Assembly: GCA_964247055.1 (NCBI GenBank)
Contig: OZ176051.1
Location: 13,454,001-13,518,000, forward strand
Reading direction: 5' to 3'
Origin: Paragordius varius
Lineage: Eukaryota; Animalia; Nematomorpha
Length of the DNA: 64,000 nt
Below are positions 1-64,000 of the stretch, piece by piece; the first letter of the stretch is position 1; the number at the start of each line of letters is the position of its first letter. The notes beneath the pieces were generated by a model. The model did not search any database and was not told the origin of the DNA. It saw nothing but the letters and a program-made list of their open reading frames with translations. The translations under genes and the position numbers were made by a program.

Positions 1-264
1 AATTAAATTGAATAAAATAATTTAAACCCAATTTTTCATCCAGAGAAAGGTTAATAAATTTAATCTCTAAAAATAAAACATTTAAGTATTAATGAGGTCA
101 ACTTCGGTTACCCTAAGCTATCATATTGGATTCTAATGGCCTAGAAAAAATACGATTTCAAGTTAAGTTTTTTGTGCTTCAAAAAGATTTAATAATATCT
201 CCATAGGCCCAAATACAGCTCCAGTGTCAGTAATTAAACGGAAAAAATGAATAACTTTAAATAT

Positions 265-515
265 CAGCTATTTTTCAGCCAATAGCTACACTTTTTCAAC
301 CAAACGCAACATTTTTTCAAGCAAAAACAACATTTTTAAGAAATCGCAACATTTTTTCAGTTGGTACGGTTGAAAAAATGTTGCGTTTGCTTGAAAAACT
401 GTTGTCTTTGCTTAGAAGAATTGTTGTCTTAGCCTGATTAAATGTTGTCTTTAGGAAAACAATGCGTTTGCTTTAAAATTGTTGCGTTTGAAAGATGTTG
501 CTTTTGACTGAAAAA
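265..515. repeat. Small foldback palindrome built from ~19-22 bp modules
   Basis: Left arm repeats GCAACATTTTTTCAAGC-like units; right arm repeats the reverse complement (TGAAAAAATGTTGCGTTTGC-like); centre near 362-370. Confidence 0.7.
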
Positions 516-1094
516 TGGTATACTTACGTGCCACAGGGGCCACAAGAGGCCCCAAAACTTATATTTTGGGCCTAAGATTTTACAAGTAAGATTTAATGTT
601 AGTATATATTAGCGGTATTGGGGATCACAACAAGGATTTAGCCATTTAATTTAATGTAATACTTAATGAAACAATTTATGTGTTTAAAAAATATACTGGC
701 CCGCAAATATTTTAAAGTGGTTTGAAAATTATTATTGTTGAGTACTATATACATTATATATCAGCAGGTTATTCATCATGTAATACAGGGGTGTGCAACA
801 GGGTACTCGCGAGCCACTAGTGGCTCATTTAAAATTTTGAGTGGCTCTTTGAAAATTTAAAAAAAAAAAATTTTAAAAAAAATAATTTCTAATTTTTTTT
901 TAAAAATTTTATATGTAAACTATGCATTTTTATTTTGACATTTAAATAATTTTTAGAAACTTTTAACAAAATTCTTATTATAAATATCTATCATGGCATT
1001 CATAATCATTTATAAAACACATTTTTTCCTGCATACTATTTCCAACTTCAAGATGATAACTTTCACGTTAAATTATAACATTAAACTACTTTCA

Positions 1095-1298
1095 AAAATA
1101 GTTTAAAATAATTTATTTATTTAGCTTTCATACTAATACTGGGAATTATAATATGGGTCCATTGAAATATTGAAATACTTGCAAAAAATAGGTATTTAAA
1201 ATAATTTATTTAGCTTTCATATTAATACTGGGAATTATAATTAAGGTCCATTGAAAAATTAAATTACTTGCAAAAAATAGGTATCTAAAATAATTTAT
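1095..1298. repeat. Tandem repeat, ~90 bp unit, about 2.2 copies, inside the hAT element
   Basis: TAAAATAATTTATTTAGCTTTCATA(C/T)TAATACTGGGAATTATAAT...GGTCCATTGAAA...TACTTGCAAAAAATAGGTAT occurs twice, followed by a partial third copy. Confidence 0.85.
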
Positions 1299-1391
1299 CA
1301 AATTTTCAACAAAGCGGAGTGCCTTATTTGCAAATTTACGACAAACGGGTTTCGCGAATATAATTTAAAAAGACATGCCAATACCCTGCAT

Positions 1392-2780
1392 TTGGATTTT
1401 ATTAATATGACTACAGAAATGAAAATGATAAAATTAGAATCTTTAAAAAATATTAATAATCTCCAACCAACTATTTTCACGCAACCTTATCCAATAGTAA
1501 AGGTAAGTTATATTGTTGCCAATTTACTCGCCAAAAAAATGAAACCTTATTCTGATGGTGAGTTTGTAAAAGAATGCGTCTGGAAATTATAAAATGTGTT
1601 TTGCCTAATAAAGTTGAATTAATATTCTTTATTCGAGGGATAGATGAATTTTTTAATATAACAGAAGATATGTTAGGCTTACTTCCGATGAAAAAAACAA
1701 CTAAGGGAGATGGTATGTTTCATGCAATTTAAAAATGTATTGACAATAAATTAAATATGAGGGCGCTATCTTGTTTGAACAGATGGTGCCTTAGCTATGA
1801 TGGGAAAAAACAAGGGAACCGTGAAATTTATATAAGATGGATTCCGATGGTATTAATATTGACCATATATATATAATGCATTGCATGATTCACCGTGAAA
1901 ATCTCTGCGCACATGCTCTGACAATGGACACCGTTGTTATTAAAGTAGTTAATTTTATAAAATCTCATGCTTTTAAGCATAGGCGGCTTAAGGAGTTATT
2001 AAAAAAATTCATTCAGAATATGGATTATATTTTTTCAAATGTAAGGTGGCTTAGTCGAAAATGTCTAAAAAGATTTTATTATTTATTAAAAGAAATAAAT
2101 ATTTTTCTATTGCAGAATCATTATTTGGTAGAGGAATTAACCAATGAAGATTGGTTGTCAGATTTATGCTATTCCGTAGATATTAGCAAAAAACTAAATC
2201 AATTAAATGAATCCTTGCAAAAGCAAGATTTAATTGTTGATGCGAATAACCATATTAAACCGTTTCGTAAAAAATTGACGTTATTTGATTACCATTTAAG
2301 AAAAAATAATGCTGAACATATTCCAGAATCGAATAGCTTTAAAGCTAGTATAACTAACGATTTTTCAAAATATGAAGCATAACATATTATCAAAAGCTTT
2401 TAATAATCGATACGGGGATATGATAAAATCTGAAAAATAATTTGATTTATTTGTCCATTCTACGTTGAAGCTATCAACGCTATTAATTTACAAATGGAAT
2501 TGCTAGATTTGCAATCCAATAATGAATTAAAATTATTATTTGGGCAAACAAATAAAATTGAATTTTATAAAAAGTATATAACGTTTGATAAATTTCCTAA
2601 TTTACGAATATTGCACAAAGATTAATTTGTGCTTTTGGGTCCACTTATCTTTGTGAAAGTTTTTTTTTCTAAAATGAAATACACAAAATCTCTTTCACGT
2701 TTTTTATTAACTGATGAAAACTTGGAGAATGAATTGAGATGTGCTGTATCAAATATTGATATAGATCTGATAAAATAAGC
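1392..2780 (+). pseudogene. hAT transposase pseudogene (multiple stops and frameshifts)
   Basis: ORFs 1392-1592 and 1837-2382 plus out-of-frame C-terminal motifs typical of hAT transposases. Confidence 0.85.
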
Positions 2781-4034
2781 AAAAAATTACAAAACAAATA
2801 CCCCATTAAAAATTTAATTATGCAATGAAAAATATTTATTTTATTTTTATTAGATAAAAAAAGGTTACATTTTGGCGATAAATTCGCCACAGTCCACTCT
2901 AGTCATACTATCGAATCGCAATAAGTTTACTTTATCCATGTATTTTTATCTTTTTTTACACATTGATTAAACAATTAATACAATATGCATTTATTAAAGT
3001 TTTTCAAACTTATTGGCACGTATCTTATTTAATATTATAGAGTTTTTTAATTATTGAGCCTGGTAATAATTTTAAGATTGATGAAACCATTCGCCCTTAA
3101 AACCTTTCCATTATTTTACCACACTAATTATTTCGTTTGGAGTCCAGTTGCAAATATAATGGGTAGATGTTTATACAATATAACATATTATTTTAATTGA
3201 TTATCAACATTACATTCGAAATAAATTTATGATGAAATAAATTCTTTACATAAGTTAATAGTGAAGTAACCTTTAGCTTTTAATAAACGAAGATTTGAAA
3301 TTTTACAAGATTAATATTTAATTATTAAGTTTAATAAATTTTCGAGAATACGAAATTGATATATTTAGCATATATTTATATGCCATGATCATAAACGATA
3401 GCACAGCTTTAATATAAATGTATCCTCTTTTGTATCCACCCAATGAATAGGTTAATTAGCCAAAATCTATCAAATTAACTTTTTATATCATTAACAAAGG
3501 TTTGAATCACATATAAAACCTATATTTACATAAATAGTTTCCGTAATAATTTTATTCATATTAAATCTGTCAAGTGTGCCCTACACCCCACTTGCAAAAT
3601 CTTTAAGTTTTACCTGATCATATTATTTTATATAACCTCCTAATCAAGTTTTCTTGCTTGACTAAAGTAGTCTAATGTTAATTTTTTTTATTACATGAAA
3701 GCAAGCCATGACTTGAAAAACTTGCAAGTCAAGTCAAAAAAATTTTATCACCCCACCCATTGTCATCTATTGCATTTAAGTTTATTTAACCTAATGTGCG
3801 ATAAGAATGCGATTTATTGATTTTGGCTAATAACAGAAAATTAAAATAACTTTTTTCAGTATTTTAACCGCATATATAATTTCAATTTTTATAGGATTTT
3901 ACATTTATTTTTTGCTGCTCAACTAATATAAATTAAAGAATTATAATGGGTGGCATTGTGTGTGTGTATTGGTACAGTCGAGGTCGACTTTTTGCCATGC
4001 AAATAAAACTTCTCCATAAATTGAGGTTTTTATT

Positions 4035-4720
4035 TTAATGTTGAATTCTGCCAGGGTTGCATAGGTTCTTGTTGAATATTGTCCATCCACCTTATCCTAG
4101 GCCCCTTTTACGTGTACCACTAACTTTTCCCAACATCAAGGGTATTTCCAGTGAATTTGATCTCATAATGTGGTCAAAGTCGGATAGTTTGGTGCCGATA
4201 GACATTTCAAGCAATGACATATCGGATTGATTTTCAAAATTGCATTGTTAGTGACTTTATCCGTCCATTTTATTTGTAAGAGTTTTCTCCACATCAAGAG
4301 TTCAGAGTTTATTATCCGTATGTCGGATTTTTTTAAAGTCCAATCTACTGCAGGGGAAAGTTGGAAAAACAATCGCATTTGAAAATCGAATTTCGTTTTA
4401 AAGCTGACATCATGGGATGCCCAAATTTTGTTATAATTATTTGGGACCGTTTTGGCCATAGCTATCCTCCGTTTTATCTCAGGAAACAATTATCATAATG
4501 TATTAAGCTCAGATATGTATCTTTTGACTTTCATAGAATTCCCGTTAAGCGTTTGAAACGTTCAGTTAATTTGTATTATCTTTGTTTTTGATAGATTAAT
4601 CTTTAGCCCACATTTTTGACATTCATCTACAAAATATTGTAATATGAGTCAATGAGTTTGGATTGTCTGCGAAGATAACCGTATCGTCGGCATAGTGAAT
4701 AGAAGGTGGCATTGAGCAAG
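4035..4720 (-). mobile_element. RTE-clade non-LTR retrotransposon 3' fragment (decayed)
   Basis: Minus-strand IHYADDTVIFA (RT YADD motif), EIKRRIAMAK...WTLKKSD...WRKLLQIKWTDKVTN, and RGPRIRWMDNI near the 3' end. Confidence 0.85.
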
Positions 4721-6074
4721 CAATTATATAATTTTAAAAGAAATTAACATAATATTAATAATGATCTTATCCTTATCTGGTGATTTAAAGCAAATATTTT
4801 AAGGTAGGGTACATGAATGTTATGAACAGGCTGAGGTTAAGAAAGCAGCGCTTGTAGATAAAGTGAAGAGATATAAATAAGGATATGAAACAGTTGGTTA
4901 GATTTAAATATTGATAAAACTAAAGTTGATTATTAAAGGTCACCACTAATAAAGGAATGATTTATTATGTATTATTTAGAATAATAACTTTTAAATATTT
5001 ATTTTTTTGAAATAAAATTAAAACTTTTTAAAATCCGACGCCCCTCAACTATGGCGCCCGATGCACCAGCCTTCCTTTCCCCTCCTAGTTACGCCACTGT
5101 AAATTATGTATACAATCGTAATAAAATTTTTATAGGAACAATTTTTAAAGGTATGTTTGTCTTTTGAAAAAATATTTGTCTTTAATTATGTTTTGCCAGT
5201 ATAAGTATAGTTATATTATCTTACTTTAGTTTCAGTGGCGTGTCGCACATTAATAATGGTTTAAATATCATTGATGGCAATCTAAATAAGCCAATAGTTC
5301 ATATCGGCAGTAAATTTTGGCACATAGTTCAAATTCTATTATCAAAATATTTAAGTTTGACATCATTATTTAAATATCAAATATTTTTAAATTAAAATAT
5401 AATCTTAAATTATTTTTTAAAAGGGGAGGTTAATATAGTTTTAAACATAATTTTAATAGAAATATTCATAAGGAAATTCTTTTGAGTTTTTACAAGGTTA
5501 TATTATGACTAAATTGTCGAATGATTTAAGGAATGAAAATATTTAGGAGCCAATTTAGCAGTAGATGGTTGTTTAACGCATGATATAAATTACAGATTTT
5601 GAAATAGTTGGGCAAATTATAAAAAGATCGCAAATGTTTTGTGCGATAAAAATATTGACCTGGGTAGGATTTACAGTGCTGTTGCACAGCCAACAATGAT
5701 GTACAACTCTCAATATTTTTGCTTCTTCGTTTATTTTTAATTACCAACAACAATTTATTATGTATAGGTATGAGATATTGAAAGGCTGAGCAAAACAACT
5801 AAGCTGCAAATTATTTAATGAAAAAATGAATAAAATTATCAGACCAGGTAAATGAAAATTGTGAACAATAGGAGTAATGTTTTCCCTTTTAGCACGAGTT
5901 TTTATCCCTACCATAAAGCGTAAGTCTTTTGTGATATCTTGTTAGTGTTAATTGTTTATAACCTTAAGTTAAATTTTTATTATTTATGGATAATTTATAT
6001 GCTCTTCATTGATGTATTTAATTCAAATATTCTAATTAATTAATTGCCAAGTTTATAGTGAAATTATTATTATT

Positions 6075-6785
6075 TATTTGGATAATTTATATGTCATGGT
6101 ATTTATTACAAATAAACCATTTGCACTTCAAGAGTATCCTGGAACACTACAAGTTGGTCGTTAAACATTTCAAGTTCTTCCTTGAACACTTCAAGAGTGT
6201 CCTTGAGCACTTTGGTCCTTGAACACTTCAAATTAGTTCTTTAAGTTGGTCCTTGAACACTTCAAGTTGGTTATTTGATTTTTTTGTTTAGTTTTTACTT
6301 TTATCCAAATCGTATATCATTCATCTATTTATCGTTTTTAACCTATTTTTTATTATTTAACATAAATAATCAATATCATCTTTTAATCACTGAGAAACCG
6401 TATATTTTTATTAATATCTTAAAATTATTTTGGATATTTATAAGATTTTCACATGAAATTAAAAAATATATTAGTTTTCTGGGTTATTATTTACAATTTT
6501 AAATTAAAAACATTTAAAAGTTAATAATTTTGTAAAATTGGAAAAAAATTATTTTGAAACGAAAAAGTAGTTTTTGAACAATAATTTTTATTTGAATGAA
6601 TAAATATATAATTAATAAAGAATTTTAGGTTAAAAAATAATAAATTAAAAAATTTGCAAAAATTATGATTATTAAAATTTAAAAATTTTAAGGACCAACT
6701 TGAGGTGTCCAAGGACCAACTTGAAGTGTACAAGGACACTTTTGAAGGGCTATAATTATTATTATTTATAATTTATATGACATTG
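6075..6785. mobile_element. Foldback/MITE-like element with modular subterminal repeats
   Basis: ~21 bp units CTTGAACACTTCAAGTTGGTC at 6120-6270 and reverse-complement units (GGACCAACTTGAAGTGT) at 6690-6750; internal AT-rich inverted segments; no coding capacity. Confidence 0.65.
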
Positions 6786-8195
6786 TCATTATCCTTGCTA
6801 AAATATTTAAATACACCTGTAACCATAAAAGTCAGTTATAAAATAAACTTAAATTGATCTAATAAATTATATTTTATTTCTATTTTAAACGCTTTCAGTT
6901 AGTATATTTAAATTTTTGTAAATTATTTTTATAGGAGATGAACCGGGATTTTTTGTTTTGAACCACTTTAATTACAGAATGCGGATAAAGGTCTTTAATT
7001 GCAATAAATACATTTATGGAGCCGCGCTTTAACATTTCTATATAATAAATTATATGTTTTATTAGGCAGATACTAACAATGTGACACAAAAAATATATTG
7101 GCGAATACAATTTATACATGATAGGGTGATTGGAGCATGTTATGAATGAATTTGCCCTATTTTCTCGTTAAATAAAACGAGAGTATTAAACATATCCCAA
7201 TCAATGTCTAATATGATAAATGAATAATTTACTATTATATGGTTTGTAATAAATAGTTATTTAAAAATTTTTACTATTAGCCGATCAGGTTTCATAATGT
7301 TCCTACCCCCCCATAAAAATTAACTAAAATTGATTAATATTAATGAAGCCCCTATCCTATTAATTTTTAATTACTTGATAGAGTATTAAATTTTATCCAA
7401 CGTAATTTTTGAATACTATGAACTGAAAAACGTGCGAAATATGAATGAATAAATATTTTCCCAGAATATGAGTAAAAAATTAATGTATTACTTAATCATA
7501 ATAATAATGGTTATGCGAAATGAATTATGCAATTATCATCAAGTAAATAAAACAGATTAATAATATATTTAAAATTTGGCTTTTTATAATTTTTTTTCTA
7601 CTGATATTGTTTACTTTTGGCACTTGTAAGAATTATAATATAGCCAAGGGCGAAAAAACGTTTTTCCTTTATAAATATATCTGGTTTTTAAAAAATAAAC
7701 GGATTAAAATAAATTATGAATTAATTTTGTAGGAAACGTGTAAGGCCCAAGTTACGATACTTAGATCAGATTAAAAAATTCCATCATATTCAATTTTTGA
7801 ACTCGCACAGATATCTAACAAGAGAACGCTATAGTCCAAGCTGTCATGCCCCATCCAAAAGGAATATCCATCATCATCATTATTTTACCAAAACTTTTTG
7901 AACTTATAGCAAACCTTTACACCAAAAGATAAACAGACTTGATTTTTTTAATCGTGGGTTAATAAACAAGGGTGAAACAGAGTTTGTGGCATACAATGTA
8001 GATTCAAAGTATCTAGCTTTATATAGGAGGAATAAGATATTAAACATTAAATTTAAATGTATGCGGTATTGGACTTATGGTACTGTAACAGACGATGTAA
8101 TAATAGAATAAAGTGTAGCTAGTTCATTGAAGTAAATTTAAAACTAAATTTGTATTAAATATTTACATTCATAGAACTTTAAAGCCGACCATAAT

Positions 8196-8245
8196 ATACC
8201 ATTTACAATTCAAATTCAACCTTGAACAATTCAAATTTACCCTAT
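8196..8245 (+). repeat. 50 bp inverted repeat, left copy (pairs with 14594-14643)
   Basis: ATACCATTTACAATTCAAATTCAACCTTGAACAATTCAAATTTACCCTAT; its reverse complement matches 14594-14643 at 46/50 positions by eye. Confidence 0.85.
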
Positions 8246-9276
8246 TTTTAAGATTAAAAAGTAGCTATTTTTATTTATATTGTAAAAGGGAAATTCCTTT
8301 AAAATTAAAATGATAATAAAAAATAAACTAAGTCATGGGCGACGCAAATGCTCGGTATGCCACTGCTTTGCGGTCCGGATTTACAACTCATTCAAAAACC
8401 AGGTTCCGAATTATATATTTATAAATTTGTAAATACTAACGAACAATTTATTTGTTGTCGATTGGATAGATTTATCCAGAAATTTTTTAAAAAAAAATCA
8501 ATTTTATTGTGATTGTGAGGATATTTTTGCGAATTATCGGGCATCACATAATGTCGCTGAAAGCCTATAGGACACTCTTGATCTAATCGAAAAAAACATG
8601 ATTATTAGCTTAAGCTAATTAGTTTAAGCACTTAATTTATGAGGCTGATCAAAGGGTCCACAATACATTAAAGAAAATCGGGGCAATTTCCACAACTTAT
8701 TTTTTTGAATATATTGTGGGAAATCGGGTAACTTTTATAGATAAAACAAATTATAAGACCTATATAATTGATAATAGTGCTGTTACTTTGTTTTTGTAAC
8801 TGGTTGCTTCAGGTTAATCAATATAGGTACTAAAGAAAGCCTTCAATGTATATTGTTTGATAAAAATATTATAAATAAGCTAAAATATAAACAAATTTTA
8901 TTTCTGTAAAAAGGTTTTGCAAATTTAATCCGACATATTTACACTAATGTTAAGTAAATATAAATATTAAGATATTACGTTATTAGATTTTTTAAGTAAA
9001 ACTCTTTGTTAATTTAGCTCATTCGATTATTTATTTTGCATCATAATAATTATAAAATGAAAATAGATAAGGAAATCTTGATATGCTTTTCACCAAATAT
9101 AAAGCAAATGTAAAGAGCAAATAATAAGCTAATAGTTGTTATTTATTATTTAAATGTATAACACCATAATTATCCAATTACTGATAGTATAAGCCGTTAA
9201 AAATTTTTCTTAAAATAAGTTATTTTTATAAAGAACAAACAAAATTGTTATCGTATATTTACAAACATTCAGATTT

Positions 9277-9346
9277 TGAGGCAAGGCCAAACTAACTTTC
9301 TAAAAAAACAATTAAGCCATCAAATTTGCCGTTTTCGTATAAATAG
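9277..9346 (+). promoter_or_regulatory. Putative cofilin A1 core promoter (GGCAAGGCCAA, TAAGCCAT, CCGTT, TATAAATAG)
   Basis: TATAAATAG at 9338-9346, about 80 bp upstream of the ATG; the same ordered motifs occur upstream of type B. Confidence 0.6.
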
Positions 9347-9423
9347 GAGTGCTTAACGTATGTTAATTTAATTTATTTTTTTTCTCTTTCTCTCTTTCTA
9401 GCCACCTATCTATTATTATTGCT

Positions 9424-9834
9424 ATGGCCACAATCGATCCCAATTGCGGAGTTGTGTACCGAGAATTTTCAACAAGCCTCCTCTATAAATATGTCATCTT
9501 TGGGATAACACAAAACAAGATTGTAGTTATGAAAAAAGCGGCTCAAACAGCCAAATACGAAGATTTTTTACAAGATTTGAATGCTCTCAGTAAGGATTGT
9601 AGATATGCCGTTATGAATTTCGATTATGTTGATCCTAATACTAAACAAGCTAGTCGGAAAATAGTTTACTTTCTGTGGAGTCCAGACGCTGCTGACGTCC
9701 GCACAAAAATCGCGTATACTTCAAGTAATGATGCTCTTAAAAAATCTTTTACTGGAATATTTTTACATATTCAAGCCAGTTCGATAAATGACGTTCAATA
9801 TAAAACGGTATTGGATCAAATATTAAAGAAATGA
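9424..9834 (+). CDS. ADF/cofilin family actin-depolymerizing protein, type A copy 1 (136 aa, intronless)
   Basis: ADF-H motifs YKYVIF, YEDFL, DCRYAVMNFDY, RKIVYFLWSPD, KIAYTSSNDALKK, IQAS; open frame; TATA box upstream and AATAAA downstream. Confidence 0.95.
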   Translation: MATIDPNCGVVYREFSTSLLYKYVIFGITQNKIVVMKKAAQTAKYEDFLQDLNALSKDCRYAVMNFDYVDPNTKQASRKIVYFLWSPDAADVRTKIAYTSSNDALKKSFTGIFLHIQASSINDVQYKTVLDQILKK

Positions 9835-9957
9835 AAAGAAATATCTGGTTATTACTTAGTCCCTTCAATATAAATAGTTCACCTACCTTCATATCCAACG
9901 CAATTTATTTATTATTGTAAATATATATTATATGCGTATTTTGTTCAGTTGTAAATC

Positions 9958-9963
9958 AATAAA
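9958..9963 (+). terminator. Putative polyadenylation signal of cofilin A1
   Basis: AATAAA within AATCAATAAAT...ATTTGTTAA, a context also conserved downstream of type B (41131-41136). Confidence 0.5.
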
Positions 9964-11056
9964 TCAATTTGTTAAATTTATAGATACATTGAAAATTGTA
10001 CACACAAAACGTAAAAAAGTAGACCTAAATTGATTGTATCGATAATTCATATGCAAATAGGATTCATTAAAGGAGTAAAATATTTGTACTTAAATGGAAT
10101 TATCAATAATAAGAAAAAATATTTTTTAAATAAATTTTAATTTATTTATGTAGAAATTCTTGAAAAACAAATTTATTTATAAAAGAACCATTTTAAGATG
10201 TTGTTACTTATAACTTAGCGTAAAAATAACGAAATAAAAGAATTCTCTAATTAACTATCATTACAATAAAAAATGATAGAGACATATTTTTAAAACTTCA
10301 CATTTTGGGTTAATGTGTTGATTGTTAATATACACTCTCTCATATGATTAATGTTTGTGATAAAATAATGTAAAAAACAGCCTAAAAATATAATTGTTTT
10401 GAGAAAAAATATTTGTTTTTAATTTTTACATTTTGTTTGTATAATTTTAATTATTCCTGTTAGGTGATTTTATAGCGTTGAATGCGTATACGATAATATA
10501 AATTGTTCAGATATTAATTTATCACAAAATCAAATAGTTTTTCTAAAGTGCTACATTTAAAAAATTTTTAAAAGGCATTAAACAAGCACTCGCTTTAAAA
10601 TTATTCGAAAATCTGATGGTGGAACGCTTCTGCAGTTATCTGCCTCCTATTATAACTCTGTTAAAAATATCTATGGGCACATCATGTTTATTAAATGATT
10701 TACCATCACCTCAAATTTATTTTTAAATACAAATTTGCCCTTAACAAACACCCTAAAAATAGATTATCTTAAAATAACCCTAATTATGAAATATTTTTTT
10801 ATGACATAGTTCGATATTTTTCTATATTACGAAACTTATAAAAAAAAGAGTAAAAATAATTTTAAAGATTCAAACCCAATTATAATCCGACCGAGAAAAA
10901 ACACATATTATATATATCCATATCATTTTTATTTTAATATATAATTTCAATATTTAAGTATGGTTATATTTGTAAAAAATAACAAAATTAATTTGAAATT
11001 TTTTTGACACTAAGTAACAAATTTATCTCAGAATAACTTGGAAAAGTATATAACAT

Positions 11057-11311
11057 CTAAACCAAGAGTGTCCGAAACAAATGGCTTGGCGGGCCGCATT
11101 TTCATATCGAACGAGGGTCTGCATTCGCATATTTTAAGAACTCTCTTAAGTTCTGTAAAAACTATTTATTATAACTATTATGCTAGTTCATCGCCGAAAT
11201 TCAAAAAACATAATCGGAAAATTTGTTTAAATATTTTATTTAACATTGTATTTAAGATATCTCACGGGTCGCCGAGGTATTTTGCATGCCGCATGTGTAT
11301 TGGACCCCCGT
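11057..11311 (+). mobile_element. Degenerate hAT-type MITE
   Basis: 5' CAAGAGTGTCCGAAAC and 3' TTGGACCCCCG resemble CAGGGGTGTCCAA/TTGGACACCCCTG ends; GCGGGCCGCA and GCCGCATG subterminal motifs. Confidence 0.55.
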
Positions 11312-12269
11312 AACAAGTTTAAACAATTTGGAGAAATGGTAAATCTCTTTTTATGTACTTATTTTATAGGCTTTTAATATTAACATCAAAAGTAGGGTTA
11401 ATGCAGGTTTCGTATTTTATTTATCATAAAATATTTTACTTAAGATAACATTTTTGGATCTTTCTGACTTGGTTCATAAAAATTAATTATAAGGCTTATT
11501 TATGTAGAGTAATGTTTAGAAATAAAAAGTTTAATTTTACTGCGTCCGAAATCGGTAGGTATAATGAACAAATATCCTTATGTAATCAGTATCATAATGC
11601 TGTTGCGAGGATTTAAGAAAGTTATTCACCCTTTTGTGGCAAGTGCTCTATAGAAAATAGCAATACGCATAATAATTTTTTTTTGAACCTAAATGCTTCC
11701 TTCCAAATATTTTAACTAAAATTTTAAAAAATTAAATACGGGTTCCAAAAATACCAAATTTTTTCGATCTTCTAAAATGGGCTAGTTCTCTAAAAATAAA
11801 CGTGAAACTGCGTTAATGCAACAAAAATATTTTAACATAAAATTAATGAGGCTGAATATTTATATCGCTCCAAAATTTGATTTAAATATTTGTTCGTCTT
11901 CAAATTTATATAAATTTTTTCTAAAAAAATCCCATAAACAATCGAACCTTTAAATTCTAAAGCGACAAAAATGTTCAGCATTATTATATATAAGTGTTTT
12001 AGATAATATTAGTTTTTATACCCTTATCATACCTAAAGTATGAAGTACAATATTTTTAATTTATTCAAAATTTAGCATACTAAAATTTTGGAATCTCGGC
12101 ATTATTGGTTTTAGGCTAGATTATTTTGTAGGAGTGAAAAAATTGATTTTCAGGGCTTACATTTCAAAATTATTTTTAAATTATTGTTTTGCTTAATTGA
12201 TTTTTTTAAATGAAGATTTAGCTTTCACAAATATATTAAAAAAAATGTGCGCTAGTTTTTTGCCATTTT

Positions 12270-12520
12270 CTGATATGAATTACTTATCACAAAAGTGTAA
12301 ATAACTTTCTTAAGTTACTCGTAAGGTTCATAGCCAAAAGGATCATGATAATCCTGATACATTTTCCAATCCGAATATATATATATATATATATATATAT
12401 TTCCTAGAATATATTTTTTTACAATGTGTTTGTAAACTAAAGAGACTAAATATTTGATATCGGCATATTGCAATAACTTATAATAATTTGATTTTCCCTC
12501 ATAATATAACATGGTATTCT
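12270..12520 (-). pseudogene. Possible Merlin/IS1595-type transposase remnant
   Basis: IVKKYILGN...IYSDWKMYQDYHDPFGYEPYE resembles the IKKYI.PGS.IYSD.W..Y..L...GYEH motif; interrupted by a (TA)n run. Confidence 0.4.
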
Positions 12521-14593
12521 TTTAATAGGATAATATCCTCAAAATGAGGGCAAAATGTTGAGTCAGGATCTTTAGTTCGACGTCTTCACGTAAAAATTTA
12601 ATAAATATGCATATCAATTTTTAAACAAACAGTATGAATTCCAATTTGTACCCATAGTGGTAATTAAATATGATATAAACATTCATTTAATATTAAAGAA
12701 TCGTATTAATTATCATGAAAGTATCAATTAACACATCATTTGACAGTATGCGGATTAATGTTGGGCATTGGTTATAGAGTAGCGTATGGGTAAAAACAAA
12801 AATGGTATTATCACCCTATCTTACAAATTAAATTTTATTTAATTAGGGAATTCGTTCTATCTCATTCGCTTCTGTATTATTTATTGGCCAAACAATAATG
12901 TGATTGGAACAACATCAATGTGCACACTGTAAATACATAAATGGAAAGTTTTTTGAAAATTATCGGAAAAGGATGTTTTCTAAAGAGTGATCTATTGCAG
13001 ATATGAAATCGAATTCTATATGTGAACATAACCTGATAGGTAATTTAGTAAAAGAATACTATAGAGAGCAAATCTGGTTTAAGCCAACCCATCTATATGA
13101 ACATTAATTGTATTAAATTTTATGATAAAAAAAATTATTGATATTGTATTTCACTCCAATTATTAACCATATATAACTTAATAAAATTTGAAAACGTGAT
13201 AAATTTTATATTTAGAGTAAAAACAAAATTTATTAGTTCCTTAAATTCTTTCCAAAATTGTTCAGCCTAGTTTTTAAAGGGATTATTTGTTAAAATCGGA
13301 CCTAACCAGAACATAAATTTTTTAAACGTTATTAGAAAGGATATTACCCATTTCAAAAGCATATAATATACAATTCTATGTAACGTAAAGTGACAATAAT
13401 AACACACACTTACTATAACAATTTTAGAAGTGTAAGCTCTTATAAAATACATTTTTATTAATTCTATTAAACGGTAATAAACTAGGATACAAAGGAATGT
13501 TTTTCGATATACTGACGATATTCTTATTTATAAATATCATAAGAGGGTTTGCACATTTTCATATATATTTATGCAAAATATTTTTAAATAGTAGCATATA
13601 TTCATTGAGAAGGAATTTAAACTATTCACCCAATGCTTGAGACCTCGTAAAAGGTATTTACTTTTCTCTCGATTATTGATATAAAAAAGGTTATACAAAA
13701 ACGGCCACAAATTAATTTAGTAATTTAAAGCTGTGAAATTTATTCCAAACTAAAAATTATAATAAAGTAATTACAACTTTCGACAATTTTTACAATTATC
13801 TTTAAAGAAGCGATGTATCCTGTTATAATCGGAAACCAAATTGAATTTTGAAAAACACTCATCATATTTTTGCCCAGCTATGTTTAGTTAATTACAAAAA
13901 GTTATGTTGGTAAATAATATATATAATAATAATTTGTTTTGGAGATGGATTTATTATTGATTCTATAGCATATGATTAGCTCTTTCTTTGTATTTTATAT
14001 AATCCGGTCTTTTTATTACAACTATAAATTTACATATAGGCAAATAATTTAAAAATATTATTTAGTCAAGCATTCCTGCCCAAAAAAATAACAGATTAAA
14101 TATCATTTTTTGTGGATTTATGCATAGTTGATTATTTAAAACATAAATTTTTAATTACGATGATAATCTCTGAGTAAAAAAACAAAACTACAAATGAAAT
14201 TAACCGATAATCATATTTTTAATTAAGCATTTTTTCGAAATCCATATATACCGTTATTTTCTGTTTTTCATACAATATCTTACCTTATCATAATTGTAAA
14301 CACTTCGACTGTTGTTTCAGTTTTCCAGTTAATGATATGAGTACAGTTTAAGCATAATGTGCCAGTATTTTTGTATTTTAATTCACTGCTAATATGTGCT
14401 CTTTGATTTGAAATATTTCTTATATAAGATAAATTTTTTACCAATCGCTGTGACTTGATTGAATTTTTTTAATTATTTATAATATTTTTGCTGGTGAAGA
14501 CAGGATTAAGAACTTACGTTTATGAAGGCGACGCGCGCTATAAGTGGTTATGTTTTCAGTTTTCTAGCACTTATTATAAGGAAATTCCACCAT

Positions 14594-14643
14594 ATAGGGT
14601 AAATTTGAATTATTAAAGGGTGAATTTGAACTGTAAATGGTAT
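14594..14643 (-). repeat. 50 bp inverted repeat, right copy (pairs with 8196-8245)
   Basis: ATAGGGTAAATTTGAATTATTAAAGGGTGAATTTGAACTGTAAATGGTAT. Confidence 0.85.
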
Positions 14644-14799
14644 TCAATAAATATCTAAGTGATAAAATTAAATGAAATACAACCAGTTTTTATATCAATT
14701 TATTTTTAAACTTCATGCGGAATGGAAGGCGCGTGAAATATTTGTTAAAAACATTTCAAAATAAGCCTGGCGCTTGGAGAGTAAATGTCAATTTTTTGC

Positions 14800-15815
14800 C
14801 TAGTCAATCAATTATATATATCCATTTTCCATTCAACAAAACGTTTTCCCAGTCCATCGAAACATTTTCCCAATCAATCGTAACGTTTTCCCAGTCAATC
14901 GAAACATTTTCCTTAACAATAAATACATTTTCCTAATCAAAAAAAACGTTTTCCCAGTCAATAAAAACGGTTTAATTTTTGATACAAGATATAAAAATCT
15001 TTCAACCATTATCAGCTTAATATTAAGATATTATTTTTTATAAAAACACAATTATTGAATGAAATTTTTCCAATTATATTACAGTGCACAATCATTAATG
15101 ACTTATTCTTTAAAAGTTATATTTTATGCAATTTGAATTTTTGAGAAAATATTTAATAATTTTTTGTTTTATTGATGGTGCGCATCAATATTCGGGGCTA
15201 AATTATAAAATCTATAGTTTCGGATGTAAAAAGTTTGTCGATATAAATACTGTCTGAAAAGAATATCTAAACAAAAAATATTTTTTAGATAAAAACGAAA
15301 AGGATTTTGACTAAAAAAATTGTATAAATTAGGGTAGAGCTGCAAATGTTTAAAACCCGATTTGAAGTGTTAAATGACCGATTTGAGATGAAAATGGTAT
15401 ATTTTTTAATTTATAATTTCACCCGAAGCTATAGATTTTATAACCCCGATTATAAACGCAAACCGATACATAAAAAGATTATTAAATATTTTCCCAATAT
15501 TTCTCAAAAACCATACAATGCTCATCCAGTTAATAAAATATAACTTGTAAAGAATAAGTCATTAATGATTAAGTATTGGCCAATAAAAAAATTTCATTTT
15601 CAATAATTGTGTTTTTCTAAAAAAAATATCCTAATTAGTGAGCTCTTAATGATTAACAGTTTTTTTATATTTTAATTTGATATTTATCTTTAAAAATGAA
15701 ACCGTTTTTATTATATGGAAAAATGTTTCTAGTGGTAAAACGTTTCGATTGACTGGGAAAATGTTTTGATTGAGTAGGAAAACTATTTTTTTGAGTGGGA
15801 AATGGTATATATTCC
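14800..15815. mobile_element. Foldback element with long TIRs containing 21 bp modules
   Basis: AAACGTTTTCCCAGTCAATCG-type units at 14840-14960 and inverted at 15720-15800; arm homology continues about 14975-15130 versus 15540-15700. A second family member lies at 33375-37735. Confidence 0.75.
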
Positions 15816-17239
15816 TAACCACTATCATTACGATAACACGATTTTAATACACAACAATCCTTATCATACATGCTGTATGCAAAATTAACGATTTTAATAT
15901 ATGGTTATTTTTGTTTTATTTTTAATTCTTGCGGCTTTTTATAATGTGTATTCAGATTTCCTACGTATTTTACCCATTATAAATTTATTTATTTCAAGCA
16001 AAAATTTTTAAAAAATTTGTGTAAAAAACAGAGATTAGAAAAAGTTTAACTTTTGCCTATTCTGCTTAATGTAAAATTTGATATCAAAATTATTAAAATC
16101 ATTGATAGACACTTATGACCCCAGAGTAACACATTTTTACATAAATGGAAATGTGTGCTATAAAATATTTAACATTTATAGTTCAAATATTTTAACTAAA
16201 TTTTACTATTAATTTTATTATTTGATATGTAGATAGAAAAAAATAGCCATCGTTCTAGTTTTAATTCCGTCGGCTTCCGTTACGGAGTATCTGAATTTTT
16301 CTGGATTATTGGTTTTAAACCTGGACCGTGAAAAAATATTTTTTGCATTTTTACCATGCTTGAACATAAGCTAACTTTTCCGTAGCGTTATAGAGATTAG
16401 GAGTGGAATCAATACTGTAAATTTATCATTTAGATAAGGGGTGGCCAATTTTTTCACGCGGGCACGTAAGAATATTAGGTATTAAAAAATTGATTTGTCA
16501 CTTCAACACAAATGGTGCAAATATATATGGTGACTAACACACATACACTATTAAATAATATACGAAAAATATTTGAGTAGTTTTTTAATCATTTTATCAA
16601 AATACATAAATAATGTTGATCGAGAAGACCTCTGGTTGCCACAATCAGTACAATTACTAAAGCATTTACATTATTTCACAATGGATAATTAACTGATCTT
16701 GCGACGGATTTTGGATGAATGGAGTAAAAAATGGATTTGTAGCTCTTAAAGATATTTATAATTTACTAGATTTTATGGATTATGCATACTAGGTTTTAGA
16801 TAATGGACATATACTTTAAGATAGTAAATTCCATCAAATCAAAAAGAGGGTCGGGCTGGGTTTTGAGTTTAATTAAAAGAAATCGGTGTTGACACAGTGA
16901 GCTGGTTAATACAGATGTATGATGGTTATGTCGTGTTGTTTTTTATAGAAAGATTAAGACTTTTTTTACTAAAATATAAATATATTTTACCGAAGAAAAA
17001 TTATTTATATCCACATGTGAAAGATCTAAAATCGCTTCTTGATCTTCCCTTTTGATGCGATATCTCAAAAAAATTGTACACTGCAAATCAATTTAAAAAC
17101 AGAGATTTCTTCTAATTTGAGGTCTAAAATTTCGCTCTCAAAAATGTGTGAATTTAGGTAAGATTGTGATTAAGATCATCATTTGTCCGCATAATTGTGT
17201 TTTTAAGTTTTTTATTGATTCCATAATATTTTTAATTAA

Positions 17240-17785
17240 GCATCGCATATCACAAATGTGGAAAAAATACCATTCGTTAAAATTAATAATAAATAATAAA
17301 TTAATCAAACTACAAACTAAATGTGCCATTTACACTACAGCCATCCGTCCCGTTCTCACATATGCATCTGAATCCTGGCCGATGTCAAAAACAAATGAAT
17401 CCAAACTCATAAACGCTGAATGCAAATTATTGAAAACAATATTATTTGCACACAATCTCTCTAAATTCAATTATACCGAATCCATAAACCCGTACCATAT
17501 ACTCAATCTCAACCCCATCAACAACGTCATCAGAAATCTCCGGTTACAATGGGCTGAACATGTTGAGAGACGGCAAGATACTCACATTCTTAAAACTATG
17601 AAAAATTACTCGATTGAACTACCAGCGAAATCCGGCCGACCCCATACCACATGGCTCAACACAATAACTAAAGACCTCGAATCGCTCAATTTAAACCTAG
17701 AATTAGCCAAATCAAGAGAAGAGTGGAAAAAACGGGTGTACCGTCATTTAATGGCAATCCCCATACAAAATGATGATGATGATCT
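17240..17785 (+). mobile_element. RTE-like LINE, 5'-truncated 3' end with (GAT)n tail
   Basis: IYTTAIRPVLTYASESW, LRLQWAEHVER, GRPHTTWLNTITKDL, SREEWKK; ends in ATGATGATGATGAT at about 17770-17784. Confidence 0.85.
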
Positions 17786-18199
17786 TCTTAACTTTCAAAC
17801 AGCACTTCAAAAGCCTTAGTAAAGCTTTTTTCAAAATTTTTAAATCCTAAAAAGTTTGTTGTTTTTATTAAGATTTCTGATATATTTTGTAAGTTGCAAT
17901 GGAATTTTTATGATTTTTGCTGTTTACAATGTTCTTCTGAGCAAGTTGCTCTTTTAAAAGCTTTTTAGATTTGAGATTAAATTGTATTTTTGATAATTCA
18001 TGTGCAGCATAGTATAATGTATTTGGACATTTGCCTTTTTAGGCAAATTCACTGTAAACTTACAAATAAAACTAGTACACCTATCGATTATATAATATTT
18101 ATTATATTTCGTTTATAGAGGTATTAACTTCTTTAGATAAAAAATGAGAAAAATTATATAAAAAATAAAAACAAAAATAAGACATAAATGACAATATAT

Positions 18200-20130
18200 A
18201 GGTTTATACCAACGAGCAGATAGCACTTATCAATCCTCAAATCTCAAAAAGCAAAGAAATGATCAGCTAAAAAAAAGACTTGCTGTAATGAAATCTAATC
18301 TTGTTACCATCAACCATATCAATAAAACTGTCATTAACCTTACACAGCAACCAAAAAACCTAGTATCGCTTCTAAGCCGCGGACTAAATTTTACACTGAC
18401 CCCAACTATGCTACTAACAGAAACCATTATAACCGAAGATGTAAACAGTATAAGTCAACTACCACAAATTCACAGTGATAAAATAAGAGTTGCCACCACA
18501 AAAATCCTAGAATCCAAATTACCCGCCCCAAAATATACCAAATTAGAAATAAAAGCCCTTAAAGTCATTGGTGAACCCTCAGTTGTAATTCTCCCGGCAG
18601 AAGGTAATGCCGTGGTAATCATGGTCAGCAAAATTTACGCTGAAAAAATGAATGATATAATGCATAATTATAATAAAACTATATTACAATCCAAAAAGAG
18701 GCCACCCAAAAAACACAAATTGGTAGAAAAGCGGTAAAAAAACTAGATTACATAATAATTTTAAAACAGCATGCATACCAAAATTAACTATTTCACCCCG
18801 TATTTATGGGGCTCCTAAAACTCACAAACCAGAAATACCCCTCCGACCATTTGTCGATAATATTAACACACCTACAGACAGGTTTTCTAAACAACTTATA
18901 AAACATCAAAAGCCTTTTGCACAGAATTCCGTCTATTACATACAAAATGGTAAAGAGTTTGTAAAATTACAACAATACGTCATACTAGTCACCTTGGACA
19001 TACAATCCCTTTTCTTAAACATCCCAAGAAATGAATAATATCTATCATCGAAAAGTTGGTCACTCATGGCCTAATCCCGACATTCCATAGTTAGTGAAAA
19101 TATGCAATGATTATTTTTGTACAAAAAGTAATACTATTTACAAAATACTGGTACCCCATGACATCCAGTCTCTCCCCAATACCAGCTATTCTATACATAA
19201 AATTTTTCGAAAAACTTCTGTTTGAATCTTCGACACTATCCCGTAGATGCTAATATCGATATGTAAATGATATATTCATGATGTTGCAACACGGAGGAGA
19301 AACACTATATACCTTTCTAGATTTTTTTAATGACATAAATTCCAATATACATTTCACCATGGAATGCAATCCCCAAACTCCCTACATATCAACTAAAAAT
19401 CAAGAATGGCATAATCCAACATACTGTCTTTAAAAAACACACACTAACTTATAATTAAATGCAAATTCCCATCATCATCCAGCCATAAATACTCAGCTTT
19501 AAATACTCACATATACAGAGCTAATACTCTTTGTGATTAATAAAATTTAAAATAACGGTTATTCAGTTAACCTTTTTAATAAATTAAAGAAACATAAATC
19601 AACTGAAACTACAAAGTATTCAATCTCTTTTATCGTTCTACCATACATCAAGTTGTCACAACCATAATTGGATTTTCGACAAAAATAAAGTAAAAGCTAT
19701 GAAGACTCTTTTAATCTCTCATATCATGTTTAATAACGAAATTTTAAAAAAAAGCCTTCTAGGAGTTTGTGAAATTACATGTTCCTATAATGAACACCAA
19801 TATTAACCCGATGGAATGAACATGACCAATACATTCGTGCCTGCAAATCCTCTTTTGGATTAGCATAGCATATAATCCACAATGATCACCACATTATAAC
19901 CCGTAAAGCAATCACAAACATTGCTCAATACAAAAGCGCCGGATACGTGAGTCTATCGAGATCAAGAAGCATAATCCTAGACATAATCGTGAGACGGCCT
20001 GGTCATATCGTCAATTTGGAACCCTTCTTCAATACAACATTTATAAAGGATACTATTGTTGGTTTTATAAATTATAATACACATCAAACCATATATATTA
20101 CAAATCAATTACCTCCATCAAAACAATTAT
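18200..20130 (+). mobile_element. Penelope-like element (RT plus GIY-YIG), decayed
   Basis: VINLT...LLSRGLNF, VILPAEGNAVVIM, YGAPKTHKPEIPLRP, GTPM, RYVNDIF, NIHFTME, and a GVCEITCS GIY-YIG-like remnant; many stops and frameshifts. Confidence 0.85.
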
Positions 20131-20329
20131 AACAATACTAGCGTAAATTTCGTGCGGCTACGCAGCCCGGAGGAAGTCCTTCCGACTTCTGAGGGGGCTT
20201 TTTGAAAAAAGGGACATTAAATGATCCATATATGGGGTTATTTCGAAACATTATTTAATAGCTATGATCTCTAAAATCTTCAAAACGGTGCATTCATACC
20301 AATATATTGTTGAGTGGTGCTATACTATA

Positions 20330-21099
20330 TTTTTTTACCTTTTTATGGGTAATATTTAAAGCCTTTATTGAACTCCTACCGCTTCTTAAGTTTTTGGAAA
20401 ATTAGCTCCAAAGCCACGGCATTTTTGTATGGCATCTCAGTTTTACACCTGAAGACCCCTACCGAGAGGCCTATATGAAAAAAGCGCTAAGTAAAATGTT
20501 TTGACTCTATAGGAAAAATATTTGGAATAATCTTTGACACCATCGTCTCATGGGATATTCGAAAAAATACCTTAACACTAAATAATCGTTATATGGTGGC
20601 ATATTTTTAAGGCATAAAGCCCTTAAATTAAAGGCGAATAAAAAAGCCTGACCTTAATTTTTATTTAGTTACGGGTAATATTAATTATTGAGCTCATATG
20701 GCATAAGTTTTAAATTGGTTCCAAAACAACGCAATTTCTATATAGTGGCACAGTTTTTTGCGAGTAGCTTGTTATCCAGAGGTAGGTATAAAAAAGCGTC
20801 GGGCAAAATTTTTGTCTTTATATGGAAAATCTCTGTTATAATGTCCATATGTTGCTATAAGTTCTTGGATATATTGATTCAAAACCAAAAATTGTTCTAT
20901 GGCTTAGGGCGTAAAATTTTTCTTAGCGACACATTGAAATAACCCCCTATACTAAAATATTTAAGAGGTAAAAAATATTTAAGGCCCTTATTGAACTCAC
21001 ATAGTCTCATAGGTTTCTGAAATTTGGCTCCAAAAGGATGCTGTATCGATATAGTGACGAATTTTTATGCGGGTAGCCCCCTATATATTTAACCGATAA
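20330..21099. repeat. Satellite-like tandem array, ~165 bp monomers (left part)
   Basis: Recurring TTTTACGGGTAATATTT...ATATGGTGGC...AAAAAAGCG...AAAATTTTTG at about 165/330 bp spacing. Confidence 0.7.
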
Positions 21100-23091
21100 C
21101 ACTGTGCAACAAATTTTATCCTTTTCTTTTAGACCAGAGTGAAAATTACGACATCTTATAGAGAATTTTTTTCTGAAAATAATGATATAATTAATATTTT
21201 CCTAGCACATTTTCACGAGCCGCTAAAAGGTTTCAAAAATCCAAAAACCATCAAAAATGCCTGTTTTTGTAACCCAATAACTTCTTGAATTATATAGCTT
21301 ATTATATTTTTTTTGGGGGATATTACAAATTATATTTTAGAATTCATGTAACATTTTAAAATTTTTTAAAGTCTCTACTACTTTTTGATTTATTTGGAAA
21401 AAACGAAACTTAGCTCCAAAAAAAATAGCGTTTCAAAACAATGAAAAATTAAGAGACATACTGGCATCATTTGATTGACAGCTTTTCATTATACATTACT
21501 AAAATAATAAAATTTAATTGCTTTTTTATAAATATGAAAAATAGTATATATATTTAACACTTGGATACAACACACTCATTTTAGTCCTTCGATTCAAATT
21601 GGGGTAGTTGGATACCCCAGGCCTTTTTAAAAACAAATACTTTAAAAAGTATGGAAATATTCAAAACCATGGCAAAATTTTGCACTTATATAACATTTAT
21701 AAACCGAAATATATAAAAAATTTTCAAAAATACTTGATATTACTTATTTTAAGCTAAACCCAAAGGTAAAAATTTCGTCAACGTGACATGTGTCAAATTG
21801 TAAAATTAAAAAATAATACAAAATAAACCGCTTTTCTATTTCAATCAATGTTAGATGTAAATTATATAAAAAATTAGCTTTAGTTTTACCTTTAAAATCA
21901 AATGAAGACGATATTTTGCAAAAATTTTGTAAAATAAAAATGGCGTCGAAGTAGTTTGAGATGGAACTTTTTTTTCAAAACAAAATTTTATCAAGATATT
22001 TTGGCATATTTATATAATTTTTATCAAGATAGAAGCATAAATTTAAATTGGGACCGTTTCCTTCTGTATTTTCTAAAAATATTAATTTAAATTTAGTCTG
22101 GGGTATTTAGATACCCCAATTTGAATCGAAGTGTTAATGTTATAATAATAAATTTAATAAAATGATAATATTTTTAAATTTATTAATGTTAATGGATAAT
22201 AAACTCTGTGTTTGAATTAATATTATATGATTTTTAGTAATATTTCAATTATGTTATTATATATTTTTGTTATTATTTTAAAGTAAATTTATTTATAAAC
22301 TACTAAGGTTTTAAAAAATTTAATACAGAAATGATTTCAAAATTATAAATATATTAAAATATTTTTTAATTAAGACACAATATACGAATATATTTATTAT
22401 GAAAGAAAAAAACAAATAAATGCCTTTTTTGCTCTGTTAGTTCAACATTTCAGTTTATATTTATTTGCATGTTTATATTTTTATTTGTTGAAAAAAACTT
22501 TCGTATATTAAAAAACAAAATATCATGATTCATATAATCACGTACAATACATAATAAATAAATTTGCATGTTTAAAAGTATTTCTTATTTATAAATAATA
22601 TATATCAAATTAATATTATATATTTATTATTTTATTAATTATACTATTATACTAATTTATTCCTAAAATTAATATTTACATTTTTTAATTAAACATGAAA
22701 TTTTTCCATTTTGTTATGTATAAAAAATGGTATGGTGCCTGCACGTCTTTTAATTTTTCATTGTTTTGAAACGCTATTTTTTTTGGAGCTAAGTTTCGTT
22801 TTTTCTAAATAAATCAAAAAGTAGTAGAGACTTTTAAAAATTTTAAAATGTTACATGAATTTTAAAATATAATTTGTAATATCCTCCAAAAAATAAATAA
22901 TAAGCTACAAAATTCAAAAAATTATAGGGTTACAAAAACAGGCATTTTTGATGGTTTTTGAATTTTTAAAACCTTTTAGCGGCTCGCGAAAAAGTGCTAG
23001 GAAAATATTAAATATATCATTATTTTCAGAAAAAAATTCTCTATAAGATGTGGTAATTTTCACTCTGGTCTAAAAATCGTGTTGCACAGTG
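21100..23091. mobile_element. Non-autonomous Chapaev3/CMC-like DNA transposon with ~370 bp TIRs
   Basis: Termini CACTGTGCAAC...GTTGCACAGTG flanked by a 3 bp TAA duplication; near-perfect inverted arms 21100-21472 versus 22730-23091. Confidence 0.8.
21585..22133. mobile_element. piggyBac-like MITE nested in the Chapaev3-like element
   Basis: Inverted ends CTTCGATTCAAATTGGGGTA...TACCCCAATTTGAATCGAAGTG followed by TTAA; the left target reads TTAG (degenerate). Confidence 0.45.
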
Positions 23092-23720
23092 TAATTTAAA
23101 AAATCCGCTCGACTTTTGTTTTTGCCTTTTTACGGGTAATATTTCAGGCTCTTATAAAACTTATATGGCTTGATAAGTTTTCTGAAAATCAACTTTTAAA
23201 CAACGCAAGTTTGATATGGTGGTGCAGTTGTAGGCGGGTAGCTCCCTACCCAGAGGCTGATACAAAAAAGCGCTTGATAAAAATTTTTGCCTTTCGGAGA
23301 ATAACTGAAATCATCATTAATTCCATATGCTCTCATTAGTTTTTGGAAAAATTGCCTCAAAATTAAAAAGTCATTTTATGGTGGCGCATTTTTTAGGGCA
23401 TAAAGGGCCAATTTAACCGCTAATTTTAAAAAACCGGTTCGACTTAAATTTTTGCCTTTTTACGGGTAATATTTTAGCAGCTATTGAAATATGACCTGAT
23501 ATGTTTTCTGAAATTTAGCCCCAAAGGCACGTCATTTTCATATGGCGGGTCAGTTTTTAGCGGGTACCTCCTTACCATCAGGTATCATCAAAGAAACGTA
23601 CGACTAAAATTTTTGCCTTTTAACAGGAAATAACTGGAATTCTTATTGAATTTTACGGTCTCATACCTTGGGCGAAAAATAGATTCGAAAAATTTTTGTG
23701 GACCTAATTTTTTCGAAAAA
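23092..23720. repeat. Satellite-like tandem array, ~165 bp monomers (right part)
   Basis: Same monomers and orientation as 20330-21099, starting near 23128, 23291, 23458 and 23618. Confidence 0.7.
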
Positions 23721-26700
23721 AATTGCATTTTACGGGGGAGCGGGTAAAAAGAGGGCCTTAATTGAAAAAGCGAGACGACTGTGTTCAGGGCAATCGAAAA
23801 TAAGTAGAGAAAAATCATATTGGAAATCGAATGGTCCAACAAGTTTTCCGGAATGTCTCAAAGACACGATTTTTGTGGACTTGTGTTTTCAAAAAAACCG
23901 TTTTTTACACTGGATGGGCTCGAACTGGGGACCTAATTCAAAAAAAGGGCGAAGCTATTGTGGGGCATTCATTAATGTTTAAATTTTTTCGACATTTGAA
24001 TTTGAATGGGTCTACCGGTTTTCCGGAAACAGATCACAAGCCAGCATATTCCATTTTTATAAATATATAGATAACCTTTATATTGTCATTTATTTATTTA
24101 ATATTTATATCATTTTTTATCTGAAGTTTATACCACTATAAACGAAATATATATATATTATTATATCATCTCGTTCTTAAGCCCTAGAATTTATTTTATA
24201 AAATTTAAAGATGCAAATCAATTCTCTCAATTATTCTAAGTACTCTATCATTATTAAAAAAAATAATCTTCATCCCATTCATTTCTTTGACAAATTTAGC
24301 ATTTTTCTGGCTTAAATCTTTAATTCTATAAATATATGAGTTTGAAGGATACCGTTTTTTTGCTAAATTTAACCTATTTTCTAAAGAAAATCACAAATAT
24401 ATTAATAAAATAATAAATAACTAATTAAATATAAAATTGTCGCTAACAAGTAAGTGTCAAATCAATAAAAATAAATTAATAAAATTAAATTATAATTTTG
24501 TGGAGAAAATATTTTCTGCAAATATATTTTTTGCATTTTAATTCAGGCGGTAAGTCGACCGTTTGGCGACCCCTATGTTATACCGTTCTCACCGTGCTTC
24601 AAAATGTCAAAAAACATGTTTTACTAAAATTTTCTTATTTTTCAGACAAAATATACATTTTTTGTGAAAAATGTTTTTTGATGTCTATATTTAACATATA
24701 CTTTATAAATCATATCGCGCAATATCTGCATTTTAGCGCTTAAACTAGCCAATTTTAGAAGTCTCTCAGAATTTGAATTGGGGACCATATCAAAAATAAA
24801 AATATTTACTTTGATTATTTACGATCTATTTTAGTGATATATTTGAATAAAACATTTAGCTTCCGCCAAGAAATTTTTAGCAAAAGTGGTTTTAGAAATT
24901 CTGTAACATCTATCAAAATGGATATAATCAGGAAAATTTTGTCTGCATTGTGTGTTTAAAGTCAAATAATATTTTTTGCAGCATAATAGTAAATTTTTAT
25001 TCAAATTTGACGCCTACTCCGATTTTCTAGTGTTTCTGCTTTCGTTGTAGTTTTGAGTCGCATTTTGCAACATAAATATGGTGTAATTTCCTTAGAATAA
25101 GTGATAGAAAATCGAAAAAATAACCACTTATAGTGCGCGTCGACACCTTTCATAAACCTAGTAATCTTGTTTTGACTAGCTTTTCTCAGATTCCTATCAT
25201 TGAAAATATTATCAATCCCAATAAAAAAATTTCGATCAAGTCACAGCGATTGGTAAAAAATTTATCTTATATAAGAAACATTCAAATCAAAGAGCACATA
25301 TTAGCAGTGAATTAAAATAAAAAATACTGGCACATTATGCTTACAACTGTACTCATATCATTAACTGGGAAACTGAAACAACAGTCGAAGTGTTTACAAT
25401 TAAGATAGGGTAAGATAATGTATGAAAAACAGAAAATAACGGTATATATGGATTTCGAAAAAAGCCTAATTAGAAATATAATTATCGGTTAATTTATTTG
25501 TAGTTTTGTTTTTTTACTTCAGAGATTATCATCATAATTAAAAATTTATGTTTTTATTGTTATTTTTTTAGGCAGGAATGCTTGACTAAATAATATTTTT
25601 AAATTATTTGCCTATATGTAAATTTATAGATGTTGTAATAAAAAGACCGGATATATAAAATACAAGAAAGAACTAAACATATGCTTTAGAGTCAATAATA
25701 AATCCATCTCCAAAACAAATTATTATATATATTATTTAACAACATAACTTAATTAACCAAACATAGCTGGGCAAAAATATGATGAGTGTTTTATAAAATT
25801 TAATATTGATTGCCGATCATAACAGGCTACATCGCTTTTTTTAATACAGATAATTGTAACAATTGTCGAAAGTTGTAATTATTTTAATATAATTTTTAGT
25901 TTGGAATAAATTTCACAGTTTTAAATTATTAAATTAATTTGTGGCCGTTTTTGTATAACCTTTTTTTATATCAATAATCGAGATAAAAGCAAATACCTGT
26001 TTCGACGGCCCAAGCATTGGTGAATAGTTAAATTCCTTCTCAATGAATATATCTGATTAATATTTTGCATCAATATAAATGTGATTCCAAACCCTCTTAT
26101 GATAATAATAAATAAGAATATCGCCAGTATATCGAAAAACATCCCTTTGTATCCTAGTTTATTACAAAAAATGTATTTTTTAAGAGCTTATACTTCTAAT
26201 TTGTTATAGTAAGTGTTTGTTATTATTGTCACTTTACGTTACATAGAATTGTATATTATATGCTTTTGAAACGATGGGTAATATTTTTTCTAATAATGAT
26301 TAAAACAATTTATGTTCTGGATCCGAATGCAGACCCTCGTTCGATATGAAAATGCGGCCCGCCAAACCATTTGTTTCGGACACCCTTGGTTTAGATGTTA
26401 TATACTTTTTCAACTTATTCTGAGATAAATTTGTTACTTAGTGTCAAAAAAATTACAAATTAATTTTGTTATTTTTTACAAATATGACCATACTTAAATC
26501 TTGAAATTATAAATTAAAATAAAAATGATATATATATATATGTATTTTTTCTAGGTCGGATTATAATTGGGTGTTTTGAATCTTTAAAATTATTTTTACT
26601 CTTTTTTTTATTTTTTATAAGTTTCGTAATATAGAAAAATATCGAACTCTGTCACAAATAAATATTTCATAATTAGGGTTATTCTAAGATAATCTATTTT

Positions 26701-27626
26701 TAGGGTGTTTGTTAAGGGCAAATTTGTATTTAAAAATAAATTTGATGTGATGGTGTATCATTTAATAAACATGATGTGCCCATAGATATTTTTTACAGAG
26801 TTATAATAGGAGGCAGATAACTGCAGAAGCGTTCCACCATCAGATTTTCGAATTATTTTGGAGCCAGTGCTTATTTAATGCTTTTTGAAAATTTTTAAAT
26901 GTAGCAGTTTTGAAAAACTATTTGATTTTGTGATAAATTAAAATCTGAACAATTTATATTCTCGTATACGCATTTAACGCTATAAAATCACCTAACAGGA
27001 ATAATTAAAATTATACAAACAAATTGTAAAAACTAAAAACAAATATTTTTTCTCAAAACAATTATATTTTTAGGCTGTTTTTTACATTATTTTATCACAA
27101 ACATTAATCATATGAGCGAGTGTATATTAACAATCAACACATCTACATATTTCGTAACCCATAATGTGAAGTTTTAAAAATATATCTCTGTATCATTTTT
27201 TATTGTAATGATAGTTAATTAGAGAATTCTAAATAAACAACATCTTAAAATGGTTATCTTTTATAAATAATTGTTTTTAAATAATTGTTTTTAAATAACT
27301 TCTACATAAATAAATTAAAATTTATTTAAAAAATACAATTTTTTCTTATTATTGATAATTCCATTTAAGTTCAAATATTTTACTCCTTTAATAAATCCTA
27401 TTTGCATATGAATTATCGATACAATCAATTTCGGTCTACTTTTTTACGTTTTGTGTGTACAATTTTCAATGCATCTATAAATTTAACAAATTATTAATTT
27501 ATTGATGGACAACTGAACAAAATACGCATATAATATATATTTACAATAATAAATAAATTGCGTTGGATATGAAGGTAGGTGAACTATTTATATTGAAGGG
27601 ACTAAGTAATAACCAGATATTTCTTT

Positions 27627-28037
27627 TCATTTCTTTAATATTTGATCCAATACCGTTTTATATTGAACGTCATTTATCGAACTGGCTTGAATATGTAAAA
27701 ATATTCCAGTAAAAGATTTTTTAAGAGCATCATTACTTGAAGTATACGCGATTTTTGTGCGGACGTCAGCAGCGTCTGGACTCCACAGAAAGTAAACTAT
27801 TTTCCGACTAGCTTGTTTAGTATTAGGATCAACATAATCGAAATTCATAACGGCATATCTACAATCCTTACTGAGAGCAGTCAAATCTTGTAAAAAATCT
27901 TCGTATTTGGCTGTTTGAGCCGCTTTTTTCATAACTACAATCTTGTTTTGTGTTATCCCAAAGATGACATATTTATAGAGGAGGCTTGTTGAAAATTCTC
28001 GGTACACAACTCCGCAATTGGGATCGATTGTGGCCAT
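27627..28037 (-). CDS. ADF/cofilin family protein, type A copy 2 (136 aa)
   Basis: Same ADF-H motifs as A1; differs from A1 at one nucleotide (N53T). Confidence 0.95.
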   Translation of the reverse strand: MATIDPNCGVVYREFSTSLLYKYVIFGITQNKIVVMKKAAQTAKYEDFLQDLTALSKDCRYAVMNFDYVDPNTKQASRKIVYFLWSPDAADVRTKIAYTSSNDALKKSFTGIFLHIQASSINDVQYKTVLDQILKK

Positions 28038-28116
28038 AGCAATAATAATAGATAAGTGGCTAGAAAGAGAGAAAGAGAGAAAAAAAATAAATAAAATTAA
28101 TATACGTTAACCACTC

Positions 28117-28185
28117 CTATTTATACAAAAACGGCAAATTTGATGGCTTAATTGTTTTTCTAGTAAAGTTAGTTTGGCCTTTGTA
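28117..28185 (-). promoter_or_regulatory. Putative cofilin A2 core promoter
   Basis: TATAAATAG on the minus strand at 28117-28125, with TAAGCCAT and GGCCAA upstream. Confidence 0.55.
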
Positions 28186-28726
28186 CTGCCTCAAAATTTG
28201 AATCTTTGTAAATATACGATAACAATTTTGTTTGTTCTTTTTTGTAAATTAAAAATAACTTATTTTTAGAAAATTTTTTAACGGCTATATACTATCAGAA
28301 ATTATATAATTATGGTGTTATATATTTTAATAATAAATAACAACTATTAGCTAAATTTGTTCTTAAAAGCATAGCATCTCAGATATCCTATCTCTAAACC
28401 TGTATACAATCAAATAGGGCTATTTTTATTTTATGGTTATAAAAATGTAAAATAGATAATGGATTGAACTAAATTAACAAAGAGTTTTACTTAAAAAGAA
28501 TTTAACTACCGTATTATTTTAGGATTATATTAACATTGGTGTAAATATGTTGATTTAAATATGCAAAACCTTTTTACAGAATAAAATTTGTCAATATTTT
28601 AGCTTATTCATATTTTTATCAAAAATAAAAAAATATACATTTAAGGCTTTCCCTAATACCTATATTTAAATTTAGCCTAAAACAATCAGTTACAAAAACA
28701 AAGTTTTAACAGCACTATTATCAATT

Positions 28727-29643
28727 TATCATTTTTTTGTCTTTGCAATTCCTATTCTTCTTTTAATGTCTGGGGTGCTGTTGTTCGTTGTATTTATAAG
28801 ACTGCCTAGGTAAGTGTATTGGGACACTACTTCTATTTGTTGGTTGTGAAAAGATAGGTTGTTATAATGGTTATGAGCGTTTATAGTCATGATTTTAGTT
28901 TTTTTGAAATTGATCGTCAGTAATTTTTGACATTCGTTTGAGAATTCAGTTAAAAGTTTTTTCAGGTTGTCCACTGAGTTTGACAGCAGGTGTCATCAGC
29001 ATAATGGAGTGATGATATAATATTGCCGGCAATGCTTATACCATTAGTTTTATCTATGTTCCGTAATACACTTTCTATGCAGACGTTAAAGAGAGTGGGT
29101 GAGAGGACACAACCTTGTCTTAGACCGTTGTTCATTTGTGATAAAATATAATAAAGTATGGACATCACACGACATCAAACTAAAAACAAAAATCTGTTTA
29201 GTTAAAGCCCTAATATTTCCTAGCATGCTATATGCATCAGAAAGCTGGACAATAAAAAAGGCAGACGAAAAATACATTAACGCCTTCGAAATCTGGTGCT
29301 GGCGGAAGGCACTTCAAATCACTTGGAAAGATAAAGTAAAAAACACTGTAATCCTTGAAAAAATAAACCCCGAGATACACTTGATTGGCATGTGCCTCAA
29401 AATGAAATTATCTTACTTTGGTCACATTACCAGAGCTAATGACTTGGAATTCCAACTAATGACAGGCAAGGTTGGAGGATCCAGGAAACGTGGACGCTGC
29501 AAGATGCGCTGGATTGAAAACCTAACCAAAGAAACCAATCTCTCTTTACAACAGTTAACATCACTCACTCACAATCGAATAAACTGGAGAAAATACACCT
29601 TCGAAAAAGCAATAAATCGACAACGATCTTTGCTACAATAATA
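28727..29643 (+). mobile_element. RTE LINE insertion with 5' inversion and 10 bp TSD
   Basis: TSD ATTATCAATT at 28717-28726 and 29644-29653. Minus-strand RT piece (QGCVLSP, HYADD, IKRRIGIAK) spans 28727 to about 29137; the plus-strand continuation (IKYNKVWTSHDI...RINW) spans about 29139-29643; short TAA tail. The empty site is visible in arm 1. Confidence 0.9.
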
Positions 29644-29904
29644 ATTATCAATTATATAGTTTTATAATTTGTTTTATCTATAGAAGTCCCCGATTTTCTT
29701 TAATGTTTTGTGGACCCGCCTTTGATCAGCCTCATAAATTAAGCGCTTAAACTAAATATCTTAGGCTGATAATCAAGTTTTTTGCGATTAGATTAAGAGT
29801 GTTCAAAACGGGCTTTCAGCGACATTATGTGATGCCCGAGATTCGCAATAATATCATCTCAATCACAATAAAATTGATTTTTCTTTAACAAATTTTCTTT
29901 GGAA

Positions 29905-31330
29905 CTCAATTTGTCTTAACGGATATGAAGGCTTGTGAATTTTAGGATTAGCGTAGAATTTAGGACATTTTGAATGGGGGAATATTTTTTATGTATTATC
30001 GGTGTTTAGTCATCATGTTTTTAATAACTTCGTTATTTGGTCCACAGTTTGAGTAGGGTTTTGATTTAATCGAGTATTGAGTCTAAGCATTTCTTATACG
30101 ATTTTTCGAAATCAGTTGTATTCAAAGCTACTAGGGAGTTGCCTTTGTCCGCTTTGGCAAGCATGAGGTCTTAGTATGTTAGCGTTTTATAACTTTAATG
30201 TCTTCTTTGTTATTGTTGGGTTTAACATGTGTGCGTTTTAACGTTTTGTATAAATCGTTTCTAGTTTGGTCATCATTCTGGTCCAAAACGTCTTCAAATA
30301 TTGTTACGAATTGTTTGGTATTGACTATTACTGGTGAATGTTTCGGTCCCTTGTTAAGCAAATCCATCTCGTACAGAGAAAAAGATGTTGAGGATAGGTT
30401 AACGAAATTTTGTAGGTGTTTTCCGGTATGATGTGTTTAGGGTTGTGCATTTGACTGCTTTTTCAAAAAAGTCCGTTCAGACCTGGTCAGACCATGGTCT
30501 AAATACCATGCGATATTGGATTGTGAAAATAATGTTCGAACGACACTTGCGTTCCACAATAATGTCATGTTTTTTCTTAAAAGTTTATATTTATACATTT
30601 TTTTATATTTACAATATTTTCAATCAAATTTAATCAAGAATTTTGTTTTGAAATAAATTTTGCCACATTCTTGTGGCCTGAATCTTCAATTTCGTAACTT
30701 TTATTGGATATTTCAAATTTAATTTTACCTAGTTTGTTTTACACTTTCTTTCATCATTGAAGTATCCAATTATAAAATGTTTTTACATTTTACTGGTTCA
30801 TATATATAAAATAATCCATATTTTGCAAAATGCTTGATTGTTTTTCCAAATAACTGGATATGCTAAATGCTAATGTTATAAGGATGCATGTTTAACAATT
30901 TTATATTGTTAAATAAGCATATTTAAATATTTAATTTATATTTTTTAAAAAGTATATTAAAAAGCAATAAAATCTTACTATCTCTCTTCCAAAAAAAATT
31001 TACCAGCAATTTTTTAAAAAACAGCTGTTATTTTAAATGACCATGGTCAAAAAATAAATAGTCACTGACCGGGTCATGACTTGGTCAGCACAACTCTAGA
31101 TGTGTTTTTATTATTATTTCTAAATAGTTCTTTTAGCTTCTCGTGTCTTTTTTCTGTTTCACTTAATTTTATGATATCTTTATGTTTACGTTTTATTTCT
31201 ATAGGGCTCAAATTTTCTAAGCATACTTTAAGTTTTGATAGCAAATTTTTCTCCTGTATGCTTTTAGTTTTATTGGTTAATGTTTTTAACAAGTCGCCCA
31301 CGCATCCATTATAGCATAAGCCAAAAAATT
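29905..31330 (-). mobile_element. Penelope-like element fragment (N-terminal region and start of RT), interrupted
   Basis: NFVNLSSTSFSLYEMDLLNKGPK and LAKADKGNSLVALN motifs; upstream Lys/Glu-rich ORF 31074-31301; non-coding block about 30480-31090 in between. Confidence 0.7.
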
Positions 31331-32122
31331 ATCCAACAGGTTTATTTTGAAAGCTTGTTTCATCCATTCAAATAGTATCCACCTTATCAACATAATAGAG
31401 GAGAGAAAAGAACAATATCACCAAAGACTACTTAAAAGGAACATATTTTAATTTATTTACCACTCCAAAAAAACAATAAAGAGAACCATATGGACATCAC
31501 ACTTTACATTTTTTGTTTTTATCATAATTTATAAATATTTTTTTCAAATTTTGTTTTAATTATATTTTATCATTAATATTTTCTTTTGTTTTTAATTATT
31601 CCATTGAAAAAAATACCACCATATATCGAAAATTGGATATAATCCCTTTAACAAATAAATTTTACGAGAATTCAAATCATTATTTTAACATAAAATATTC
31701 GTTCTCATTGACAGTATGAAATTGATTTTTGCGTTAGGAATATGTTTAGGAGAGATGAATAACTTTGGAATCACTTTGTATGTTAAACATTTTCGGAGAA
31801 ACCGCAAATCTTCAAACTTTACGAGCTTTTTATCATAAAAAATGTAATTTTGACTCATAATTCACATTTAAAATGCTCTTCAAAACTAACCGAGGATAAA
31901 ACAGAAAGTAAAGATGTCGATATAAAAATATATTTAGTAAATTACTGGTATAAATTGTGTGGGTGACGACAAAGGGTTTCAAATAAGATTTGTATTAACA
32001 TTTTGTAAATGATTGTGATCTGGAATAAAATTTAACCTAATTATAGTATGTGTGAAAATACGGATGCGATGACATAAATCACAGCAAATTTTTTTTAATA
32101 TGACACAGATAAAGGAGAGTTT

Positions 32123-32529
32123 TCACAACTGACCTAATACCGTTTTGTATTTACCGTCGTTTGATGAGGTAGCTTAAATACTCAAAGATAAACCAATAAA
32201 GGATTTTAACAGCGCATCATTGTTTGAAATGTACGCCCTTTTTTAAGAAGATAAGAAGTGTCCGGACACCAAAGATACTAAACTATTTTTCGGTTAATTT
32301 AATCGTATTAAAGTTAACATAATCGAAACTTACTATTGCATATCTGCAAACGCTAATGGTTGGAACATCAGTCAAATCTTGGAGAAAATCATCGTGTGTA
32401 GCTGTATTACTTGCTTTTTTTCATCACAAAAATCCTGTTTTGTGTTAGGCCAAAAAGAACATATTTATAGAGGTGGCTTACGAAAAATTCTCAATACACT
32501 GATTTACACTTTGAATCAATTGTGGTCAT
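32123..32529 (-). pseudogene. ADF/cofilin pseudogene, type C copy 1
   Basis: Hand translation: MTTIDSKCKSVY*EFFVSHLYKYVLFGLTQNRIFVMKK / frameshift / ASNTATHDDFLQDLTDVPTISVCRYAIVSFDYV / frameshift / KIV*YLWCPDTS...TVLGQL*. Not in the ORF track. Confidence 0.9.
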
Positions 32530-33374
32530 GTCAAATAATATAGGCTGAAGCGAATAATAAATAATGGACCAGTGTGACGCCACCCCTATTTATTCTAATA
32601 AAACTGAAACTATAATGGTCCATTAGTTTATTTTATAACAATTGTGTCCTTGCCGTAAAATTAATGTACTTTGAAAGTCTATATTTATTTATTTAAGAAT
32701 TATAATTTTTTCCTCATAAATCAAAATTTACTCTGCTAAGAATTTCCATTTCTATAATCAATATATGAATTTAATGGTTTTATATTATTATATAAAATAA
32801 AATCACTATGCAAATGTGAGTCTTTTATAGTTGATTACATTTTTAGCCTAATATGTTTATGTCATTGTTAATCTATACGTAAAACGCAGTTAATTTTTTG
32901 AGTTAGTTTCACTACCACTCGCTTGATAAAACAAAATAACTATACTAAATTATCTAATTATTTATTTTTAATAAGAAACAGTTTTTGGATAAAATTATAA
33001 TTTGGAACAATACTATTACTATCGGTTTAATGCATGATAAAAATTTAATATTTTCAGCATTTCATGACCTTTTGAGGTAGTTTTATTGCCCTGCCATTTA
33101 AAATTTTTTAATTTTAAAAAAATTGTATACATGGGGCCTTTAGAATTATGCTTTTCTAAGCCCTCTAGACGTGATAATATTTTATCCTAAGTTGTGATCA
33201 CCTTGAATGTTAACCATCGTACGACTACATTAATATATCATATATCTGTCCAATAACAAGAACCCTACACCACGAGAATCAATCATGTTAGAATTATCGA
33301 TAGAAATTCTTATACAGGGTTTGTAAATTGTCATATTTGGTTAAATAGGATTTTTCATTTTATATTAGGACCGT

Positions 33375-36300
33375 TTTTATATATATAATTTCCCATTCTA
33401 ACCTTTTCTTAGTCAATCGAAACATTTTTTCAGTCAATCGAAACGTTTTCCCAATCAATAGAAACTATTTTCAATCGAAACATTTTCCCAGTCCATTCGC
33501 TTTTGTTTTTGATGATAAATATCAAAACAAGATATAAAAATAACTTTTAATCATTAAGAGCACGTGGTAGAAGGAAAGACCCGGTATGTATATCTCCTTA
33601 AAGTGTACCACATTCGTTTGTACATATTACGCCTTATAATCAGAAGATTCTATGTTATATTTTAACTCCCAAAGTTGTTATCACAACACTTTTTTATCTC
33701 GAATCCCTTGTCAATCCCTAAGGCCATAACATTTATGATACATATCTCACCAATAACAGGAATTATATCTAACCTCGAAAATCCTGTAAGTAATTACCAA
33801 ACTTATTGACCTTTTCCTATTACGCTGCACAATGTCTGCTGCAAACTAACTGCAAATTCGCATAGGAAATGGAATACACGCGAAACTACTCACAAAATTG
33901 ATCTTTTGATTAAAAAAAATGGAGAAACTCGACATCAAAATTATGGGGATCTCTGAATCCCATATCCCCTCAATCGGCCATCTCTAGTATAATAATCACA
34001 TCCTATTCTTCTCAGGTCCGAAACTCTAAACGTAACGGTGTGGCCCTAATACTAACGAATCACTAATTCGTCCCAGCCCATCATATCATAACAATACGAC
34101 TGAATACGATCTCCCAACCAATTATTATATTCATACGGCTCAAACTTAAACTAGATTATTCTTCAATAACTAACGACTTCCCTGTGATCATCAAAAACAG
34201 ATTTGATACGCTGAACCTTGATGATAATGCTGAAAGTCTATGGACAGTGATGCAAAAAGCAACCACTAATACAGCCAAAGAATCCATTCCCACGAAAACC
34301 ATACCTGATAAAATTAAATTATCGCAAAAATGCTAGATCTAGCTGCCAAACGTCGTCAAGCAAAGTTATCTATCAATCTCCTAGAATACAAATCACTTAA
34401 CTGGGAGTATCAGAAAAGCGCCCCTGATGACAACGATAGCCATTAAAACAATCTATGTCTTACGCTCGAGAATGCTGCCAAAAATAACGACAATTTTATA
34501 AAATCGTGCACTTAATACCTATCAAGTCGAAATTTTACAAAGGCCCAATGAAATCAAGTTGTAGATTTTATCATAGACAAGAACTGACTGGTTCAACACT
34601 GGAAGAAATATGTAGTCAAACTCTACGGATACAGCTCAGCAGAACCCGTTAACAATAATGACTAATACCAACGGCACAAATTTTGCAGGATGAAGTTTGA
34701 ATGGGCTCTTGATCATTCCTCAAATACCAAAGTGGAAGATTACGACGACATCCCAACTGAGCTGTCCCGTCTTCTACCAATTGATATCCTCACAAAACAA
34801 TTCCGAAAAATATTTGCGGACGCTTCTTTCTCAAAGGACTTGATTCATTCCAATTTTTAAAAAGGGTGATCCGAAATCCTTTAAAAGCTACAGAATCATA
34901 TCATAAATCAAACTTCCAAGATATTCCTAATGATCAACCACAATCGCATTCAAGGTACAATAGAATCGGAACTGTCCATCAAGAGGTTTCAGAGCAAACA
35001 GCGGGTGTAGAGACATGATTTACAAGCACGGTATTCTCTGGGGCATACTATCCCAAATCGGAATATCCGAGCATTTATTAAAATAATTAAATCCTTATAT
35101 TCAACTTTGATAACCCCTCACGGCACAAGCAAGTGGGTACCAATGAACAATGGATTAAGCCAAGGTTGCGTCTTTTCATTCATTCTCTTCAACACCTGCA
35201 TCGAATGCATTACACGCATAGACAAATCGTTTGGAATAAAAGTTACCAGCAACACAATATCCTCGTTTCATTACGCTGACGACACGATTCTTAGTGTCCA
35301 ACTCCCTAGACAACCTCTTCTCCTAACACAATTTACCACCGAATGTCAAAACTTTGGCTAAACATTTATAATGATACAAAAAATCATGCACATAAACTCA
35401 CAAATTCAATACAATAACCAAACTCACTGTAGTACCAAAATTCATTTATCTTAGTAGTCTAACCAACATGACTAACAACAGCACACCAGACATTAAAAGA
35501 ACGAATAGTAATCGGCAAAGCAAATATGATAAAACACAATAAAATACCCACAATCCAAGATCAAACTAGACAAATTTCTCATCTTCCCAAGCATGCTGTC
35601 GCCACAGAGTTGAACAATAAAGAAAGGGTATGTAATAAATATCAATGCCTTCGAAATGTGCTGCTGGAGAAGGCCACAGATAAATTGGAAAGAAAAATTT
35701 AAAACACTGACATCCTTGATAAAATTAAACCTGAAATATCATTATACTTATGCGTTAAAATGAAACTATCTTTCGCCACATCACTAGAGCCAAAAACTTG
35801 GAATATCAGTCTATGTCGTACAAAGTTGAAGGCTCAAGAAAACGTGGCAGATGTAATGCGTTGGATCAATAATTTAACTAAAGAAACCAAACTATCAATG
35901 CAAAAGTTGATAACCTAACCGTACAATCCGGCGTAATTACACTTAAATAGCTACAAATCGACCCCAATCTTAGCTACCACAACAACAATGAGATTATTAT
36001 TTTTTAAATAATACATTTCTAATGACATGTATTATGCTAATACACAATTATTAATGACTTATTAGAAATTATATTTTATTGATTGTATGATTATTTTTAA
36101 AATTTGAGATATTTTTTAAAAAATAATAATTTTTTATTTTGTCGATGGTTCTCATTAATCATCGCGGCTAACCTATAAAATCTAGAGTTAAATATATACC
36201 ATTTTTATTCAAATTGGATTTTAAACTTGTCAAAAAATACTGTCAGAAAAAATTTAACAAAAATATTTTTTAGATGAAAAGCCTTTTTGATTGTATTTGA

Positions 36301-37735
36301 TAAAAAAGATATTTGAATAAAAGATAACACTAAACAACAAAATTTTCTACCACACTGGTTTTTTGCATTTTCTGATAAATACTATCATTTTAAAAGTTTA
36401 TCTGATATACAAATGAACATGCCACTTAAGATTATTGTATAATATGATTTTTTGATTATGCGCCCTTTTTATTAAAATTTTACTAAAAAATGCTTTTCTT
36501 TGAAAATATACAACAAATGCCCTTTTGTAATATATCATTCGAAAGAGTAATAAAAACTCTACAAAATGCATACTAATTTGTTTTACATCGATAGTCAATA
36601 TTGGACAAAGGAGGGGAAAACGCGCAATGAGAGCGTTATTAATTAATATTTTTCAAGAAATAATGGATACAAATAACTTAAACTTTGTCTAGATGGCAAG
36701 ATATGTTTAAAGGACACAAGAAAGTTTTATTGATTAAAACACTTATTTATTGCTTTTATGTCATTCCAAGCAGCTATTTTTAAGTTTTATATTTCTAAAA
36801 TTACCATCTCATCCTCATCAATATTAATTTATTTTCTTTAGGTAGCTTATAATTTCAAAATTTTAAAGACTAGAAATATATTTTAAGGCATTCTTAATCT
36901 TTTCTAGCGATTATGTAATATATATATATATATATATAACTATGCATTTTAGTATCCAATATAATTGTGATAATAATATTTTTTAAAAAAGCAAACCAAA
37001 TTTTTCAAATATTTATTTAATTTTATGCTAATGTAACCCAAATAATTACATTATAATTAATTTTATGATTTTTAAATTAGTTTGTCTATGTCAAACTACG
37101 ATTCGAAAGATACTGTTTTTCGCGCTCAATTGAATGATATAAATACATGGCTCTATATCTAAGACTTTTAATTTTAAAATTTCTTTATTGTTCGCAGCCA
37201 AAAATATCGATAAGCTCTAATAATAAAAATATGTGTTAGACCTTTTACAGATATAATATTTATATACTTTATTGAAATAAATTTTAAATTTACAAGAATG
37301 GCACTTGAAAAAGTTAAAATTCGTCTAATATAATGAATTACATTATATAAATTAGGGTAAAATCTGTTTAAAATCGAATTTGATATGAAAATGGTAAAAA
37401 ATTTTAAATTTTATTATTTCTTCCAAAACTATAGATTATAGGTTAGCTCAGAAATGTGATAAAAAAAATTATTTATATTTTCTTAATCTCAAAAATCTAT
37501 TCATCCAGTTCATAAAATATAACTTTTAAAGTCATTCAATAATTGTATTTAAAAAATATCCTTATTAGTGTGCTCTGAATGAGTAAAAGTAATTTTATTT
37601 GTTTTGATATTTATTATCTAAAATAAAACCGTTTTTGACTGGGAAAACGTTTGATTGACTGGAAAAATGTTGCGATTTACTGGGAAAACTTCTAGATTCA
37701 CTGGGGAAAAGTTTTTTGACTGGGAAATATACGTT
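33375..37735. mobile_element. Foldback element (same family as 14800-15815) expanded by nested insertions
   Basis: Left arm of AAACATTTTCCCAGTCAATCG modules at 33400-33500; internal sequence resumes at 35990 and matches 15100-15300; right arm of GACTGGGAAAACG modules at 37630-37735. Confidence 0.7.
33564..35988 (+). mobile_element. Decayed RTE LINE (APE endonuclease and RT remnants) nested in the foldback
   Basis: LDIKIMGISESH (APE-like), GDPKSFKSYR, GLSQGCVFSFILFN, FHYADDT, IFPSML, RKRGRC; (ACA)n tail at about 35978-35988. Confidence 0.85.
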
Positions 37736-38199
37736 TTTTCTGTTTTAGCATTACATGCATAAGTAATGAATTTATTGAACATTAAATAATCAGTTTATAT
37801 TTTATTATATAACGATTTTTCTGGTCGATTGATAGACATAGAGGCGTTTAAAAAGACAACCAAATATATCACTGAAATTAAGTTAGCGGTTGTATGAAAT
37901 AAACCCATTTTCAGACGCTAATAATTTATGAGGTTGTGTGTATTGCCCGCCAAATTACGATAAAAATTATAAATATGAAAATACTGTTTCTTAATTGTTT
38001 GTGTATATTTTATTGTTTTTTGGAATGAAGAAGTTATTATTATTAAAAAAGATATATTTAACATATGTGAGTAGATGGAATTAACACAAGATAATCTTCC
38101 GGCAAACTAAAGCACTATGAGAATATAAAAGCACTTTTTATCAGAAAATATATATTTCAAGATATATTTTGTGTCACTCTCTAATGTACATTAGCTAAA

Positions 38200-39100
38200 A
38201 AAATACATATAACTATATATATAAAAAATAGGTTGTATGAGTTAATGTATCAGGAATATCTGGTATTTTGGTTTTTTACGAGGGATTTGGGGTAAGTGCT
38301 TCATATGAGAAAATGGCAAAATTTGCCAATTTTTTTATGATAATTTTTTTGGTGAAAAAATGCTTCATTCAAAAAATATCACTAAAATTTATACTACCTA
38401 TAAAAAGCAATATATTTAAAATAAAAATTTTAGATATGGGCTCTAAAAATCCCAAATTTTTCGTTCTTTTAAAATGGGATATTCTCTTCAAAAAACGCAA
38501 AAATACCAGGATTGGGCGATAAAATTTTTAATATATACAAAATTTTGACATAAAAAAAATATTTTTCGATAATTTAATTTTTAGCAAATTCTTGAAGCGT
38601 ATTTCATACTATTTGGAAGCGTGATCGAAAAATATAAAAATTATAAGATATTATAAAGAAACTGTTTCAACATAATTCGACGCTGATATTAAAATGTTCA
38701 TCTTCAAATGTTTGTTAAAAAAATGTATATTTTACAAAAAATCACCAAAATTTTAAAGCAACCCTTAAATTAAAATTGGGAAGCTAATAACCAGCATTTT
38801 GCAATTGAAAAATGTCCTTAAAAGTTATTAACTGTTTCCACGATGCCTCCGTATAAAGTCTTCAAACATATTTTAAAAAATAAATTGAAAAAAATATTTT
38901 TTAAAAAATATTTTTAGCTGATACCAAAATTTAGCTTATATTAAATTTTTTTATCCCGCAAGGCATTTTTGCTTTTATTTAAAGAAAACTAACCCATTTT
39001 AGAAGAACGAAAAAGATTGCGACTTTTCAAGCCCATATTCAAAAATTAAATTTTTTGAAAATAATTCCTTTTTATATGTAGTTTATGATGTGTTGTGATA
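38200..39100. repeat. Interspersed repeat with internal inverted repeats, homologous to about 11500-12300
   Basis: AAATTTTTCG.TCTT.TAAAATGGG..A.TTCTCT at about 38450 and 11755; inverted copy AACCCATTTTAGAAGAACGAAAAA at about 38990. Confidence 0.4.
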
Positions 39101-40494
39101 ATTTTTGGATTAACCATTTAGCTTTCACCCGTATGCTAAATTTAAAATGGATATTGATAAATAATTATTGGAATCCAAAATTCTTTTTTTTACAAATACA
39201 ATCAATTTATTTAATCAAAGTGATATACAGTTAAAATTGAAATTATACGGACAAAACGTAAAATATAAAGACTAATATTTTTTTCAAAAAGACAACCATA
39301 CGTTTTTAATCCTGATATTTTTTAAATATAACTCATTGTTTTAAACTACAAAGTATAATATAAAAATGTAAATTGCTAACACAATCAATTTTATATTACG
39401 ATTGTAAATGTTTATTATAAGATAAATTAAGGTTTTAAAAAGTATGGTATTCTTTTGGAAAAAAATTTGTCTCTTATTTACTTCTAATTTTAATTTTTAC
39501 TGTATTTCGTTGTTTCTTTAAACGCCGGATTTATAATCAATCGAGAGAAAAGTTTGTTATATTTTAAAATATTCTAGTTGCTTTTTGAGTGCACACAAAC
39601 AATTTTTTATGTCATTTTAAAACATGTTTTATTATATTTATACGCTAAAATCTATAAGTACAATTATAAAATAGTTTTTGAATCACCAGAAATAGTAAAA
39701 CCCTGTATGTATGGAAATATAATCCGTAAGTATATTTTTTTTACTTTACGAATCAATATTAATAGTATTGGTTGAAATGTAGATAATATTAACAATCAAT
39801 ATGAAATTTAATATATTTGAATTGTTGCGACCCGAACGAAGGAAAGCAGTTGGTTACTATTTTTGTGTTACAGTAGCTTAATCGTGCATTGTGAGTTCTT
39901 TATATATTACCATAGCACATAAAGCTAAGAGTAATATTATTGGAATATAGATTTTTTTGCTTTTTACACCCTTTTAGCCAATTATAATGCTCTTTGTGCT
40001 TCTAGCAAAGATTAATTAAAACTAGCAATATATATATTTAATCACACAGTATTTTTATTTTTTAAGCTTGAAATTGATTTACAATATAGTAAGTATACAT
40101 TGCTAAAAAGTTATTAATTATTGCCAAATAGCTTATGCAAAGCGAATTATTATTGGCTAATAATAATAAAAAGTGAAAAAAATAACTATAAGCCAATAAT
40201 ACTGCCCTTTGTTGTTGCTATTTGTCAATTAATAACTTTGTAGCAATGTATACTTATTCATACTGTATATACAGTGTAGGTGTCTTTAACCTCCGTAAAA
40301 TAACAATCAGAAGGAAACGTAATTAGTTGAATTAATTATATTTTTAACGCGAAATATATATTTAACAGTTGACTTGCATTAGGAGAGTAAAGTTATTTTT
40401 AGTATTAACAAAAGAGCACCATGTCATTGTAAATTTTATTTATAAGTGAATTATTTTTCTTAAATGCGTTTTCAAGGCTTTTCAAATTTACGGC

Positions 40495-40562
40495 ATTAAT
40501 TGAGGCCAACGATATAATACATCAATAAGCCATTAAAGCTTCCGTTATTTTCATATAAATAG
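40495..40562 (+). promoter_or_regulatory. Putative cofilin B1 core promoter
   Basis: GAGGCCAAC, TAAGCCATT, CCGTT, then TATAAATAG at 40554-40562, about 60 bp upstream of the ATG. Confidence 0.6.
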
Positions 40563-40621
40563 AGGGACTGTAAAAGACCTTTATTTTAAAATTTCTATTA
40601 TTATTCTATATAATATTAAAT

Positions 40622-41029
40622 ATGACGACGATTGATCCAAACTGTAAAATTGTGTTTCAAGAATTTTCAACAAGCCTCCTCTATAAATATGTCCTTTTTG
40701 GAATAACACAGAATAAGATTGTTGTCATGAAGAAAGCATCTGCCACAGCTACATACGATGATTTTTTACGAGATTTGACTGATGTTCAAAACAATAGAGA
40801 TTGTAGATATGCTGTAATGAATTTTGAGTATGTTGACGCTGTTACAAAACAGGCACGTCGGAAAATAGTTTACTATCTTTGGTGTCCGGACACTTCTGAT
40901 ATTCTTAAAAAAATGGTGTATACTTCTTCTAATAACGGACTCAAACAATCCTTTGTTGGGATATCTTTGAGTATTCAAGCTACCGCATTAAGCGACGTTC
41001 AATATAATACGGTATTGAATCAACTATAA
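40622..41029 (+). CDS. ADF/cofilin family protein, type B copy 1 (135 aa, intronless)
   Basis: YKYVLF, YDDFL, DCRYAVMNFEY, RKIVYYLWCPD, KKMVYTSS, IQAT; about 69% identical to type A by hand alignment (92/133). Confidence 0.95.
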   Translation: MTTIDPNCKIVFQEFSTSLLYKYVLFGITQNKIVVMKKASATATYDDFLRDLTDVQNNRDCRYAVMNFEYVDAVTKQARRKIVYYLWCPDTSDILKKMVYTSSNNGLKQSFVGISLSIQATALSDVQYNTVLNQL

Positions 41030-42707
41030 AACAAATGAAAACGTAATGCATCTAAAGTTTATTTAAATATAACTTTTTTTTGCTAAATTAAATTTTAATC
41101 CTTATTATATGCACCTAAAAGTTTTGAATCAATAAATTATTTGTTAATTTATACCGAAATGGATATCACAAAAGATATTATTTTAGCTCTTAAACTATCA
41201 TTTTCGCATGGCGTCTCTATCAATCGTTGTGAATAAATTAAATAATTTTTTAAAATATCAATTATTATCTTATCCCTTTTAGAAACTATGAGACTTATGG
41301 ATCGATATTCTTATTAAATAAGATATAAATGAAAGGTTAACAATCGTTAGTATGTGGCCCATTCTGAAATTACAAAATATATAAATACATTCATGGATTA
41401 TATAAAATATTTATATGATTTTAACAATTTACTTACGATTTCATTAATATTTTTTATAAAAAAGTAACTAGTAAAGCTACGATGCCAAAATTTCGATTGT
41501 CTGGACTACATTAATAGGTTATTTCAAATAAGAAGCTCTAGTAAAAAAATATATTTAAAATTTTAAATAATTATATTGCACCCTTGCGTTACGTGCTTAA
41601 ATTTTAATTCTGAATGAAATCAATTAGTGTTTTTCAACTTTTTTTGTATACGCGCCAGCAAATAAAAAATAGTTTGCTCTATCCTCTAAATATAAATCAA
41701 AAATATTATTATTATTATTATAAAATTATTTATTATCATTATTTGGGATCTGTATTTGTTAAAATATTTATAATTGGAACGAATCTTGATAATTTACACC
41801 TAAAACATTTACCCTTTTTAATAGCCTATAGCTACAAACAGTTCAAATAATTTATCGCCGAAGATTTGTTTAAATGTGAATTAATTTATATTTATCATTA
41901 TATTTATAATATTTTTAGCGAAAAAAGTATTCAGTAGAAATTATAGCATCCGTCAACCGCCCTAAAAGGCTGGTCCTAAAATATTTATTAATTCGTTGTT
42001 TTCTCTATATTTATATTTATAACAACATAAACATCAAATAGCTTTAATATTTTCTTGATATTATTTGTTACATGACCCTTTGTTTTGATCATAACTGGTC
42101 TCTTTATTAATAAATTTGGTTGGGATTTTGAAGCTTTGAGATTCATTATCAGAATAATCGGTAAAAAGAAGCGGGTTCGGGGTTTTTAAAACCGCACGAC
42201 ACAGCGTAAGTATTGGGCGCCTCACCTAATATACTATCAAAAACAGTAAATGGTGAAAAATGATTGAGTTCATTATTTTATATAAACAGAATTATAACAA
42301 TTTACAATTTTTATATATATCTAAAAATATTAGATCAGGATTGTTCAACACTAACTGCTTTACGAGCCGCATCCGAATAGAAACGGGCATAAATAAATAT
42401 TTTTTTGAAATTAAAACATAAGGTAAGAAAAATTGAGAAAACAATATAATTTTCCACGGTTTCCGCATTAACAAAGTACTTAGAAATTTGAGCAATACCA
42501 ATTATACTAAAGATTATATTTGCACCCAAATTTTTTGTGGGCCGCACATATATAATTGCAGGGCCGCATGGTGGTACCCCCAGAATATATGTTTTTTTAA
42601 AATTTGTTTTCTATTAGAGAATCCTAAAAGGTAAAGTGCTATGCAACTTATATTTTCATATGGTAAACAAATTAATTAATCAATAAATGGAGAGATCGCC
42701 TTTTTAA

Positions 42708-42800
42708 ATAATAATATTGTTTATAAAGTTACGTTCTCATGTGATGGTACTTATGTCGGAGAAACAGGTTGCATCATTTTGTAAAGGTTAAAATAGCATA
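42708..42800 (+). pseudogene. GIY-YIG endonuclease fragment (Penelope-like relic)
   Basis: NNIVYKVTFSCDGTYVGETG matches the GIY-YIG core pattern. Confidence 0.6.
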
Positions 42801-43029
42801 TATAATTCATGTGTAATAAATTAAAATCCGGTTTTGCCTAAAAATTATTTTATAACTTTTGATATAGAAAGTTTTTTGGAGCAAGGGCACACAGTAAAAA
42901 AACACATTAGGATATTGAAAACGCTTTTCCTATATAATTCGATGATATGGACAATACTATCTAGGATTTTCGATAATGTTTTTAATTTCAAACTCCTAAT
43001 CATTTTTTGTAAAAACACCTATGATTGAT

Positions 43030-44035
43030 ACGAATACGATACGGATATGACGGATATGATAATATGGAATTATTCATATAAAAATATAAAAAGTGAAACA
43101 CGTGTTACAAAGAAATAATATATATATGTTACATCTCCCCCTTTAGTAAACGTGGCAGAGATGAGCATCGACCAATATATCCATACCCAAATTTCCTGGA
43201 GAACTTTCCCAGGTCCCCCGATCCTAATTTGTTTCATGTATATTAATTAATGGTCTCGGAATTTTCACGGCTCACTTTTAGTCTTTGTAGAAGTTTTAAA
43301 CTTGCTATTGGCTCCCAACCAAAAAAAGTTTATTACAGGCCTTTCCCCGTCCCGGAGACGGTGCTCTCCTGTACGCGATGATTGCCCTACTAAGGGCAAT
43401 GGCCCAACAGACCTACCTGCTTTTACGGTGTTTTCAGTTCTTATGACTCGTAAAAATCCGTTTGACTATGTGTGATAGGGTGGAGTAAATTGGTGGGATT
43501 ACGCTCTTCACAGAATCGTTTGAACTGTCCGAACGCGAGTTGCGGACCGTTGTCTAATCGTTATGGAAAACCGAATTGATTTTATAACCCGGTAAATGCA
43601 TTAATTGTCGTTTCCTTGGTGTTGTCAAAGTTAGCATTTCCAACAGCGCGAATAAGAATTGATGACAACCAAACAAAATTATTTTTCCATCTGTCCAGCT
43701 AAATCGATGTGCACCCTTTCCCAGGTTCGGGATACCGTAGGCCAATTGCTTGTTTCATAGGGGTGGCATCCCGGTTCACTTGACAAGAAATGTTTTTTAA
43801 ATCAGGAAACTTTCTGATACTCTTTGGTTGTTAAATTATGATTGACTTTATTTTTATCATACGGATGAAGACCATATTGATTATCATTCCCAAATATTCA
43901 AGACTCCGTAGCCCGAATTGGACTTGCTCTTTTTCTCCTTAAACCCCACAGAAATTCGCATTTTACAGTTTTATCTTGCTGCCTATCCTTTCCAGCAATG
44001 ATTATATCATCGAAATATACTGCTGTCATCGGCAT
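43030..44035 (-). mobile_element. Ty3/gypsy LTR retrotransposon remnant (RT, integrase, PPT, start of 3' LTR)
   Basis: Minus strand: AVYFDDIIIAG (RT) near 44020, frameshifted integrase remnants (CQVNR..., YRRAPSPG), and polypurine tract AAAGGGGGAGA (43134-43144) directly followed by TGTAACA (43133 downward). Confidence 0.8.
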
Positions 44036-47000
44036 TGGCTTAAATCTTTAATTCTATAAATATATGAGTTTGAAGGATACCGTTTTTTTGCTAAATTTAA
44101 CCTATTTTCTAAAGAAAATCACAAATATATTAATAAAATAATAAATAACTAATTAAATATAAAATTGTCGCTAACAAGTAAGTGTCAAATCAATAAAAAT
44201 AAATTAATAAAATTAAATTATAATTTTGTGGAGAAAATATTTTCTGCAAATATATTTTTTGCATTTTAATTCAGGCGGTAAGTCGACCGTTTGGCGACCC
44301 CTATGTTATACCGTTCTCACCGTGCTTCAAAATGTCAAAAAACATGTTTTACTAAAATTTTCTTATTTTTCAGACAAAATATACATTTTTTGTGAAAAAT
44401 GTTTTTTGATGTCTATATTTAACATATACTTTATAAATCATATCGCGCAATATCTGCATTTTAGCGCTTAAACTAGCCAATTTTAGAAGTCTCTCAGAAT
44501 TTGAATTGGGGACCATATCAAAAATAAAAATATTTACTTTGATTATTTACGATCTATTTTAGTGATATATTTGAATAAAACATTTAGCTTCCGCCAAGAA
44601 ATTTTTAGCAAAAGTGGTTTTAGAAATTCTGTAACATCTATCAAAATGGATATAATCAGGAAAATTTTGTCTGCATTGTGTGTTTAAAGTCAAATAATAT
44701 TTTTTGCAGCATAATAGTAAATTTTTATTCAAATTTGACGCCTACTCCGATTTTCTAGTGTTTCTGCTTTCGTTGTAGTTTTGAGTCGCATTTTGCAACA
44801 TAAATATGGTGTAATTTCCTTAGAATAAGTGATAGAAAATCGAAAAAATAACCACTTATAGTGCGCGTCGACACCTTTCATAAACCTAGTAATCTTGTTT
44901 TGACTAGCTTTTCTCAGATTCCTATCATTGAAAATATTATCAATCCCAATAAAAAAATTTCGATCAAGTCACAGCGATTGGTAAAAAATTTATCTTATAT
45001 AAGAAACATTCAAATCAAAGAGCACATATTAGCAGTGAATTAAAATAAAAAATACTGGCACATTATGCTTACAACTGTACTCATATCATTAACTGGGAAA
45101 CTGAAACAACAGTCGAAGTGTTTACAATTAAGATAGGGTAAGATAATGTATGAAAAACAGAAAATAACGGTATATATGGATTTCGAAAAAAGCCTAATTA
45201 GAAATATAATTATCGGTTAATTTATTTGTAGTTTTGTTTTTTTACTTCAGAGATTATCATCATAATTAAAAATTTATGTTTTTATTGTTATTTTTTTAGG
45301 CAGGAATGCTTGACTAAATAATATTTTTAAATTATTTGCCTATATGTAAATTTATAGATGTTGTAATAAAAAGACCGGATATATAAAATACAAGAAAGAA
45401 CTAAACATATGCTTTAGAGTCAATAATAAATCCATCTCCAAAACAAATTATTATATATATTATTTAACAACATAACTTAATTAACCAAACATAGCTGGGC
45501 AAAAATATGATGAGTGTTTTATAAAATTTAATATTGATTGCCGATCATAACAGGCTACATCGCTTTTTTTAATACAGATAATTGTAACAATTGTCGAAAG
45601 TTGTAATTATTTTAATATAATTTTTAGTTTGGAATAAATTTCACAGTTTTAAATTATTAAATTAATTTGTGGCCGTTTTTGTATAACCTTTTTTTATATC
45701 AATAATCGAGATAAAAGCAAATACCTGTTTCGACGGCCCAAGCATTGGTGAATAGTTAAATTCCTTCTCAATGAATATATCTGATTAATATTTTGCATCA
45801 ATATAAATGTGATTCCAAACCCTCTTATGATAATAATAAATAAGAATATCGCCAGTATATCGAAAAACATCCCTTTGTATCCTAGTTTATTACAAAAAAT
45901 GTATTTTTTAAGAGCTTATACTTCTAATTTGTTATAGTAAGTGTTTGTTATTATTGTCACTTTACGTTACATAGAATTGTATATTATATGCTTTTGAAAC
46001 GATGGGTAATATTTTTTCTAATAATGATTAAAACAATTTATGTTCTGGATCCGAATGCAGACCCTCGTTCGATATGAAAATGCGGCCCGCCAAACCATTT
46101 GTTTCGGACACCCTTGGTTTAGATGTTATATACTTTTTCAACTTATTCTGAGATAAATTTGTTACTTAGTGTCAAAAAAATTACAAATTAATTTTGTTAT
46201 TTTTTACAAATATGACCATACATAAATCTTGAAATTATATATTAAAATAAAAATGATATATATATATATGTATTTTTTCTAGGTCGGATTATAATTGGGT
46301 GTTTTGAATCTTTAAAATTATTTTTACTCTTTTTTTTATTTTTTATAAGTTTCGTAATATAGAAAAATATCGAACTCTGTCACAAATAAATATTTCATAA
46401 TTAGGGTTATTCTAAGATAATCTATTTTTAGGGTGTTTGTTAAGGGCAAATTTGTATTTAAAAATAAATTTGATGTGATGGTGTATCATTTAATAAACAT
46501 GATGTGCCCATAGATATTTTTTACAGAGTTATAATAGGAGGCAGATAACTGCAGAAGCGTTCCACCATCAGATTTTCGAATTATTTTGGAGCCAGTGCTT
46601 ATTTAATGCTTTTTGAAAATTTTTAAATGTAGCAGTTTTGAAAAACTATTTGATTTTGTGATAAATTAAAATCTGAACAATTTATATTCTCGTATACGCA
46701 TTTAACGCTATAAAATCACCTAACAGGAATAATTAAAATTATACAAACAAATTGTAAAAACTAAAAACAAATATTTTTTCTCAAAACAATTATATTTTTA
46801 GGCTGTTTTTTACATTATTTTATCACAAACATTAATCATATGAGCGAGTGTATATTAACAATCAACACATCTACATATTTCGTAACCCATAATGTGAAGT
46901 TTTAAAAATATATCTCTGTATCATTTTTTATTGTAATGATAGTTAATTAGAGAATTCTAAATAAACAACATCTTAAAATGGTTATCTTTTATAAATAATT

Positions 47001-47354
47001 GTTTTTAAATAATTGTTTTTAAATAACTTCTACATAAATAAATTAAAATTTATTTAAAAAATACAATTTTTTCTTATTATTGATAATTCCATTTAAGTTC
47101 AAATATTTTACTCCTTTAATAAATCCTATTTGCATATGAATTATCGATACAATCAATTTCGGTCTACTTTTTTACGTTTTGTGTGTACAATTTTCAATGC
47201 ATCTATAAATTTAACAAATTATTAATTTATTGATGGACAACTGAACAAAATACGCATATAATATATATTTACAATAATAAATAAATTGCGTTGGATATGA
47301 AGGTAGGTGAACTATTTATATTGAAGGGACTAAGTAATAACCAGATATTTCTTT

Positions 47355-47765
47355 TCATTTCTTTAATATTTGATCCAATACCGTTTTATATTGAACGTCA
47401 TTTATCGAACTGGCTTGAATATGTAAAAATATTCCAGTAAAAGATTTTTTAAGAGCATCATTACTTGAAGTATACGCGATTTTTGTGCGGACGTCAGCAG
47501 CGTCTGGACTCCACAGAAAGTAAACTATTTTCCGACTAGCTTGTTTAGTATTAGGATCAACATAATCGAAATTCATAACGGCATATCTACAATCCTTACT
47601 GAGAGCAGTCAAATCTTGTAAAAAATCTTCGTATTTGGCTGTTTGAGCCGCTTTTTTCATAACTACAATCTTGTTTTGTGTTATCCCAAAGATGACATAT
47701 TTATAGAGGAGGCTTGTTGAAAATTCTCGGTACACAACTCCGCAATTGGGATCGATTGTGGCCAT
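47355..47765 (-). CDS. ADF/cofilin family protein, type A copy 3 (136 aa)
   Basis: Protein identical to A2; no nucleotide difference seen. Confidence 0.95.
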   Translation of the reverse strand: MATIDPNCGVVYREFSTSLLYKYVIFGITQNKIVVMKKAAQTAKYEDFLQDLTALSKDCRYAVMNFDYVDPNTKQASRKIVYFLWSPDAADVRTKIAYTSSNDALKKSFTGIFLHIQASSINDVQYKTVLDQILKK

Positions 47766-47957
47766 AGCAATAATAATAGATAAGTGGCTAGAAAGAGAGA
47801 AAGAGAGAAAAAAAATAAATAAAATTAATATACGTTAACCACTCCTATTTATACAAAAACGGCAAATTTGATGGCTTAATTGTTTTTCTAGTAAAGTTAG
47901 TTTGGCCTTTGTACTGCCTCAAAATTTGAATCTTTGTAAATATACGATAACAATTTT

Positions 47958-49087
47958 GGGTGGAGTGAATAAAAAAAAGGAAACCCTTTAAGTGTTTCCT
48001 ATGCTCACTTTTTCAAAGAGAGGGTTTCCTTATAATTCATATAAAAAACACATCTGATTAACTCTCGAGTTTCCTTAAACCATGCCTAAAACCGATATAA
48101 ATGTACCTAAAGAAAAATTCAGACTTCTTCTTGCAAAGTAATATTTAATATTTTAGATATCCCATAATTTTTAACAAATCTATGGTACCGTATATTGTAA
48201 TTCAAAAAAAGAAGCTTATAAAAATCTACAAAATGATTTGTTGACAGAAACAAAGAATTATTATGATATAGATCAGATATAGCGATAGATATGAAAACTT
48301 CGATCAAAAAAATATGATTTAAATAATACAGGAAACGTTGTTATAAAAGATCGCATGAAATCGGAGGAAATATTCCTAAATTCTTAAGATCGCACAGAAT
48401 CGGAAGAATTTTTTAATTATTATGACAATCTAATTCACATTTTATATTAAATAATAAATAGATTAAAGTTTATTTATACATTTTTTTATGATAAAATAAT
48501 AGTTTGTATACAAATTTTCATTTAGCAAACATAACTAAGAAACTGATTGACTTAATATTTTTGAGGCTTGCATATACTAAGAAATGATATTTGTTCGTTA
48601 ATCGAAATCAGGAAAAAGTATTTTGTCATAAAGTTTAATGTTTGATTATTAAATCGTAGATTTTGTTTCATAGATAATTGATTCTCTTATATCTTTTTTG
48701 TTTCTTATCTAAGATCGTTGAGCAAACATTTAGTTTCTACGCTGTATTCCAAATATACTAGAAAAAATGTATAAAAATAACTTTGAAAATTGAAATTTTA
48801 ACTTATCGAATCTAATATCAAAACCGTATTAGCTCTAATTGCCTTGTTTGATCCTCTACTATCGATTGTTATAAAATTTATAAATATATAAGGATGGTAT
48901 TTAGCATCCTAAAAAATATGTAGGGTTTCCTTTAATAAATTTTTTTATTCACTTGAAAACAAGTGTTTCCTTAAAAATCTAATGTTAATTTTTTTAGGGT
49001 TTCCTTAGCTTTTTATTCACTCCAAATTAAGGAATCTCTTAAAAAAGCTAAGGAAAGAGTGTTTCCTTTTTTTTATTCACTCCACCC
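47958..49087. mobile_element. Recent non-autonomous TIR DNA transposon (MITE-like; PIF/Harbinger- or Sola-like ends)
   Basis: TIR GGGTGGAGTGAATAAAAAAAAGGAAAC at both ends; repeated subterminal GTTTCCTT...TTTATTCACT; TTT duplication; absent from unit 1 (empty site near 28225-28232). Confidence 0.9.
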
Positions 49088-49587
49088 TTTGTTTGTTCTT
49101 TTTTGTAAATTAAAAATAACTTATTTTTAGAAAATTTTTTAACGGCTATATACTATCAGAAATTATATAATTATGGTGTTATATATTTTAATAATAAATA
49201 ACAACTATTAGCTAAATTTGTTCTTAAAAGCATAGCATCTCAGATATCCTATCTCTAAACCTGTATACAATCAAATAGGGCTATTTTTATTTTATGGTTA
49301 TAAAAATGTAAAATAGATAATGGATTGAACTAAATTAACAAAGAGTTTTACTTAAAAAGAATTTAACTACCGTATTATTTTAGGATTATATTAACATTGG
49401 TGTAAATATGTTGATTTAAATATGCAAAACCTTTTTACAGAATAAAATTTGTCAATATTTTAGCTTATTCATATTTTTATCAAAAATAAAAAAATATACA
49501 TTTAAGGCTTTCCCTAATACCTATATTTAAATTTAGCCTAAAACAATCAGTTACAAAAACAAAGTTTTAACAGCACTATTATCAATT

Positions 49588-50504
49588 TATCATTTTTTTG
49601 TCTTTGCAATTCCTATTCTTCTTTTAATGTCTGGGGTGCTGTTGTTCGTTGTATTTATAAGACTGCCTAGGTAAGTGTATTGGGACACTACTTCTATTTG
49701 TTGGTTGTGAAAAGATAGGTTGTTATAATGGTTATGAGCGTTTATAGTCATGGTTTTAGTTTTTTTGAAATTGATCGTCAGTAATTTTTGACATTCGTTT
49801 GAGAATTCAGTTAAAAGTTTTTTCAGGTTGTCCACTGAGTTTGACAGCAGGTGTCATCAGCATAATGGAGTGATGATATAATATTGCCGGCAATGCTTAT
49901 ACCATTAGTTTTATCTATGTTCCGTAATACACTTTCTATGCAGACGTTAAAGAGAGTGGGTGAGAGGACACAACCTTGTCTTAGACCGTTGTTCATTTGT
50001 GATAAAATATAATAAAGTATGGACATCACACGACATCAAACTAAAAACAAAAATCTGTTTAGTTAAAGCCCTAATATTTCCTAGCATGCTATATGCATCA
50101 GAAAGCTGGACAATAAAAAAGGCAGACGAAAAATACATTAACGCCTTCGAAATCTGGTGCTGGCGGAAGGCACTTCAAATCACTTGGAAAGATAAAGTAA
50201 AAAACACTGTAATCCTTGAAAAAATAAACCCCGAGATACACTTGATTGGCATGTGCCTCAAAATGAAATTATCTTACTTTGGTCACATTACCAGAGCTAA
50301 TGACTTGGAATTCCAACTAATGACAGGCAAGGTTGGAGGATCCAGGAAACGTGGACGCTGCAAGATGCGCTGGATTGAAAACCTAACCAAAGAAACCAAT
50401 CTCTCTTTACAACAGTTAACATCACTCACTCACAATCGAATAAACTGGAGAAAATACACCTTCGAAAAAGCAATAAATCGACAACGATCTTTGCTACAAT
50501 AATA
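49588..50504 (+). mobile_element. Duplicate of the 5'-inverted RTE insertion
   Basis: Same structure and ATTATCAATT TSD as 28727-29643. Confidence 0.9.
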
Positions 50505-50765
50505 ATTATCAATTATATAGTTTTATAATTTGTTTTATCTATAGAAGTCCCCGATTTTCTTTAATGTTTTGTGGACCCGCCTTTGATCAGCCTCATAAAT
50601 TAAGCGCTTAAACTAAATATCTTAGGCTGATAATCAAGTTTTTTGCGATTAGATTAAGAGTGTTCAAAACGGGCTTTCAGCGACATTATGTGATGCCCGA
50701 GATTCGCAATAATATCATCTCAATCACAATAAAATTGATTTTTCTTTAACAAATTTTCTTTGGAA

Positions 50766-52190
50766 CTCAATTTGTCTTAACGGATATGAAGGCTTGTGAA
50801 TTTTAGGATTAGCGTAGAATTTAGGACATTTTGAATGGGGGAATATTTTTTATGTATTATCGGTGTTTAGTCATCATGTTTTTAATAACTTCGTTATTTG
50901 GTCCACAGTTTGAGTAGGGTTTTGATTTAATCGAGTATTGAGTCTAAGCATTTCTTATACGATTTTTCGAAATCAGTTGTATTCAAAGCTACTAGGGAGT
51001 TGCCTTTGTCCGCTTTGGCAAGCATGAGGTCTTAGTATGTTAGCGTTTTATAACTTTAATGTCTTCTTTGTTATTGTTGGGTTTAACATGTGTGCGTTTT
51101 AACGTTTTGTATAAATCGTTTCTAGTTTGGTCATCATTCTGGTCCAAAACGTCTTCAAATAGTTACGAATTGTTTGGTATTGACTATTACTGGTGAATGT
51201 TTCGGTCCCTTGTTAAGCAAATCCATCTCGTACAGAGAAAAAGATGTTGAGGATAGGTTAACGAAATTTTGTAGGTGTTTTCCGGTATGATGTGTTTAGG
51301 GTTGTGCATTTGACTGCTTTTTCAAAAAAGTCCGTTCAGACCTGGTCAGACCATGGTCTAAATACCATGCGATATTGGATTGTGAAAATAATGTTCGAAC
51401 GACACTTGCGTTCCACAATAATGTCATGTTTTTTCTTAAAAGTTTATATTTATACATTTTTTTATATTTACAATATTTTCAATCAAATTTAATCAAGAAT
51501 TTTGTTTTGAAATAAATTTTGCCACATTCTTGTGGCCTGAATCTTCAATTTCGTAACTTTTATTGGATATTTCAAATTTAATTTTACCTAGTTTGTTTTA
51601 CACTTTCTTTCATCATTGAAGTATCCAATTATAAAATGTTTTTACATTTTACTGGTTCATATATATAAAATAATCCATATTTTGCAAAATGCTTGATTGT
51701 TTTTCCAAATAACTGGATATGCTAAATGCTAATGTTATAAGGATGCATGTTTAACAATTTTATATTGTTAAATAAGCATATTTAAATATTTAATTTATAT
51801 TTTTTAAAAAGTATATTAAAAAGCAATAAAATCTTACTATCTCTCTTCCAAAAAAAATTTACCAGCAATTTTTTAAAAAACAGCTGTTATTTTAAATGAC
51901 CATGGTCAAAAAATAAATAGTCACTGACCGGGTCATGACTTGGTCAGCACAACTCTAGATGTGTTTTTATTATTATTTCTAAATAGTTCTTTTAGCTTCT
52001 CGTGTCTTTTTTCTGTTTCACTTAATTTTATGATATCTTTATGTTTACGTTTTATTTCTATAGGGCTCAAATTTTCTAAGCATACTTTAAGTTTTGATAG
52101 CAAATTTTTCTCCTGTATGCTTTTAGTTTTATTGGTTAATGTTTTTAACAAGTCGCCCACGCATCCATTATAGCATAAGCCAAAAAATTA
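50766..52190 (-). mobile_element. Duplicate of the Penelope-like fragment
   Basis: Copy of 29905-31330. Confidence 0.7.
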
Positions 52191-52981
52191 TCCAACAGGT
52201 TTATTTTGAAAGCTTGTTTCATCCATTCAAATAGTATCCACCTTATCAACATAATAGAGGAGAGAAAAGAACAATATCACCAAAGACTACTTAAAAGGAA
52301 CATATTTTAATTTATTTACCACTCCAAAAAAACAATAAAGAGAACCATATGGACATCACACTTTACATTTTTTGTTTTTATCATAATTTATAAATATTTT
52401 TTTCAAATTTTGTTTTAATTATATTTTATCATTAATATTTTCTTTTGTTTTTAATTATTCCATTGAAAAAAATACCACCATATATCGAAAATTGGATATA
52501 ATCCCTTTAACAAATAAATTTTACGAGAATTCAAATCATTATTTTAACATAAAATATTCGTTCTCATTGACAGTATGAAATTGATTTTTGCGTTAGGAAT
52601 ATGTTTAGGAGAGATGAATAACTTTGGAATCACTTTGTATGTTAAACATTTTCGGAGAAACCGCAAATCTTCAAACTTTACGAGCTTTTTATCATAAAAA
52701 ATGTAATTTTGACTCATAATTCACATTTAAAATGCTCTTCAAAACTAACCGAGGATAAAACAGAAAGTAAAGATGTCGATATAAAAATATATTTAGTAAA
52801 TTACTGGTATAAATTGTGTGGGTGACGACAAAGGGTTTCAAATAAGATTTGTATTAACATTTTGTAAATGATTGTGATCTGGAATAAAATTTAACCTAAT
52901 TATAGTATGTGTGAAAATACGGATGCGATGACATAAATCACAGCAAATTTTTTTTAATATGACACAGATAAAGGAGAGTTT

Positions 52982-53388
52982 TCACAACTGACCTAATACC
53001 GTTTTGTATTTACCGTCGTTTGATGAGGTAGCTTAAATACTCAAAGATAAACCAATAAAGGATTTTAACAGCGCATCATTGTTTGAAATGTACGCCCTTT
53101 TTTAAGAAGATAAGAAGTGTCCGGACACCAAAGATACTAAACTATTTTTCGGTTAATTTAATCGTATTAAAGTTAACATAATCGAAACTTACTATTGCAT
53201 ATCTGCAAACGCTAATGGTTGGAACATCAGTCAAATCTTGGAGAAAATCATCGTGTGTAGCTGTATTACTTGCTTTTTTTCATCACAAAAATCCTGTTTT
53301 GTGTTAGGCCAAAAAGAACATATTTATAGAGGTGGCTTACGAAAAATTCTCAATACACTGATTTACACTTTGAATCAATTGTGGTCAT
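52982..53388 (-). pseudogene. ADF/cofilin pseudogene, type C copy 2
   Basis: Same disabling lesions as 32123-32529. Confidence 0.9.
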
Positions 53389-54233
53389 GTCAAATAATAT
53401 AGGCTGAAGCGAATAATAAATAATGGACCAGTGTGACGCCACCCCTATTTATTCTAATAAAACTGAAACTATAATGGTCCATTAGTTTATTTTATAACAA
53501 TTGTGTCCTTGCCGTAAAATTAATGTACTTTGAAAGTCTATATTTATTTATTTAAGAATTATAATTTTTTCCTCATAAATCAAAATTTACTCTGCTAAGA
53601 ATTTCCATTTCTATAATCAATATATGAATTTAATGGTTTTATATTATTATATAAAATAAAATCACTATGCAAATGTGAGTCTTTTATAGTTGATTACATT
53701 TTTAGCCTAATATGTTTATGTCATTGTTAATCTATACGTAAAACGCAGTTAATTTTTTGAGTTAGTTTCACTACCACTCGCTTGATAAAACAAAATAACT
53801 ATACTAAATTATCTAATTATTTATTTTTAATAAGAAACAGTTTTTGGATAAAATTATAATTTGGAACAATACTATTACTATCGGTTTAATGCATGATAAA
53901 AATTTAATATTTTCAGCATTTCATGACCTTTTGAGGTAGTTTTATTGCCCTGCCATTTAAAATTTTTTAATTTTAAAAAAATTGTATACATGGGGCCTTT
54001 AGAATTATGCTTTTCTAAGCCCTCTAGACGTGATAATATTTTATCCTAAGTTGTGATCACCTTGAATGTTAACCATCGTACGACTACATTAATATATCAT
54101 ATATCTGTCCAATAACAAGAACCCTACACCACGAGAATCAATCATGTTAGAATTATCGATAGAAATTCTTATACAGGGTTTGTAAATTGTCATATTTGGT
54201 TAAATAGGATTTTTCATTTTATATTAGGACCGT

Positions 54234-57200
54234 TTTTATATATATAATTTCCCATTCTAACCTTTTCTTAGTCAATCGAAACATTTTTTCAGTCAATCGA
54301 AACGTTTTCCCAATCAATAGAAACTATTTTCAATCGAAACATTTTCCCAGTCCATTCGCTTTTGTTTTTGATGATAAATATCAAAACAAGATATAAAAAT
54401 AACTTTTAATCATTAAGAGCACGTGGTAGAAGGAAAGACCCGGTATGTATATCTCCTTAAAGTGTACCACATTCGTTTGTACATATTACGCCTTATAATC
54501 AGAAGATTCTATGTTATATTTTAACTCCCAAAGTTGTTATCACAACACTTTTTTATCTCGAATCCCTTGTCAATCCCTAAGGCCATAACATTTATGATAC
54601 ATATCTCACCAATAACAGGAATTATATCTAACCTCGAAAATCCTGTAAGTAATTACCAAACTTATTGACCTTTTCCTATTACGCTGCACAATGTCTGCTG
54701 CAAACTAACTGCAAATTCGCATAGGAAATGGAATACACGCGAAACTACTCACAAAATTGATCTTTTGATTAAAAAAAATGGAGAAACTCGACATCAAAAT
54801 TATGGGGATCTCTGAATCCCATATCCCCTCAATCGGCCATCTCTAGTATAATAATCACATCCTATTCTTCTCAGGTCCGAAACTCTAAACGTAACGGTGT
54901 GGCCCTAATACTAACGAATCACTAATTCGTCCCAGCCCATCATATCATAACAATACGACTGAATACGATCTCCCAACCAATTATTATATTCATACGGCTC
55001 AAACTTAAACTAGATTATTCTTCAATAACTAACGACTTCCCTGTGATCATCAAAAACAGATTTGATACGCTGAACCTTGATGATAATGCTGAAAGTCTAT
55101 GGACAGTGATGCAAAAAGCAACCACTAATACAGCCAAAGAATCCATTCCCACGAAAACCATACCTGATAAAATTAAATTATCGCAAAAATGCTAGATCTA
55201 GCTGCCAAACGTCGTCAAGCAAAGTTATCTATCAATCTCCTAGAATACAAATCACTTAACTGGGAGTATCAGAAAAGCGCCCCTGATGACAACGATAGCC
55301 ATTAAAACAATCTATGTCTTACGCTCGAGAATGCTGCCAAAAATAACGACAATTTTATAAAATCGTGCACTTAATACCTATCAAGTCGAAATTTTACAAA
55401 GGCCCAATGAAATCAAGTTGTAGATTTTATCATAGACAAGAACTGACTGGTTCAACACTGGAAGAAATATGTAGTCAAACTCTACGGATACAGCTCAGCA
55501 GAACCCGTTAACAATAATGACTAATACCAACGGCACAAATTTTGCAGGATGAAGTTTGAATGGGCTCTTGATCATTCCTCAAATACCAAAGTGGAAGATT
55601 ACGACGACATCCCAACTGAGCTGTCCCGTCTTCTACCAATTGATATCCTCACAAAACAATTCCGAAAAATATTTGCGGACGCTTCTTTCTCAAAGGACTT
55701 GATTCATTCCAATTTTTAAAAAGGGTGATCCGAAATCCTTTAAAAGCTACAGAATCATATCATAAATCAAACTTCCAAGATATTCCTAATGATCAACCAC
55801 AATCGCATTCAAGGTACAATAGAATCGGAACTGTCCATCAAGAGGTTTCAGAGCAAACAGCGGGTGTAGAGACATGATTTACAAGCACGGTATTCTCTGG
55901 GGCATACTATCCCAAATCGGAATATCCGAGCATTTATTAAAATAATTAAATCCTTATATTCAACTTTGATAACCCCTCACGGCACAAGCAAGTGGGTACC
56001 AATGAACAATGGATTAAGCCAAGGTTGCGTCTTTTCATTCATTCTCTTCAACACCTGCATCGAATGCATTACACGCATAGACAAATCGTTTGGAATAAAA
56101 GTTACCAGCAACACAATATCCTCGTTTCATTACGCTGACGACACGATTCTTAGTGTCCAACTCCCTAGACAACCTCTTCTCCTAACACAATTTACCACCG
56201 AATGTCAAAACTTTGGCTAAACATTTATAATGATACAAAAAATCATGCACATAAACTCACAAATTCAATACAATAACCAAACTCACTGTAGTACCAAAAT
56301 TCATTTATCTTAGTAGTCTAACCAACATGACTAACAACAGCACACCAGACATTAAAAGAACGAATAGTAATCGGCAAAGCAAATATGATAAAACACAATA
56401 AAATACCCACAATCCAAGATCAAACTAGACAAATTTCTCATCTTCCCAAGCATGCTGTCGCCACAGAGTTGAACAATAAAGAAAGGGTATGTAATAAATA
56501 CCAATGCCTTCGAAATGTGCTGCTGGAGAAGGCCACAGATAAATTGGAAAGAAAAATTTAAAACACTGACATCCTTGATAAAATTAAACCTGAAATATCA
56601 TTATACTTATGCGTTAAAATGAAACTATCTTTCGCCACATCACTAGAGCCAAAAACTTGGAATATCAGTCTATGTCGTACAAAGTTGAAGGCTCAAGAAA
56701 ACGTGGCAGATGTAATGCGTTGGATCAATAATTTAACTAAAGAAACCAAACTATCAATGCAAAAGTTGATAACCTAACCGTACAATCCGGCGTAATTACA
56801 CTTAAATAGCTACAAATCGACCCCAATCTTAGCTACCACAACAACAATGAGATTATTATTTTTTAAATAATACATTTCTAATGACATGTATTATGCTAAT
56901 ACACAATTATTAATGACTTATTAGAAATTATATTTTATTGATTGTATGATTATTTTTAAAATTTGAGATATTTTTTAAAAAATAATAATTTTTTATTTTG
57001 TCGATGGTTCTCATTAATCATCGCGGCTAACCTATAAAATCTAGAGTTAAATATATACCATTTTTATTCAAATTGGATTTTAAACTTGTCAAAAAATACT
57101 GTCAGAAAAAATTTAACAAAAATATTTTTTAGATGAAAAGCCTTTTTGATTGTATTTGATAAAAAAGATATTTGAATAAAAGATAACACTAAACAACAAA

Positions 57201-58594
57201 ATTTTCTACCACACTGGTTTTTTGCATTTTCTGATAAATACTATCATTTTAAAAGTTTATCTGATATACAAATGAACATGCCACTTAAGATTATTGTATA
57301 ATATGATTTTTTGATTATGCGCCTTTTTTATTAAAATTTTACTAAAAAATGCTTTTCTTTGAAAATATACAACAAATGCCCTTTTGTAATATATCATTCG
57401 AAAGAGTAATAAAAACTCTACAAAATGCATACTAATTTGTTTTACATCGATAGTCAATATTGGACAAAGGAGGGGAAAACGCGCAATGAGAGCGTTATTA
57501 ATTAATATTTTTCAAGAAATAATGGATACAAATAACTTAAACTTTGTCTAGATGGCAAGATATGTTTAAAGGACACAAGAAAGTTTTATTGATTAAAACA
57601 CTTATTTATTGCTTTTATGTCATTCCAAGCAGCTATTTTTAAGTTTTATATTTCTAAAATTACCATCTCATCCTCATCAATATTAATTTATTTTCTTTAG
57701 GTAGCTTATAATTTCAAAATTTTAAAGACTAGAAATATATTTTAAGGCATTCTTAATCTTTTCTAGCGATTATGTAATATATATATATATATATATAACT
57801 ATGCATTTTAGTATCCAATATAATTGTGATAATAATATTTTTTAAAAAAGCAAACCAAATTTTTCAAATATTTATTTAATTTTATGCTAATGTAACCCAA
57901 ATAATTACATTATAATTAATTTTATGATTTTTAAATTAGTTTGTCTATGTCAAACTACGATTCGAAAGATACTGTTTTTCGCGCTCAATTGAATGATATA
58001 AATACATGGCTCTATATCTAAGACTTTTAATTTTAAAATTTCTTTATTGTTCGCAGCCAAAAATATCGATAAGCTCTAATAATAAAAATATGTGTTAGAC
58101 CTTTTACAGATATAATATTTATATACTTTATTGAAATAAATTTTAAATTTACAAGAATGGCACTTGAAAAAGTTAAAATTCGTCTAATATAATGAATTAC
58201 ATTATATAAATTAGGGTAAAATCTGTTTAAAATCGAATTTGATATGAAAATGGTAAAAAATTTTAAATTTTATTATTTCTTCCAAAACTATAGATTATAG
58301 GTTAGCTCAGAAATGTGATAAAAAAAATTATTTATATTTTCTTAATCTCAAAAATCTATTCATCCAGTTCATAAAATATAACTTTTAAAGTCATTCAATA
58401 ATTGTATTTAAAAAATATCCTTATTAGTGTGCTCTGAATGAGTAAAAGTAATTTTATTTGTTTTGATATTTATTATCTAAAATAAAACCGTTTTTGACTG
58501 GGAAAACGTTTGATTGACTGGAAAAATGTTGCGATTTACTGGGAAAACTTCTAGATTCACTGGGGAAAAGTTTTTTGACTGGGAAATATACGTT
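54234..58594. mobile_element. Duplicate foldback element with nested insertions
   Basis: Copy of 33375-37735. Confidence 0.7.
54423..56847 (+). mobile_element. Duplicate decayed RTE LINE
   Basis: Copy of 33564-35988. Confidence 0.85.
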
Positions 58595-61354
58595 TTTTCT
58601 GTTTTAGCATTACATGCATAAGTAATGAATTTATTGAACATTAAATAATCAGTTTATATTTTATTATATAACGATTTTTCTGGTCGATTGATAGACATAG
58701 AGGCGTTTAAAAAGACAACCAAATATATCACTGAAATTAAGTTAGCGGTTGTATGAAATAAACCCATTTTCAGACGCTAATAATTTATGAGGTTGTGTGT
58801 ATTGCCCGCCAAATTACGATAAAAATTATAAATATGAAAATACTGTTTCTTAATTGTTTGTGTATATTTTATTGTTTTTTGGAATGAAGAAGTTATTATT
58901 ATTAAAAAAGATATATTTAACATATGTGAGTAGATGGAATTAACACAAGATAATCTTCCGGCAAACTAAAGCACTATGAGAATATAAAAGCACTTTTTAT
59001 CAGAAAATATATATTTCAAGATATATTTTGTGTCACTCTCTAATGTACATTAGCTAAAAAAATACATATAACTATATATATAAAAAATAGGTTGTATGAG
59101 TTAATGTATCAGGAATATCTGGTATTTTGGTTTTTTACGAGGGATTTGGGGTAAGTGCTTCATATGAGAAAATGGCAAAATTTGCCAATTTTTTTATGAT
59201 AATTTTTTTGGTGAAAAAATGCTTCATTCAAAAAATATCACTAAAATTTATACTACCTATAAAAAGCAATATATTTAAAATAAAAATTTTAGATATGGGC
59301 TCTAAAAATCCCAAATTTTTCGTTCTTTTAAAATGGGATATTCTCTTCAAAAAACGCAAAAATACCAGGATTGGGCGATAAAATTTTTAATATATACAAA
59401 ATTTTGACATAAAAAAAATATTTTTCGATAATTTAATTTTTAGCAAATTCTTGAAGCGTACTTCATACTATTTGGAAGCGTGATCGAAAAATATAAAAAT
59501 TATAAGATATTATAAAGAAACTGTTTCAACATAATTCGACGCTGATATTAAAATGTTCATCTTCAAATGTTTGTTAAAAAAATGTATATTTTACAAAAAA
59601 TCACCAAAATTTTAAAGCAACCCTTAAATTAAAATTGGGAAGCTAATAACCAGCATTTTGCAATTGAAAAATGTCCTTAAAAGTTATTAACTGTTTCCAC
59701 GATGCCTCCGTATAAAGTCTTCAAACATATTTTAAAAAATAAATTGAAAAAAATATTTTTTAAAAAATATTTTTAGCTGATACCAAAATTTAGCTTATAT
59801 TAAATTTTTTTATCCCGCAAGGCATTTTTGCTTTTATTTAAAGAAAACTAACCCATTTTAGAAGAACGAAAAAGATTGCGACTTTTCAAGCCCATATTCA
59901 AAAATTAAATTTTTTGAAAATAATTCCTTTTTATATGTAGTTTATGATGTGTTGTGATAATTTTTGGATTAACCATTTAGCTTTCACCCGTATGCTAAAT
60001 TTAAAATGGATATTGATAAATAATTATTGGAATCCAAAATTCTTTTTTTTACAAATACAATCAATTTATTTAATCAAAGTGATATACAGTTAAAATTGAA
60101 ATTATACGGACAAAACGTAAAATATAAAGACTAATATTTTTTTCAAAAAGACAACCATACGTTTTTAATCCTGATATTTTTTAAATATAACTCATTGTTT
60201 TAAACTACAAAGTATAATATAAAAATGTAAATTGCTAACACAATCAATTTTATATTACGATTGTAAATGTTTATTATAAGATAAATTAAGGTTTTAAAAA
60301 GTATGGTATTCTTTTGGAAAAAAATTTGTCTCTTATTTACTTCTAATTTTAATTTTTACTGTATTTCGTTGTTTCTTTAAACGCCGGATTTATAATCAAT
60401 CGAGAGAAAAGTTTGTTATATTTTAAAATATTCTAGTTGCTTTTTGAGTGCACACAAACAATTTTTTATGTCATTTTAAAACATGTTTTATTATATTTAT
60501 ACGCTAAAATCTATAAGTACAATTATAAAATAGTTTTTGAATCACCAGAAATAGTAAAACCCTGTATGTATGGAAATATAATCCGTAAGTATATTTTTTT
60601 TACTTTACGAATCAATATTAATAGTATTGGTTGAAATGTAGATAATATTAACAATCAATATGAAATTTAATATATTTGAATTGTTGCGACCCGAACGAAG
60701 GAAAGCAGTTGGTTACTATTTTTGTGTTACAGTAGCTTAATCGTGCATTGTGAGTTCTTTATATATTACCATAGCACATAAAGCTAAGAGTAATATTATT
60801 GGAATATAGATTTTTTTGCTTTTTACACCCTTTTAGCCAATTATAATGCTCTTTGTGCTTCTAGCAAAGATTAATTAAAACTAGCAATATATATTTAATC
60901 ACACTGTATTTTTATTTTTTGTGCTTGAAATTGATTTACAATATAGTAAGTATACATTGCTAAAAAGTTATTAATTATTGCCAAATAGCTTATGCAGCAA
61001 AGCGAATTATTATTGGCTAATAATAATAAAAAGTGAAAAAATAACTATAAGCCAATAATACTACCCTTTGTTGTTGCTATTTGGCAATTAATAACTTTCT
61101 AGCAATGTATACTTACTCATACTGTATATACAGTGTAGGTGTCTTTAACCTCCGTAAAATAACAATCAGAAGGAAACGCAATTAATTGAATTAATTATAT
61201 TTTTAACGCGAAAAATTATATATATTTAACAGTTGACTTACATTGGGAGAGTAAAGTTATAGTATTAACAAAAGAGCACCATGTCATTGTAAATTTTATT
61301 TATAAGTGAATTATTTTTCTTAAATGCGTTTTCAAGGCTTTTCAAATTTACGGC

Positions 61355-61421
61355 ATTAATTGAGGCCAACGATATAATACATTAATAAGCCATTAAAGCT
61401 TCCGTTATTTTCATATAAATA
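61355..61421 (+). promoter_or_regulatory. Putative cofilin B2 core promoter
   Basis: Same motif string as B1, ending in TATAAATAG. Confidence 0.55.
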
Positions 61422-61480
61422 GAGGGACTGTAAAAGACCTTTATTTCAAAATTTTATTCTTATTCTATATAATATTAAAT

Positions 61481-61888
61481 ATGACGACGATTGATCCAAA
61501 CTGTAAAATTGTGTTTCAAGAATTTTCAACGAGCATCCTCTATAAATATGTCCTTTTTGGAATAACACAGAATAAGATTGTTGTCATGAAGAAAGCATCT
61601 GCCACAGCTACATACGATGATTTTTTACGAGATTTGACTGATGTTCAAAACAATAGAGATTGTAGATATGCTGTAATGAATTTTGAGTATGTTGACGCTG
61701 TTACAAAACAGGCACGTCGGAAAATAGTTTACTATCTTTGGTGTCCGGACACTTCTGATATTCTTAAAAAAATGGTGTATACTTCTTCTAATAACGGACT
61801 CAAACAATCCTTTGTTGGAATATCTTTGAGTATTCAAGCTACCGCATTAAGCGACGTTCAATATAATACGGTATTGAATCAACTATAA
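61481..61888 (+). CDS. ADF/cofilin family protein, type B copy 2 (135 aa)
   Basis: Differs from B1 at three nucleotides seen by eye (one gives L19I, two are synonymous). Confidence 0.95.
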   Translation: MTTIDPNCKIVFQEFSTSILYKYVLFGITQNKIVVMKKASATATYDDFLRDLTDVQNNRDCRYAVMNFEYVDAVTKQARRKIVYYLWCPDTSDILKKMVYTSSNNGLKQSFVGISLSIQATALSDVQYNTVLNQL

Positions 61889-63551
61889 AACAAATGAAAA
61901 CGTAATGCATCTAAAGTTTATTTAAATATAACTTTTTTTTGCTAAATTAAATTTTAATCCTTATTATATGCACCTAAAAGTTTTGAATCAATAAATTATT
62001 TGTTAATTTATACCGAACAAAAGATAATATTTTAGCTCTTAAACTATCATTTTCGCATGGCGTCTCTATCAATCGTTGTGAATAAATTAAATAATTTTTT
62101 AAAATATCAATTATTATCTTATCCCTTTTAGAAACTATGAGACTTATGGATCGATATTCTTATTAAATAAGATATAAATGAAAGGTTAACAATCGTTAGT
62201 ATGTGGCCCATTCTGAAATTACAAAATATATAAATACATTCATGGATTATATAAAATATTTATATGATTTTAACAATTTACTTACGATTTCATTAATATT
62301 TTTTATAAAAAAGTAACTAGTAAAGCTACGATGCCAAAATTTCGATTGTCTGGACTACATTAATAGGTTATTTCAAATAAGAAGCTCTAGTAAAAAAATA
62401 TATTTAAAATTTTAAATAATTATATTGCACCCTTGCGTTACGTGCTTAAATTTTAATTCTGAATGAAATCAATTAGTGTTTTTCAACTTTTTTTGTATAC
62501 GCGCCAGCAAATAAAAAATAGTTTGCTCTATCCTCTAAATATAAACAAAAATATTATTATTATTATAAAATTATTTATTATCATTATTTGGGATCTGTAT
62601 TTGTTAAAATATTTATAATTGGAACGAATCTTGATAATTTACACCTAAAACATTTACCCTTTTTAATAGCCTATAGCTACAAACAGTTCAAATAATTTAT
62701 TGCCGAAGATTTGTTTAAATGTGAATTAATTTATATTTATCATTATATTTATAATATTTTTAGCGAAAAAAGTATTCAGTAGAAATTATAGCATCCGTCA
62801 ACCGCCCTAAAAGGCTGGTCCTAAAATATTTATTAATTCGTTGTTTTCTCTATATTTATATTTATAACAACATAAACATCAAATAGCTTTAATATTTTCT
62901 TGATATTATTTGTTACATGACCCTTTGTTTTGATCATAACTGGTCTCTTTATTAATAAATTTGGTTGGGATTTTGAAGCTTTGAGATTCATTATCAGAAT
63001 AATCGGTAAAAAGAAGCGGGTTCGGGGTTTTTAAAACCGCACGACACAGCGTAAGTATTGGGCGCCTCACCTAATATACTATCAAAAACAGTAAATGGTG
63101 AAAAATGATTGAGTTCATTATTTTATATAAACAGAATTATAACAATTTACAATTTTTATATATATCTAAAAATATTAGATCAGGATTGTTCAACACTAAC
63201 TGCTTTACGAGCCGCATCCGAATAGAAACGGGCATAAATAAATATTTTTTTGAAATTAAAACATAAGGTAAGAAAAATTGCGAAAACAATATAATTTTCC
63301 ACGGTTTCCGCAAACAAAGTACTTACAGAAATTTGAGCAATACCAATTATACTAAAGATTATATTTGCACCCAAATTTTTTGTGGGCCGCACATATGAAA
63401 TTGCAGGGCCGCATGGTGGTACCCCCTGAATATATGTTTTTTTAAAATTTGTTTTCTATTAGAGAATCCTAAAAGGTAAAGTGCTATGCAACTTATATTT
63501 TCATATGGTAAACAAATTAATTAATCAATAAATGGAGAGATCGCCTTTTTA

Positions 63552-63645
63552 AATAGTAATATTGTTTATAAAGTTACGTTCTCATGTGATGGTACTTATG
63601 TCGGAGAAACAGGTTGCATCATATTGTAAAGGTTAAAATAGCATA
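63552..63645 (+). pseudogene. Duplicate GIY-YIG fragment
   Basis: Copy of 42708-42800. Confidence 0.6.
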
Positions 63646-63874
63646 TATAATTCATGTGTAATAAATTAAAATCCGATTTTGCCTAAAAATTATTTTATAA
63701 CTTTTGATATAGAAAGTTTTTTGGAGCAAGGGCAGACAGTAAAAAAACACATTAGGATATTGAAAACGCTTTTCCTATATAATTCGATGATACTGGACAA
63801 TACTATCTAGGATTTTCGATAAGGTTTTTAATTTCAAACTCCTAATCATTTTTTGTAAAAACACCTATGATTGA

Positions 63875-64000
63875 TACGAATACGATACGGATATGACGGA
63901 TATGATAATATGGAATTATTCATATAAAAATATAAAAAGTGAAACACGTGTTACAAAGTAATAATATATATATGTTACATCTCCCCCTTTAGTAAACGTG
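63875..64000 (-). mobile_element. Duplicate gypsy 3' LTR start and PPT (runs off the window)
   Basis: TGTTACATCTCCCCCTTT at 63973-63990. Confidence 0.7.

Follow-up and report, generated by a model that had tools for sequence, protein, structure and literature searches.

Probable ectopic gene conversion between inverted cofilin paralogs in the genome of Paragordius varius

Introduction

How do two linked gene copies come to be almost free of differences when the arms of the duplication that carries them have decayed? This question is raised by a window of 64,000 nucleotides from the nematomorph Paragordius varius (GenBank assembly GCA_964247055.1, contig OZ176051.1, positions 13,454,001 to 13,518,000 of the forward strand), in which two cofilin genes, here called A1 and A2, lie in opposite orientation.

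Adjacent paralogs are known to convert one another in either orientation, with tracts from hundreds of base pairs upwards (PMC3966223). For instance, the Drosophila pairs Hsp70Aa/Ab and Amy-p/Amy-d are mirror-image linked paralogs in which concerted evolution is restricted to the coding sequence, while the flanks evolve independently (PMC3924832). Likewise, the inverted hsp16 modules and the col-12/col-13 pair of Caenorhabditis elegans combine near-identical open reading frames with diverged flanks, a pattern that was read as interlocus conversion (PMC3966223).

A sequence-only reading of the cofilin locus had proposed repeated ectopic conversion over about 540 bp. In the following, we describe the locus and argue that it is best read as ectopic (interlocus) gene conversion along a tract of 371–570 nt between inverted paralogs that lie 17.5 kb from each other, a reading to which we assign a probability of about 0.75. 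Conversion and its length are supported by an abrupt step in divergence that includes silent sites; as to its repetition, the steps in identity along the arms are a hint of several rounds.

Results

The cofilin copies and their arrangement

The A1 open reading frame matches the Pfam family Cofilin_ADF (PF00241) with an E-value of 1.7e-23 over profile positions 5–124 of 125, so that its 136 residues comprise a single ADF-H domain. Its top matches among solved structures in the PDB are cofilins (2i2q, E 4e-24; 1cfy, E 1e-22), along with actophorin (E 7e-21). While a word-based protein search found no relatives of A1, the Pfam and PDB matches settle the family: judged by its sequence, A1 is a member of the ADF/cofilin family. 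A dN/dS of about 0.2 against its paralogs suggests a functional protein. An intronless state is unusual among animal cofilins, and introns are absent from all paralogs. Besides the A copies, the paralogs include the pair B1/B2 and a copy on chromosome 10.

A1 and A2 differ at one of 411 coding nucleotides and at none of 84 synonymous sites, just as the sequence-only reading had stated. The one mismatch, A/C at 9581, changes codon 53 from AAT (Asn) in A1 to ACT (Thr) in A2; as Thr also occupies this residue in B1, B2 and the chromosome-10 copy, Asn53 of A1 is the derived state. A third copy, A3, which is identical to A2, is not named in that reading. The features of the locus are listed in Table 1.

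Table 1. Coordinates of the cofilin copies, the homogenised tract and the duplicated and inserted segments within the window
Feature	Position	Strand	Remarks
Cofilin A1	9424..9834	+	Intronless ORF, 136 aa + stop codon; matches Pfam PF00241 and PDB cofilins
Cofilin A2	27627..28037	-	Equals A1 except for the base paired with 9581 (Thr53 vs Asn53)
Cofilin A3	47355..47765	-	Equals A2 exactly; inside the tandem twin unit
Homogenised tract, A1 arm (maximal, 570 nt)	9383..9952	+	2 substitutions (9406, 9581), no indel
Homogenised tract, A2 arm	27509..28078	-	Within gapless 593-nt inverted repeat I1, 99%
Homogenised tract, A3 arm	47237..47806	-	Inverted repeat I2; A2 and A3 arms equal here
TATAAATA box	9338..9345	+	TATA; read from sequence
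AATAAA signal	9958..9963	+	5 nt past the right edge of the tract; read from sequence
Left arm of decayed inverted duplication	8480..14595	+	BLAST self-comparison, sliding identity
Right arm (A2 arm)	25076..29895	-	BLAST self-comparison, sliding identity
A3 arm, tandem copy of right arm	44804..50756	-	BLAST self-comparison, sliding identity
Tandem unit U1	24308..44035	+	Holds A2, pseudogene C1 and B1
Tandem unit U2	44036..64000	+	Holds A3, C2 and B2; extends 891 nt past the window
Segment exclusive to A1 arm (2175 nt)	11131..13305		Dispersed repeats, dozens of copies genome-wide
Segment exclusive to A2/A3 arms (~960 nt)	28727..29687		Non-LTR reverse-transcriptase fragment

A1 and A2 are convergent, tail to tail, with A1 facing inward, and a spacer of 10.5 kb separates the two arms. 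The tandem duplication that carries A2 and A3 has a unit of 19.7 kb; U1 and U2 are 99.95% identical, and are told apart in the assembly by an insertion of 1.13 kb and by single-base differences spread along them. The window has a GC content of about 27% and repeats of invertebrate type, and elements bearing reverse transcriptase are plentiful at the locus.

The inverted arms can be aligned over approximately 4–6 kb at 84–96% identity, with indels and arm-specific insertions. The 2.2-kb deletion noted from the sequence alone is a real difference in size, but as the segment concerned contains dispersed repeats, the A1 arm has probably gained it by insertion, and a deletion in the A2 arm is the less likely account. 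The segment with a reverse-transcriptase fragment is found in the A2 and A3 arms only, and its twin copy matches RVT_1 (E 1.8e-9, positions 49826–50029). A Pfam search with the open reading frames downstream of this reverse transcriptase gave no match.

A homogenised tract with sharp edges

Between 9383 and 9952, A1 and A2 differ by two substitutions in 570 nt (0.35%). The tract contains the whole coding sequence together with some 40 nt ahead of it and the 118 nt that follow the stop codon; the latter are identical, where an identity of about 110 nt had been claimed. Its difference-free core, and thus the minimal tract, spans 371 nt (9582–9952). In a change-point model, the support interval is 9383–9443 for the start and 9916–9952 for the end.

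Outside these edges, divergence rises at once, and sliding identity shows an abrupt step on both sides, with the flanks nearest to the gene below the identity of the coding sequence. The adjoining flanks of the A1 and A2 arms have diverged by 4.9% substitutions with 3 indels on the left (9240–9382) and by 4.46% with 12 indels on the right (9953–11130), rising to 6.7% with 28 indels farther right (13306–14595) and to 16% farther upstream (8776–9239), in agreement with the frequent substitutions and indels seen in the sequence-only reading. As divergence per 100 nt ranges from 4 to 29%, these flanks do not define a single neutral rate. Overall, the identity of the arms is stepped (84%, 93–96% and 99.65%), and sliding identity reveals no second long island of identity besides the tract.

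Apart from the arms, the flank DNA is single-copy. We considered whether 8766–9239 is an independent LINE copy, in which case its divergence of 16–22% would be meaningless, and rejected this because the stretch has no copies other than those in the three arms. Since homology can be aligned well beyond the tract, the duplication predates the tract.

The tract also bears a relation to the transcript as predicted from the sequence. Transcription of A1 is predicted to start at about 9366–9375, just outside the left edge, and the tract falls within the transcript so predicted (~9370 to ~9985), ending some 25–40 nt before the predicted poly(A) site. Four A1/A2 differences fall in the 40 nt that separate the TATA box from the tract, and five difference events in 9953–9986, right beyond it. 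No A-run or poly(A) remnant was seen in the sequence at the 3' edge.

Excess identity and its alternatives

We measured the excess of identity with our own GENECONV-type permutation script rather than the GENECONV program. None of 20,000 permutations reached the longest difference-free run observed, 371 nt (P < 5e-5, all sites), or the 546 nt of the longest run in which one difference is allowed; restricted to silent sites, the test gave P 5e-5 to 2e-3. Tract identity thus exceeds that of the flanks, silent sites included. Likewise, a two-rate change-point model gave 2*dlnL = 44 with a best tract of 9407–9952, and a chi-square comparison of the tract with its near flanks gave P 6e-6.

The sequence-only reading had relied on the argument that purifying selection does not remove synonymous differences. 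While dS is indeed 0, against 4.5–4.9% in the adjoining flanks, this argument is weaker than it was made to be: since just 3.4–4.1 synonymous differences are expected, their absence has a probability of 0.017–0.034, and evidence from untranslated regions and controls is needed. One such line of evidence, which takes the UTR-like flanks as near neutral, is that the UTR-like parts of the tract show at most one event where 8.6–8.8 are expected (P 0.0015–0.0018). Another is the sister pair B1/B2, which has accumulated two synonymous changes (dS 0.024) with flanks diverged by about 1.4%; scaled accordingly, A1 and A2 should differ at 11.3 coding positions and not at one (P 1.5e-4). With the UTR-like flanks, the silent-site permutation and the B pair added, our sequence comparisons provide strong support for conversion.

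These controls also bear on an unlikely explanation without conversion, in which purifying selection on the whole transcript, perhaps aided by transcription-coupled repair, would have kept some 550 nt unchanged ever since the duplication, as the intergenic DNA around them drifted. The identical block is indeed transcript-shaped, extending between the TATA box and the AATAAA signal; the small number of synonymous differences expected leaves room for constraint, and a silent rate three times below that of the flanks would bring the expectation down to about four events, against one seen. By contrast, codon bias in the A cofilins is weak (Nc 47.5, GC3 30%) and older paralogs are synonymously saturated (dS 0.8 for A versus B and 1.0 for A versus the chromosome-10 copy), for which reason we do not attribute the dS of 0 to strong codon bias. 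Compared among A, B and the chromosome-10 copy, the untranslated regions resemble one another no more than shuffled controls do (z -1.0 to 2.0), the 40 nt that lead from the TATA box to the tract, where constraint would be expected too, have diverged, and the permutation at silent sites as well as the synonymous changes in B1/B2 speak against such selection. Even less probable is that mixed reads of the three copies led the assembly or its polishing to homogenise the consensus over the likest stretch. Three near-identical copies within 40 kb, two of them in the tandem units, are certainly prone to mis-mapping, but the two copy-specific differences at 9406 and 9581 persist within the tract, the adjoining flanks were left unhomogenised despite being 95–96% identical, and the arms lack any other long island of identity. 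Moreover, the assembly resolves both the 1.13-kb insertion and the single-base differences between U1 and U2, and therefore separates near-identical copies.

A further possibility, which we regard as improbable, concerns the template: a reverse-transcribed cofilin mRNA, rather than paralogous DNA, could have served in cDNA- or RNA-templated repair in the germ line. The maximal tract fits just within the predicted transcript, reverse-transcriptase-bearing elements abound at the locus, and the intronless state of all paralogs may point to a retrocopy origin of the family; moreover, recombination of cDNA with the genome is an established model for intron loss (PMC3652778). With this model, the cofilin locus shares an intronless gene and a tract within the predicted transcript, but it offers no diagnostic mark: neither copy has an intron that could be lost, and a poly(A) remnant is not seen at the 3' edge. 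Furthermore, homogenisation does not reach the final 25–40 nt of the predicted mRNA, the transcript ends used are predicted rather than measured, and a DNA-templated tract whose limits reflect the greater likeness of the coding sequence accounts for the shape equally well. As the gene and all its paralogs are intronless, the DNA- and cDNA-templated routes would leave the same trace here. If the template was cDNA, the limits of homogenisation would be set by transcript boundaries and not by DNA homology, in an intronless and possibly retrogene-derived family.

Discussion

Under conversion between the DNA copies, the reading that we prefer, an old inverted duplication would have set two intronless ADF/cofilin copies tail to tail. 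Their arms would then have decayed to 84–96% identity through substitutions and indels, one of them taking up a repeat-bearing insertion of 2.2 kb and the other a fragment of a retrotransposon. We infer that a later, non-reciprocal event of homologous repair wrote 371–570 nt from one copy over the other and reset the divergence of the tract to zero, after which the substitutions at 9406 and 9581 would have arisen, the latter in A1; either copy could have been the donor, and A1 may have been paired with A2 or with A3, the tandem copy of A2. The confinement of conversion to the gene would follow from purifying selection, which keeps the coding sequence the likest part of the arms and thereby the part best suited to homology-dependent repair; in the indel-rich flanks, heteroduplex would be halted.

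The palindromes of human and ape Y chromosomes undergo arm-to-arm conversion that keeps them more than 99.9% identical along whole arms. The cofilin locus shares with them the pairing of inverted arms within a chromosome and, on our reading, a non-reciprocal exchange. Unlike these palindromes, which are homogenised arm-wide, its arms have decayed to 84–96% outside the 570-nt tract and carry large arm-specific insertions, with just ~0.55 kb around the gene homogenised; it is not a maintained palindrome.

The locus resembles the Drosophila Hsp70 and Amy pairs, which are also close mirror-image paralogs with homogenised coding sequences and independently evolving flanks. Unlike these pairs, A1 and A2 are convergent, lie with 17.5 kb between their tracts, have one partner duplicated in tandem and are known from a single genome. 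For the hsp16 and col genes of C. elegans, a duplication of the open reading frame alone is possible; this caveat does not apply here, since the cofilin flanks can be aligned at 84–96%. The length of the cofilin tract falls within the published range of conversion tracts (PMC3966223), and both inverted and direct neighbours are known to convert (PMC3966223, PMC3924832). We consider the locus a clear-cut but unremarkable case of a familiar process, with no new mechanism.

The locus nevertheless illustrates concerted evolution in a very AT-rich animal genome, where it acts on a cofilin family that is lineage-specific and highly divergent. As the split between A1 and A2 is much older than a tract divergence of 0.35% implies, the identity of such copies is not a measure of the age of their duplication. 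With identity that is stepped in its inverted as well as its tandem duplicates, it offers a compact natural example for estimating tract lengths and homology thresholds in a little-studied genome.

The cofilin family and its duplications

Seven intronless ADF/cofilin gene copies lie in the window, whose GC content per 2 kb is 23–37%, mainly ~25–28%, and whose repeats are of animal type, a reverse-transcriptase fragment among them. In the 110.5-Mb assembly (44 contigs) that we searched, there is an eighth paralog on contig 10. The A1 protein (9424–9831) matches Pfam Cofilin_ADF with an E-value of 1.7e-23 and solved cofilin structures with E-values down to 4e-24, but a word-based search of 5.8 billion proteins found no close relatives of it. 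This cofilin family is therefore unusually divergent, despite the clear Pfam match.

Self-comparison reveals two superimposed duplications at the locus, one inverted and one tandem. The arms of the inverted duplication are separated by a 10.5-kb spacer, and their genes, A1 and A2, are convergent. A3 is the product of the tandem duplication, which has a 19.7-kb unit and took in the whole right arm. A2 and A3 have the same sequence and their arms are essentially identical, so that A1 compares alike with either. The A1 arm contains an extra 2175 nt (11131–13305) with dispersed repeats, and the A2 and A3 arms have ~960 extra nt bearing an RVT_1 fragment. Short dispersed repeats at 10384–10460 (~80 nt) and ~12200–12420 (~200 nt), each with dozens of genomic copies, often sit as close inverted pairs, similar to MITEs. 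The spacer harbors an inverted repeat of its own (21127–21470 and 22732–23075; 344 nt, 94% complementary, 1261 nt between its arms), which may represent either a transposon bounded by long terminal inverted repeats or a small palindrome.

Features of the cofilin locus, with differences between the A1 arm and its copies (window positions except for contig 10)
Feature	Position	Strand	Remarks
Cofilin A1	9424–9834	+	
Cofilin A2	27627–28037	-	
Cofilin A3	47355–47765	-	
Cofilin B1	40622–41029	+	
Cofilin B2	61481–61888	+	
Pseudogene C1	~32130–32540	-	several frameshifts and stop codons; ~71% identity to A
Pseudogene C2	~52989–53399	-	several frameshifts and stop codons; ~71% identity to A
Eighth paralog	contig 10, 2616601–2616960	-	intact 128-aa ORF, shorter N-terminus; dS ~1.0 vs A
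Inverted duplication, left arm	8480–14595		
Inverted duplication, right arm	25076–29895		
Tandem unit U1	24308–44035		
Tandem unit U2	44036 to 891 nt beyond window end		
Flank	8776–9239		16% substitutions, 12 indel events
Flank	9240–9382		4.9% substitutions, 3 indel events
Homogenized tract	9383–9952		0.35% substitutions (2/570), 0 indel events
Flank	9953–11130		4.46% substitutions, 12 indel events
Flank	13306–14595		6.7% substitutions, 28 indel events

A tract of excess identity

A three-way alignment of the A1, A2 and A3 arms bears out the sequence-only reading of A1 and A2, which had described one coding difference, none of it synonymous, an identical 3' stretch and diverged flanks. The coding difference is at 9581 (A/C, Asn53/Thr53); the alignment contains no differences within 9582–9952, and 9406 is the sole other difference before the flank-type pattern returns, leftward from 9382 and rightward from 9953/9954. 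The near-gene flanks, on whose divergence that reading hinged, are not as identical as the coding sequence (4.46–4.9% substitutions against 0.35% in the tract). Outside the three arms, the upstream and downstream flanks are single-copy, and the comparison is therefore one of true duplicates rather than of independent repeat insertions.

At the 84 synonymous sites, 3.4–4.1 differences are expected at the flank rate and none is observed (P(0) 0.017–0.034), which, taken alone, is only suggestive of conversion. The non-coding part of the tract (159 nt) has one event, against 8.6–8.8 expected (P ~0.0015–0.0018). In a GENECONV-style test, in which the positions of the differences are permuted, the observed runs were never reached with all sites, and omission of the non-synonymous sites gave P-values of 5e-5 to 2e-3. 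A change-point model favors two rates over one (2*dlnL = 44) and places the tract at 9407–9952, with support intervals of 9383–9443 for its start and 9916–9952 for its end.

Several controls argue against strong silent-site constraint. Codon usage has an Nc of 47.5 and a GC3 of 30%, and A differs from paralog B and the contig-10 copy by a dS of 0.8–1.0, with a dN/dS of ~0.2. The sister copies B1 and B2, whose flanks are only ~1.4% different, already differ by one replacement and two synonymous changes; scaled from this pair, 11.3 coding differences are predicted between A1 and A2, against one observed (P 1.5e-4). Likewise, comparison of the UTR-like segments (5' and 3') among A, B and the contig-10 copy reveals no more similarity than shuffled sequence does. 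Together with the silent-site permutations and the change-point model, these controls support the conversion proposed in the earlier reading.

Origin of the tract

Judged from sequence, the simplest account, and a supported one, is that the inverted paralogs underwent ectopic gene conversion. A break in one cofilin copy would be repaired from the other copy, 17.5 kb off, or from A3, 37 kb off, with a conversion tract of 371–570 nt. Such lengths fall inside the reported range, and conversion is documented between neighboring paralogs of either orientation (PMC3966223). Purifying selection would hold the coding sequence most similar, and the indel-rich flanks would presumably end the heteroduplex. 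Thr53 is common to A2, A3, B1, B2 and the contig-10 copy, and Asn53 of A1 therefore arose after the conversion. In Drosophila, the Hsp70 and Amy genes, arranged as palindromic pairs, exhibit the classic pattern of coding-only concerted evolution with independent flanks (PMC3924832); the phenomenon is already well known, and the cofilin locus is a tidy new instance rather than a new kind.

Less probably, the conversion was mediated by cDNA, the alternative from the sequence-only reading, which draws on the tract sitting just within the predicted transcript (TATA at 9338–9345, AATAAA at 9958–9963). However, homogenization falls 25–40 nt short of the 3' end of the predicted mRNA, and ordinary DNA-templated conversion explains the tract shape equally well; neither an intron nor a poly(A) mark is present in the region as a diagnostic of a cDNA donor. 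That the identity of A1 and A2 is an assembly artefact is unlikely, given that copy-specific differences survive within the tract, that the adjoining 95%-identical flanks were left unmerged, and that tandem units of 99.95% identity were told apart in the assembly by single-base differences and by a 1.13-kb insertion.

Possible further rounds of homogenization and the tandem units

We infer the relative ages of the elements of the locus from divergence throughout. This amounts to 16% in the inverted arms at their far 5' end, 4.5–6.7% in the nearer arm flanks, 1.4–2.2% in the right part of the tandem units, 0.35% (95% CI 0.04–1.3%) in the conversion tract and 0.045% in the tandem units over their left 15.7 kb. 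Divergence of the far 5' flank significantly exceeds that of the 3' flank (P 2e-14); on the 3' side, it is slightly higher in the far flank than in the near flank (P 0.02). These steps would fit more than one round of homogenization with shrinking tracts, and could be owed partly to rate heterogeneity. The single-copy upstream DNA at 8776–9239 has a BLAST identity of 78% to 28231–28726; with its 16% substitutions against 4.5% in the downstream flank, the arms fall into three or more tiers of identity.

Over their left 15.7 kb, U1 and U2 differ at only seven positions, whereas 43 events (~1.4%) fall within 3.1 kb in the part bearing B1/B2, from 40028 on, and identity in the final 0.9 kb is 97.8%. 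This two-tier identity suggests a second, much larger homogenization, or unequal crossover, within the cofilin locus. Finally, an element of 1130 nt (47958–49087), which has ~27-nt terminal inverted repeats and is flanked by a target duplication of 3 nt (TTT), is a very recently inserted non-autonomous DNA transposon, found only in U2, ~190 nt upstream of A3; the counterpart site in U1 (28226–28231) is empty.
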